Shown here in pieces: positions 1 to 64,000 of a DNA stretch of 64,000 nt. Numbering within the stretch: position 1 is the stretch's first letter; every line of letters begins with the position of its first letter. Position numbers and translations under genes: made by a program. The stretch is from Rebecca billardiae RCC1528 (Eukaryota > Protista > Haptophyta). Below the pieces are notes generated by a model. It was not told the origin of the DNA, did no database searches, and saw only the letters and a list, made by a program, of their open reading frames with translations. The DNA lies in the NCBI GenBank assembly GCA_965240325.2, contig OZ251235.1, positions 682,001-746,000 of the forward strand, in the 5' to 3' direction.

Positions 1-3000
1 CCGCCCTGTCCCATCGGCGCCCTTCGACCCGCCTCGGCGGCTCGCTCCTCCGGCGCGCGCTCCGCCGCGGCGAGCGCCGCCGCCGGCCTGCAGCGCGCGG
101 CAGAGCGCGGCGGCGCGGCGGCGCGCGGCGGCTCGACTTGCCCGCGGCCCAGCGCCCCCGAGGCCCGGGGCGGGCGGCCCGGCGCGCGGCGCGACGGCCG
201 GGGGTGCGCGCGAGGGCCGCCCTGTCCCATCGGCGCCCTTTGACCCGCCTCGGCGGCTCGCTCCTTCGGCGCCCGCTCCGTCTCGGCGAGCGCCGCCGGC
301 ATGCAGCGCGCGGCAGAGCGCGCCGGCGGCTCGACTTGCCCGCGCCCGACGGCCCAACGCCCCCGGGGCCCGGGGCGGGCGGCCCGGCGCGCGGCGTGAC
401 GGCCGGGGGTGCGCGCGAGGGCCGCCCTGTCCCATCGGCGCCCTTCGACCCGCCTCGGCGGCTCGCTCCTCCGGCGCGCGCTCCGCCGCGGCGAGCGCCG
501 CCGCCGGCCTGCAGCGCGCGGCAGAGCGCGCCGGCGGCTCGACTTGCCCGCTGCCCGCGGCCCAGCGCCCCCGAGGCCCGGGGCGGGCGGCCCGGCGCGC
601 GGCGTGACGGCCGGGGGTGCGCGCGAGGGCCGCCCTGTCCCATCGGCGCCCTTCGACCCGCCTCGGCGGCTCGCTCCTCCGGCGCGCGCTCCGTCTCGGC
701 GAGCGCCGCCGCCGGCCTGCAGCGCGCGGCAGAGCGCGCCGGCGGCTCGACTTGCCCGCTGCCCGCGGCCCAGCGCCCCCGAGGCCCGGGGCGGGCGGCC
801 CGGCGCGCGGCGTGACGGCCGGGGGTGCGCGCGAGGGCCGCCCTGTCCCATCGGCGCCCTTTGACCTGCCTCGGCGGCTCGCTCCTTCGGCGCGCGCTCC
901 GCCGCGCGCCGCCGGCCTGCAGCGCGCGGCAGAGCGCGGCGGCGCGCCGGCGGCTCGACTTGCCCGCTGCCCGCGGCCCAACGCCCCCGAGGCCCGGGGC
1001 GGGCGGCCCGGCGCGCGGCGCGACGGCCGGGGGTGCGCGCGAGGGCCGCCCTGTTCCCATCGGCGCCCTTTGACCCGCCTCGGCGGCTCGCTCCTTCGGC
1101 GCCCGCTCCGTCTCGGCGAGCGCCGCCGGCATGCAGCGCGCGGCAGAGCGCGCCGGCGGCTCGACTTGCCCGCGCCCGACGGCCCAACGCCCCCGGGGCC
1201 CGGGGCGGGCGGCCCGGCGCGCGGCGTGACGGCCGGGGGTGCGCGCGAGGGCCGCCCTGTCCCATCGGCGCCCTTCGACCCGCCTCGGCGGCTCGCTCCT
1301 CCGGCGCGCGCTCCGTCTCGGCGAGCGCCGCCGCCGGCCTGCAGCGCGCGGCAGAGCGCGCCGGCGGCTCGACTTGCCCGCTGCCCGCGGCCCAGCGCCC
1401 CCGAGGCCCGGGGCGGGCGGCCCGGCGCGCGGCGTGACGGCCGGGGGTGCGCGCGAGGGCCGCCCTGTCCCATCGGCGCCCTTTGACCTGCCTCGGCGGC
1501 TCGCTCCTTCGGCGCCCGCTCCGTCTCGGCGAGCGCCGCCGGCATGCAGCGCGCGGCAGAGCGCGCCGGCGGCTCGACTTGCCCGCGCCCGACGGCCCAA
1601 CGCCCCCGGGGCCCGGGGCGGGCGGCCCGGCGCGCGGCGTGACGGCCGGGGGTGCGCGCGAGGGCCGCCCTGTCCCATCGGCGCCCTTCGACCCGCCTCG
1701 GCGGCTCGCTCTTCCGGCGCGCGCTCCGCCGCGGCGAGCGCCGCCGCCGGCCTGCAGCGCGCGGCAGAGCGCGGCGGCGCGGCGGCGCGCGGCGGCTCGA
1801 CTTGCCCGCGGCCCAGCGCCCCCGAGGCCCGGGGCGGGCGGCCCGGCGCGCGGCGTGACGGCCGGGGGTGCGCGCGAGGGCCGCCCTGTCCCATCGGCGC
1901 CCTTTGACCCGCCTCGGCGGCTCGCTCCTTCGGCGCCCGCTCCGTCTCGGCGAGCGCCGCCGGCATGCAGCGCGCGGCAGAGCGCGCCGGCGGCTCGACT
2001 TGCCCGCGCCCGACGGCCCAACGCCCCCGGGGCCCGGGGCGGGCGGCCCGGCGCGCGGCGTGACGGCCGGGGGTGCGCGCGAGGGCCGCCCTGTCCCATC
2101 GGCGCCCTTCGACCCGCCTCGGCGGCTCGCTCCTCCGGCGCGCGCTCCGCCGCGGCGAGCGCCGCCGCCGGCCTGCAGCGCGCGGCAGAGCGCGGCGGCG
2201 CGGCGGCGCGCGGCGGCTCGACTTGCCCGCGGCCCAGCGCCCCCGAGGCCCGGGGCGGGCGGCCCGGCGCGCGGCGTGACGGCCGGGGGTGCGCGCGAGG
2301 GCCGCCCTGTCCCATCGGCGCCCTTCGACCCGCCTCGGCGGCTCGCTCCTCCGGCGCGCGCTCCGCCGCGGCGAGCGCCGCCGCCGGCCTGCAGCGCGCG
2401 GCAGAGCGCGGCGGCGCGGCGGCGCGCGGCGGCTCGACTTGCCCGCGGCCCAGCGCCCCCGAGGCCCGGGGCGGGCGGCCCGGCGCGCGGCGTGACGGCC
2501 GGGGGTGCGCGCGAGGGCCGCCCTGTCCCATCGGCGCCCTTTGACCCGCCTCGGCGGCTCGCTCCTTCGGCGCGCGCTCCGCCGCGCGCCGCCGGCCTGC
2601 AGCGCGCGGCAGAGCGCGGCGGCGCGGCGGCGCGCGACTTGCCCGCTGCCCGCGGCCCAGCGCCCCCGAGGCCCGGGGCGGGCGGCCCGGCGCGCGGCGT
2701 GACGGCCGGGGGTGCGCGCGAGGGCCGCCCTGTCCCATCGGCGCCCTTCGACCCGCCTCGGCGGCTCGCTCCTCCGGCGCGCGCTCCGTCTCGGCGAGCG
2801 CCGCCGCCGGCCTGCAGCGCGCGGCAGAGCGCGCCGGCGGCTCGACTTGCCCGCTGCCCGCGGCCCAACGCCCCCGAGGCCCGGGGCGGGCGGCCCGGCG
2901 CGCGGCGCGACGGCCGGGGGTGCGCGCGAGGGCCGCCCTGTCCCATCGGCGCCCTTTGACCCGCCTCGGCGGCTCGCTCCTTCGGCGCCCGCTCCGTCTC

Positions 3001-6000
3001 GGCGAGCGCCGCCGGCATGCAGCGCGCGGCAGAGCGCGCCGGCGGCTCGACTTGCCCGCGCCCGACGGCCCAACGCCCCCGGGGCCCGGGGCGGGCGGCC
3101 CGGCGCGCGGCGTGACGGCCGGGGGTGCGCGCGAGGGCCGCCCTGTCCCATCGGCGCCCTTCGACCCGCCTCGGCGGCTCGCTCCTCCGGCGCGCGCTCC
3201 GCCGCGGCGAGCGCCGCCGCCGGCCTGCAGCGCGCGGCAGAGCGCGGCGGCGCGGCGGCGCGCGGCGGCTCGACTTGCCCGCGGCCCAGCGCCCCCGAGG
3301 CCCGGGGCGGGCGGCCCGGCGCGCGGCGCGACGGCCGGGGGTGCGCGCGAGGGCCGCCCTGTCCCATCGGCGCCCTTTGACCCGCCTCGGCGGCTCGCTC
3401 CTTCGGCGCCCGCTCCGTCTCGGCGAGCGCCGCCGGCATGCAGCGCGCGGCAGAGCGCGCCGGCGGCTCGACTTGCCCGCGCCCGACGGCCCAACGCCCC
3501 CGGGGCCCGGGGCGGGCGGCCCGGCGCGCGGCGTGACGGCCGGGGGTGCGCGCGAGGGCCGCCCTGTCCCATCGGCGCCCTTCGACCCGCCTCGGCGGCT
3601 CGCTCCTCCGGCGCGCGCTCCGCCGCGGCGAGCGCCGCCGCCGGCCTGCAGCGCGCGGCAGAGCGCGCCGGCGGCTCGACTTGCCCGCTGCCCGCGGCCC
3701 AGCGCCCCCGAGGCCCGGGGCGGGCGGCCCGGCGCGCGGCGTGACGGCCGGGGGTGCGCGCGAGGGCCGCCCTGTCCCATCGGCGCCCTTCGACCCGCCT
3801 CGGCGGCTCGCTCCTCCGGCGCGCGCTCCGTCTCGGCGAGCGCCGCCGCCGGCCTGCAGCGCGCGGCAGAGCGCGCCGGCGGCTCGACTTGCCCGCTGCC
3901 CGCGGCCCAGCGCCCCCGAGGCCCGGGGCGGGCGGCCCGGCGCGCGGCGTGACGGCCGGGGGTGCGCGCGAGGGCCGCCCTGTCCCATCGGCGCCCTTTG
4001 ACCTGCCTCGGCGGCTCGCTCCTTCGGCGCGCGCTCCGCCGCGCGCCGCCGGCCTGCAGCGCGCGGCAGAGCGCGGCGGCGCGCCGGCGGCTCGACTTGC
4101 CCGCTGCCCGCGGCCCAACGCCCCCGAGGCCCGGGGCGGGCGGCCCGGCGCGCGGCGCGACGGCCGGGGGTGCGCGCGAGGGCCGCCCTGTTCCCATCGG
4201 CGCCCTTTGACCCGCCTCGGCGGCTCGCTCCTTCGGCGCCCGCTCCGTCTCGGCGAGCGCCGCCGGCATGCAGCGCGCGGCAGAGCGCGCCGGCGGCTCG
4301 ACTTGCCCGCGCCCGACGGCCCAACGCCCCCGGGGCCCGGGGCGGGCGGCCCGGCGCGCGGCGTGACGGCCGGGGGTGCGCGCGAGGGCCGCCCTGTCCC
4401 ATCGGCGCCCTTCGACCCGCCTCGGCGGCTCGCTCCTCCGGCGCGCGCTCCGTCTCGGCGAGCGCCGCCGCCGGCCTGCAGCGCGCGGCAGAGCGCGCCG
4501 GCGGCTCGACTTGCCCGCTGCCCGCGGCCCAACGCCCCCGAGGCCCGGGGCGGGCGGCCCGGCGCGCGGCGTGACGGCCGGGGGTGCGCGCGAGGGCCGC
4601 CCTGTCCCATCGGCGCCCTTTGACCTGCCTCGGCGGCTCGCTCCTTCGGCGCCCGCTCCGTCTCGGCGAGCGCCGCCGGCATGCAGCGCGCGGCAGAGCG
4701 CGCCGGCGGCTCGACTTGCCCGCGCCCGACGGCCCAACGCCCCCGGGGCCCGGGGCGGGCGGCCCGGCGCGCGGCGTGACGGCCGGGGGTGCGCGCGAGG
4801 GCCGCCCTGTCCCATCGGCGCCCTTCGACACGCCTCGGCGGCTCGCTCCTCCGGCGCGCGCTCCGCCGCGGCGAGCGCCGCCGCCGGCCTGCAGCGCGCG
4901 GCAGAGCGCGGCGGCGCGGCGGCGCGCGGCGGCTCGACTTGCCCGCGGCCCAGCGCCCCCGAGGCCCGGGGCGGGCGGCCCGGCGCGCGGCGTGACGGCC
5001 GGGGGTGCGCGCGAGGGCCGCCCTGTCCCATCGGCGCCCTTTGACCCGCCTCGGCGGCTCGCTCCTTCGGCGCCCGCTCCGTCTCGGCGAGCGCCGCCGG
5101 CATGCAGCGCGCGGCAGAGCGCGCCGGCGGCTCGACTTGCCCGCGCCCGACGGCCCAACGCCCCCGGGGCCCGGGGCGGGCGGCCCGGCGCGCGGCGTGA
5201 CGGCCGGGGGTGCGCGCGAGGGCCGCCCTGTCCCATCGGCGCCCTTCGACCCGCCTCGGCGGCTCGCTCCTCCGGCGCGCGCTCCGCCGCGGCGAGCGCC
5301 GCCGCCGGCCTGCAGCGCGCGGCAGAGCGCGCCGGCGGCTCGACTTGCCCGCTGCCCGCGGCCCAGCGCCCCCGAGGCCCGGGGCGGGCGGCCCGGCGCG
5401 CGGCGTGACGGCCGGGGGTGCGCGCGAGGGCCGCCCTGTCCCATCGGCGCCCTTCGACCCGCCTCGGCGGCTCGCTCCTCCGGCGCGCGCTCCGTCTCGG
5501 CGAGCGCCGCCGCCGGCCTGCAGCGCGCGGCAGAGCGCGCCGGCGGCTCGACTTGCCCGCTGCCCGCGGCCCAGCGCCCCCGAGGCCCGGGGCGGGCGGC
5601 CCGGCGCGCGGCGTGACGGCCGGGGGTGCGCGCGAGGGCCGCCCTGTCCCATCGGCGCCCTTTGACCTGCCTCGGCGGCTCGCTCCTTCGGCGCGCGCTC
5701 CGCCGCGCGCCGCCGGCCTGCAGCGCGCGGCAGAGCGCGGCGGCGCGGCGGCGCGCGACTTGCCCGCTGCCCGCGGCCCAGCGCCCCCGAGGCCCGGGGC
5801 GGGCGGCCCGGCGCGCGGCGTGACGGCCGGGGGTGCGCGCGAGGGCCGCCCTGTCCCATCGGCGCCCTTCGACCCGCCTCGGCGGCTCGCTCCTCCGGCG
5901 CGCGCTCCGCCGCGGCGAGCGCCGCCGCCGGCCTGCAGCGCGCGGCAGAGCGCGGCGGCGCGGCGGCGCGCGGCGGCTCGACTTGCCCGCGGCCCAGCGC

Positions 6001-9000
6001 CCCCGAGGCCCGGGGCGGGCGGCCCGGCGCGCGGCGTGACGGCCGGGGGTGCGCGCGAGGGCCGCCCTGTCCCATCGGCGCCCTTTGACCCGCCTCGGCG
6101 GCTCGCTCCTTCGGCGCGCGCTCCGTCTCGGTGAGCGCCGCCGCCGGCCTGCAGCGCGCGGCAGAGCGCGGCGGCGCGGCGGCGCGCGACTTGCCCGCTG
6201 CCCGCGGCCCAGCGCCCCCGAGGCCCGGGGCGGGCGGCCCGGCGCGCGGCGTGACGGCCGGGGGTGCGCGCGAGGGCCGCCCTGTCCCATCGGCGCCCTT
6301 CGACCCGCCTCGGCGGCTCGCTCCTCCGGCGCGCGCTCCGTCTCGGCGAGCGCCGCCGCCGGCCTGCAGCGCGCGGCAGAGCGCGGCGGCGCGGCGGCGC
6401 GCGGCGGCTCGACTTGCCCGCGGCCCAGCGCCCCCGAGGCCCGGGGCGGGCGGCCCGGCGCGCGGCGTGACGGCCGGGGGTGCGCGCGAGGGCCGCCCTG
6501 TCCCATCGGCGCCCTTTGACCCGCCTCGGCGGCTCGCTCCTTCGGCGCGCGCTCCGCCGCGCGCCGCCGGCCTGCAGCGCGCGGCAGAGCGCGGCGGCGC
6601 GGCGGCGCGCGACTTGCCCGCTGCCCGCGGCCCAGCGCCCCCGAGGCCCGGGGCGGGCGGCCCGGCGCGCGGCGTGACGGCCGGGGGTGCGCGCGAGGGC
6701 CGCCCTGTCCCATCGGCGCCCTTCGACCCGCCTCGGCGGCTCGCTCCTCCGGCGCGCGCTCCGTCTCGGCGAGCGCCGCCGCCGGCCTGCAGCGCGCGGC
6801 AGAGCGCGGCGGCGCGGCGGCGCGCGGCGGCTCGACTTGCCCGCGGCCCAGCGCCCCCGAGGCCCGGGGCGGGCGGCCCGGCGCGCGGCGTGACGGCCGG
6901 GGGTGCGCGCGAGGGCCGCCCTGTCCCATCGGCGCCCTTTGACCCGCCTCGGCGGCTCGCTCCTTCGGCGCGCGCTCCGTCTCGGTGAGCGCCGCCGCCG
7001 GCCTGCAGCGCGCGGCAGAGCGCGGCGGCGCGGCGGCGCGCGACTTGCCCGCTGCCCGCGGCCCAGCGCCCCCGAGGCCCGGGGCGGGCGGCCCGGCGCG
7101 CGGCGTGACGGCCGGGGGTGCGCGCGAGGGCCGCCCTGTCCCATCGGCGCCCTTTGACCCGCCTCGGCGGCTCGCTCCTCCGGCGCGCGCTCCGTCTCGG
7201 CGAGCGCCGCCGCCGGCCTGCAGCGCGCGGCAGAGCGCGCCGGCGGCTCGACTTGCCCGCTGCCCGCGGCCCAACGCCCCCGAGGCCCGGGGCGGGCGGC
7301 CCGGCGCGCGGCGCGACGGCCGGGGGTGCGCGCGAGGGCCGCCCTGTCCCATCGGCGCCCTTTGACCCGCCTCGGCGGCTCGCTCCTTCGGCGCCCGCTC
7401 CGTCTCGGCGAGCGCCGCCGGCATGCAGCGCGCGGCAGAGCGCGCCGGCGGCTCGACTTGCCCGCGCCCGACGGCCCAACGCCCCCGGGGCCCGGGGCGG
7501 GCGGCCCGGCGCGCGGCGTGACGGCCGGGGGTGCGCGCGAGGGCCGCCCTGTCCCATCGGCGCCCTTCGACCCGCCTCGGCGGCTCGCTCCTCCGGCGCG
7601 CGCTCCGCCGCGGCGAGCGCCGCCGCCGGCCTGCAGCGCGCGGCAGAGCGCGGCGGCGCGGCGGCGCGCGGCGGCTCGACTTGCCCGCGGCCCAGCGCCC
7701 CCGAGGCCCGGGGCGGGCGGCCCGGCGCGCGGCGTGACGGCCGGGGGTGCGCGCGAGGGCCGCCCTGTCCCATCGGCGCCCTTTGACCCGCCTCGGCGGC
7801 TCGCTCCTTCGGCGCGCGCTCCGTCTCGGTGAGCGCCGCCGCCGGCCTGCAGCGCGCGGCAGAGCGCGGCGGCGCGGCGGCGCGCGACTTGCCCGCTGCC
7901 CGCGGCCCAGCGCCCCCGAGGCCCGGGGCGGGCGGCCCGGCGCGCGGCGTGACGGCCGGGGGTGCGCGCGAGGGCCGCCCTGTCCCATCGGCGCCCTTCG
8001 ACCCGCCTCGGCGGCTCGCTCCTCCGGCGCGCGCTCCGCCGCGGCGAGCGCCGCCGCCGGCCTGCAGCGCGCGGCAGAGCGCGGCGGCGCGGCGGCGCGC
8101 GGCGGCTCGACTTGCCCGCGGCCCAGCGCCCCCGAGGCCCGGGGCGGGCGGCCCGGCGCGCGGCGTGACGGCCGGGGGTGCGCGCGAGGGCCGCCCTGTC
8201 CCATCGGCGCCCTTTGACCCGCCTCGGCGGCTCGCTCCTTCGGCGCGCGCTCCGCCGCGCGCCGCCGGCCTGCAGCGCGCGGCAGAGCGCGGCGGCGCGG
8301 CGGCGCGCGACTTGCCCGCTGCCCGCGGCCCAGCGCCCCCGAGGCCCGGGGCGGGCGGCCCGGCGCGCGGCGTGACGGCCGGGGGTGCGCGCGAGGGCCG
8401 CCCTGTCCCATCGGCGCCCTTCGACCCGCCTCGGCGGCTCGCTCCTCCGGCGCGCGCTCCGTCTCGGCGAGCGCCGCCGCCGGCCTGCAGCGCGCGGCAG
8501 AGCGCGCCGGCGGCTCGACTTGCCCGCTGCCCGCGGCCCAACGCCCCCGAGGCCCGGGGCGGGCGGCCCGGCGCGCGGCGCGACGGCCGGGGGTGCGCGC
8601 GAGGGCCGCCCTGTCCCATCGGCGCCCTTTGACCCGCCTCGGCGGCTCGCTCCTTCGGCGCCCGCTCCGTCTCGGCGAGCGCCGCCGGCATGCAGCGCGC
8701 GGCAGAGCGCGCCGGCGGCTCGACTTGCCCGCGCCCGACGGCCCAACGCCCCCGGGGCCCGGGGCGGGCGGCCCGGCGCGCGGCGTGACGGCCGGGGGTG
8801 CGCGCGAGGGCCGCCCTGTCCCATCGGCGCCCTTCGACCCGCCTCGGCGGCTCGCTCCTCCGGCGCGCGCTCCGCCGCGGCGAGCGCCGCCGCCGGCCTG
8901 CAGCGCGCGGCAGAGCGCGGCGGCGCGGCGGCGCGCGGCGGCTCGACTTGCCCGCGGCCCAGCGCCCCCGAGGCCCGGGGCGGGCGGCCCGGCGCGCGGC

Positions 9001-12000
9001 GCGACGGCCGGGGGTGCGCGCGAGGGCCGCCCTGTCCCATCGGCGCCCTTTGACCCGCCTCGGCGGCTCGCTCCTTCGGCGCCCGCTCCGTCTCGGCGAG
9101 CGCCGCCGGCATGCAGCGCGCGGCAGAGCGCGCCGGCGGCTCGACTTGCCCGCGCCCGACGGCCCAACGCCCCCGGGGCCCGGGGCGGGCGGCCCGGCGC
9201 GCGGCGTGACGGCCGGGGGTGCGCGCGAGGGCCGCCCTGTCCCATCGGCGCCCTTCGACCCGCCTCGGCGGCTCGCTCCTCCGGCGCGCGCTCCGCCGCG
9301 GCGAGCGCCGCCGCCGGCCTGCAGCGCGCGGCAGAGCGCGCCGGCGGCTCGACTTGCCCGCTGCCCGCGGCCCAGCGCCCCCGAGGCCCGGGGCGGGCGG
9401 CCCGGCGCGCGGCGTGACGGCCGGGGGTGCGCGCGAGGGCCGCCCTGTCCCATCGGCGCCCTTCGACCCGCCTCGGCGGCTCGCTCCTCCGGCGCGCGCT
9501 CCGTCTCGGCGAGCGCCGCCGCCGGCCTGCAGCGCGCGGCAGAGCGCGCCGGCGGCTCGACTTGCCCGCTGCCCGCGGCCCAGCGCCCCCGAGGCCCGGG
9601 GCGGGCGGCCCGGCGCGCGGCGTGACGGCCGGGGGTGCGCGCGAGGGCCGCCCTGTCCCATCGGCGCCCTTTGACCTGCCTCGGCGGCTCGCTCCTTCGG
9701 CGCGCGCTCCGCCGCGCGCCGCCGGCCTGCAGCGCGCGGCAGAGCGCGGCGGCGCGCCGGCGGCTCGACTTGCCCGCTGCCCGCGGCCCAACGCCCCCGA
9801 GGCCCGGGGCGGGCGGCCCGGCGCGCGGCGCGACGGCCGGGGGTGCGCGCGAGGGCCGCCCTGTTCCCATCGGCGCCCTTTGACCCGCCTCGGCGGCTCG
9901 CTCCTTCGGCGCCCGCTCCGTCTCGGCGAGCGCCGCCGGCATGCAGCGCGCGGCAGAGCGCGCCGGCGGCTCGACTTGCCCGCGCCCGACGGCCCAACGC
10001 CCCCGGGGCCCGGGGCGGGCGGCCCGGCGCGCGGCGTGACGGCCGGGGGTGCGCGCGAGGGCCGCCCTGTCCCATCGGCGCCCTTCGACCCGCCTCGGCG
10101 GCTCGCTCCTCCGGCGCGCGCTCCGTCTCGGCGAGCGCCGCCGCCGGCCTGCAGCGCGCGGCAGAGCGCGCCGGCGGCTCGACTTGCCCGCTGCCCGCGG
10201 CCCAGCGCCCCCGAGGCCCGGGGCGGGCGGCCCGGCGCGCGGCGTGACGGCCGGGGGTGCGCGCGAGGGCCGCCCTGTCCCATCGGCGCCCTTTGACCTG
10301 CCTCGGCGGCTCGCTCCTTCGGCGCCCGCTCCGTCTCGGCGAGCGCCGCCGGCATGCAGCGCGCGGCAGAGCGCGCCGGCGGCTCGACTTGCCCGCGCCC
10401 GACGGCCCAACGCCCCCGGGGCCCGGGGCGGGCGGCCCGGCGCGCGGCGTGACGGCCGGGGGTGCGCGCGAGGGCCGCCCTGTCCCATCGGCGCCCTTCG
10501 ACCCGCCTCGGCGGCTCGCTCTTCCGGCGCGCGCTCCGCCGCGGCGAGCGCCGCCGCCGGCCTGCAGCGCGCGGCAGAGCGCGGCGGCGCGGCGGCGCGC
10601 GGCGGCTCGACTTGCCCGCGGCCCAGCGCCCCCGAGGCCCGGGGCGGGCGGCCCGGCGCGCGGCGTGACGGCCGGGGGTGCGCGCGAGGGCCGCCCTGTC
10701 CCATCGGCGCCCTTTGACCCGCCTCGGCGGCTCGCTCCTTCGGCGCCCGCTCCGTCTCGGCGAGCGCCGCCGGCATGCAGCGCGCGGCAGAGCGCGCCGG
10801 CGGCTCGACTTGCCCGCGCCCGACGGCCCAACGCCCCCGGGGCCCGGGGCGGGCGGCCCGGCGCGCGGCGTGACGGCCGGGGGTGCGCGCGAGGGCCGCC
10901 CTGTCCCATCGGCGCCCTTCGACCCGCCTCGGCGGCTCGCTCCTCCGGCGCGCGCTCCGCCGCGGCGAGCGCCGCCGCCGGCCTGCAGCGCGCGGCAGAG
11001 CGCGGCGGCGCGGCGGCGCGCGGCGGCTCGACTTGCCCGCGGCCCAGCGCCCCCGAGGCCCGGGGCGGGCGGCCCGGCGCGCGGCGTGACGGCCGGGGGT
11101 GCGCGCGAGGGCCGCCCTGTCCCATCGGCGCCCTTCGACCCGCCTCGGCGGCTCGCTCCTCCGGCGCGCGCTCCGCCGCGGCGAGCGCCGCCGCCGGCCT
11201 GCAGCGCGCGGCAGAGCGCGGCGGCGCGGCGGCGCGCGGCGGCTCGACTTGCCCGCGGCCCAGCGCCCCCGAGGCCCGGGGCGGGCGGCCCGGCGCGCGG
11301 CGTGACGGCCGGGGGTGCGCGCGAGGGCCGCCCTGTCCCATCGGCGCCCTTTGACCCGCCTCGGCGGCTCGCTCCTTCGGCGCGCGCTCCGCCGCGCGCC
11401 GCCGGCCTGCAGCGCGCGGCAGAGCGCGGCGGCGCGGCGGCGCGCGACTTGCCCGCTGCCCGCGGCCCAGCGCCCCCGAGGCCCGGGGCGGGCGGCCCGG
11501 CGCGCGGCGTGACGGCCGGGGGTGCGCGCGAGGGCCGCCCTGTCCCATCGGCGCCCTTCGACCCGCCTCGGCGGCTCGCTCCTCCGGCGCGCGCTCCGTC
11601 TCGGCGAGCGCCGCCGCCGGCCTGCAGCGCGCGGCAGAGCGCGCCGGCGGCTCGACTTGCCCGCTGCCCGCGGCCCAACGCCCCCGAGGCCCGGGGCGGG
11701 CGGCCCGGCGCGCGGCGCGACGGCCGGGGGTGCGCGCGAGGGCCGCCCTGTCCCATCGGCGCCCTTTGACCCGCCTCGGCGGCTCGCTCCTTCGGCGCCC
11801 GCTCCGTCTCGGCGAGCGCCGCCGGCATGCAGCGCGCGGCAGAGCGCGCCGGCGGCTCGACTTGCCCGCGCCCGACGGCCCAACGCCCCCGGGGCCCGGG
11901 GCGGGCGGCCCGGCGCGCGGCGTGACGGCCGGGGGTGCGCGCGAGGGCCGCCCTGTCCCATCGGCGCCCTTCGACCCGCCTCGGCGGCTCGCTCCTCCGG

Positions 12001-14798
12001 CGCGCGCTCCGCCGCGGCGAGCGCCGCCGCCGGCCTGCAGCGCGCGGCAGAGCGCGGCGGCGCGGCGGCGCGCGGCGGCTCGACTTGCCCGCGGCCCAGC
12101 GCCCCCGAGGCCCGGGGCGGGCGGCCCGGCGCGCGGCGCGACGGCCGGGGGTGCGCGCGAGGGCCGCCCTGTCCCATCGGCGCCCTTTGACCCGCCTCGG
12201 CGGCTCGCTCCTTCGGCGCCCGCTCCGTCTCGGCGAGCGCCGCCGGCATGCAGCGCGCGGCAGAGCGCGCCGGCGGCTCGACTTGCCCGCGCCCGACGGC
12301 CCAACGCCCCCGGGGCCCGGGGCGGGCGGCCCGGCGCGCGGCGTGACGGCCGGGGGTGCGCGCGAGGGCCGCCCTGTCCCATCGGCGCCCTTCGACCCGC
12401 CTCGGCGGCTCGCTCCTCCGGCGCGCGCTCCGCCGCGGCGAGCGCCGCCGCCGGCCTGCAGCGCGCGGCAGAGCGCGCCGGCGGCTCGACTTGCCCGCTG
12501 CCCGCGGCCCAGCGCCCCCGAGGCCCGGGGCGGGCGGCCCGGCGCGCGGCGTGACGGCCGGGGGTGCGCGCGAGGGCCGCCCTGTCCCATCGGCGCCCTT
12601 CGACCCGCCTCGGCGGCTCGCTCCTCCGGCGCGCGCTCCGTCTCGGCGAGCGCCGCCGCCGGCCTGCAGCGCGCGGCAGAGCGCGCCGGCGGCTCGACTT
12701 GCCCGCTGCCCGCGGCCCAGCGCCCCCGAGGCCCGGGGCGGGCGGCCCGGCGCGCGGCGTGACGGCCGGGGGTGCGCGCGAGGGCCGCCCTGTCCCATCG
12801 GCGCCCTTTGACCTGCCTCGGCGGCTCGCTCCTTCGGCGCGCGCTCCGCCGCGCGCCGCCGGCCTGCAGCGCGCGGCAGAGCGCGGCGGCGCGCCGGCGG
12901 CTCGACTTGCCCGCTGCCCGCGGCCCAACGCCCCCGAGGCCCGGGGCGGGCGGCCCGGCGCGCGGCGTGACGGCCGGGGGTGCGCGCGAGGGCCGCCCTG
13001 TTCCCATCGGCGCCCTTTGACCCGCCTCGGCGGCTCGCTCCTTCGGCGCCCGCTCCGTCTCGGCGAGCGCCGCCGGCATGCAGCGCGCGGCAGAGCGCGC
13101 CGGCGGCTCGACTTGCCCGCGCCCGACGGCCCAACGCCCCCGGGGCCCGGGGCGGGCGGCCCGGCGCGCGGCGTGACGGCCGGGGGTGCGCGCGAGGGCC
13201 GCCCTGTCCCATCGGCGCCCTTCGACACGCCTCGGCGGCTCGCTCCTCCGGCGCGCGCTCCGCCGCGGCGAGCGCCGCCGCCGGCCTGCAGCGCGCGGCA
13301 GAGCGCGGCGGCGCGGCGGCGCGCGGCGGCTCGACTTGCCCGCGGCCCAGCGCCCCCGAGGCCCGGGGCGGGCGGCCCGGCGCGCGGCGTGACGGCCGGG
13401 GGTGCGCGCGAGGGCCGCCCTGTCCCATCGGCGCCCTTTGACCCGCCTCGGCGGCTCGCTCCTTCGGCGCCCGCTCCGTCTCGGCGAGCGCCGCCGGCAT
13501 GCAGCGCGCGGCAGAGCGCGCCGGCGGCTCGACTTGCCCGCGCCCGACGGCCCAACGCCCCCGGGGCCCGGGGCGGGCGGCCCGGCGCGCGGCGTGACGG
13601 CCGGGGGTGCGCGCGAGGGCCGCCCTGTCCCATCGGCGCCCTTCGACCCGCCTCGGCGGCTCGCTCCTCCGGCGCGCGCTCCGTCTCGGCGAGCGCCGCC
13701 GCCGGCCTGCAGCGCGCGGCAGAGCGCGCCGGCGGCTCGACTTGCCCGCTGCCCGCGGCCCAGCGCCCCCGAGGCCCGGGGCGGGCGGCCCGGCGCGCGG
13801 CGTGACGGCCGGGGGTGCGCGCGAGGGCCGCCCTGTCCCATCGGCGCCCTTTGACCCGCCTCGGCGGCTCGCTCCTTCGGCGCGCGCTCCGTCTCGGCGA
13901 GCGCCGCCGCCGGCCTGCAGCGCGCGGCAGAGCGCGCCGGCGGCTCGACTTGCCCGCTGCCCGCGGCCCAACGCCCCCGAGGCCCGGGGCGGGCGGCCCG
14001 GCGCGCGGCGCGACGGCCGGGGGTGCGCGCGAGGGCCGCCCTGTTCCCATCGGCGCCCTTTGACCCGCCTCGGCGGCTCGCTCCTTCGGCGCCCGCTCCG
14101 TCTCGGCGAGCGCCGCCGGCATGCAGCGCGCGGCAGAGCGCGCCGGCGGCTCGACTTGCCCGCGCCCGACGGCCCAACGCCCCCGGGGCCCGGGGCGGGC
14201 GGCCCGGCGCGCGGCGTGACGGCCGGGGGTGCGCGCGAGGGCCGCCCTGTCCCATCGGCGCCCTTCGACCCGCCTCGGCGGCTCGCTCCTCCGGCGCGCG
14301 CTCCGCCGCGGCGAGCGCCGCCGCCGGCCTGCAGCGCGCGGCAGAGCGCGGCGGCGCGGCGGCGCGCGGCGGCTCGACTTGCCCGCGGCCCAGCGCCCCC
14401 GAGGCCCGGGGCGGGCGGCCCGGCGCGCGGCGTGACGGCCGGGGGTGCGCGCGAGGGCCGCCCTGTCCCATCGGCGCCCTTTGACCCGCCTCGGCGGCTC
14501 GCTCCTTCGGCGCGCGCTCCGCCGCGCGCCGCCGGCCTGCAGCGCGCGGCAGAGCGCGGCGGCGCGGCGGCGCGCGACTTGCCCGCTGCCCGCGGCCCAG
14601 CGCCCCCGAGGCCCGGGGCGGGCGGCCCGGCGCGCGGCGTGACGGCCGGGGGTGCGCGCGAGGGCCGCCCTGTCCCATCGGCGCCCTTCGACCCGCCTCG
14701 GCGGCTCGCTCCTCCGGCGCGCGCTCCGTCTCGGCGAGCGCCGCCGCCGGCCTGCAGCGCGCGGCAGAGCGCGCCGGCGGCTCGACTTGCCCGCTGCC
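1..14798. repeat. GC-rich tandem satellite, monomers 205-216 bp (~71 copies, continues off the left edge), with higher-order repeat structure
   Basis: GTGCGCGCGAGGGCCGCCCTGTCCCATCGGCGCCCTT recurs at 204, 409, 617, 825, 1033 ... 14445, 14652. Spacings are 205/206/207/208/215/216 bp. The last monomer breaks off after GACTTGCCCGCTGCC at 14798. Confidence 0.98.
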
Positions 14799-14853
14799 TC
14801 TCCTCGTGGGGCTGGTGGCCGCGTTGCTCCCACGCTGCGCGTGCCAGGCGCCG

Positions 14854-15654
14854 ATGGCTATGCAGCGGTACGCTTCTCTACGGGACTGTAAGTGCCTCCA
14901 ACCGACGCGCATCCTCGACGTGGGCGCCAACCGCGGCACGTGGACGAAGATGATGCGGGGAGTGTTCCCGCACGCGCAGTTTGTGATGGTCGAGGCGAAC
15001 GCCGAGCACAGCGCGGCGCTCAAGCTGCAGCAGGTGCCGTTCAAGATCGCGCTGCTGGGCAACGAGACGCGCCCGGTCACGTGGTACCGCAGCCCCGTCA
15101 CCGCCCAGCCCGGCCAGAAGGGCTTTCTGGACACCGGGAATTCGATCTTCAGGGAGCGGACGAAGTGGGCGCACAAGCGCGTGACAGAGACTCGGCAGAT
15201 GCAGCGGCTGGACGACCTGTTCCCCGACGAGACGTTCGGGCTGATCAAGCTCGACGTGCAGGGTGCCGAGCAGATGGTCGTGCAGGGCGGCCGCCGCCTC
15301 TTCGGCCGCGCGCAGGCCGTGCAGCTCGAGCTGTCCGTGCTCGGTCTGAGCGAGGGCGCGCCCCTCTGGTCGGAGGTGCAGGCGTTCATGCGCGTGCTCG
15401 GCTTTGTGCCGATCGACATCCTGGAGGTGCACTACATCAGCAACATGCTCGCGCAGGTCGACGTCCTCTTCGTGCCCGAGGGCGGCCGCGTCGCGATCAT
15501 GTGCGCGGCCACGGCGCGCATCTGGTCGCGCCCGCAGCCAGGGCTCGGCCGGATGAAGCAGCGCCGACGTGAACAGACTTCTGAACAGCAGCCGGCACCG
15601 GTCGTCACCGACAGCAGGAGTCTCAGCGCCGCGGGCAGCCCGTCGCCAGGGTAG
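14854..15654 (+). CDS. FkbM-family (Methyltransf_21-type) SAM-dependent methyltransferase; the reading frame is open upstream into the satellite
   Basis: ILDVGANRG (SAM motif I), MVEAN, RLDDL and LIKLDVQGAE are FkbM hallmarks. First ATG 14854, stop TAG 15652-15654. An in-frame hydrophobic stretch LPLLVGLVAALL lies upstream of the ATG. Confidence 0.88.
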   Translation: MAMQRYASLRDCKCLQPTRILDVGANRGTWTKMMRGVFPHAQFVMVEANAEHSAALKLQQVPFKIALLGNETRPVTWYRSPVTAQPGQKGFLDTGNSIFRERTKWAHKRVTETRQMQRLDDLFPDETFGLIKLDVQGAEQMVVQGGRRLFGRAQAVQLELSVLGLSEGAPLWSEVQAFMRVLGFVPIDILEVHYISNMLAQVDVLFVPEGGRVAIMCAATARIWSRPQPGLGRMKQRRREQTSEQQPAPVVTDSRSLSAAGSPSPG

Positions 15655-16422
15655 CAGCGCAGGGCAGCGCAGCGCAGAGAGCTCGCGTGATAGATCATCG
15701 TCATCCCCGCCGGCGCTGTGTCCGGGGCATAAGCAGGCGGCTGACTCTGACCCGCGTCTGTCACTCAGACTCAGTCAGTCAGTCGTCGTCGATCATCGTC
15801 ACCCGCCACCGGTCACGATCGGGACACTCGTCACACTGTCACTCACCGCGCGGGCGGCCAGTCGTCACTGTCGTCAGTACGACCGCGGGCAGCAGGTCGT
15901 CCTAAGAGTGACTCCCGCCTGATGTACGGTCTCCTGTCACTAACTATACCGGCTGCTATAATACCGCCGGCGTCAGCCGGCAGGCCCGCCGGCGCGCAGC
16001 GGCAGCCGGTGAGTTTTATTCGTCGATCACTGCTCATCAGTGACGACGACAGTAGACTGCTACGACTCTGATGAGAATACTAGTAGTATACTACGTAGTA
16101 GTCACTCTAACGACGAGTTTTTAGCGTAACGACTTACGACAGACTCAGCACGGACTCTCACTGACCGTCATCTGACTATATCAGATATTTATAAAATAGC
16201 AGTCTCACTGCTCAGATAGAGAGATGATCGAGTCGAGTAATCCGCGATAGCACGGACACCGTGCGCAGTAGTTGTAGTCAGTGCACTACGACTCAGTAGT
16301 GCATGTACGTATACGACTGTAGTGGAGTCTCTCCGCTCGATCGTCTCGTCGTCTTGCGTCATCGCCGCGCGGCGGCGGCGCGCGGCGCGCGCAGCACCAA
16401 TTATACCAAATAATACCAATAA

Positions 16423-18133
16423 TGGCCCGCGGTGCAGGCGGAGCGCGCAGCGTGGAGCCCGCACCAGCGGGCCCGAACCACGTTTCAAAAAGATCTTTGA
16501 TCAAGAAAAAAGGGACGGGGGGCGATTTTTAGGGCTGGCGGAGACCGAGTTTCGATTTTTGAGACCCTCTCTACACATGCATTACGGAGAAAAAACCGCG
16601 CCCACACTATTCCCCGAATCAATCGTGGACGGCCGGGCGTGAGTGTGAAGTAGGACGGTTACAAGTCCAATACAAGCGTCAGCTTCTTTGAGGCGCTATT
16701 TTTACACATCGTTAGCGGCAAAATCTTCATCACGGGGTCGTATTCACGCTGGAGAACATGTACAGCGCTTCGTATCCATGTATATCATAGTTTGCCTCCG
16801 CCTTGATGAATATACGAACTTGGCTTCGCGGCGGTTGGTATCTAGAGTCTAAAACCCGCAAGCCTTATTGAAAATACCCGCGCAGCTATTCGTTGCCAGC
16901 CCATTCCATAGTCACTGACTTACCGAGCTGGCGAGCTCAAAACCTGCCCAAGGACGTGTGCAGGTTTTCTTCGTTCGGGGGTGGCGAGCGAGCCGCGACG
17001 ACTCTCGTCAACGGTCCAAGGGGGCGCTCGATGGGCACGGGTGCGCGTGGCGAGTGCCGAGTGGCGCCTGGAGCGCGCGTCTGCGGCGGGTCCCGACGGC
17101 CGTCGACATCGCGTTCGTGCCCGCTCACTAGTCACTCCGCACGCCCCTGCCGCGCCCTGTCGATGCCTGCGCGGCCGGCCGCGCGGCCGCGAGCCGCGCC
17201 GCCGCAGCCGCCGCCCTGTGTTCGGGCTCTCGCAAGCTCGGGGGCAGCGGCGCATGATGCCGGACTGATCGATCTCTGAGTCTCCGACATCACCACACGC
17301 CCCCCTTGCCATGCCTCGCCGCCAGGGTCTCCCAGAACTCTTCTTCAGAGCAGGCGCAAGTCGAACTGGCCGCGGCCCTGCCGCGCCGTCGGCTCCCCGT
17401 GGCTGTCAGCTCCGCGTGGCCTGGGCGCCTGGCGTGCCCAGAGCTGGCCGTGCCTCTGCGACGCGTGCCGAGCCTGACCGAGGTGTGTCACCCCGTGCAC
17501 GCGCGGCGCGCGCAAGCACCGGTGCTGCATGGCTGCTCGCACCGTGCTCCCTGGCTCGGTCAGTCAGCTCGGCCGCGTGGCCGCCTGGTGTGCACGTAGA
17601 GTCGCGCTCATGCGTCGCTCACGCCTCGCGCCCGCCTGTCGGCCGTCGCGCAGGCGCGCAGGTCGAACCCTACTGACCTGCAGATCATCTACTCCTGCGC
17701 TGCTGGCGTCGCGGCGACGACGGTCAGCGACAGGCCCGAACGAAGTCGATCGAATCCGCGGTCCCGCGCCGTCGGCTCCCTGGCTGTCAGTCAGCTCCGC
17801 CGGTGGCCTGGCGTGCAAGAGTCGCGCTCGTGCGTCGATCACGCCGAGTCGCATCCGCCTGTCGGCCGTCGCGCACGCGCAGGGGGTCAGGTAAGGGCCG
17901 TCTGTGATGTGAGGGCAGCTCGGCCGACGACCGACATCCACACTCGGCGCACGCCAGCCGCCGACGCGCCCGCGCCCGGCCGGCCGGCCGGGCCGGCGGC
18001 GGCGCGGCGCTGGGCGGCGCGCCGCTGGATGGAGTCTAGTTACGTACGGGACGACTGCGACGGAGGGTGCACCGCCACCGCGGGCCCGCCCGAACTACGT
18101 TCGTTCTACGGAAAAGGACCGCGGAACGCGGTC
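16423..18133 (+). mobile_element. Non-autonomous Helentron/Helitron2-like element, copy 1 (~1.7 kb)
   Basis: 5' end TGGCCCGCGGTGCA. Subterminal inverted copy TGCACCGC(CACCGC)GGGCC at 18068-18086. Terminal hairpin GACCGCG-GAA-CGCGGTC at 18117-18133. Both ends (~140 bp and ~80 bp) match the inverted copy at 57461-59596. AT-rich flanks; no transposase. Confidence 0.62.
17385..17885 (+). repeat. Three degenerate copies of an internal motif inside element copy 1
   Basis: GCTCCC(C/T)GGCT..TCAGCTC.GC..TGGCC...TGG(C/T)GTGC at ~17390, ~17545 and ~17772. Copies 2 and 3 continue with AGAGTCGCGCTC.TGCGTCG.TCACGCC...CCGCCTGTCGGCCGTCGCGCA. Confidence 0.7.
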
Positions 18134-18157
18134 ATAATCGTATATAGCAGATGATAG

Positions 18158-18161
<4 letters not shown>

Positions 18162-18188
<27 letters not shown>
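18162..18188. repeat. (TA)n microsatellite next to the 3' end of element copy 1
   Basis: TATATA... run seen directly. Similar runs occur at ~33670-33688, ~57419-57430 and ~59671-59684. Confidence 0.9.
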
Positions 18189-18193
<5 letters not shown>

Positions 18194-18372
18194 CTGCTGA
18201 TCAAGCAGACGCGGACCGTCCATCGACTCCGATCTGCAGTCGTACGACTCGTAGTAGTGGCGATATACTGTAGCTGTATGGCAGTATGCGACAAGAGTCG
18301 TCGATCATCAGCGAGCAGCAGCACAGCGCCGAGCGCGAGCAGCAGCAGTGACCTGCTCATCAGAGAGTCATC

Positions 18373-19609
18373 TCACCTGCGGTTGAGCACGTGCAGGCTC
18401 CAGCTCGGCGCGGTCGTGCGCAGCGTCGGGCCGCCCGGCAGGCTGCGGCTGGCCGCGGCCCCGTCGTGCGTCGCTCCACTGCTCGCACGGCCGGCGCCAA
18501 AGCTGCCGGCGTCCGCGCCGGCAGGCCCGCCCGTGGCGTGCGGCGGCGTGGCCGAGTGCGGCGCGGGCCGGCCGGCCACGGCGCTGCTCGTGCTCGCCGC
18601 GCGAGCCGGCCGGGCCGCGGCGCTCCTCGCGCCGTGCGCGCTCGACGGCCGCGGCGCGTTCGCCGCCGGGCGCGCGCCCACGAGCAGCGCGCGCGCCGGC
18701 TCGCGCTGCCGCACCGTGTGCGTGCGGCCGCGCGCGAACGTGTGGCCGACGCGCGGCGCGCTCGGCGTGTGCGCGGCGCCGGGCGCACGCGCGCCGTCGG
18801 CGGACGCGCTGGCGCGCGCCGGGGGCGCTGCCGCCGAGGCTGGGCGCGCGGCGCGCTGCGACGCGCCGCCGGCCGACGCGCCGTCTCGCGCGCCGGCCGC
18901 GCCGGGCGGCGCCGGCGCGGCGCCGGCGCTCGCAGGTCGCGGGCGGCGCGTGACGGTGGCGGCGGTCACGCCGGCGCACACGGGTGCGGCGGAGGCGGAA
19001 CCGGAGGCGGAGGCGGAGGCGGAGCTGCCGCACGCCGCGCAGCTGCCCGGCCGCGCGCCGAGCACGCCGCTCGCACCGCCGCCCGCGCTGCCTTCACTCA
19101 GGCTTGCGCTCGGCGCCGCCGCCGCGCCGTCCGCATGCTGCGGGCGCGGCGCCGGGGCGCGCGCGCCGTCGCCGCGCCGCGCCGCCTCCGAGCGCTGCGC
19201 GGCCGCGTGCGGCGCGGCGGCGGCGGCGGCGGCGTCGCTCGGCGCCGCGTCGACGCTCGCGCTCACGTCGAACGTCACCATCGACGCCGTGCACTCGGGC
19301 GGCGGCGCGAAGCCAACAGTGCTCGGCACAGCGTGCGGCGCGCGCGCGCCGGCCATGTGCGCGCCCGGCGTGCGGCGCGGCGGCGCGCCGCGCGCCGCCG
19401 CGCCGGCCGCAGAGGAGGCGGGGGCGCGCGACGCGGCGCCGCCCGGCTGCGCCGTCGGCGCGGGCCAGGCCGCGCCCCGCGCCCACGCCGAGTGCGGCGC
19501 CGTGCGCGGCCGCGCGTTGTCCCACTGCCGGTTCAGCGACAGGAGCGCTTCGCGCGCGGCCGCGCGCTCCGCGCGGCGCGCAAGCGAGGCAGCCTCGGCG
19601 AGCGGCGGC

Positions 19610-19643
<34 letters not shown>

Positions 19644-22600
19644 AGGCGGTGTCTGGCACGTCGGCGGCGGATGCGCCGGCCGGGCGCGCGGCGCCGCTCG
19701 AGCCGGACGCGCTCGCAGGCAGCGCCGCGGCCGACTCCGCCACGGCCATCGGCGTGGGCGGCGCGCCGCGCGCCGCGCCACTCCGACTCACGGCATTTGT
19801 CGATCGCGCCGCCGCACCGGCAGGCGGCGAGGCGGCGCGTGCGGCCACCCTGCGCCGCGCAGCCGCGCGCCGCTCGAGCGCGGCCACGAGCGTGCGCTCG
19901 TGCTCGATCTGCCGCCGCACCGTCGCGAGCTCGCGCGCCGCGCGCGCCTCGGCATGCGCGCGCTGCGCCGCGCGCGCGTCGGCGCGCGCGCGCCGCGCCA
20001 CGCCCCTCTGCGTGGCGCGGCCGCCGGCGCCAGCCGCCGGCGCAGCTGGGCTCGGGTGCGCGCCGCCATCCGCGCTGGCGGCGGCCGCGTCGGCGTCGTC
20101 GGCGTCGTCGTCGCTCTCGGCAGCGTCCGCGTCGCGCGCGTCCGCCTCCTCCTCCGAGCCCGCCGACGCAGAGCTGCGCTCGGGCGAGCCGCCGCCGTCG
20201 CCGCCGCCGCCGTCGCCGTCGTCGCCGCCGTCGCCGCTGCCGCCATCGCTGCCGCCGCTGTCGTCGTCCAAGCTGGCGGCGGTCTCGGCGGCGGCAGCGT
20301 CTGTGGCGGCGGCGTGCACCTCGCGCCGCGAGCGCGGGCCCGCTGGCGCGGACGCGCGGCGGCGCGCGCTCCGCGCCCTCCCGCGCGCGGTGCGCGCGCC
20401 CTTGGCGCCGGCCGCGCGCGCCGCCTCCGCCTCCGCCTCGGCCGCGCGCGCCCGCGCCGCCATCTGAGTCAGCAAGTGCTGCTGCTGCGCCGCCGCCGCC
20501 TCGAGCGCGCTCGTCGCCGCGCGCCGCGCGCGCACCGCGGCGCGGACGCGCGCGAGGTGCGCGCGCGCGATCACCTGCGCGGCGTGCACGCGGGGCGCGC
20601 GGCGCAGCCGGGGCGCGGCTGCTCACACCGTCAGCCACGCGCCGCCCAGCCAGCGCGAGCGCGCTGCGCGCGGCGCGCTGCGCGCGGCGCGCGCGGCGCG
20701 CGCGGCGCGTGGGCGCGCGCGCTCGGCGCGCGCACCGCGTGCGCCGTCGCGCGCTGCCTCTCGGCGCGCGCGTCGGCCTCGTCGCGCGCGGCGCGCGCCG
20801 CCTCCGCCGCCTCCGCCTCCGCCCTCGCCTCCGCCTCCGCCGCCTCCGCCGCCGTGGCCGCGCGCACGCGCACCAACACCGCCTGCAGCTCGGCAGCGGC
20901 CACCGTCTCTTCGTGGTGCCACGCTGTGTCGCGCATGGCGCGCAGCAGCGAGCGGCGGAGGCGGCGCGGGTGCGCGTCGGAGGCGGCGAGGAGGCCGAGC
21001 GTCTCGCGCTTCACCGCGTGCATGTCGCCGAGCAGCCTCCCGCGCGTGCGCAGCCGCAGCAGCGCGAGCGCCGCCCGCTCCTGCAGCAGCGCGCGCGAGG
21101 CAGAGCGCAGCGCGGCCGCGCGCTCGGCGCGCGCGGCCGCGTGCGCGCGCCCAGCCTCGGCCGCGGCGCTCGAGTCGCCGCCGTCGCGCAGCCGGGCGAG
21201 CGCGACGACGAGCGAGCCGACGCGCTGCCGCGCGAGCAGCGCCAGACGCGCGCCCGCGTCCGCCGCGAGCTCGGCCAGCCCGCCCTCGAGCCGCGCCGCC
21301 GCGGCGCGCAGCGCCGCGGCCGCGGCCGCGTCGGCGGCCGCGGCGGCGGCCGCGGCGCGGCGCGCGCGCGAGCGCGCGGCCGCCTCCGCGCCGCGCGCGC
21401 CGCCGACGCGCGGCGGCGCGTCGGGCGGGCCGGGGTCGATCGCGAGCTCGCGCAGCGCGCCCTCCAGATCGGCCCACGCGCGCTCGAGCTCCGCGCGCGG
21501 CACGATCAGCAGCGGCGGCGCCGGCGGCGCCGCGCCCGCCTCCGCCAGCACTCGCGCCAAGCGCGCCGGCGGCTCGGCGCGCGCGCAGCCGCGCACGCGC
21601 GCCGTGAACGCGCGTGCACACAGCGCGCCGACGCTGCCGCCGAGCGAGGCGTCGGGCTCGGCGTCGGCGTCGGCGTCGGCGCCCTCCTCCCGCGCGGGCG
21701 GCGCGCCGCGCAGCAGCGCCTCGAGCGCGGCGGGCACGAGCGCGCGCGGCCGCGCACTCGACTCGGCCGCAGCGGCCGCGCGCGCGCCACTGCCCTCCGC
21801 CGCGCCTGCCGCGCGCGCGTCCGCGAGCGACACCGCTTCGGCGGGCACGCCGAGCGCGGCGCCGTCGGCGCCGAGCGCGGCCGGATGCGCCGTCGCGACG
21901 AGGTGCGCGGGGAGCAGCAGCTCGCGCCAGGCCGCATCGTCCCCGGCGCCACCGCCGCCGCCGGCCGGCGCGGCGCCGCTCGCGGCACCGCCGTCAACCC
22001 AGCCGTCAACGGCGGCGCGGCGGTGGCGGCTCTCAGCGTCGGCGTCGGCGCGGCGCGCACCGCCGATCGGCCCCGGCGGCGCCGCCGCGTGCGCCACGCC
22101 CGGCGGCACGCGCGCGCAGCTCAGCGTCGCCGCGCCGCGCACGGCCGCGTGCGCGGGCGTGAGCGCGCTGAGCGCGAGCCGCGCGCCCGCCTCGCGCGCC
22201 GCGTCGGCGCGCAGCGCGGCGGTGGCGATGGCGGCGTCAAGCGCCCACAGGGCGGCGCGGCGGAACGGGCCGCGCCGCGCCGCGCGCACGGCCTCGAGAG
22301 CCGCCGCCTCCTCCGCCGAGCCGCGCTCGCCGCCGCCCGCGTCGCGCCGCTCGCTGCGAGCGCCGCCGCCGCCGTCGTCCGCGCCGGCCGCGCGGTCCGG
22401 CCGCGCCGGCGGCGGCGCGCCGCGCGGCGGGCGGCGCACCTTGGTCGCCGCCGCCTCGCCTGCCCCGAACTGTGCGGCGCCGAGCGCGAGGCGCAGCGTC
22501 GGGTCGGCCGCGCCGTCCGGCTGCGCGCCCGCGCCGTCGCCCTCCGCGCCGGCGTCACTCCCGCCGTCATCGGCGTCGCCGTCGTCGGCGCCGCCGTCGG

Positions 22601-23932
22601 CGTCGCCGCCGCCGGCGCCGCCGCCGGCCGCGCTGAGGCGCGCGCCAAGCCACTCGGCTGCGGCTGCGGTGCGGGCGGCGCGTCCGCGGCGGCGCGCGCG
22701 CGCTCCCGGCTCGTCCTCCGCCTCGTCGGCGGTGCCGCCGTCGGTGCCGCCGTCGTCGTCGCTGCCCGCCGCGAGCGCCGCGCCGCCGCCCTCGCCCTCG
22801 CCTCCACCGCCGCCGCCCTCCGCCTCCGCCGCCGCGCCCGGCGCGCCGTGCGCGGCCGCGGCCAGGGGCAACACGCGCGCGCCGCCCTCGGCGCCGCCTC
22901 CGAGCAGCGCGCAGAGCTCGTGAGCAGGCTGCTCGCGCAGCGCCATCTCGGAGCACGCGCGCACGCGCTCGCGCCACCACGCCTCCGCGTGCGCGCGCGT
23001 GGGCAGCGGCGCGCACGGCGCGAGCAGCGCGTTGGAGCTGTCGGCGCCGCCGCCGGTCCGCCACAGCGTCGCGAGCGCGGCCGCGCGCGCCTCGGCCGCG
23101 GCGCGGCGCGCGCGCACGTGCGCGCGCGCGAGCGCGACGCCATCGGCGAGCGGGCGCGCGCACGCGCCGCACGCGTGCGCGAGCACGCGCCGCGAGTGCG
23201 CGCGCGCGTCGCGCAGCGCGCCCGCCGCGCGCGCGTGCGCGCGCCCGCCGAGCGCGCAGATGGCCGCGCGCGCGCGCACGGTGACAGCGAGCGCGCGCGG
23301 CGCGCGCAGCAGCCCCAGCGCGCGCCGCACGGCCGGGTCGAGCGAGTCGGCACCGCCCGGCGGCGCGCCCGCCGCGCCGGCGTACGAGGGCCCGCGGTGC
23401 CACGCGCGCGCGAGCGCGCCCGCGCCCCCCTCCGCGCCCGCGCCCGCCTCCGCCGCCGCGTCCACGTGCGCGCGCGCGTCCGCGGCGCACGGCGCGCGCT
23501 CGGCGCACGCCGCGGCCGCGCCGCGCGCGCCGCCGCCGAGCGCGAGCGAGGCGGCGGGCTCGAGCGCGCGCAGCGCGGCGGCGAGCTCTGCGCACTCAGC
23601 GAGCGCGCGCGCCTCCGCGCGCGCCGCCGCCGCGCACCCGCCGCCGCCCGCCACCGCGCCGCGCTCGCGCGCCACCGCCGCGTCGACCGCCGCCGCGTCA
23701 TGCGCCTCGCCGAGCGCCGCGACCAGCTCAGAGCGCAGCAGCGCGGCGCACGCGTGCACGCACGCGGCGGCATGCGCCGTCGGCGCGGGCCGCGCGCCGC
23801 CGCCGCCGCCGCCGCCGCCGAGTGCCCTGGCCGCGTCCGCGTCCACCCGCGCGCGCACCTCGCACAGAATCGCGTGCGCTGCCTCCGCCCGAGACAGCCC
23901 GCCGCCGCCCTCGCCCTCAGACCGAGGGCATC

Positions 23933-23978
<46 letters not shown>

Positions 23979-25618
23979 GGAGTCTGTGGCCGCGTCGCGC
24001 AGCCGCGGCTCCGGCGGCGCGGCGCGGTGCCGCGCGTGCGGCCTGCGCTCGAGCACGCACGCCGCCGCGCCGGCGAGCGCCGCACACTCCGCCAGCGCGC
24101 AGCCGAGCTCGCGCGCGCCCTCGGCCGCCTCCGCCTCCGCGCCGTCAGGATGCAGCGGGTCTGCGTTGGCGCCGTCGCCGCGCGCGGGCAGCAGGAGGGA
24201 CAGCGGGGCGGGGAGGACCCACGGGGAGAGGACGCGCGATGCGCCGCCGCCGCTCGGCGCGACCAGCGCCACGGCCGAGCCCACCGATGCCAGCGTGCGG
24301 TGCGGGTGCGGCGGGTGCTGCTGCGCCGCCGCATGCGCGCCCGCGTCCGCGCCGCCGCCGTCGTCGTCCGCGGCCGACACGAGCTCTGCAGGGGCGGGCG
24401 CGGGCGGCGCGGACGGCACCGCCGTGACCGAGGCAACGATCGCGCCGCCACCCAGCCCAACCGCGCCGCTCGCGAGCGCGCGCGCGGGCGCCGCGCTGGC
24501 GCCGGCCGCCACGGCCGCCGCCGCGTCCGCCGCGGCCAACGCCGCGGCGGACGCGCCGCCGCCGCCGCGCGCGCGCGCCGCCGCCGCGCCGCCACCGCCC
24601 GCGGTCGGCGCGGCGGCGGCGGCGGCCGGCGGCGCGCCCGCGCCGCCCAGCCCCGCGCCGGGCGGCGGCGCGCCGTACGGGCGCAGTAGCCAGGCCTCCA
24701 CCGAGCTCGTGCGCCGCTGCGCGTGCAGCAGCCACGGGTAACCCGCCGGCGGCAGGCTGAGCGATCGGGCGGCCGCGTCGTCGCCCTCCGCGCCGCCGTC
24801 GCCGCCTGCGCGGGCGCCGCCGCCCGCCGCGCCGGCTCCGAGCCCGCGGCGCGCGGCGGCCGGGACGCCGGCGCCGAGCGCGAGCGCCCTCGCCAGCGCG
24901 CCGCCCTGCACGACCGCCTCGTACGCCGCCGCCTCGGCGCAGCCGTACGCGACCGCCGCCTCGGCGCGCGCCGCGGGCAGCGCGGCCGCGCGCGTCAGCC
25001 GTGCCGCATACGCGTGCGCGATGGCGACGTGTGCGCGCCGCCGCGCCTCAGGCGGCTGGTCGGTGCCGCCGCCCGGCGCGTCCGCGGGCACCGCGCCGCG
25101 CGCCGCCTCGCCCTCCGCCGCGGCCATCGCCATCGCCGCGCCCGCCTCCTCCGCGAGCCAGCCCAGCGCCAGGCGGCGCGCGGCCAGCATCGACCGAGTC
25201 GGGTCCACCCACACGCGCGGCAGCCAGCGCCTCAGCTGCGCGCGGCCGGCGCGCGCCGCGCCGTCGTCGGCGAGTGGCGGCGGCTGCTCTGCGCGCGCGA
25301 GCGCCGCGCGCCAGCCGCGCGCCAACGGCGCGCCGCGCACGCCGGGCGCGCGCGGCGCGGCGCGCGCGCCCGGCAGTGTGGCGGGGCGCGGCAGCGGCAG
25401 CACGCTGCCCGCCTCTGCCGCGGCGGCGTGGAGGCGGCGAGCGGCCGCCCTGCGCGCGGCGGCGCGTCGGCGCGCGTCGGCAGCGGCCAACGCGGCCGCC
25501 GCGCCCGAGCCTCGCCGCGTCACGCCGCCGCGCCGCACCGCGCCGCCACTGCCGCCTGCCGCGCTCGCGCCCGCGCCACCATGCCGCGCCGCGCCGCCCG
25601 CCGCGCCCGCCGCGCCCG

Positions 25619-25698
<80 letters not shown>

Positions 25699-26054
25699 GC
25701 GCCCGCCCACTCCGCCTCGTCCTCCGCCTCGGCGAGCGCGCCGCCGCGCTGCGGGGCGAGCACCAGCTCGACCGCCGCTCGGTTCGCCACGACCGCCACG
25801 CCGAGCACGCTCGCATGCGCGCACTGCACGCGCACGGCCGCGCCCAGCTCGGCTCGCCCCAGCGGAGTCGTGAGCAGCCGCGCGGCCGCGTCGTCCGAAT
25901 GGCAGCTGAGAGTGCCGGCAAGCTCCTCGGAGAGGGAGGCGACGGCGGGGCCGAGCGGCGCGGGAGAGGGCGGGCTCGAGTTGCTCGAGGAGGGTGCCGA
26001 TGGCTGCGTGCGCGCGCGCGCCGCCGCCGCCGCGCCCGCGCCGCGGACGCCGCC

Positions 26055-26096
<42 letters not shown>

Positions 26097-27599
26097 CGAG
26101 CCGGCCGCGCCGCCCGAGCCGGCCGCGCCGCCGCCACAAGCCGCCGCCGGCATCGACAGCCGCTGCGAGCGCGGGCTCACTTGCTGCGCGGCGCGCGCGC
26201 CCGCACCCGGCGCGAGCGCGGCGGGCGGCGTCGAGAGGCGCTGCGCTCGGCCACGCGCACCCACAGCCAACCCACCGCCACCGCCGCCGCCGCCGCTGTC
26301 GCCGTCGCCGCCGTCGCCGCCGCCGCCGCCGTCACCGCCGTCGCCGCCGCTGACGCGCCGCCATTGCTCCGCCGAGCGGCGCAGCGTGTCGCCCAGCCTC
26401 ACGCCGCCCTCGTACTCGGCGAGCCCCTGCAGCGCCACGCCGCCGCGCAGCTCGGCCAGCCCGCGGTACGCCGCGCGCACGACCTCCGTCTCCGCATGAG
26501 CCAGCAGCAGCCGCCACCAATCACGCGCCGCGCCCAGCGCGGCGCGGAGCGGCTCCGCGGCGACCGATCGCTCGAGCGGCGGAAGCGCGAGCTCGGCGGA
26601 GGCGGTGTGCCTCGAGGTGCGCGCGGCGACCTCGCGCGAGACCACGCGCGCGAAGCGCTCCACGTCGATCGGCCGCTGCGCGCCGAGGCTCGGCGGCGCG
26701 CCCGCCTCCGCCGCGCCGCGGCGCGCGGCGCGCAGTGCGGCCGCGGCGGCCGCGCCGAGCGCGCCGCCGCCCGCCGGCGCGGCGCGGCGCGGCGCTGGCG
26801 AGGCGGGCGGCGAGGGCGCGGGCGAGGGCGGGCGCGTGGGCAGCGGCGAGGGCAGCGGCGAGGGCAGCGCTCCGCCGCCGCCGCCGCCGCCCAGCTTCGC
26901 CCACGCGCGCTCAGCGTGCAGCAGCAGCGCGCAGCGCGCGGCCGCGCGGCCGCGCGGCGCGTGCGCGCAGCCCGCCGCCTCGGCCACTTCGAGGGCCACG
27001 GCTTCGAGCAGGGGCCAGAGGGTGAGGATGTGCGGCGCGGTGCTCAGCGCGCGCGGCGGCGGCGCGTGTGCCCCCTCGGCCGCCGGCACGCCCGGCCGCG
27101 CGCCCGCCGCGCCGCGACCGCCCTCGCCTTCGCCTTCGCCGCCGCGCCGCGCCGAGCGCGCCGCGCGCCTCTCGCCCGTTCCCACCGCCTCCGCCTCGCG
27201 CGCGGCGGCGACGGGCGCGGCGGCGCGCTCGGCGGCGCCGAGCTGCTCGGTGAGCGCGCGCAGCAGCCGCGCCTCGATCCGCATGGCCTCCGCCTGCTCC
27301 GCGTACCGCGCGGCGCACTGCGGCGCCGCGCCCGGCGCCGAGTCAGCCGCGCCCAGCGCGACGGGGGTCGCTGCGAGCGCGCAGCGCGCGCGCTCGCGCA
27401 GCGCGCGCGCCGCGGCCGGCTGCGCAGTTCGGTCGAGCACCTCGAGCTGTGCGCACACCAGCTGCGCGCGCGCCTCGGCCCACGCCGCCTCCGCCTCCCA
27501 CATCTGCGCGAGCCAGCCGCCCAGCTCGACTGACGACTCGAGGGCGGCGAAGCGCGCGCGCCGCGCGACTGTGGCTCGCTCGCGCGCGGCCGCGCTCGT

Positions 27600-27637
<38 letters not shown>

Positions 27638-29879
27638 TCGCGTCGAGGCTGGCGGCGGCGAGGGCGCGCGCCGCGCCGTCCACGTCAAAGTCCGCCCAGT
27701 CCGCCTCCGAGTCCACCGCCTCCTCGGCCTCGTCCTCCTCGGAGGACGAGCTGGACTCGTCGCCACCGCCGCCGAAGCCGCCGGTGGCGCCGGTGGCCGC
27801 GCCCTCCTCCTCCTCCTCCTCCGCCGCCTCGGCCGCAACAGCACCGGCGCCGCCGACGCGCCGCGCCGCGGCCGCGGCCGCGGCCGCCGCAGCCGCCGCC
27901 AGCGGCGTGGCCGGCGCCCAGCGCTTCCGCCGCCGGCCGTACCGCGCGCGCGCGTGCTTGGCGCGCGCGCGCGCCGCCGCCTCGACGCTCGCGCCCGCCG
28001 CCTCGAGCAGGAACGTGCCCACGCGCAGCAGCCGCACCTCCGCCGCGTCGCACGCGCGCAGCGCCGCGGTGTGCACAACGCGCGCGCCGCCCGCGTCGAG
28101 AACGGCCGGCGCGCGCGCGGACGGGGGCGCCGGCGCCGCGCCCGGCGCGGGCAGGGGCGCGGCGGCGGGGGCGGCCGGCGCGAGCGAGTGCTCCATCGCG
28201 CGCGCGGTGCGCAGCGCGTACGCCTCCGCCGGCAGCCACCCCGCAGGCCCCTCCGCGCCCACGCGCACGCACGCCTCCGGTCGGGCGGGCGCGGGCCGCG
28301 GCCGGCGCGCCGCCAGCGCCTCGAGCAGCGGTGCCTCGAGGCTGAGCCGCCGCTCTGCCCAGGCGCACACGTTGGCGGCGGCGAGGAGGCGCGCGCGCGA
28401 CTCGCGCATCGAGAGCTGCCGGGCCATGTGCACCGCGCGCACCAGCCGAGCCGTCGCCTCGCCCACGCCGCCGCCGCCCGGCGCGCCGCCGCGCGCCGCG
28501 ACCGCGTCTCGCGCGCCCAGCCAACGGCCGTGCGCCTCGGCGGCGCTCGCGAGGGGTGCGGCGGCGAGGCGCACGTCGTCCTCGCGCGAGATGGCGGCGC
28601 ACGCGAGCAGCCCCGCGTGCACGCCGCCCAGACCGCCGCCCGCGCCGAGCACTGTCCGCAGCAGCTGCGCCTGCTCCGCCGCCTCAGGCGCGCGCGGCGC
28701 GTGCGCACACGCGGGGCGGTGGTCGCTCGGAAGGGCGGCGGCTGCGGCTGCGCCCTCGGCCTCGGGGCCGGCGTCGTCCGCTGCGGCGGGCTGCGCGGGC
28801 GCGCCGCGCACGTCCACGTGCAGCTCGCGCGCCTGCGCGCGCCACAGCGCGGGGAACGCGTGCGCGACGAGCGCGGCCACAGCGGGCGCGGCGGCATCGG
28901 CTGCCGCGCTCGCGCCCGCCGCGCCGCCGCCCGACGGCTGCGGCTGAGTCGCGCTCGGTGGTGGTGCGGCGGCGGCGTCGACGCTCGGCGCGGCCGCGCC
29001 GCCGACGAGGACGCGCGGCACGCCCGGCGCGCCGCCCGGCCCGAGCGCGCCCTCCACCGCGCCCGCGGGCAGCACAGACGACAGCAAGTGTCGCAGCGCG
29101 CGCGCCAAGCCGACCAGCTCGGCGCCGAGGGCGCGCGCCGTGCGCGCGCGCAGCGGCAGACCGGCGGCGCAGGCGCGGAGCAGAGCAGGCGCGTCGGCGG
29201 CGCGCGCCCGCGCGCCCCCGCCGCCGCCCGCCGCCTCCTCCGCCCCCGCCTGCTCGCCCCCGCCGCCCCGCGCGACGCGGCGCGCCACCTCTGCCGTGAG
29301 CGGAGCGCGGTGCGTGTGCGCAGCCCACTGCAGCCGGATGCGGAGCAGCGCGAGCGGCAGCACGGCGCGCTGCTCGCGCAGCAGCCAGTCGGCGTAGTCG
29401 CGCAGCTCGGCCGGCTCGATCGCGCGCCGCGCGCCCGCCTCGGCCGGCGCCTCCTCCCACGGCCGCGCCGCGCGGCACACCCGACCGCCCACGCGGCCGC
29501 GCTCGTGCGCCGGCAGCCGAGAGTCGATCTCGGCCACGCGCGCCTCGAGCGCCGCGCCGAGCGGCGCGCGCGCGCCGGTGCGCGCGTGGAGCAGCACGCA
29601 CGCCGCGCGCTCGAGCTGCAGCGCGTCGTGCCGCTCGGCGTGCCACGCCGTCACGAGCTCGTGCACGTCCGGCTCGCGCGTGCACTCGGCGTCCGCGGCC
29701 AGCAGCGCGCTCGCGAGCCGGGGCGCGCGGCTCGGCTCGTCGGTGGCGGTCCAGCGAGCGGCGGGTGGGGGCAGCGTGCCGTCCACCGCCTCGCGGACGC
29801 TCTCGGGCGCGCCCGCGAGCATCGCCTCCGCCGCGTCCCGCGACCACGGCGGCGCGCCGGTCGGCACAGCGGCCGCCAT
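18373..29879 (-). CDS. Giant (~3,780 aa) Ala/Gly-rich protein, probably CCDC162/DUF4549-like; 2 exons (29879-20736, 20574-18373)
   Basis: ATG at 29879. The phase-0 intron 20575-20735 (GTGCGC...GCTGAC...CGCAG) joins the 3082-aa and 738-aa ORFs in frame. Blocks RQLSMRESRARLLAAANVCAWAERRLSLE, GARVVHTAALRACDAAEVRLLRVGTFLLE and MWEAEAAWAEARAQLVCAQLEVLDRT resemble CCDC162-family segments (recalled, not searched). Contains poly-D/E/G/A and (AD)n tracts. Confidence 0.7.
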
Positions 29880-30093
29880 GGTTCAGGGGGCCGACCCGGG
29901 TTTGCAACGGCCAGGGCAGCGCGCCTGCCCGCCTGCGCCTCACAAGTCACAAGCCGAGGGCTGAATCATCGATCATCATGATGAGGGGACAAAGCCGCTT
30001 CCGCGGTAGCGTGCAGGGTGCCGACATCGCCCTCGGAGGCTGATCCCGGCTGGCTCCCGCCTTCCGGTCTCTCGGCCTCATGCTTGGCCGTCG

Positions 30094-30681
30094 ATGGTGG
30101 CCTCAGCGCCGCCGCCGCCGCCGCGACACACCGTCGTCGTTTTCGTGCTTCTTCTTGCTGCCGCGGCTCGCCGGCGAGCGCGCGTGCGCAGCGCCGAAGG
30201 TGCCTCCGCTGGCGCGCTCACGCCGTGTGACCCCCATTATTGCATTCGGAGCCGATGCGTCGCGTGCACGCAGCTCATGCGCTACTCCTGCGCGTGTGTA
30301 CCGTGTATTGTGAGCTACGGCTACGATCTGTTCGGCAAGGCGGACGCGTGATGATTTGCCGACGTCAGATGTGTCGGAACAGGCAGACAGGTGCTGCAGC
30401 GACCCAACCAACGGGATACCCAAGGCGGATGGACTGACAACAAGACCGGCATCAAGCTATTGGCTTCGCCGTCGCGTTCTACTGAGCCGCTGCAGTCGGA
30501 CGGCCTCCAAGGCTGCTCCGCAACCCGCTGCGTCGGCTCCCGACCGTGCGACACAGCCGGCAGCCTATATACTCAGCGGCAGGCGACGACCTGCATCGAG
30601 AAACTTGGTCCGCGGCAGATGGAAGAGGGCTGTGAGGAGGTGTGCCCATTGACGCCGATCTGTCACGGCCCGTGCCAATGA
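30094..30681 (+). CDS. Possible small secreted Cys-rich protein (putative intron 30310-30390) or a pseudogene
   Basis: ATG 30094, hydrophobic TVVVFVLLLAAAA, then Cys-rich segments. ORFs 30094-30351 and 30391-30681 share a frame. A GTGAGC...ACAG intron would remove the TGATGA between them. Confidence 0.3.
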
Positions 30682-31306
30682 CCGGTGCGCGAACGCTGAC
30701 TGCAGTGCCCAGCCAAGCCAGTGTCAGCGTCAGTGTGGAGGTGGTGGAGCGCAGGTATCTTGCCTCCGGACAAAAGTGAAGATACCGTCCAGTTGCGCAT
30801 AAGTAACGTAACCGTGGTGTGAGTATAATAGTAGTTGAGAGGGCCACGTGCAAGCACTCCTGCTCACGAACGAGTCCGGAGCCGTTGAGAACGAATCGAT
30901 CTTGAATCGAGCTCTCATATTCGAACCCCGTGTTGTATGGGTGTTTTCCCATTCATCGATGAGGGCGTTATCCAGCCGGGTAATGTTCAAGGCCACGTGC
31001 GAAGTCCGAACTCCGAAGCGGGACGCCTTGGCCCCAACCGATTTACTTATGCAGCCTGATGATCTTGGTCCCAGGAGTGGCCCCCCGCCAATCACAGCGC
31101 TCCCCAAAGCCCCGCGCGACTTTTCGCGCGTCCACGTACTCGCAAACCACGAAATCGGCGCACGAAACTCGGAAACTTGGACCGATTTTGGAAGGCCGAG
31201 GCGGTTGAGCCGGTGCGCTGCGCGAGGAAAGGCAGCGGCGCTGCGGCCCAGCGCAGCACTCCCGACGCTCGAGCGAGCAAGCGGGCGGCGTTTCGCGCTC
31301 GGCAGC

Positions 31307-33037
31307 ATGGGGCGCGCGTTGAGGCCGCAGCTCAGGCTGCGCGCTCTGGCGCCCGTGCTCGTGCCCGTCTCGGCCTGCGTGTACGGCATGTACCTCGCGC
31401 TGCTCCTCCGCTCCAACTACGCGTCGGCGTGCGCGCTGCTCGGCCTGTTCATCTACCTGGCGGGCGCGTTCGCCTCGCTGCGCGGGCAGGGTGGCTCGGA
31501 GGCGGGGAGCGGCCGGTCCGCGGCGGGCGGCGAGGGGCGCGCCGCGGCCAGCCACTCGCTCTTCTCCTCGCTCTCCGCGCTCACCACCTCGCGCGCCGGC
31601 GCGTTTGCGCTCACAAACCTCGCGGCGCTCACCTCGTACGTGTACATCGCCTTCATGCAGCACGCGCTCAACCGGACGTACTGCGCGGACGGGCGGTGCT
31701 CGGGCGGCGCGGCGGGGCTGGCGCTCGTGCCGCCCCTCCGCCAGGTCGAGGCGCTCGTCACCTCGCGCCTCGGCCTGCTCCTCCTCGTCAACCTCGGCTT
31801 TGGCGTGCTCTACCTCTTCCTCCGCTTCTTCCGCGCGCACGTCTTCGAGGGGCGGCTGCGCGCGCACGAGGTGCGCGGCGCCGCGGAGCACGCGGGCGGG
31901 TTCGCCGCGGCGAAGGTGGTGCTGCTCTCCGTCCTCGCGCCGGACACGCTGGGGCTCACCACCTGGGTCTCGTGGTTCGCGCTGCTCGGCTTCCTCCGGC
32001 TGCTCGCGCGGCTCGTGCTGCTGCGGCTCGGCCAGGGCGGCGGCGCGTCGTTCCGGCCCGAGCCGCACCGGCGGTACCGGCGGCACGTGGCGCTGGCGCA
32101 CATGCTGCTCGGCTCGGCGCTCTTCTGGTGCGGCGTCGCCGCGCTCTTCTGCGCCACCGTCGGCTCGGGCGCGCGCACGCTCTGGCTGCTCGCCGCAGAC
32201 CCGGTGCTGCTCGCCCTCGACGCGCTCGCGTGCCTCGGCGTGCACCGCGCGCTCACGAGCGCGGACGGCGACCGCGCGCGCGCGCTGCACCAGCACACGA
32301 CGCTCGCGCACGCCGTGCTCTCGGGCGCGGTGGCGATGGCGCAGCACGCGCACACCTGGCTCATCCACGGCATGTGGGGCACGCTGCTCGATCTCTTCCT
32401 GCTCACGTCCGTGTACGCCGAGGCGACGCACGTTGGCTCACAGCTCGCGGCGCACGCGCGCTTCCGCGACCGCGCGCGCGTGCTCGAGGCGTGCCCGCCC
32501 GCCTCGCGCGCCGAGATCGGCCAGTTCGACGACACGTGCACCGTCTGCCTCGAGCCGCTCGTCGACGAGGCCGGCGCCGCCTGCGTGCCCGCGGGCGTCG
32601 CGCGCCGCCTCCCGTGCGGCCACATCTTTCACTCCGTCTGCCTCTCCTCTTGGCTCGAGCAGCAGCGCTCGTGCCCGACGTGCCGCACGGCCACCGCGCC
32701 GCCGCCGCCCGCGGGCAGGCCGCCGCCGCCGTGCGCCGTGCGCGAGGCGGGCGGCGCGGACCAGCCGGACATCCGCACGCGCCGCCCGCCGAGCGCCGCG
32801 AGCTCGGCGGGCGGCTCACCGGGCAGCTCGACCGGGGTGTCTCGCTCGTCGAGTGACACCTCGCTCGACAGCCGTCCTGAGCAGGGCGCGGCGGAGGTGC
32901 CGGCGGTGCGGATGCGCGGGCCGGCCGCGCCGTGCCGCGCCGAGTGCTGCGACGCGCTCGTGTGCGCGCGCACAGACCTGCTGTGCACGCCCTCGAGCCC
33001 GCGCCGCGCGCACGCCGCACTCGGCTCGGAGCTCTGA
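31307..33037 (+). CDS. Multipass-membrane RING-H2 E3 ubiquitin ligase, HRD1/gp78(AMFR)-like (ERAD)
   Basis: Several TM helices; FEGRLRAHE resembles the HRD1/gp78 FGxLRxxE motif. RING-H2: CTVCLEPL...RLPCGHIFHSVCLSSWLEQQRSCPTCR. Likely ATG at 31307. Confidence 0.85.
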   Translation: MGRALRPQLRLRALAPVLVPVSACVYGMYLALLLRSNYASACALLGLFIYLAGAFASLRGQGGSEAGSGRSAAGGEGRAAASHSLFSSLSALTTSRAGAFALTNLAALTSYVYIAFMQHALNRTYCADGRCSGGAAGLALVPPLRQVEALVTSRLGLLLLVNLGFGVLYLFLRFFRAHVFEGRLRAHEVRGAAEHAGGFAAAKVVLLSVLAPDTLGLTTWVSWFALLGFLRLLARLVLLRLGQGGGASFRPEPHRRYRRHVALAHMLLGSALFWCGVAALFCATVGSGARTLWLLAADPVLLALDALACLGVHRALTSADGDRARALHQHTTLAHAVLSGAVAMAQHAHTWLIHGMWGTLLDLFLLTSVYAEATHVGSQLAAHARFRDRARVLEACPPASRAEIGQFDDTCTVCLEPLVDEAGAACVPAGVARRLPCGHIFHSVCLSSWLEQQRSCPTCRTATAPPPPAGRPPPPCAVREAGGADQPDIRTRRPPSAASSAGGSPGSSTGVSRSSSDTSLDSRPEQGAAEVPAVRMRGPAAPCRAECCDALVCARTDLLCTPSSPRRAHAALGSEL

Positions 33038-34023
33038 GCGCGCGCGCATGCGGCCGTGCGCATGCACTGTGACTGGCTGGCTGGCGGCTTGATTCGTGCC
33101 TGGGACGACCGCACCGGAGGACGGTGGCGGGCAGCGGGTGGTGGCTCTGCGACGGCCGTGCGGGATTGACACCCGGGGCCATGACGTGGCGGCGGTGCGC
33201 TGCGGCAGGGCAGCATCAGCGCAGAGAGGCGAGTGCGTGACAGCGTGTGGGTGCGACAGCGATTGTGGGTGCGGAGGGCCGGCCGGAGGCGGAGGGCCGG
33301 AGGCGGCCTCGGCGGTGCCGCGGCCTGCCGGTGGCGATTTCAGGTCGGCACCTCGGCGGTGGGACTGGGCCGCGGTGGCGGGGCACCGTCGCCGAGCAGT
33401 ACTGCAGTATGCAGTGCAGTATGCAGTGTCACGTTCCTAAGGAGTATTAGCTCGTTATCACTATCAGGCGAGTAGCGACTTAGGGCCCGGTGACCGTTTC
33501 CCGTTTCCGACTGCGCCCGTAGGCGTATGAGATCGGCGGGCCGTGCCGCCGACGCCGTCGGATCCGTGTCTGTGATTGATCACCGGCGGACGAAGGCCGC
33601 CGCCCGCCCGGCGCCCCGGCGCCCGCGGTCAGGGTCCGGCGCCTGTCTTAGGCTCTTAATTAACGACCTTATATATATATATATATATAACTACAGTCGT
33701 AGCTAATTCACTGATTTACAATCTCGCCTGCCTGTAAGTAAGCTAGACTGTGTGCGTCTCTTATTTTCAGTAAACTGACAACTGTACTCGTCTGCTGATC
33801 CTAGCTAGGCCTAGAGTCCGACGCGAGTCGGAGTCACGAGACACTGTCTGAGTCGAGACTCGAGATTATTCATCTTATTTCATCATGAGGCGTGGCAGCA
33901 GTTTCGTTTCGGGCGAGACCTGCCGCCACACAGCACGTCAGCAGTGACACAGCTCACTCACCGATGTAATTCAGACGACTGCCTGATGCTAAATAGTACA
34001 TTATACGACGTAATAAACTATAT

Positions 34024-34059
34024 TATATAACGACGTGGTATGCAACGGGCAGGCGTCAG
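34024..34059 (+). repeat. 36-bp dispersed repeat, probably a terminus of another TE family
   Basis: TATATAACGACGTGGTATGCAACGGGCAGGCGTCAG matches the reverse complement of 59641-59676 with one mismatch. Confidence 0.75.
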
Positions 34060-34343
34060 AGTCAGCAAGCTGTAGCAGCAGATCGAGCAGCAGAGACAAA
34101 CCCCAGGATCAGCGCTCCTCGCCGTCGTCCCCCCCCCCCTCGTAGTCGCCCATCACAGATCACTCCATCGCCGAGCGCCGGGCCGAGCGGAAGCTCCGGA
34201 CGCACCGAGTCTAGCGTCGACGCACGCCCCGGCGCCCCGCCACCCGCCGACCCGGGGCACCGCGGTGTCAAGTTACGCGGTGCCACGTGTGGTACTATTA
34301 GCGCAGTTCTGATGATCGTAGTCGTCGTCATCACTATAAATAT

Positions 34344-34744
34344 TGTTGTATTAATTCCGAATTTCCTCCGTGCACGATTTCTTTTCTTCTCCAGGCGCTT
34401 GGATCCAACCGCCAGGAGAGGTCGAGTCCCAGGTACTACTCGCTGTCGTACCTGCCCTCCCTGAACCGGCACGAGCGCGCTCGGCCCCTAATCCTATTGC
34501 TTTCGCCGCTGTCCGCAGGCGAACGCAAGCCGCCGGGTACGTATGTCCGTTTTCCCCCGGCGCTATTGGTCTAACGAGCAGTAACGACCTATCAGTTTAC
34601 TGGTGCCGTTTGCTTTTGCACCTGTGTGGGACGACTCCCGCACCGCCCGCTCGTCCGCACGGACGACGCTGCTGACGACGTCCGCAGGGACACTGTGATA
34701 AGCCCCTGCGTGACCGGGGAACTGGTAAGGCGGAATAAACATCA
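34344..34744 (+). repeat. 5' LTR
   Basis: Direct repeat of 40048-40448 (offset 5704); TG...CA ends; AATAAA near the 3' end. Confidence 0.96.
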
Positions 34745-36860
34745 TGAGCTCAATCGTGCGTAACCACGGACCGCCGGGCATGGCCCACCCAACCGGTCGC
34801 AGCGCCGCGGGCGCCGCGGACAGCGGATCCGCGCGGGCGACGACGTCCGCGCGCGAGCTCGGCCTCGAGCAGCTGGGCGACAGCGCGAAGACCAACCAGA
34901 TGCTCACTGGCGTGACGAACGAGTTTGCCAAGTTCGCAAGCTCCAACTCCAGCGTGAGCACCGACCTCTTCACCAGAACGGGCGGCAGCCTGAACCTGAT
35001 GCCGGAGAGCACGTTCGTGACGCTTGCGCGGCAGCTGCCCTCGCTCGTCCCGATCACGAGCAAGATCAAGGAGAAGAACGAGCAAATCGCCACGGTGGAC
35101 GCGGCGACGCGCTCCAAGGAGAAGGTGCTCCTCGTCCGCGCGAAGGTCGCGCAGCGAGAGCTCGACGGCAAGAACGAGCCGATGACACCGGTACCACTCG
35201 CGGCCGCGCCGGCGTTCCCGCCCGCGGCAGCGCCCTCTGACGCGTCTGCGGACGGCGACGACGCGAGCAGCGGGCCGGCGAGCGGTCTCCCGAGCGTTGA
35301 GGCGACGGTGAAGTTCGATGGCATGTCCGTCACGGCGGAGGAGCTGCACGAGCTCGTCGAGGCCAAGCTCGCGGAGATCACGGCCGAGAGGGACATCACC
35401 ATCGGTAAGATTGCGATACTCGGAGAGGGCTTTGCTGGCGTCTCCGCGCTCGACAGCCCGAACCTGATCTACCAGAAGGTGTATGAGAACTCCGCGGCCG
35501 TGCTGCTGAAGCTGTTGAAGTCGACGCTGAACGCGGAAGCGCAGCAGTACGTGGACGCGTGCTCGCGGCGCAAGGGCATGGGCCCCTACCCGAAGGCTGC
35601 CGAGCAGCTGCAGGCGTGGTGGATTGAGCTGCGTGAGCTGCGCGACGAGGTGAGCGTCGACCACCTGATGGACATCATGGCCCCGTACCTGAACACGGGG
35701 GAGAGCGAGCACAAGACATTCTCGGACCTGCCGTCGTACCTGGCGTACTCGAAGGAGCGGCAGCTCGTATTCGAGCGCCTGCGGGCGCCGGCCGAGGCGC
35801 TCGAGCTGGCCCGCGTGCTGCAGCCGCTGCGCAGCATGAAGGGCGACCTCTCGCTCAAGTTGAAGCTCGACAAGTTCCTCAAGATGCCGTACGCGGAGGT
35901 GACGAACGCGACGCTCGTCATGATGAACTCCGACCTCGCGAGCCACCCGCCGCGCGGTGTGATCACCGTGGGCAACGTGAAGGAGCGCCCGCCCCCGCGC
36001 CAGCCGCCGAAGCAGCCGGCGCACGAGGTGTCCGGCGCGACGACGCCGCACGTCCCGCCAAAGCTGAAGTGCGACTTGTGTAAGGGGAACCACTACTACG
36101 GCAAGATGTGCTCGCAGTTCAAGCCGGACGGCCCGGTGCCGCCAGCGGTGGTCGCTGCGCGCGAGGAGCGCGCTGCTGCGCGCGCGCGTGCGAGGCAGGA
36201 GCAACCGGGCGCGGGTGCGCGCCGCGCCGCGGACCGCGGGGCCATCATCGTGCCCGCGGGTGTCCCCGGCCGGAGCATCGCACCGGGCGTCCGCGCGGTC
36301 CAGGCGATCGAGAACATTGACGAGGTGGAGCCTCACGACGAGGTGATCGGCGGGCGCGTCGCCGCCGCGGTCGTCGAGGACAAGGGGGGCGCCGAGCCGC
36401 CCAACCGAGCGAACGGGCGCATTGACTCCGCTGCCGACCGGTCAGTCGGCGGGATGTGGATGGTCGACGCCGGTCTTGTGGAGAACTTGACGGCGCAGAA
36501 CGGCGCGCTCATCGGCTTTGATGGCGGGGCCGCGGCCTCGTCGCTCAAGGGTGAGATCACCGCGCGCATGCTGAGCGTGGACGGCTCCGACTCGCAGCTG
36601 ATCAAGTGCGAGATCTGGATTGCCGAGGGCGTGGAGACCATCCTGCTGTCCGCGGACGCGCTCGCGAGCGTCGGCGCGACGACCACCATCTCCAAGTGGC
36701 GGCAGTCGTCGTGCGACTTCACGGACGTCGGAGGCGGCTACATCAAGATCGGCTCGGACGCGCGCGTCATCCTCGAGCTCCAGCCCGTCGAGGAGGCGGC
36801 CGCCGCCGCGGCGGGGCGCGTCGAGCCGGAGGCCGAACGCGCGCCCGCGCCCGCGCCTGT

Positions 36861-36898
<38 letters not shown>

Positions 36899-36924
36899 TC
36901 GGGCGCGCGCCGGGAAACGAGTAG
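34744..36924 (+). CDS. gag: Gag-protease ORF of the copia element
   Basis: Zinc knuckle CDLCKGNHYYGKMC (CX2CX3HX5C variant), copia-type protease motif RIDSAADRS, Pro-Ala hinge, TAG at 36922-36924. Confidence 0.85.
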
Positions 36925-36979
36925 GGCCCGAGCGCGCGGCGGCTGAGCGAGCTGCCGCCGGGCGTGCGCGCACGCCCGG
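36912..36979 (+). promoter_or_regulatory. Putative -1 programmed ribosomal frameshift signal (G GGA AAC plus 3' stem-loops)
   Basis: X XXY YYZ heptamer in the correct Gag phase (ccG GGA AAC gag tag). Stem GCCCG/CGGGC starts 7 nt downstream and encloses GCGGCGGCT-GAGCG-AGCTGCCGC. Perfect 22-nt palindrome at 36958-36979. Confidence 0.8.
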
Positions 36980-39900
36980 TGACAAGGAGCTCGGCCTGTG
37001 GGCCGCCCGCTTGGGCACGACGAACAAGACTTTGCTGACTCGCACTTGGCGCGCCACCGCTGGCATGCCGGAGGCGACGATGGCGCGCGCGCCGCTGGAC
37101 ACGCTGTCCGGCGCGCACATGAAACGACGGCCCTTTAACCGGCCCATGCCCCGCGCGACGCACCCGCGCGAGGTGACGCACATGGACGTGGTGTCCGTGT
37201 CGAAGATTGACTTGCCGATCGGCGAGGCCGGGATCCCGGTCGGCATGAAGTACGCGCTGGTGTGTGTAGATGACTACTCGCGCCGGATGAGCGTCTACTT
37301 CTGCAAGTTGAAGTCGCAGATACCTGACCTGATCGCGATGTATTTTCGCGAGATGGGAGCGCACGAGCTGTACGGCTCGCACATCGAGCTTGGACCTGGG
37401 TTCAAGCGATTCCACATCCACACCGACGGCGGCACCGAGCTGAACTCGGAGCGCGTGTCCGAGCTGCTGCTGCAGCTTGGCCTCGCCGCCAACGTGACGA
37501 GCGCGCCCGACACTCCCTCCTCGAATGGGGTGGCGGAGCACGCGATCCAGACTCTGGTGCGCGACACGATTGCGCGCCTTGCGATGACGGGCATGCCTGC
37601 CCAGCATTGGCACTATGCGATGCGCCACGCGTGCGCGAGCAGAAACCGCTTGGCGTCCAGGCGAATCATGCGCGACGGCGCGCTGATGTTCGTGACGCCC
37701 TACGAGCTCTTTTTTGGCAAGCCGCCGGACATGCGTCACGTGATCGTGTTCGGCGCCCCGTGCCGTGTGGTCCTGCAGGGACTCGAGAAGCAGCGGCGGG
37801 GCAAGCTGGGCATGCCGACGGTGCGTGGCCGCGTCCTCGGTCACGGCATCGACGGCTCCCAGATCGACAAGACGTTCCGGCTGCTGCTGGGGTACGTCGT
37901 GCTGCTCGATGACGGGCGCGTGATTCACTCCAAGCACGTGTACATTGATGAGCGGTCGCTGGTCGAGGGGGGGCACACTCCGTTCGCGACCAGCTATGAC
38001 GGTGCCGAGCCCGAGGGAGACGCCGCTGACGGCGAGCTCACCGACGAGGGCGACGGGCATTTTGAGATTGAGGACGGTGCAGCCGACGACGGCGGCGCTG
38101 CTGCTCATGACGACGGGGGCGCGGCGAGCGAAGCTGCGCGACCGAGCGCCGACGGCGATGACGCCGGAGGCGATGACGACGCACGAGCTGGTGAGTCCGC
38201 GGCGCCCGAGCTGCCGCGCGACTACGACCCGATGCGACGAGACCGAGCGAGGCGGAGCAGACCCGCCGCGCAGACGGTGCAGGCTGTGACCGAGGCAGCG
38301 TTCCAGGCCGCGGGCGAGGAACCTACCGAGGAGAACAGCTTCGAGGCATTCGCTGCAACGACAATCGCGCGGATGAATGGTGTGCCGATCACCATCCCCA
38401 CGACGTGGGACGAGGCGATGAAATCGCCCGAGGCCAAGCTCTGGATGCAGGCCTGCCATGACCACCTCGACGCGCACGGCGTGAGACACACGTTCTTCGA
38501 GGTGATTGTTCCGGACACCACGCGCACGATTCCTGTCAAGTGGGTGTTCGACGTGAAGACGCTTCCCGATGGCGAAGTGATCAAGTTCAAGGCGCGGCTG
38601 GTAACCCAGGGGTTCCGCCAGCGTGAGGGCATCGACTTCAATGAGGTGTTCGCCCCGACGATACGACCAGAACAGCTGCGGCTGATGCTCGCGGTCGCGC
38701 TCAAGGCCAAAGGCGTCTCGATGACGGACGCGGCGAGCGCCAAGATCGTGGAGACGCGACCCGCCGACGTGCGGCACGCATACCTGAACAGCGACCTGCC
38801 GGAGGGCGAGGAGGTGATGACACCGCTCCCGCCTGGCTACACCCCGAAGAGCTCGACGCCGCTCGGCTCGAAGGTGGTCGCGAAGTTTGTGAAGGCGCTC
38901 CCAGGCATGCGCCAGGCCGGGCGCGTGTGGTACCTACACTTGCGTAAGTGTTTGCTCGAACATGGGTTCGAGCCGTGCCCGAGCGCGCCGTGCATCTACT
39001 CGAAGGCAGTCGATGGCGGCTACGTGTTCGTCGGTCACTTTGTCGACGATCTGCTGATGATGAACATCTCGAAGGACAAGAACGCATTGGACGCGCTGAT
39101 GACGGCGTTGCTGACGCACTACGAGATGCAGGGCGCGGACTGCCTGAGCAAGTTCCTTGGCGCCGAATTTGAGACCACGGTGGACGGACTTTTTACCCAC
39201 CTGAACCAGTACATCGGTGATGTGTGCGAGCGCTTCCACCTGAGTGGAGAGCGCCACCCACCGACCCCCGAGTGCAGCGAGACGCGCGAGATCCCCCGCC
39301 CGCTGCAAGCCCTCCTGCTGCGCGCTGACCGCCAGCACTACCAGGAGATGACCGGTGCCCTCATGTACTGCATGACGACGTGTCGCCCCGACATCGCGCA
39401 CGCCGTGAACATGCTGGCACGCCGGATGTCCAATCCCCGGCTCTACGACTTGACCGCCGCGAAGCGCACGCTCCGATACTTGCTCGGCACGCGTCGGCGC
39501 GGCATCCTCTTCCGGCACGCGACGCACGCACAACACCCTGATTTGGTGGCGTACGCGGACTCGGACTGGGCGAACGATCGTGAAGATCGACGTTCTACGA
39601 CGGGATACCTTGTTATGTACAACGGGGTCCCGATCTCGTGGCACACCGGACTGCAGAGCGTGGTCGCGTTGTCTACGTGCGAGGCGGAGTACATCGCGCT
39701 GAGCGAGTGCTGCCGCGAGGTGATCTACCTGCGCGACCTGGTCACGTTTTTGAACGAGCCGGTCGTGGAGCCCACGACGGTGATCTACGAGGATAACCAG
39801 GGCACGATCGATTTGACGAACAACCCGGTGCACCACAAGCGCACCAAGCACATTGACGTGAAGTACCATTTCACGCGGCGCGCGCAAGCCGACGGCGCCG

Positions 39901-40034
39901 TGCTGATCCAGAAGGTGCCGACCGACGACAACCGGTCCGACATCATGACCAAGGCTACCGCGACGAGTACTTTTCTCAAGCACGTCGTGGCGATACTGCA
40001 TGCTGTTCCACCACCTCCGCCGCCTTCGGCATGA
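36918..40034 (+). CDS. pol: Integrase-reverse transcriptase-RNase H (pol), in the -1 frame relative to gag-PR
   Basis: LWAARLG pre-integrase motif; DDE residues in HMDVV, HTDGGTE and NGVAE. RT: KWVF, FKARLVTQGFRQREGIDFNEVFAP, FVDD. RNase H: YADSDWA, STCEAEY, YEDNQG, RTKHIDVKYHF, DIMTK. Confidence 0.93.
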   Translation, partial: RVGPERAAAERAAAGRARTPGDKELGLWAARLGTTNKTLLTRTWRATAGMPEATMARAPLDTLSGAHMKRRPFNRPMPRATHPREVTHMDVVSVSKIDLPIGEAGIPVGMKYALVCVDDYSRRMSVYFCKLKSQIPDLIAMYFREMGAHELYGSHIELGPGFKRFHIHTDGGTELNSERVSELLLQLGLAANVTSAPDTPSSNGVAEHAIQTLVRDTIARLAMTGMPAQHWHYAMRHACASRNRLASRRIMRDGALMFVTPYELFFGKPPDMRHVIVFGAPCRVVLQGLEKQRRGKLGMPTVRGRVLGHGIDGSQIDKTFRLLLGYVVLLDDGRVIHSKHVYIDERSLVEGGHTPFATSYDGAEPEGDAADGELTDEGDGHFEIEDGAADDGGAAAHDDGGAASEAARPSADGDDAGGDDDARAGESAAPELPRDYDPMRRDRARRSRPAAQTVQAVTEAAFQAAGEEPTEENSFEAFAATTIARMNGVPITIPTTWDEAMKSPEAKLWMQACHDHLDAHGVRHTFFEVIVPDTTRTIPVKWVFDVKTLPDGEVIKFKARLVTQGFRQREGIDFNEVFAPTIRPEQLRLMLAVALKAKGVSMTDAASAKIVETRPADVRHAYLNSDLPEGEEVMTPLPPGYTPKSSTPLGSKVVAKFVKALPGMRQAGRVWYLHLRKCLLEHGFEPCPSAPCIYSKAVDGGYVFVGHFVDDLLMMNISKDKNALDALMTALLTHYEMQGADCLSKFLGAEFETTVDGLFTHLNQYIGDVCERFHLSGERHPPTPECSETREIPRPLQALLLRADRQHYQEMTGALMYCMTTCRPDIAHAVNMLARRMSNPRLYDLTAAKRTLRYLLGTRRRGILFRHATHAQHPDLVAYADSDWANDREDRRSTTGYLVMYNGVPISWHTGLQSVVALSTCEAEYIALSECCREVIYLRDLVTFLNEPVVEPTTVIYEDNQGTIDLTNNPVHHKRTKHIDVKYHFTRRAQADGAVLIQKVPTDDNRSDIMTKATATSTFLKHVVAILHAVPPPPPPSA

Positions 40035-40038
40035 TGTC

Positions 40039-40047
40039 GAGGGGGGG
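40039..40047 (+). other. Polypurine tract
   Basis: GAGGGGGGG immediately 5' of the 3' LTR. Confidence 0.85.
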
Positions 40048-40448
40048 TGTTGTATTAATTCCGAATTTCCTCCGTGCACGATTTCTTTTCTTCTCCAGGC
40101 GCTTGGATCCAACCGCCAGGAGAGGTCGAGTCCCAGGTACTACTCGCTGTCGTACCTGCCCTCCCTGAACCGGCACGAGCGCGCTCGGCCCCTAATCCTA
40201 TTGCTTTCGCCGCTGTCCGCAGGCGAACGCAAGCCGCCGGGTACGTATGTCCGTTTTCCCCCGGCGCTATTGGTCTAACGAGCAGTAACGACCTATCAGT
40301 TTACTGGTGCCGTTTGCTTTTGCACCTGTGTGGGACGACTCCCGCACCGCCCGCTCGTCCGCACGGACGACGCTGCTGACGACGTCCGCAGGGACACTGT
40401 GATAAGCCCCTGCGTGACCGGGGAACTGGTAAGGCGGAATAAACATCA
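40048..40448 (+). repeat. 3' LTR
   Basis: Direct repeat of 34344-34744, followed by TSD AATAT. Confidence 0.96.
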
Positions 40449-40728
40449 AATATTTAATGGGGACCGCCGCGGCCGCCGCTGGCCCGGCGGCGACACCTCG
40501 GCACCTCGCTGTCTGACCGCGCTGACGCTAATAAAATTATTTATAATAATTTATTATTACGACTATTATAATGATATTATACTATTATTCGGATAGTCTT
40601 GGTTACTGCCCAAAGGCCAAATAATGCTGGCGGTGCAACGCTGCGCTCACGAACCGCGCGCGTGCGCGCGGGCGCCATCACCCCGATGGATGCACGATAG
40701 GGTGCAGCATGGGGTGGCAGCTCCGGCC

Positions 40729-40817
40729 GCGCACGCGAGAGTGGTCTCGGGCGCCGCCCGCAGGAGAAGGCTCCCGCTTTGGAGGCGACACCGTCATGGA
40801 TGCGGTGGTGGGCGCGC
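40729..40817 (-). promoter_or_regulatory. Eukaryotic type-2 SECIS element in the 3' UTR of the arsenite methyltransferase gene
   Basis: Minus strand reads ATGA-C-GGTGTCGCCT-CC-AAA-GCGGGAG-CCTT-CTCCTGC-GGGCGGCGCC-C-GA-G. This gives the AUGA/GA core (40797-40794; 40748-40747), a fully pairing 10-bp helix II, an unpaired AAA 13 nt after AUGA and an apical mini-stem. Helix I (GCGCGC/GCGTGC) is weaker. Confidence 0.88.
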
Positions 40818-41044
40818 CAGCAGCGTCGAGCGCGATGATGGCGGTGCCAAGCAAGTCCGAGCGCACGCCTGAAGCCAGCCAGCGCTCAGCGCGCGATCGA
40901 GCGCGGAGCGGCGGCGTGCGAAGGTTGGAGGGGTAGGGGGGGCGAGAGACGACGCCGGTGCGCCGTGCTCGGTCCCCGGCGTGCGCCGCGGCGAGCGCGT
41001 GCCGGGTGCGGGAGCACGGATCTCCAGAGGAGCGCACCGGCCGC

Positions 41045-42257
41045 TTACTGTCAGCACGCCTGCCCCGCCGCGCACGGCTGCTCCTGGGGCGCACGCGGCG
41101 GCGGCGGCGCGGCCTCCGCCTTGGGCTCAGCCGCCGCACTGCCGCTGGGCGGGCTGCCCTCGAGCGCGTCGGCCATCGGCTCGTCCTCGTCCGCAGCGCT
41201 CGGCGCGGCGCGGGGCGGCGGGCGCCGGCCGAAGACGCTCGGCGCCGGCATGCCGAGCACGAACGGCACGGTCGCGCCCACGAGCGCGTCGATCAGGCTG
41301 GCGAGCGGTGGCGCCGCGCGCGCGACTGCCGAGTAGGCCGCCAGCGGCGCGGGGAGAGGCTTGCGCGCCGTCACGTACGCCGAGACGACAAACTTCTCCG
41401 CGCCGGAGCCGGGCATCCAGTCCTTGATGAACTCGGCCGACTCCGTTTTCTCCTGCACGGAGGCACACGCCACGCGCGCGCGTGAGCGCGTGAGCGCACG
41501 CGAGAGCGCGCGCGCGCGCGCGCTTGCGGGACGGCCGGGCGGCGCGCGCGGCGCGCACCTCGATGGCCACCTCCGTGAAGCCGACGTTGCGCATGGCTGC
41601 CGCGAGCTCGTCAGGCTCCGGCGCGCCCGCGACTCAGCAAGCGAGCGCCTCCGCCGTCTTCAGCGCCTCCGGCATCGGCCCCGAGCCGCGCGCCTGCACA
41701 ATGTCGGACACGGCGATCCGTCCGCCCGGCCGGAGCGCGCGGAACGCCTCCGCCATCACCTGCTGCTTGTCGGGCGAGAGGTTGATCACGCAGTTGGAGA
41801 TGAGCACGTCGACCGAGCCGTCCGCGACGGGCAGGTGCTCGATCTCGCCGAGCCGGAACGTCACGTTCGTCGCGCCCATCTGCTGCGCGTTTGCGCGCGC
41901 GCGCGAGATCATGTCTGGCGTCATGTCCACGCCGATCACCGCGCCCGACGGGCCGACCGCGCGGCCGGCGAGGAGCGAGTCGAAGCCGGCGCCCGAGCCG
42001 AGGTCGACGACGCGCTCGCCAGGCTGCAGCGCCGCAATCTTGATCGGGTTGCCGCAGCCCAGCCCCAGATTCGAGCCGTCGCCCAGCTTGCCGAGCGCGA
42101 GCTGCTCCGACTCGTAGCCCAGCTTGGCGGACGCAAAGTCGAAGTCGCGCTGGTCGCCGCAGCAGCCGCCGCCGCCGCCGAGGAGCGGCTTGCCCTTCGC
42201 CGTCTCCGCGTACGCCTCGCGCACGCCCTGACGGACGGAGTCTGCGGTGGCCTCCAT
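41045..42257 (-). CDS. arsM: Selenocysteine-containing arsenite S-adenosylmethionine methyltransferase (ArsM/AS3MT family); exons 42257-41559 and 41452-41051 (or -41045 if the second UGA is also Sec)
   Basis: GCCG, LGLGCGNP, VDLGSGAGFD, GVDMTPDM, GEIEHLP, ISNCVINLSPDK, LRPGGRIAVSD, then AC-TGA(41636-41634)-VAGA...GFTEVAIE. Phase-0 intron 41453-41558. Exon 2 EKTESAEFIKDWMPGSGAEKFVVSAYVTARKP is the typical ArsM C-terminus. SECIS downstream. Confidence 0.93.
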
Positions 42258-42851
42258 GGCCCACCCGCCCGCCGCGCTGCCGATGGGACCGAGCGGGAGA
42301 GGCGGAGGGGAGCGACTTCACGCGCGCAAGCGCTTTATTGCAGGTCTGTATGTAGCACCCGGACCGTCCAGACTGTCCACCGGACGCCAACGGTTCGCCA
42401 ATCTGAAATCGCCCGCACGGCGCCGGCGGGCGGCACTTTTCGATCGACGCCCGCACCGACAGCGGACAGCCGGGCGAGGGCGCGCGTGGACGATCAGGCA
42501 CCCGGCGACAGCGCGGGGGTCGGCGCGCACGCAGGCCCTCAGAATCGCGATCGCGCGGCCACCCTCCGCCAACCGCATACACGCACTCATCCGCAGCGCC
42601 GATGTCCGTGCGCCCTCTCCTCAGCAGATGGCCCGACGCCACTATCCGGAGCGCAAGCGCCGAGCGCGCCACGGCGCCGCCCGCATCGTGATCGTTATTC
42701 TCATCATGTGCCTCGTATGCATGCGTCGTCCTGATAGTGATATGGCCTATGAGCGCGCGGGTCCCCCGGGAAAACGACGAACCCCTCCGGCAGCGGCATA
42801 GATCTATGTATATATATAGTTATATATAGATTCTAGCTCTCCGACTGTTCA

Positions 42852-45800
42852 TCAGCCGCCGAGCTTGAACGTGCGCATGCCCGTGTTGGCGTCAAAGTCG
42901 GAGTCGTCGACCGCGTGCACGTCGTCCGCGTCGTCGTCCGCAGACTTGGCCTTGAGCTCGAGCGCCCTGTCGATCTGCGCGCGCACCTCGGTGTGCAGGA
43001 ACTTGCCTCGCCAGTGCGTCAGCCCGTGGATGGGCCTGCGGGCCGGGCGGAGGCGCGCGCGCGGTGTGGCGGGATCAGACGCCGCGCCTGCCGTGCGCGG
43101 GCGCTCGCGGCGCTCGCGGCGCGCGTGCACGGCGCGGCGCGGCGCGCGCACGTGCGCCGGCCGGGCTTGCGCGTGTGGAAGCGGCGGCAGTCGGAGCGCG
43201 TGCAGCCGCGGTCGTCTGCGCACAGCTGGCCGATCACTTCGCCCAGCTCCGCCTCGTCGAAGCCCAGCGGCGGCGGGAGCTCGGCGCCCTCCCGCGCCTT
43301 GCGCTTGGTGCGCAGCAGCGAGCAAGCGGCGTTCACTTCCTTGGACGCGTCGTCGAGGGTGGCGCGGCTCTCGGCGGGGGCGGGGCCCTGCGTGCCGACG
43401 CGCGCGTGGTGCGACTGCTGGGCGAGCGCGCGCTGCCGCTGCGCGAGCAGCTCGCGCGCCTGGTCGTAGACCTCGCCCCACATGTGCAGGTCGGAGCGCA
43501 TCGCGCGCTGCAGGTTCTGCAGCTCGGCGATTTGTGCCGCCATGCCGTGCGGTCGGTGCGACGCGCCGCGCGCGCCGCCGCCGCCCGGCTGCGCGCGCGC
43601 GCCGCCGCCGCCGCCGCCCATGCCGCCGGCGCGCGAGTGCTTGCGCGCGGGCCTGGGCGGCTGCGCGTTGGCGGGCGCGCTGGCGGCGCTGGCGGCGCCG
43701 CCGAGCGCGCGCTGCGACGCGGCGCGCGCCACCCGCCTGCCCTCGCCCTCACTCTGCTCCGCGCCGCCGGCCTCATAGTTCACCTTTGCCACGTTGGACT
43801 GCCGCGAGTGCCACCCGCTCCGCGCGCCGCCCGCTGCGACGAGCGCGTCGCGCGCGCGCGCCTTGTCCTCCTCGTCGGTGGCGGCGGAGAGCGCGCCCTT
43901 CGCCGCCGCCTGCGCGGAGACGCGCTCGGACGCGCGGAAGCGCGCGGCCAGGTTGATAATCCACTGCGCCTCCTCCGTCAAGTGGAAGCCGCCGCCGATG
44001 CGCTGCGCCGAGCCAAAGCCACCGCTCAGCCACGCCCACTCCGCGTCGACGATCTCGGCCATCACGTCGATGCGCAGCCGCGCGAGCTCGGCGGCCGCGT
44101 CGTGCGCGGCGGCGCGCGCGGCGGCGGCGGCGGGCGAGTGCGCCAGCGGGCCTCCGAGCCCGTCCGCACCGCCGCCTTTGAGCGGCTCCAACGCCGCGCC
44201 CACGCTCGCCGCGAGCCCCGAGAGCGCCGCCTTGCGCGCCTTGCACTCGCGCGTGGCGCACGCCATGTCCACGATGGAGGCGGCGGCGTCGAGGAAGAGC
44301 TCGTCGCGCGGGGGCGGCTCGGAGCGGTTGCCCACGGCGTTGCTCAGGTTGCGCATCTCCGCCATCGTGCGCTGCACCTCGAAGAAATGCGAGTACTCGC
44401 GCAGCAGGTCCGACACCCCGGCGCTCAGCTCGCCGTGCATCCGAACAATGGCCGCCCGCACCGTCTCCGAGTAGTCGATGGCGGCGCCCGGCGCGGAGGC
44501 GGCCGACGGGTCGTCGAGCTCGTCCACGGCGGCGGAGGCGGGGGCGGCGTCCGCGCCGCCCGCGCCCGGCTTGGACGACTTGCCGCCCGCCGGCGGCAGC
44601 GGCGGGAGCGACGGCCGCATCCCGCCCCGCAGGTTGAGCGGCGCGCCCGCGCCGCCGCCGAGCACACCGCCGCCGTGCCGCGCGCCGCCGCCGCCGCCGC
44701 CGCCGCCCGTCGTGTTCTGCACGGCGAGGCGCATGGCGCGGCGCGGGAGGGCGAGGGCGCGCGCGCGCGGCTGCGGCTGCGGCGCCGGCCGCGCGGGCTG
44801 CGGCGCCGGCGGCAGCGGCGGCGCCGCCGCCGAGGGCGAGGGCGGCGGCGAGGGCGGCGGCGTCGGGCGCGGCGGCGACGGCGGCGGCGCGCCCGCCCGC
44901 TGCTGCTGCTGCTGCGCCGCCCGCTCCGCGCCGCCGGTGATGCGCAGCCTCGAGTGCGAGAGCGAGGCGGCGCCCTCGGCGTCGCCCGCGCCCGCCTCCC
45001 CGCCCGCTCCCGCCGCCGCCGCCGCGCCGCGCTCCTCCCCGTTCCCCGCCGCCGCGCCGCCTCCGCCCCTGGCCGCGGGCGGCAGCCACAGCGCGGCGCG
45101 AGGCTTGAGCTTCTCGTTCACCTCGGCGCCCATCGCCTCGAGGCGGAGGACGGTGGCGGCCTCGGGGTCGGACTCGCGCAGCCGCGCGATGGTGAGCTCG
45201 CGCAGCAGCCGCGTCTGCACCAGCTCGAGCGCGGAGCGCTGCGCCTTGCTCAGCCGCTCGCCGCCGCCGCCGCCGCCGCCCTCGGCGAGCGCGGCGGCCA
45301 TGCTGGTGAGCACGCGCACCGCCACCCACGCCGCCGCCTCCCGCACGCGCGCGTCGGCCGTGCGCAGCGCGGGGCCCGCGCCGGGCGAGCGCGCGGCCGA
45401 GGGCGGCGCGAGCCCCCCGCCGCCGCCGCTCGCCGCCGACGCGGCGCGCGAGAACGAGCCGGCGGCGATGGCGCCGCTGAAGGAGGCACCGCGCGAGGAG
45501 CCCGCGCCCGGCGCGGGCGCGCGCGCGCTCGACGCCGGCGCGCTCGGGTTGCGGAGGAGCGGGGGCGGCGCGGCGCGGGCGTCGGCGATGGCGCTGCCGA
45601 AGCTGCGCCCGCCGCCCAGCGGCGGCGGCGCCCTTGCCACGCTCGACGGCAGCGGCGCCACCGTCTCCTCCGCCTCCCCCCGCTGCTCGGCTGTCAGCGC
45701 GTCGGCGGCGAGCGCCGCGGCCGCAGCCGACTGCCGGGCGGGCCTCGCGTGCGGCGCGGCCGCGAGCGCCTCGGGACCGGACGCGGCGGCCATGAAGCCG

Positions 45801-46350
45801 CCGGCGCGCGGCGCGGCGTCGGCGTCGGCGTCTGCCGCGTCCGGCTGCCCCGCCCGCGCGCCGCCCTCCTCCTCCGCCTCGTCCGCGTCGTCCGCGTCGC
45901 CCGGCGCCGCCGCCTCGCGCCCGCCGCCTCGGATTGCCGTCACGGCCTCGTGCACGGCGGGCACGGCGTGGGCGTCGACCCACTGCCTGGCGGCGTCTGT
46001 GGACGAGAGTCCGGACCACGCGGCGCGCTGCGCGCCCAGGTTGGCCAGCTCGGGCATCGAGAGCCGCTCGGTCGAGACGTGCACGTACTCGAGCACGCGC
46101 GCGGCCGCGTGCACGCCCGCCGCGCCGTCGCCGGTGGTAGCGAGGGCGATGGCGGAGGCGGAGCGGGCGGGCGCGGCGAGCGCGGCGGCGGGGTCGGTGG
46201 GCAGGTTGGCCGAGGAGTGCAGCAGCGGCGCGAGCGCGCGCACGCCCACGTGCAGCGTCTCCGCCGCCTTGAGCACCGCGGCGTTCCGCTGCGCCGCGTT
46301 GCCGCCGCCGCCGCCGCCGCCGCTCATCGCGCTGCCGCCGCCGCCCACGC

Positions 46351-46386
<36 letters not shown>

Positions 46387-47180
46387 GCGCGCCGCCGCCG
46401 AGCACGGCGAAGCCCATGGTGGGCTGCGCGGGCGCGGCGGCGGCGCCGATGGCGGCGTGCAGCGCGAGCAGCTGCGGGCGCAGCTGCACGTCCAGCGCGC
46501 CCAGTGCCTCGCGCACGTGCCCCTCCGCCTCCTCCAGCGCTGAGCGCCAGTGCGACGCGAGCGCGCGCGCCGCGCCGAGCGCGCGGTGCGTCGGGTGGCG
46601 CGGCCGCTGCCCCGACTCGTCGGACAGCCAGAAGCGCTGCTGCTGCGGGCTGAGGTTGATGGGCGCCAGTCGCTCGCTCCCGCCCGCGCTCGGCGCGATC
46701 GACGCGCTCGCCAGCCCCACCGCCGCCGCCGCCGCCGACCCCCACTGCACGCGCGCCGGCAGCGTCTCGTCTTCGCACGCCTCGACCACGACTCCGGTCA
46801 GGATCTGCGCGAGCTCGGACTCCGCCTCGGCGTCGGGCATGGCGGAGAGGAGGGCGAGGGCGTCCGCGGCGCGGCGCACGCCGCCCACGTCCACCGTCCC
46901 CGGCAGCCTCAGCCCGCCGCACTTGAACGGCACGTTCGGCTTGCGCATGTCGGGCACGCGCCGGTTCGGGAAGCGAGCGCGCGCGCCTTCGAGCGTGGCA
47001 GTCAGCGCCTCAGCCCAGCGCGCGCTCAGCAGAGCGGCCAGCTGGCTGAGCAGCGTCTCGGCGAGGCGGACGCAGCGCGTGGCGGCGCGGATCGCGCGGA
47101 GCGAGCCCTGCAGGCACGCCGACACCTCCTCCGCCGCGCTCGACAGCGCGTCCGCGTGCGCCTGCACCTCCTCAAGCGTC

Positions 47181-47215
<35 letters not shown>

Positions 47216-48967
47216 ACCGAGCAGCGAGCGCTGGCTCGTGCCCATCGCCTGGCCGTGCGCGCTGTGGCGCAGGTACGCGCGCGCGGCCTCGTGCGCCGCC
47301 GCCGCGCGCGCGACGCCCAGCGCGACGAACGCGTCCGCCTCGCGCACCACGCTCGCCCGCTGCTTGAGCGCGTGCGACAGCGCCCCCCGCCTCAGCACTC
47401 CAACGCCCTCGCGCGCCCAGCCCTGCAGCGCGTCCGCGTCGTCGAGCGTGTGCGCGGAGAAGACGCGCTGCGCCCAGACGAAGAGTCCGTAGCTGATCTC
47501 GCGCGCCGAGCCGCCCGCCGCCGCGCCGGCCGCGCGCGCGTCGCCGTAGTGCAGCAGCTCCGCGATCCCGACGAGGTACCCGGACTCTGAGCCGGACTCT
47601 GAGCTGGCGTCGCCGCCGCCGCCGCCGCCGCGCCGCGCGCCGCCGAATGAGCGCAGCAGCGAGCCCTTGGCGGGCGCGAGGCGCACCTGCCCGCCGAGGC
47701 ACAGCGCGCGCACCAGCGCGGGCGGCAGCCGCGCCACGCCCACGTGCGCCCCGACGAGCACCTCGCCGAGCAGCTGCGCGTACAGCGCGGGCGCCTCCCA
47801 GCCCGCCACGGGCGGCGCGGTGGCCGGCGCGCCGCTCGCCGACGTGTCGACGGTGGCGTGCGGCTGCAGCGCGACGAGGGTGTCCGCGCCGTCGTCGTCG
47901 GCGGGCGCGCCCGCCCCGCCCGGCCCGGCGTGCGCCGCCGCGGGCAGCAGGTGCCGGTGCGCGCAGAGCAGCGCGCGCTGCGCCGCGCACAGCGCGCCCA
48001 GGATCGGCGCGGTCGCGTAAGCGAGGTCGGCGGGCGGCGAGGTGGCCTGGTGGGCGAGGGCGAGCTGCACGGAGAGGGAGAGCTGCGAGACGAGGGCGAT
48101 GGGCGCGCGCACGGCGCGCGCGAGCGTCCCGTCGTCGCGCACGCCGAGCACGCGCGCGCCCAGCTCGCGCAGCGGCCGCGCCACCGCGCCATCCGCCGCG
48201 CCCAGCGCCGCGCCCACGTCCACCGGCGCGAGGCCGACCGAGGCGCATCTCGAGCCGATCTCGCCGGCGGGCGGCGCGGCGGGCGCGGCGGGCGCGGCGC
48301 CGCCGGGGACGCCCGAGCGCCGCCGCGCCAGCGCGCCCGCCACCGTCGTGCTCGGCGCCGCGCCGCCGCCGCCCCGCGCGCCGCCGCCGCCGCCGCCGCC
48401 GGCCGCGGGCGCGGCGCTCGCGCCGGCCAGCGCGGCGTCGAGCGCGAGCAGCTGGAGATGCAGCGCGGCGAAGGGGAGCTTGGAGCGCGCGCTCTTGCGC
48501 AGGTGCGTGCGCGAGGCCTCGAGCTCCGCCAGCCACCGCGGGCCCAGCGCCTGCAGCGCGCCCACCAGCTCGGCGCGCGCGCGCGCGTCGGCGGCGTCCG
48601 GTGGCGTCCCGAGCGCGAGCTCGAGCGCGCTCGCGAGGCGGCAGAGCACGGACTGCGCGACGAAGCTCGAGGCGCCGAAGCCCTGCTCGTTGATGGGTGT
48701 GTGGCGATCGCGCCGGTGCGTCTCCTGCTTGAGCAGCGCGTCGATCGCCGCGGCCACGCTGTCGCCCGCAGGCGTGCGGTCGGACGTGCCGAGACCGAGC
48801 GTCACGATCGCGTCCGCGCACACGAGCTGCTTGTGCGCGTGCTCGGCGCCGAGCTTGGCGGGCGCCTGCAGGAAGGTGAGCGCCTTCTTCGCGTCCGCGC
48901 CCCCCTCGCCCAGCCCCTTGAGCTCGTCGAGCGCGATGTCGCACGCGGCCGACGCCGCGGCTTGCAT
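42852..48967 (-). CDS. Large (~2,000 aa) hypothetical protein with a C-terminal CCCH-type zinc finger; exons 48967-43152 and 43035-42852
   Basis: ATG 48967 (MQAAASAACDIALDELKG). Long ORF with protein-like composition. CADDRGCTRSDCRRFH (C-x5-C-x4-C-x3-H). Phase-2 intron 43036-43151 (GTGCGC...CCGCAG) joins to TPIHGLTHWRGKFLHTEV...FKLGG-stop. Confidence 0.75.
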
Positions 48968-49329
48968 GCTGCTCGCGCCCGGCAGCGCCGTGCAGGCGCA
49001 CGCCCAGAAGGAACCACTGCTCACTGGGGGCGAAGCCCGGTGAGCAGCCCCGGATCTTCGTAATCGCGCCTTGATATTCGGCGGTAACCGACTGACGAGC
49101 GCAAAATCCGGACCAGCACCCGGCGGCACCCAGCGCTGGCTCCCAGCAAGGAGACTTTAATAAAAGTGGGTTATTTGTAAGGACCCCCGGGAGCTAGCTC
49201 CCAGACCCAACGAGAGAATCTCTTGCGCTAAAAAAATGCCGCGTGATGGCGCGTGCCGCGTGGGCGGCTTATTCTTCGATCGAATACGCTCACGATTCAT
49301 CCCAGTAGCAACTTGAATGGGCAGTGGGT

Positions 49330-49380
49330 ACCGTATGCTCGTGTGAAAGGCTGAAAGCTAACCGTATGCTCGTGTGAAAG
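49330..49380. repeat. 20-bp direct repeat in the divergent promoter region
   Basis: ACCGTATGCTCGTGTGAAAG at 49330-49349 and 49361-49380. Confidence 0.85.
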
Positions 49381-49492
49381 CTACAAGCTACTTATCTACA
49401 AGCCCAGGCGGCGAGACCCGAGTGGAGCCGGTGGGCAACGAGGCCATCTTGCGGGCGGTGCAACCGTCGAGGGCGCGCGCGCGTGCCCAGCC

Positions 49493-52400
49493 ATGCGGCG
49501 TCGGAGCGCAGGCGCAGCGCGCGCGGCGCGGCTGGCCGCCCTCGCCGCCCTCGCGCTCGCCGCCCACCCGGCGCGCGCGCTCAACGTCGGCGTCATCGGC
49601 AAGCAGCAGGACTCGAGCGCGCGAGAGTCGTTCATGGCCATGCTCGCCGCGAACCACTTCAACGCGCGCGCGGCGCACGTGGTGCCGCAGTTCGGCGAGC
49701 TGGGCGGCTGTGCGCTGCGCATCAACGCCACCCTCGCCGACTACCTCGGCCTGTGCGGCCCCGCCGTCGACCGCTACATCGACGGCCGCGAGCGGTTCGG
49801 CTGGGAGGCGCTGTGGGGGCCCGGCCGGTCGGCGTGCGCGGAGGCGCTCGCGATCCTCGGGCGCACGTTCGGCACGGTGCACGTGAGCGCGACGTCGACG
49901 TCGCCGACGCTCGACGACGAGATCCTCTACCCCTTCTTCGCCCGCGTCGTCCCCTCCGACGACGCGATCGCGGGCGCGATGGTCGCGTACGCGGCGCACC
50001 ACGGCTGGAGCCGCGTCGGCGTGCTGTACGAGCAGGACGGCTCGTTCGCCGACGCGCTCGCCGCGGCGATCCGCTCGGAGGGGCTGGCGGCGGGCATCGC
50101 CGTCGAGAGCGCCTTCTACCCCGACGCCGCCGGCATCGCGCCCGCCGTCGCGTCGCTCACCGCCGGCAGCGACGGGCGCGGTCCGTACCGCGTCGTGTTT
50201 GCCATCTGCACGTCAGCCGACCTGCCGACGGTGGTGGAGGCGGCGGTGGCGGAGGGGATGCTCGGCGTGCCCGGGCGGCACTGGGTCTTCTCGGACGCCG
50301 TGCGCTTCGACAACTTCCTCGCCGAGCCCTGGGCCGCGCACCTCGACGGCTCGGCGCAGATCCTCGCCGCGGGCGCCGCGCCGGACGACCCGACGTGGGT
50401 GCGGCTGCAGGCGGAGTGGCGCAACCTCACGTCCGACGCGTTCGGCGGGCAGCTGCCGCCGGGGATGGGGCTGGCGGAGGCGGGGCTGCCGCCGCTGCCG
50501 TCCGACGCGGCGGCGGCCACCAACGCCACGTGGACCTTCGCCACGCCGCTCTCGGGCCGCGAGGGCCTCGCGTACGACGCGATGGCGGCGATCGGGCTCG
50601 GCGGCTGCGCGCTCGAGGCGGCGATCGCCGCGGGCGAGGTGGGCGCGGAGGCGCTCGAGAGCGCGACGGGCCGCGCGCACGAGCTGCACGCGCGGGTGAA
50701 GGCGCTCGCGTTCACCGGCGTGAGCGGCTCCGTCCGCTTCGACGCCGTCGGCACGCGCACGCCCACCTCCGCGCGCTCGGCCGTGCAGAATATTGTCGCC
50801 GCGCCGCTGGGCTCCGGCCTCGTGCTGCGGGCGCTGCCGTTCGTCGGCGTGTACGCCGACGACGCGTGGGTGTTCGAGCGGGGCGTGCGCTTCTTCGGCG
50901 GCTCGAGCACGCCGCCGCTCGACGGCACCGCCCTGACCAGCTGCCCCGCCGGCCAGTACTACGCCGGCGAGGGCGTGTGCAACAACTGCCCGAGCGGCAC
51001 CGTCTCGCAGTCGGGATCGACGTCGTGCGAGCAGTGCGAGCGCGGCACGGCGGCCTCGCGCAGCCGCAAGGCGTGCGTGCCGTGCGAGAGCGACGCGTAC
51101 CAGGACGAGGCGGGCTCGGACGAGTGCGAGCGCTGCCCGCTCGACTCGGCCCACCTCGTCCCCTCCGGCACGCGCGCGCGCCCCTTCAACTCGGCGCGCG
51201 GCGCGACCAACGCCTCGGCGTGCGCGTGCGTTCCGGGAACCTTCCTGCCGTCGGCCTTCGACTCGCTCGCGGAGGCGGGCGCGGCGTGCGCGGCGTGCCC
51301 GACGGGCGGCGTGTGCGACGGGACGGGCGAGGACGTGCGCATCCGCCCGCAGCCGCTGCCCGGCTGGTACGGCCGACCCTCCGCGCCCGAGGTCTTTGTC
51401 GCGTGCGCCGTGCAGGCCGCGTGCCCCGGCGGCGGCCTCGGCGTGTGCTCAGCCGCATACACGGGCGACGTGTGCTCCGACTGCGCGGCGGGGTGGTACG
51501 CGGCGGCGAGCCACGAGTGCGTGCCGTGCTCGGGGAGCCACGTCGCCGTCGCCGTCCTCGCGCTCGTCATCCTCCTCCTCGCCGCCGCCGCCGTGCACCT
51601 CGCCGCCAACCTGCGCGAGAAGGACGAGCTGCGCGCGGGCGCAAAGCTCTCGTCCACAGTCGCGGCCGCGGCCGACTTTCAGTCGCTGCTGCTCTTCCTG
51701 CAGGTGGTGAGCATGCTGGACGGCGCGAGCGTGCGCTGGCCCGAGTCGGTCTCGGCGCTGATGCGCGGGCTCTCGTGGGTCAACCTCGACGTCTCCGTCT
51801 TCTCCGCCGAGTGCACGTGGGGCCTGGGCTTTGTGCAGCGCTGGCGGCTGCAGGCGGCCGCGCCCTTCTACGTTCTGGCGGTGTACCTCGGGTACACGCT
51901 GCTCGTACCGCTGCCGCGCGCGCTGCTGGGGCCCGAGCCGAGCGACGCGCGCAGCCGCGTGCACGCGTGCAAGCTCGCCGCGTACCGCTCGGCCAACGCC
52001 TGCGTCCTCGCGCTGCACATCGTGTACATCTTCACCGCGCGCGCCGGGCTCGCCGCGTTCACCTGCCGGCAGCAGCCCGACGGCACGCGCACGATGGCGC
52101 ACTACCCGGCGATGGTGTGCGGCTCGGAGGAGTGGGCGCGCGAGGTGATGCCGGTCGGGGTCGCGTCGGTGGTGCTCGTGGTGGTCTACCCGCTCGCCCT
52201 CGCCGCCGTCTTCGCGCGCGGCTACGACCAGAAGTCCGAGGCGATCCGAATCTCGACGGCGATCGCGCGCGTGCCGTACAAGCGGCGCTTCTACTTTTGG
52301 GAGGCGGTCGAGCTGCTGCGCAAGCTGGCGGTGGCGGCGGCGCTGGCGGCGGTGGGGCTGCCCGGCGTCGCGCAGCTCGCGTTCGTCTCGGCCGCCACCG

Positions 52401-53857
52401 CCATCGCCCTCGCGCTCACCCTGCGCGCGCGCCCCTTCCGCCACGCCCTCGTGAACGACCTGAGCGCTGCGATCCACTCGTGTCTGCTGCTCGTGCTGCT
52501 GTGTGGGATGGTGTTCAGCGTCACGCACGGCGCGGCGAGCGCCGCGCGGCAGGGCGGCGGCGCGGTGCTCGCGGAGGGCGGCATGGGCGCGAGCGCGCAG
52601 ACGCTCGAGCGGCTCACCATCGCGCTCACCGTCATCATCTTCGCCGCGGTCAGCGTCGCGTGCGGCCTCTCCCTAGCCCACCTCCTCTTCGCCGCCAGCC
52701 AGTACTACTTTGAGCGGCGCGTGCGCGTGCAGCACTCGCCCGAGCCGAGGCGCGGGCGCGTGATGCCCGGCGGGTCGTCGTTCCGCGTGTCGTCGTTCCG
52801 CGAGATGAGCACCTACCTCGGCGGCAGCGGCAGCCTGCGCAACGCGCTCGCGCGCATCTCCACGGCCTCGTCGGTCGCGCCGCAGCCGCAGGGGCACGCG
52901 CCGCAGCCGCAGGGGCTGCAGCCGCAGGACGCGTCCGAGGACGGGCGCAGCGGCCGCAGCACGGAGCCCACCGCCTCCGAGCGGCGCAGCACGGACCTGA
53001 CGAGCAACGCGGGCTCGGTCCCGTACCGCTCGCCCGCGCCGGGCATGAGGCGCCGCTCGAGCGCAGACGGCGGGCGGCGCGGCAGCATCGGCGGCGCCGA
53101 CCTCGACGCGCAGCCGCGCTGGCTGACTGCCCTCGCAAACCTGCGCTCGCGCTCGCGCGGCTTCACGCCCGAGCTGGTCGAGGCGCTGCAGCTGCTGCTC
53201 ACCAAGCTGCCCGCCGAGCGCGTGGTGGACGAGGTGGTGCAGCAGCTCGACGACGAGGACGAGCTGCGCCAGCTCACAGACTCGATGATGCTCCTCTTTG
53301 TCCTGCTCACGCAGACGCGCATGTTCCGCCGCTCGTCCGACGGCAGCCGGCTCGCGCAGCTGATGGGCCAGTCGGGGCTGACGGCGCACGACGTGCAGTA
53401 CGCGATGACGCGGTTCCGCCCGAGCCAGCGGCGCAACATCATCGGCACGCTCAGCGAGCACGTCGTGACGAGCAGCAGAAACCTGCCCATCCCCGGCCGC
53501 GACGAGAGCTGCGCGCGGCCGAGCAACGCGTCCGTCAGCCACGACTTCAGGGCGCCGCGGCAGCCGCCGGGCGCGGTGGGCGCGGACGGCGCGACGCACA
53601 TCGAGCCGGCCGGCCCCGCATCCCCCGAGGCGCGCGCCGACACGCGCGCCGGCGTGTCGCCGTCGTCCGTGGCGGCGGCGGTGGAGATGCTCGCGCCCGT
53701 CACGGCCGCGTCAGGCGCCGTGGCGTTGAACGCGACCGACGGCAGCCGACTCGTGAGGCTGTCGGAGGACGAGGTGCTGGACACGGCCGCCACTGACGCC
53801 GCCCGGGAGCGCCAGGAGGAGCAGGGCCAGCTCGGCGGGCCCGGCCCGCCTTTGTGA
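49493..53857 (+). CDS. Multipass receptor-like protein: signal peptide, Venus-flytrap (ANF/GABA-B-type) domain, Cys-rich repeats, multi-TM domain
   Basis: Signal AARLAALAALALAAHPARA. VFT motifs GPGRSAC, SATSTSPTLDDEILYPFFARVVPSD, YDAMAA, FTGVSGSVRFD. CPAGQY/CPSGT/CERGT/YQDEAG Cys-rich repeats. 7-8 hydrophobic helices with YFWEAVELLRKL and RPF motifs. Single exon. Confidence 0.85.
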   Translation: MRRRSAGAARAARLAALAALALAAHPARALNVGVIGKQQDSSARESFMAMLAANHFNARAAHVVPQFGELGGCALRINATLADYLGLCGPAVDRYIDGRERFGWEALWGPGRSACAEALAILGRTFGTVHVSATSTSPTLDDEILYPFFARVVPSDDAIAGAMVAYAAHHGWSRVGVLYEQDGSFADALAAAIRSEGLAAGIAVESAFYPDAAGIAPAVASLTAGSDGRGPYRVVFAICTSADLPTVVEAAVAEGMLGVPGRHWVFSDAVRFDNFLAEPWAAHLDGSAQILAAGAAPDDPTWVRLQAEWRNLTSDAFGGQLPPGMGLAEAGLPPLPSDAAAATNATWTFATPLSGREGLAYDAMAAIGLGGCALEAAIAAGEVGAEALESATGRAHELHARVKALAFTGVSGSVRFDAVGTRTPTSARSAVQNIVAAPLGSGLVLRALPFVGVYADDAWVFERGVRFFGGSSTPPLDGTALTSCPAGQYYAGEGVCNNCPSGTVSQSGSTSCEQCERGTAASRSRKACVPCESDAYQDEAGSDECERCPLDSAHLVPSGTRARPFNSARGATNASACACVPGTFLPSAFDSLAEAGAACAACPTGGVCDGTGEDVRIRPQPLPGWYGRPSAPEVFVACAVQAACPGGGLGVCSAAYTGDVCSDCAAGWYAAASHECVPCSGSHVAVAVLALVILLLAAAAVHLAANLREKDELRAGAKLSSTVAAAADFQSLLLFLQVVSMLDGASVRWPESVSALMRGLSWVNLDVSVFSAECTWGLGFVQRWRLQAAAPFYVLAVYLGYTLLVPLPRALLGPEPSDARSRVHACKLAAYRSANACVLALHIVYIFTARAGLAAFTCRQQPDGTRTMAHYPAMVCGSEEWAREVMPVGVASVVLVVVYPLALAAVFARGYDQKSEAIRISTAIARVPYKRRFYFWEAVELLRKLAVAAALAAVGLPGVAQLAFVSAATAIALALTLRARPFRHALVNDLSAAIHSCLLLVLLCGMVFSVTHGAASAARQGGGAVLAEGGMGASAQTLERLTIALTVIIFAAVSVACGLSLAHLLFAASQYYFERRVRVQHSPEPRRGRVMPGGSSFRVSSFREMSTYLGGSGSLRNALARISTASSVAPQPQGHAPQPQGLQPQDASEDGRSGRSTEPTASERRSTDLTSNAGSVPYRSPAPGMRRRSSADGGRRGSIGGADLDAQPRWLTALANLRSRSRGFTPELVEALQLLLTKLPAERVVDEVVQQLDDEDELRQLTDSMMLLFVLLTQTRMFRRSSDGSRLAQLMGQSGLTAHDVQYAMTRFRPSQRRNIIGTLSEHVVTSSRNLPIPGRDESCARPSNASVSHDFRAPRQPPGAVGADGATHIEPAGPASPEARADTRAGVSPSSVAAAVEMLAPVTAASGAVALNATDGSRLVRLSEDEVLDTAATDAARERQEEQGQLGGPGPPL

Positions 53858-54139
53858 GTACATTTTAAGTATTGTTCATCTAGCTCGCTGACGACCGCGC
53901 TGCCCCATCGTGCGTGCCCCTCAACGGAGGTTTTGGAAACAGCACGGTGTGGAACCAACGCTCTCCCTAGAACCTTCTGCCGGTGGCTAGGTTGTTTCGT
54001 CGACAAGCAAGACGGGGCACTCACTTGACGGTTGGCCATGTGTGCGAGTGGCGCGAGAGCGAGTTCCCCTACGAGATAGAAGGCGAGTTCCCTTCTCGTC
54101 AGGATCGCCTGCTGTCCGTTTGTAAAACAGGCGGCTGAG

Positions 54140-54200
54140 CCAATAATCGGCCTCGAGCATCAGATCTGATTGGACGTGAGCTTGCTCAACTCCTAATTGG
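54140..54200. promoter_or_regulatory. Three CCAAT boxes upstream of the RB-like gene
   Basis: CCAAT 54140-54144, ATTGG 54169-54173 and ATTGG 54196-54200 (spacing ~28 bp). Confidence 0.4.
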
Positions 54201-54459
54201 GCGGGTAGGCAAGGCGGGCAAACTGACGTCCGAGTCGCTTGCGCCCACCGGCTCTTCTCGGTCGGTGCGTGACGACCGGCGGGCCGCGCTGGGGCGAGCA
54301 GCGTGCAGGCTGCAGCGGCGCGGCTGCTCGTAGCACCGAACAGCGCAGGGGGCCTAGCAGGCGAGCACCCTGCCCACCGCGGCGTTCGCGCACAACCCCC
54401 GTGGCCGCCGGAGCGGGAGCCGCGAGAGCGAGCAGGGCGCGCCTACGCGTATCTTTCCC

Positions 54460-56999
54460 ATGTCGAACGACGCCTCGCCGGCCGCCGCCGCCGCCGAGCA
54501 GTCCGACACCCACGCGGCGATTGGCGCCGAGTGCATGCGCGGCGAGCAGACGCTCGACGAGATCTCGCAGCGGCTGTACAGCATCAAGCCGATGATCGAC
54601 CTGCCGGCCGTGAGACACCAGGTGCGCGTCGAGACGCCCGCACTCCCCCCCCCCCCCGCGCAGCGCCCACCCCCGCGTCCCCACGCCCCGTCCGCCCCGG
54701 GCGCGCGGCGGCGGCGCGCGCGTGCGCCCCACACGCGACCATGCATGTGGCGCGCGGCGCGGCCTGATGCGGGCGTCCCCCGCGCGCCGCGCGCGCGCGC
54801 GCACGCAGGTGCGCCGCGTGATCCACTTCGTCGCGCAGCACAACCACGACCTCCTCGACGGCCGGCACATGGACCAGATCGTGCTCGCTGGGCTGTACGG
54901 CATCTGCCGCATCCACCAGGCGGACGTCACCTTCAAGGACCTCGTGGAGGCGTACAAGCGGATGCCCTCGGCGTCGAAGGAGCTGTGGCTCAACGTGCCG
55001 CTGCTCGAGCCAGGCAGGACCGGGAACATCATCGCCTTCTACAACGAGGTCCGTGCGGCGCCCGCGCGCGCGCCGCTCGCGCCCGCCCCCGGCGCCGCGC
55101 GCGCGCGCGTCGACTCGCGCGACTCGGTGCGCGGCGCTCGGCCGTGACCGCCGCGCACGCTGACCGCCGCGCACGCGCGGCCGCCGCGCGCAGGTGTTTG
55201 TGCCCCGCTGCAAGGACTACCTCCACGGCATGAAGGACGCCACCATCCCCGGCGTGCCGCACTCGTACGCGCGCTATGTGGCGGAGAGCGCCGCGGCCGC
55301 GGCCGGCGGTGGCGCCGCGGCCGCGGCGGCCGCGGCGACGCTGACCAACAGCCCGGCGGGCTTCCGCCAGTCGAAGCGCGCGCGCACGGACGAGCGCAAG
55401 CCCGGGAGCGAGGCCGCCTCCGCCGGCGCCTCGGACGACGCCGAGATGCCGCCGCCCCACTCGCCTACGCGCAAGCCGCGCGTGGGCGTGCCACGCTCCC
55501 CGTTTGCTGAGTTCCCGGCGTCGCCCTTCAAGCGCAAGGCGGTCGTCTCGCCGCTGCGCGGCGCCGCGTCGCCCGCGCGGGTACGCGCGGCGAGAGGGGC
55601 GCGGGCGTGCGCGCCGTGGGCGCCGCGCCGGGCGGCGCCCGCCCGCCGCGCCGCGCCACACCGCCGCCGACCGCGCCGCCCGCGCCGCGCGCGCCGCCCC
55701 TCGCGACGCCCTTGCTGCGTGCGCGCGCGCGCGGCCTCGGCGCGCGCAGAGGCAGGTGCTCGCGAGCGGCCGCGGCGGCGGCGGGCCGCACGCGTCGCCC
55801 GCGCGCACGCAGCACGCCGCCCAGCTCCGCGGCTCGCACACGCCGCGCACCGCCTTCCTCCACTCCTTCGGCACGCTGGGCACGGCCTCGCCCGCGCCGT
55901 CCGCGCAGCAGGGCGCGTTCGACAGCATCAATGGCCGTCTCAAGGGCGAGGATGAGCCGGGGACGGCGGTGCCGAGGGTGCGCGCGCGGGGCCGCGCGGC
56001 AAGCGGGGAGCGTGGCGTGGGAGCGGGGCGCCGCCGCGCCGGCGGCGCAGCGCGCGTCGCGCGCGCTCGCCGCTGCAGCGGGCAGGCCTGCGGTGGGGCG
56101 ATACATACGGAGGGGTACCCACACTTAGCGGGAGGGGTACCCACACTTAGCGGGAGGGGTACCCACACACTTAGCGGAAGGGGTACCCGCACTTAGGGGC
56201 AGGGGTACGGGGTGGTACGGGGGGCTGCCCACACCGAGCAGCAGGGCGCGAGCAGCTGGTGGAGGCCAGGGGGGCTGCTGGCTGCGGCGTGCCCAGGGGC
56301 GCTCCCCCGCTCTCGCCCTCTGCCGCGCGATGCGTGTGCGGCCGCTCAGCACGCGCCGCCCCGCCTCTCCCGCGCCCGCGCGCCCGCGCGCCCTCGCAGG
56401 CGGCCTCGCGCCCGCTCGGCTATGACCGCGCGGGCGCCTCGGGCCTGGACGCGCTGGCCAACGGCTCGGGGCCTGCGGAGGGCTCGATCGCGGCGCCTCC
56501 GCGCACGCTCTCGCGGCCGCACGGCAACGCAGGCAGCTCGGCGCTGCTTGCCCTCGCGCAGGCCTCAGACTACAAGCGGATGCAGGCGGCCTCGGACGCG
56601 GCCGTCTCGGGCGCGCCACCCGCGACCCAGCCCGCGGCGCCGCCGGCGGAGACGGCGCAGCCCGCCCAGCCGCACGCTGCCGAGCCGGCCGCGCCCGCCG
56701 CCGTCTCCCAGGCCGCGCCGCCGCCGTCAGGCGTGTCGGCTGCTGCCGCCACGCCTCCTGTCTCGGTGGCCGGCGCACACAGCGCGGCGCAGTCCGCCGC
56801 CGCCACCGCCGCGTACGCCCCACCGCCCGTCCCCTCCGCCACCGCCGCCGAGCACACCACCGGCAGTGCGCACGCTGCCGCCTCGGCTGTGTCGCCCGAC
56901 CCGGCGGCCATCTCGTCGGCAGCGACCGCCGCGCACGGCGCGGTGGAGGGCGCGGCCGCGCAGGTGCCGCTCGAGGCGGAGGCGATGGCTGCGTCCTAG
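54460..56999 (+). CDS. Retinoblastoma-related protein with only the pocket B domain (~540 aa); exons 54460-54621, 54809-55048, 55194-55580, 55750(or 55756)-55977, 56400-56999
   Basis: LLDGRHMDQIVLAGLYGICRI...TFKDLVEAYK...NIIAFYNEVFVPRCKDY matches RB pocket B. Four GT-AG phase-0 introns keep the frame. The tail carries several S/T-P-x-K/R CDK sites (SPTR, SPFK, SPLR, SPAR). Confidence 0.85.
56109..56210. repeat. Intronic minisatellite, ~22-bp unit x ~4.5
   Basis: GGAGGGGTACCCACACTTAGCG repeated, decaying rightwards; each unit contains the palindrome GGGTACCC. Confidence 0.9.
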
Positions 57000-57460
57000 A
57001 GGCTAGAGCGGCCCGCCTCGGCACGGTGGGCGCGCTGTCTGCCTGAGCGCGCGCGGACGCACACGGGTCCGCTGCACCCCCGCCGTGGCACTGCCCAGGC
57101 TGCCACCGGGCGCCGCAGCGCGCCAACGGTCGGCGAGCCGCGCAGGCAGCGGAGCAGCGGCCGAGGGGCCGCGCAGCTAGAGCGCAGAGGGGCGAGGGGC
57201 TCGGCCTGATCGCCTGCCGCGGTGCTATGCGCCTGCGGCTCGGGCTCGAGCGGGACACCGACAACGCTTTCAGGCCACGGCGGTCGGCGCACAGACTCCG
57301 CACAGTCGTCTGCCGCTGGCCACAGAGACTAGAGAGGCAGCATTGAGATGTCAGAACACGGCCCGGACCGAGCCACTCCGCACTCGCGACGGCGGTCGTG
57401 GCCCGGGACGACTATAATCTATATATATATACCGCGTTTTAAACAATTAAGTATATATAT

Positions 57461-59596
57461 GACCGCGTTCCGCGGTCCTTCCGTAGAACCAACGCAGTTA
57501 GGGGCCCGCGGTGCACCCTCCGTCGGCTGCTCGGCTGCTCAATGTCGTAGCTGCTCAATGTCGTATGAAGATTTATAATGGGCCAGGCCCAGTGGCAGTG
57601 GCAGTCTGCGAGACGCGTCGCAAGTTGGCAGTCCAGCTTGCCCGCCGCGTGCGCCGCGGCCGCGATCTCGTCGCCGTCCATGTCCTCGAACAGCTTGGCG
57701 GCGTTGGCGATGCGTCGGGACTTGGCGCGCTCGTCCGATTTGTTCATCGCACCCGCCGCCGCGGCGCCGCCATCGTCCCGCTGCGTGCGCTTGCCGAGGC
57801 GGTTGGAGTTGCCGCGCATCGACCGCGAGCGCGCCGCGTGCGCGCATGCGCCGCCGCCCCGGTGCGCTCCGCTGCCAGCGCCTTGCGTACCTTACGGCGC
57901 CGAAAACGGATCCGGCGCTCAGCGTTGCGCAGCGCGCGTGTGTCCTGGTCGCACGCCTCGCACACGAGCAGCAGCGCCAGCGCCATCTGCGCGTCCTCGT
58001 CGACCTCGGCCGAGTGCAGCGTCACGGGCGCGCCGCCCGCGCGTGCCGCCATCTCCTCGCGCTGCAGCTGCTCTGCGATGGCGCGGTCGCTGCGCAGCTG
58101 CTCGGCCAGCGGGTCGGGCGCGGCGGAGCGCTGCTCGCGCAGGCGGAGCGCGGCGGCGGACGTACTCCTCCAGCGCGGCCTACTCGTCGTTCAGCGGCGC
58201 GCCGGGCCGGCAGCGCGCCCGTGATCGCCGACCGTCCGACCGAGAGCCGCGCGCGGCCATGTGTGCGCGCAGCTCCGCCGTCTCCTCCTACGAGAGCATG
58301 CCTGCGCGGCGGCGGCGGCGGCGCGGCCGGGGTAGCGCATGCGCGAGGTGCGTCAACAGTCAGCGCCGTACGGCTGGTCGGCGCGCCACGTGCCCGTCGC
58401 GCGCGCACGCGCGCGCGCGCGCCGCGCACAGAGCAGCGACGCCGGCAGCTGCAGGTTGTCAGGGGCCGCCACGCTCATCGTCGCGACGCGGAAGACGATC
58501 TTGAGCACGTGGGAGAACGGGCCCGACGCGTCCTTGCGCTGCACGAAGATCAGCTTCATCGGTGGCACCACCGCCGCCATCAGCTGGCCCCTTGTGCACC
58601 AGCTTGGCCAGGCGCGGCGAGCGACCACCTCCAGCGGCCAGGCGGAGTTGACCGCCTTGGCGACAGGGTCCACGCGCCACACCGTCTTGGTGCGCGAGTC
58701 CCACGCGCCCGGAAGCGACGCCTGCGTGGTCTGCGCGTCGGGCAGGTCGAGAAGATGCGCCTCACCATGATCAGGCTCAGCGCCTCGATCACCACCTGCT
58801 TCGCCGTGTCGATCATCTTGGCACGCCTTGCTCGCACACGGTCGCGTAGTGTCTTGCGCACGCAACTTATTGCCCACCACCTTGGTTAGCACGTGGCAGC
58901 GGCGGTCCTGGATGCGCTGATGCACCTGGCCCGAGAGCAGCGGGTTGTTGCAGCTCGGGCAGAACGCCCGCACCGCCATCTGCGGCGCCAGCACCTGCTC
59001 CTTCGCGTCGCGCAGTGTCGCAGTCGTCACGCCGCGGCCTGCGGTCCGCCGGTCCGCGCGTGCACGCGGTAGAGTTTCGCCCGGTGTCGTTTCAGAACGG
59101 CCCGATGTCGTGCGTCCCCAAGCGCATCAACGCGTTCCGCATGCCGAGCCGGTTCGCGTGCGCGTCCAGGAATCAGGATTTCTGATCTGTCTTGCGCGCC
59201 CGCGCCGCGTCGCCGGCGTTTGACTGCGGGTCGAGAGGTCCACTGGTCATCGACTCATCGCGGGGAGCGATCGCCGGACCGCCCAGTCCGGAGTGGATCA
59301 CTGTTGTCTGGTGCTGGGCGGAGTCCGGCCCCGGGCATTACCACAATGGCGCAGATTCGTTTACTGACAATGTGACGGCCGTCCAACGACATACGCGAAA
59401 TGACCCGGGCGCGGCCTTTTAAGCTTGGGATGGACAGCATTGTACCGCACCCCTCAAAATATCGAAAACTCACCCTCCAACAACCCTAAAAATCGTCCCC
59501 CGTCCCCTTTTCTTTGATCAAAAGATCTTTTTGACAACGTAGTGAGGGCCCCCGGTGGGGCTCCACGCTACGCGCTCCGCCCTGCACCGCGGGCCA
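57461..59596 (-). mobile_element. Non-autonomous Helentron/Helitron2-like element, copy 2 (~2.1 kb, inverted), carrying a decayed gene
   Basis: Perfect 13-bp asymmetric inverted repeat GGCCCGCGGTGCA (57503-57515) / TGCACCGCGGGCC (59583-59595). Terminal hairpin 57461-57477. 59453-59599 is the diverged reverse complement of 16420-16563. Confidence 0.62.
57570..59030 (-). pseudogene. Frameshifted, intron-containing gene relic inside element copy 2
   Basis: Protein-like fragments in several frames: FCPSCNNPLL, KMIDTAKQVVIEALSLIMV, TAELRAHMAARG (SAP-like), SDRAIAEQLQREE and EDAQMALAL (ubiquitin-binding-motif-like). Host-type intron 58302-58429, with an in-frame TAG just after it. Confidence 0.55.
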
Positions 59597-59640
59597 TTAA
59601 GGCGCGGACGCATTCTATATGTGTCTGCTGCACTCTGAGC

Positions 59641-59676
59641 CTGACGCTTGCCCGTTGCATACCACGTCGTTATATA
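59641..59676 (-). repeat. Second copy of the 36-bp dispersed repeat
   Basis: Reverse complement of 34024-34059; abuts a (TA)n run. Confidence 0.75.
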
Positions 59677-61164
59677 TATATATAATGTCGTCTTTATATT
59701 CATCACAGATCACTCGCTGCCGCGGCCGAAATGCGCCCGGCCCATAGCTACGTATACGACAGGCAAATGGCCCATCAGCAAGATTCGGCCGCCCGAATCA
59801 TCGCGGGCGTAGTATAAGAATAAGCAGTCATAGAGATCTCACGCCGCCGGCGTGGCTAGTCTCGGTTTCTTAGCGCCGTTATATTCGCCATTCGGTAGAC
59901 ACCCCGAGCGCCTACGGAGAGTCTCAGGTTCACTTAGCTACGGGCCTAGGTCCGCCCGCCGCGCAGGCGCGGAGGGCGCACGGGGGGCAGAGCCCCCTGA
60001 CGCTGAGTCTTTAGGCCCGGCCGGCGAGTAGGCCGAAGAAAACTTTGGGCCATTTTGGAGTGTATCTGGCATGATGCTGCATGGATGCCGCGTTGCACTG
60101 GCCACAGGCCAGGAGTCAGTCAGGAGAAGTCGGGACTCGGCCTGTAGGCTGTACTCGTAGTCGGGCCGCGCGCCGCGTCCCACGGCCACAGGCACTGCGC
60201 CTGGCAGCGGCGGACCACGTCAGCTGCGACTCGACACGTAGTCCCTGTTTCTTAGTAGTGCATGTGACTATGCGTAAAGCGAACCAGCCGAACGCTCGTC
60301 TCACTCAATTTCTAGGCCAGATCAGCAGATAGCAAGCCCCAGTGTCTTAACGGGACAGCTGCTCCTTATTGCCCGCGATTGCCTGTAATAAATTATTTTG
60401 AGTTCATGAGTAGGTTAATGACGGGCCCGGAATTCGGAGTAAAAGGCGGCGTTTCGGCTTGCAGAATGCAGAGGCGCAGTGAGCAATATTTGAGACCGGA
60501 CGGCTGACGACGCCGACGACGCGTCCGGTCGCATGGGGTGGCACGCGCGCGAATCGACGCCAGATGCCGCTGAGATGGCTGATGGTGCGTCGGGATTCTG
60601 ACGCCGTCGGCGCAATAGAAATCGTATCAATTTCACATATGCAGGATATATATTGTGATGATTTGTGATGCGCCACTGCCAGGCCCAGGGCCAGGGCGCC
60701 GGTCCGCGGACCGGTTACGATACGGCTGACCACGGAGTCACCGTCTCACGTCTGACGGTCATCGATCGGACTGATAGTGAGTACCAGAGCAGAGGCAAGG
60801 CGCGCGGGGTCTGCGGACGACGGCGGCGAGGAGCTCGCTGATCTATATCGTCCATTCTAGCTATCGATCCTGGCAGATGATTCGTCACTCATCAGAGCAT
60901 TGGTGTTTGTCCCTGCTGCCCCTCATGTGCAGTATCCCGAGTCAGCGAGACCATTCCGTCGTCAGTCTTCGCCCGCGACTCGCGCGCGATCGCACAATGG
61001 GATCATCAGCATCACGTGACAGTCGCCTTCCCACCCTTGAACGGCCAACGGCCAACGGGCCCGCTCGGGCCGCGCTGCTCTGATGGGCCTTGCAAACGTT
61101 GGCTCACCCTCAGTCATTCAGCACGAAGGCGCCGATGGTCTGCCCCCTGCGTTGCGTTGTAGGC

Positions 61165-62069
61165 TCACTGCCTCGTCCACCTGCAACCGCGTGGCGCAAG
61201 AGGTGCCGAGCGCGCGCGCTGGAGTGAGCGGCAAGGGGCCAGCGCGGGCGCGCCGCTGTCCGGTCGCTCGCTCGGGCGCAGCAGGCGCAGTGCGCGCACG
61301 CGTTCCCATCGGGGAAGGTGATCTTGCCGTTGCCCAGCACGGCGAGCAGGTCCTTGGGGCCTCCCTTTGACGAGAAGTCGATCTTCGCCTGCGTCCCCTC
61401 CACCTTCGCCGTGAGCTTCCACGTCGGCCCGTCCGGCTCGTCCTTCCCGACGATCGTCATCACGCCGTCCGCGCCCACGCTGATGTCCCGGAAGCCGCGC
61501 GGGTGGTTGGGGTCTGAGTACCGCCCGCCCCAGCCGGCGGTGGCGGGCGCGGCGACGAGCTTGATGTAGTCGTCGAAGGTCTCGGAGACCTCCTCCAGCT
61601 CGCGCTCCACCTTCCCGCCCGGGTACGTCGCCTTGGTCGTCTTGGAGACGTACGTGGAGAAGTCGTTGCTCTTGAGGGCCTGCCTGAGCTCGAGCAGGTG
61701 GCCTTGCATCAGCTGCGCCTGCGTGTACGCGTCGGAGCCCTGCTTCGCGGCGGCGAGCATGGACTTCTGCAGCGGGTCGAGGGTGGTGTCGAGGCCCTTC
61801 GTCACGAGCGAAGCCGCGCCCGCGCCCTGCGAGTGCACCGCCGCGCGGAGCTCCTTGGCGCGCGCGCCGAGTGCTTGGATGTCATCGATCGAAGCGCCCG
61901 CCGCAAACGCGCTCCGCGGGAGCGCAGCCGCGCCGAGGGCGGCGGCGAGGCCGAGGCCGGCCGAGCGGCGCGACAGCGTCGCGCCAGAGCGAGCGCACGT
62001 CGCCGGAGACCGCGCGTCGATGGGCGCGAGCGCCGCGCCGGCCGTGAGCAGCGCGGCCACGAACGTCAT
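61165..62069 (-). CDS. Probable plastid thylakoid-lumen protein of unknown function; exons 62069-61300 and 61180-61165
   Basis: Signal peptide MTFVAALLTAGAALA, short transit region, Tat-type SRRSAGLGLAAALGAAALPRSAFA. C-terminal YSDPNHP...DFSSKGGPKDL...FPDGNAW domain is completed by intron 61181-61299 (GTGCGC...TTGCAG). Confidence 0.8.
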
Positions 62070-62468
62070 GGCGGGCGTCTTCGCGCGATGATTGCGCACG
62101 GCCGCTCCTCACAAACTCCCGCGCGTTTTTTCTGCCGCGCTGCGCACCACTCGCGACGAAGATTTCGCAGCAGATTATATTGAAGCGCGCGCCCAGCTGC
62201 CCGCAACTGAAGCAGGTCATCTGCAAACAGACACCGCAGCACCGGACTCCTCCTCGTCGGGCCGGCCGCAACAGCAAACTGCGAAGAGCCCGGGCGCGAG
62301 GGCGGAAAAAAGCAGCCGAATCAGGGCCGACAGCCTGCACTCCTGCAGCAGTGCAGCAGCCGACGAGCTGCATCGCAAGCATCCAGCCACTCGGCTCGAC
62401 GTCCGCGCGGCGCGCGCAGCAGCGAGAGGGTGTGGGGCGCGTGACCCGGCCCGTGCCGCATCGTCACC

Positions 62469-64000
62469 ATGCCCCCCCACTCGCCCGCGATGGGCCAGTC
62501 CGGCGGCGTCCCCGTCACCGAGATGCTCGTGATCGACGAGATTGCAACCTGGGTGTCTGAGCTCGTGACCGAGTCGCTCTGCACGTGGGTGCAGCACACG
62601 AACGCGGTGCACGCGGCGACCGGCGCGCCGGTGCACCACTCTGCCGGCCCGAAGCGCGCGAGCGACGCCCTCCGCCTCGCCGTCGCCGACCTCACCGCCT
62701 CGCTCGGCGCGTGGATGGACGGGCTGACCGAGCGGCGCAACGCGATGGCCGCGCGGTACGCGGACACGGTGAGCATCGAGAAGGCGCTGCGCGCGCACGG
62801 CACGCTGAGCGTGCACATCCGCTCCGCGAGCGGCATCACCACCGCCGACCCGCGCAAGCCGCCCGACACGTACGCAGACGTGATTGTACACGGCATGAAC
62901 AAGCGCACGCGCGCCGTGCACAAGACCAGCAGCCCGCAGTGGGACCAGGCGCTCACGTTCGAGGGGCAGCTCGCGCAGCTGATCGAGAAGCCAATGGCCG
63001 TTGGGGTGCGCGCGCGCGCGCGGCCGCGCGCGGCCGCCGCGCGCCACGCGCGCGCACGCGCGGGAGCGCGCGGCCGCGCTCACCGCGCGCGCTCGCTCGC
63101 GCGCCGCGCGCGCGCCGCCGCCGGCCGCGCACACGACAGGTGCGGCAGGAGGGCCCGGGCGCGGCGGTGCTGGGGCAGGTGATCCTGCACCTGTCCGACC
63201 TGCTGCGCGACCCGTCGGTGCTCAGCGCCTCGTGGGAGGACCTGCCGCTCTCGACGCGCGAGGGCCTCACGCGCGGCTCTCTGTCGATGGGCGTGTCGTT
63301 TCTGCCCGCGGCCCTCTCGGATGACGTGGTGCTGCGGCAGGCGGGCAAGCTGCGGCTGCGCATCGACCGCGCGTTCGACCTGCCGCTGCACGAGCTGCGC
63401 GAGCAGAACTGCATCATCCGCGTCACCGCCGCCGGCTCGCAGCGCCAGACCGCGCCCGTGCAGATCGACATCTCGAACGAACCCGCATGGTACCACGAGG
63501 CGCTTTCGTTTGAGGGGACCCTGGCGGACTTTGCGCTGGGCACGCTCGGCGTGGAGGTGCACGTGCAGGCGCCGGTGGGCGTGGCGCCGGACGACGACGA
63601 GGGGCTCATCATGCTCGCGGCGGGCACCTTCTCCCCGCCCTTCTCCGCGCCCGACCTCGAGCTGATGGCCACGGAGGTGCACGGCGTCCGCACCTCCGTG
63701 CCGCTGCGGCCGCGCGGCCGGGTGCTGCTCTCCTATGAGTGGACCGAGACGGCGCAGGTGCCGGTGGCGGAGGAGCTGCACCGCAAGTACCCGCTGCTGC
63801 GCCCCGCGCTGCGCATCCGGCAGCAGAAGCAAGAGGTGCCCATCGGTGCGCGCGCGCCGCGCGCCGCGCGCGCCGCGCACGCCGCGCCGCTCGCGCCACG
63901 CCGCCCGCCGCGCGTCTCACGCGCCGCGCCGCGCCGCCCGCCCCCGCCGTGCGCGCGTCGCGTCGCAGAGGTGCTGCTCGAGCACCCGTCTGGGCGCAGC
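62469..64000 (+). CDS. Multi-C2-domain protein, 5' part (continues beyond the window)
   Basis: GTLSVHIRSASGI...PDTYADV...RTRAVHKTSSPQWDQALTF and GKLRLRIDRAFDL...QTAPV...NEPAWYHEALSF are C2-like. Introns 63006-63139 and ~63846-63968. Confidence 0.8.

Follow-up and report, generated by a model that had tools for sequence, protein, structure and literature searches.

A two-exon ArsM/AS3MT-family methyltransferase gene with two candidate selenocysteine codons in the haptophyte Rebecca billardiae

Gene layout

The window, a 64-kb stretch of DNA, carries on its minus strand what we take, with a probability of about 0.87, to be a two-exon nuclear gene for a 368-residue S-adenosylmethionine (SAM)-dependent methyltransferase of the ArsM/AS3MT family that is a selenoprotein. 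Two in-frame UGA codons are predicted to be read as selenocysteine (Sec, U), one at the predicted arsenic-binding site and the other, probably, adjoining the C-terminus. An open reading frame (42257..41637) closes with ...EALAC and is followed by a TGA at 41636-41634, codon 208, beyond which the frame continues as VAGAPEPDELAAAMRNVGFTEVAIE (VAGAPEPDEL...) as far as 41559. Exon 1 (41559..42257, minus strand), delimited from the list of open reading frames, the sequence and profile matches, extends from the ATG at 42257-42255 to codon 233 (E), and encodes the SAM-binding Rossmann domain (VVDLGSGAG) together with Cys32/33, Cys68 and Cys156. A phase-0 GT..AG intron of 106 nt follows (41453..41558, minus strand; GT at 41558-41557, AG at 41454-41453), and if it is left unspliced the reading frame is lost. 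Exon 2 (41045..41452, minus strand) begins EKTESAEFIKDWMPGSGAEKFVVSAYVTARKP, holds the ArsM C-terminal motif ESAEFIKDWMPGSGAEKFVVSAYVTARKP and then an extension of about 100 residues, partly kept in two relatives (L001 and L005). It ends with a TGA at 41053-41051 (codon 367, the probable second Sec), CAG (Q368) and a TAA stop at 41047-41045.

The splicing and the 3′ end of the transcript are modelled on relatives: the predicted spliced junction, VAIE-EKTES, matches their transcripts without gaps (e.g. VQIE-EKAES in L001). In three near-identical, independent contigs from three runs (L002-L004), the two TGAs and the intron are retained, as is the SECIS element described below. TGA is used normally in this GC-rich window, where it is the commonest terminator of long open reading frames, so that nothing suggests a reassigned genetic code. 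The 64-kb window holds no tRNA gene and none of the genes of the Sec-insertion machinery (tRNA-Sec, SBP2, eEFSec, PSTK, SepSecS, SPS2).

The original prediction had the frame continuing past the UGA and passing through a phase-0 intron into the ArsM C-terminus. Both parts of this model were recovered, the second also in a BLASTP alignment (E = 6e-11) in which the pieces after the UGA are colinear with residues 203-226 and then 229-259 of a bacterial ArsM, starting right after Cys202.

The candidate SECIS element

Folding and a strict pattern locate a SECIS-like element of form 2 at 40747..40797 on the minus strand, 248 nt 3′ of the TAA. Its parts are AUGA (40797-40794), a 10-bp helix II (40792-40783 with 40759-40750), a CCAAA bulge with AAA at 40780-40778, a mini-stem of 7 bp with a 4-nt loop (40777-40760), and GA (40748-40747). 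The predicted fold of the 56-nt core has an energy of -28.6 kcal/mol (z = -2.7), and the strict pattern matches only here in the 64 kb, both strands included, with 0.13 matches expected from dinucleotide shuffles. A type-2 SECIS had been claimed at this place in the 3′ UTR, and it is present there, with a weak helix I (3-4 bp and a long 3′ internal loop) and a sub-threshold score with the Rfam model SECIS_1 (RF00031), which gives 18.8 bits over 40806-40732, the gathering score being 35. Longer RNAfold windows favour competing structures over the core.

In scans of single loci RF00031 also misses the GUGA-type SECIS of a relative, which marks the model as weak on algal elements, and it gives 30 bits (E = 0.0012) to a relative whose SECIS 5′ arm is nearly identical (L059). 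When five related loci were scanned jointly with Rfam no SECIS was matched, an effect of the larger search space, which raised the E-values and made the filters stricter. Aligned with MAFFT, the SECIS candidates had their 3′ GA and helix II out of register; relatives were compared by scanning for a pattern built on anchors, the antisense strand and shuffles serving as controls. The strict pattern occurs on the sense strand of 16 of 39 related 3′ UTRs, in none on the antisense strand and in no shuffle. A scanner that accepted no helix I shorter than 4 bp missed the candidate at 40797-40747 and picked 49293-49199 (minus strand). The latter site is situated upstream of a plus-strand gene, no minus-strand open reading frame precedes it, and it was judged a chance match.

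Family assignment and the first UGA

Residues 1-207 alone score 268 bits with the NCBIfam arsenite methyltransferase model NF008823 (PRK11873), whose cutoff is 263, the match covering profile positions 3-199 of 272; Pfam Methyltransf_31 matches at 1.5e-35. Invariance with bacterial ArsM extends to VVDLGSGAGFD and ISNCVINLSPDK, segments that take in the SAM-binding motif hhDLGxGxG and the SNCVINL loop. In a read-through alignment with X placed at each TGA, U208 takes the place of the Cys that never varies in the GC[VI][AS]GA motif of bacterial and archaeal ArsM, and a profile of these proteins equates that Cys with C224 of CmArsM (PDB 4fr0/4kw7). Placement of the UGA at the conserved catalytic Cys, next to another Cys (Cys207), thus agrees with what had been proposed. 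Cys156, within SNCVINL, occupies the position of CmArsM C174, and the metalloid-binding pair C174/C224 corresponds to Cys156/U208. Cys68 (GLGCGNP) and Cys32/33 (GCCG), candidate counterparts of CmArsM C72 and C44, are likewise invariant with bacterial ArsM; because the N-terminal stretch aligns only loosely with the chain of 4fr0, the counterpart of C44 is approximate. The short stretch that follows the UGA, used as a query against PDB sequences, returned no match.

The same column was followed through 80 related marine loci from metagenomes and metatranscriptomes. It holds TGA in 66 and Cys in 12, in line with the expectation that orthologues would show Cys or UGA there, and in the 66 loci with TGA the Cys before it and the reading frame after it are conserved as well. 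Spliced MMETSP transcripts with read-through in a single frame are among the 66; AC-TGA-VAGAP stands in one frame in L001, L005, L008 and L009, of which L001 and L009 are MMETSP transcripts, and the nearest transcript (77% identity) is also from MMETSP. Every one of the ten nearest database proteins ends ...[AS]C. That gene callers would truncate the protein was anticipated and is borne out by a public 207-aa product (P0001), which is this protein cut exactly at UGA208; the many public clusters of 'arsenite methyltransferase' entries of about 205 aa may reflect the same truncation. Where the callers cut at residue 207, the gene model proposed here joins two exons, reads two codons as Sec and stops at TAA.

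The family itself had been described before. Lobanov et al. 2007 (PMC2375036) presented a 'SAM dependent methyltransferase' (MT) selenoprotein in Ostreococcus tauri, O. lucimarinus and Thalassiosira pseudonana, with the motif ACUV[ST]GA in their supplementary file 2; Zhang and Gladyshev 2008 (PMC2398784) named it arsenite S-adenosylmethyltransferase (arsM/PRK11873), in prokaryotes and eukaryotes; it is entered as the MT family in 'The algal selenoproteomes' (PMC7539508); and bacterial Sec-ArsM with a UxxG motif is among the experimentally verified selenoproteins (PMC13188914). The suggestion that the family might not be entirely new was therefore right and understated: since the family, the Sec position and the CUQ tail were all published in 2007-2008, the gene is a new member of a known family, present in marine algae and bacteria, and no new kind of system. 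It would add one further lineage to a selenoprotein family through which the use of selenium is tied to the way marine plankton handle arsenic.

The algal MT selenoprotein shares with this gene its fold, the ...EAL-ACU-V[AST]GA... Sec site, the C-terminal extension, a SECIS in the 3′ UTR and the C-terminal block ESxxFIKxWMPGSGAE, the window reading TAEALACUVAGAPEPD...ESAEFIKDWMPGSGAEKF; the C-terminal CUQ is identical in O. tauri. It differs in that the present host is very GC-rich, the sequence of the extension has diverged, and the SECIS is of the AUGA type whereas those of Ostreococcus are mostly GUGA. The solved enzymes (CmArsM 4fr0/4fs8/4kw7, Chlamydomonas 5evj, and 8xt7) have the same SAM-binding domain and conserved metalloid-binding cysteines; compared with these Cys-ArsM/AS3MT proteins, Sec here replaces Cys at the C224 position, Cys207 is an extra neighbour, and a CU tail is added. 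In length the protein is much shorter than the algal/animal AS3MT type and nearer the bacterial type of about 270 aa. Bacterial Sec-ArsM (NF008823) has its Sec at the same UxxG position, and the double selenoprotein NF047649 (methyltransferase/UXPK-star) resembles this gene in having another Sec within a few residues of the C-terminus, but in bacterial systems the SECIS lies within the coding region directly after the UGA. The double-selenoprotein models NF047649, NF041536 and NF041537 (PMC13188914) give this gene scores far below their cutoffs (145 versus 460, 134 versus 575 and 141 versus 510 bits, respectively), and the NF047649 tail is UXPK-stop while that of this gene is U-Q-stop (U-X-stop).

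The second UGA, proposed mechanism and alternatives

With codon 367 read as Sec the protein ends ...AC-U-Q-TAA. Among 53 distinct relatives, 42 have a C-terminal TGA followed after 0-2 codons by TAA or TAG, never by TGA, and in most of the 42 a Cys adjoins the TGA (CU in 26, UC in several others). Across environmental sequences, conservation of the two Sec positions is widespread, and the dyad is present in about four-fifths of the distinct marine eukaryotic Sec-ArsM sequences sampled. The O. tauri protein is annotated with the tail KCUQ (PMC2375036, supplementary file 2); in the literature we found the C-terminal CU/UC dyad only in that one 2007 supplementary alignment.

We propose that the eukaryotic machinery for Sec insertion is brought in by the one SECIS and would decode both UGAs as Sec, translation ending at the TAA. 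By homology to the solved ArsM enzymes, Cys156 and Sec208 would bind As(III), Cys68 and Cys32/33 would take part, and the bound As(III) would be methylated from SAM. As ligand and as redox partner, a selenolate could stand in for the thiolate. The most likely role of the C-terminal Cys-Sec pair, which is borne on a flexible extension, would be that of an additional site for redox chemistry or metalloid handling. Parallels are the Cys-rich tails found in bacterial ArsM and, by analogy, the C-terminal GCUG redox centre of thioredoxin reductase. In the latter enzyme, too, adjacent Cys and Sec are second- and third-last in a flexible C-terminal tail and are decoded through a 3′ UTR SECIS; its fold and activity are unrelated, and electron shuttling by the present tail is drawn from that analogy only.

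Were UGA208 a true stop, the product would be a 207-residue truncated methyltransferase or a decaying pseudogene, and the downstream similarity a relic. Public gene calls do yield exactly that product (P0001), but the protein frame after the UGA, including the ArsM C-terminal motif, is kept across many species with diverged DNA, the exon junction is preserved and the SECIS lies downstream of UGA208; a pseudogene would also leave the UGA column of 66 loci unexplained, and we regard this reading as highly improbable. It is unlikely, to a lesser degree, that UGA208 is the sole Sec and that translation in fact terminates at the TGA of codon 367, giving a protein that ends ...GQAC. TGA does top the long-ORF terminators of the window, reading past codon 367 adds only two codons, and O. 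lucimarinus is drawn with the end ...PKC in the 2007 alignment (PMC2375036). Such a terminator is, however, hard to square with the closely following TAA or TAG, never TGA, and the mostly adjacent Cys in the 42 of 53 relatives, or with the KCUQ annotation in O. tauri (PMC2375036), and a SECIS on the same mRNA would also recode TGA367. We therefore prefer the reading with two Sec residues.

The substrate is a separate matter. From homology we infer arsenite, and selenium-dependent arsenic methylation by this protein would follow from the same sequence comparisons. An ArsM-fold Sec methyltransferase acting instead on a different soft metalloid, for example Se, Te or Sb, or on a small molecule that reacts with thiols or selenols, is an outside possibility to which we give some small weight. 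Activity data for eukaryotic members are absent from the literature examined, and the authors of 2007 called the protein merely a 'SAM dependent methyltransferase' (PMC2375036); the clade-specific extension of about 100 aa with its CU tail, and the thioredoxin-like N-domains or N-terminal membrane anchors of some relatives, would also fit another substrate. Against this, the curated NF008823 cutoff is exceeded, the metalloid-binding Cys positions invariant in bacterial ArsM are all retained, and O. tauri, which has an orthologue, methylates and volatilises arsenic according to work cited in PMC5398495. Arsenite thus remains our preferred substrate.

More tentatively, and with the odds against it, the C-terminal Cys-Sec or Sec-Cys dyad might be a conserved second active centre, making the enzyme a self-regenerating metalloid methyltransferase with two seleniums. 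Acting like the tail of thioredoxin reductase, the dyad would bring the selenenylsulfide or disulfide of the active site back to its reduced form following every methyl transfer, or pass As(III) to Cys156/Sec208, and arsenic detoxification in marine phytoplankton would then depend directly on selenium supply.

One relative (L009) has a thioredoxin-like N-domain, which was considered as a substitute for the CU tail; the idea was dropped, five other relatives (L012, L023, L042, L055 and L061) carrying both. Thioredoxin-like N-domains or N-terminal membrane anchors are found in some of the relatives.

Gene structure and the position of the first UGA

The gene lies on the minus strand and begins with an ORF of 207 codons (ATG at 42257) that ends ...TAEALAC, directly before an in-frame TGA, codon 208 (41636-41634). 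The frame is kept past this TGA through VAGAPEPDELAAAMRNVGFTEVAIE to 41559, where a 106-nt intron follows (GT 41558-41557 ... AG 41454-41453); exon 2 opens at 41452 with EKTESAEFIKDWMPGSGAEKFVVSAYVTARKP and runs for about 100 more residues to ...PCAAGQAC-TGA-CAG-TAA (TGA 41053-41051, TAA 41047-41045). The spliced read-through is 368 codons long, of which the 208th and the 367th are TGA, and the reading frame is lost if 41558-41453 is left unspliced. In L001, a transcript of a relative, VQIE-EKAES spans the place equivalent to the exon junction. A long plus-strand ORF (36555-40034) comes within a few hundred bases of the 3′ end of the gene.

Residues 1-207 by themselves reach 268 bits with the NCBIfam arsenite methyltransferase model NF008823 (cutoff 263) and match Pfam Methyltransf_31 (1.5e-35). 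The 25-residue piece after the UGA aligns to residues 203-226 of a bacterial ArsM protein (P0031), immediately past its Cys202, and exon 2 aligns colinearly to residues 229-259 (E = 6e-11), in agreement with the original prediction that the frame runs past the TGA and through an intron into the ArsM C-terminus. The full read-through, with each TGA written as X, was aligned by MAFFT with bacterial and archaeal ArsM, and X208 shares a column with the invariant Cys in the GC[VI][AS]GA motif. In a search of PDB sequences with a profile built from Cys-type bacterial and archaeal ArsM proteins, this Cys lines up with C224 of the Cyanidioschyzon enzyme (4fr0/4kw7) and with its counterpart Cys in the Chlamydomonas enzyme (5evj). 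The remaining conserved ArsM positions are kept, in GCCG (Cys32/33), GLGCGNP (Cys68) and SNCVINL (Cys156). The predicted placement of UGA208 at the conserved Cys is therefore correct.

Conservation of the two UGA codons

Each of the ten nearest database proteins (57-99% identity) terminates in ...[AS]C at exactly the UGA208 point, and full-length homologues at greater distance run on through GC[VI][AS]GA. We took the DNA of four relatives (MMETSP transcripts L001 and L009, Logan contigs L005 and L008), and all four read ...AC-TGA-VAGAP... and then the ArsM C-terminus, in one frame throughout. A profile of the post-UGA region, searched against metagenomes and metatranscriptomes, yielded 80 loci; the column is occupied by TGA (immediately 5′ of [VI][AGS]GA and nearly always preceded by Cys) in 66 of them and by Cys in 12.

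The first TGA is also present in three independent contigs, 99.7% identical to the window (ERR14847148, ERR14847150 and ERR14847152), and is therefore not a sequencing error; one of these near-identical contigs, L002, covers the entire locus, in which the intron, the SECIS and the two TGAs are retained without change and only codons 170 and 174 differ. Nor does anything point to a reassigned code, since TGA is the commonest terminator of the long ORFs elsewhere in the window.

The C-terminal TGA was surveyed in 53 distinct relatives of the Sec type whose 3′ end is complete. It is followed by one codon and TAA or TAG in 31, directly by TAA or TAG in 10, and by two codons and a stop in one; only seven end in a plain TAA or TAG. 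Cys stands just before this TGA in 26 relatives and just after it in several others (G-U-C, S-U-C, K-U-C). In every listed case among the Sec-type loci L010-L089, the terminator after the C-terminal UGA is TAA or TAG, never TGA; very GC-rich hosts, in which TGA is the dominant stop, are no exception. This pattern, far from the expectation for random terminators, argues for a C-terminal Cys/Sec dyad conserved across Sec-type relatives, which in the window protein would be Cys366-Sec367-Gln368.

The SECIS-like element

A matching SECIS had been predicted in the 3′ UTR, and a SECIS-like element lies at 40797-40747 (minus strand), 248 nt 3′ of the TAA. Its 5′ side has AUGA and one unpaired C, followed by a 10-bp helix II (GGUGUCGCCU with GGGCGGCGCC); above this are a CCAAA bulge, a 7-bp mini-stem (GCGGGAG / CUCCUGC) and a closing CCUU, and then C-GA. 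The 56-nt core adopts exactly that fold (-28.6 kcal/mol, z = -2.7), while in 91-nt and 141-nt contexts RNAfold favours competing pairings; helix I has just 3-4 bp and a long internal loop on its 3′ side.

Rfam SECIS_1 gives 18.8 bits at 40806-40732 (gathering score 35, E = 3.1). The same model scores the element of the relative L059, with a 5′ arm almost identical to that in the window, at 30 bits (E = 0.0012) and has no match to the GUGA-type element of L028. Because SECIS_1 is thus a poor judge of SECIS elements in Sec-ArsM relatives, we used a strict pattern scan instead ([AG]UGA; helix II of 9-13 positions with at least 9 pairs, starting one base past the core; AA 10-14 nt from the core; GA on the 3′ side). 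Its sole match on both strands of the 64-kb window is 40797-40747, against a mean of 0.13 matches in 60 dinucleotide-preserving block shuffles. In a deduplicated set of 39 3′ UTRs from Sec-type relatives, 16 match on the sense strand, 51-363 nt past the stop, and none on the antisense strand or in shuffles. Pairs read by hand rather than by a model show substitutions that keep pairing: U-A for G-U and G-C for A-U in the mini-stem of L005, and U-A for C-G in helix II of L037.

A looser SECIS-like pattern at 49199-49293 on the minus strand (AUGA ... GA, 95-nt span, 6-bp helix I) probably arose by chance, as it lies upstream of a plus-strand gene (49493-53857) and has no preceding minus-strand ORF. 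In L080, whose gene has two UGAs, two SECIS-like elements lie 296 and 549 nt past the stop. The 3′ UTR of L001 (1440-1950) holds near-identical repeated segments, one with GUGA and one with AUGA, with Ns between, and yields no clean SECIS call. A ~60-nt island (40540-40600), lying some 150 nt 3′ of the window's SECIS, is almost wholly A/T (aataatagtataatatcattataatagtcgtaataataaattattataaataattttatt) in surrounding DNA of 69% G+C; it could be a polyadenylation/termination region or an intergenic spacer.

Family membership and proposed function

The locus thus combines two UGAs and a SECIS-like element with the signature of the ArsM fold, in which Sec occupies the C224 position; the original observation is confirmed and its interpretation supported. 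Its suggestion that Sec methyltransferases might already be known in algae also holds. Lobanov et al. 2007 (PMC2375036) listed O. tauri, O. lucimarinus and T. pseudonana as having a 'methyltransferase' selenoprotein; their supplementary alignment has ...NEAL-ACUVSGAHEQD, ...ACUVTGAHEED and ...ACUVSGAPEMAS lined up with GC[LV]AGA of a deltaproteobacterium and M. acetivorans, and an O. tauri C-terminus of ...VKCUQ. Zhang and Gladyshev 2008 (PMC2398784) named the family arsenite S-adenosylmethyltransferase (PRK11873, arsM), with selenoprotein forms in prokaryotes and eukaryotes alike, and the MT family is present in 'The algal selenoproteomes' (PMC7539508). Bacterial ArsM (NF008823, motif UxxG) is placed among experimentally verified selenoproteins in a 2026 review (PMC13188914), which cites Fomenko et al. 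2007 for it and also has double-Sec relatives, one of them a methyltransferase/UXPK-star protein. Against the bacterial double-selenoprotein models the window gene scores far under cutoff; it fits the algal MT family in every respect tested. It adds one member to a family of selenoproteins on record since 2007-2008, and the main value here is a corrected gene model and a survey showing the wide conservation of the two Sec positions.

By analogy with established eukaryotic Sec insertion, the SECIS would recruit SBP2 and eEFSec with Sec-tRNA, both UGAs would be decoded as Sec, and TAA would end translation. Homology to ArsM suggests that As(III) would be held between Cys156 and Sec208, aided by Cys68 and Cys32/33, and would receive a methyl group from SAM. 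More speculatively, the C-terminal CU dyad may be a redox or metalloid hand-over centre; the CCGPxCC-type tails that end many bacterial ArsM in the MAFFT alignment suggest an analogous role. Work cited in PMC5398495 has O. tauri methylating and volatilising arsenic; the literature surveyed contained no enzyme-level assay of a eukaryotic Sec-ArsM.

In L009, L012, L023, L042, L055, L061 and L080 the N-terminus carries a thioredoxin-like domain whose active site is degenerate (e.g. FADWDPKC, FYAEWS), and L038, L039 and L050 begin with a hydrophobic membrane-anchor-like helix; unlike these subgroups, the window protein has neither. In the ESM Atlas, many bacterial 'arsenite methyltransferase family protein' clusters, spanning Bacillota, Planctomycetota, Nitrospirota, Acidobacteriota and others, have representatives of ~200-207 aa, the size that truncation at a Sec codon in the UGA208 position would produce, which suggests that such clusters are widely mis-annotated. 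Elsewhere in the window, very long stretches of ~85% G+C (1-14000, where AT skew is strong, and 20000-30000) yield huge spurious ORFs on both strands and may be satellite or repeat arrays.
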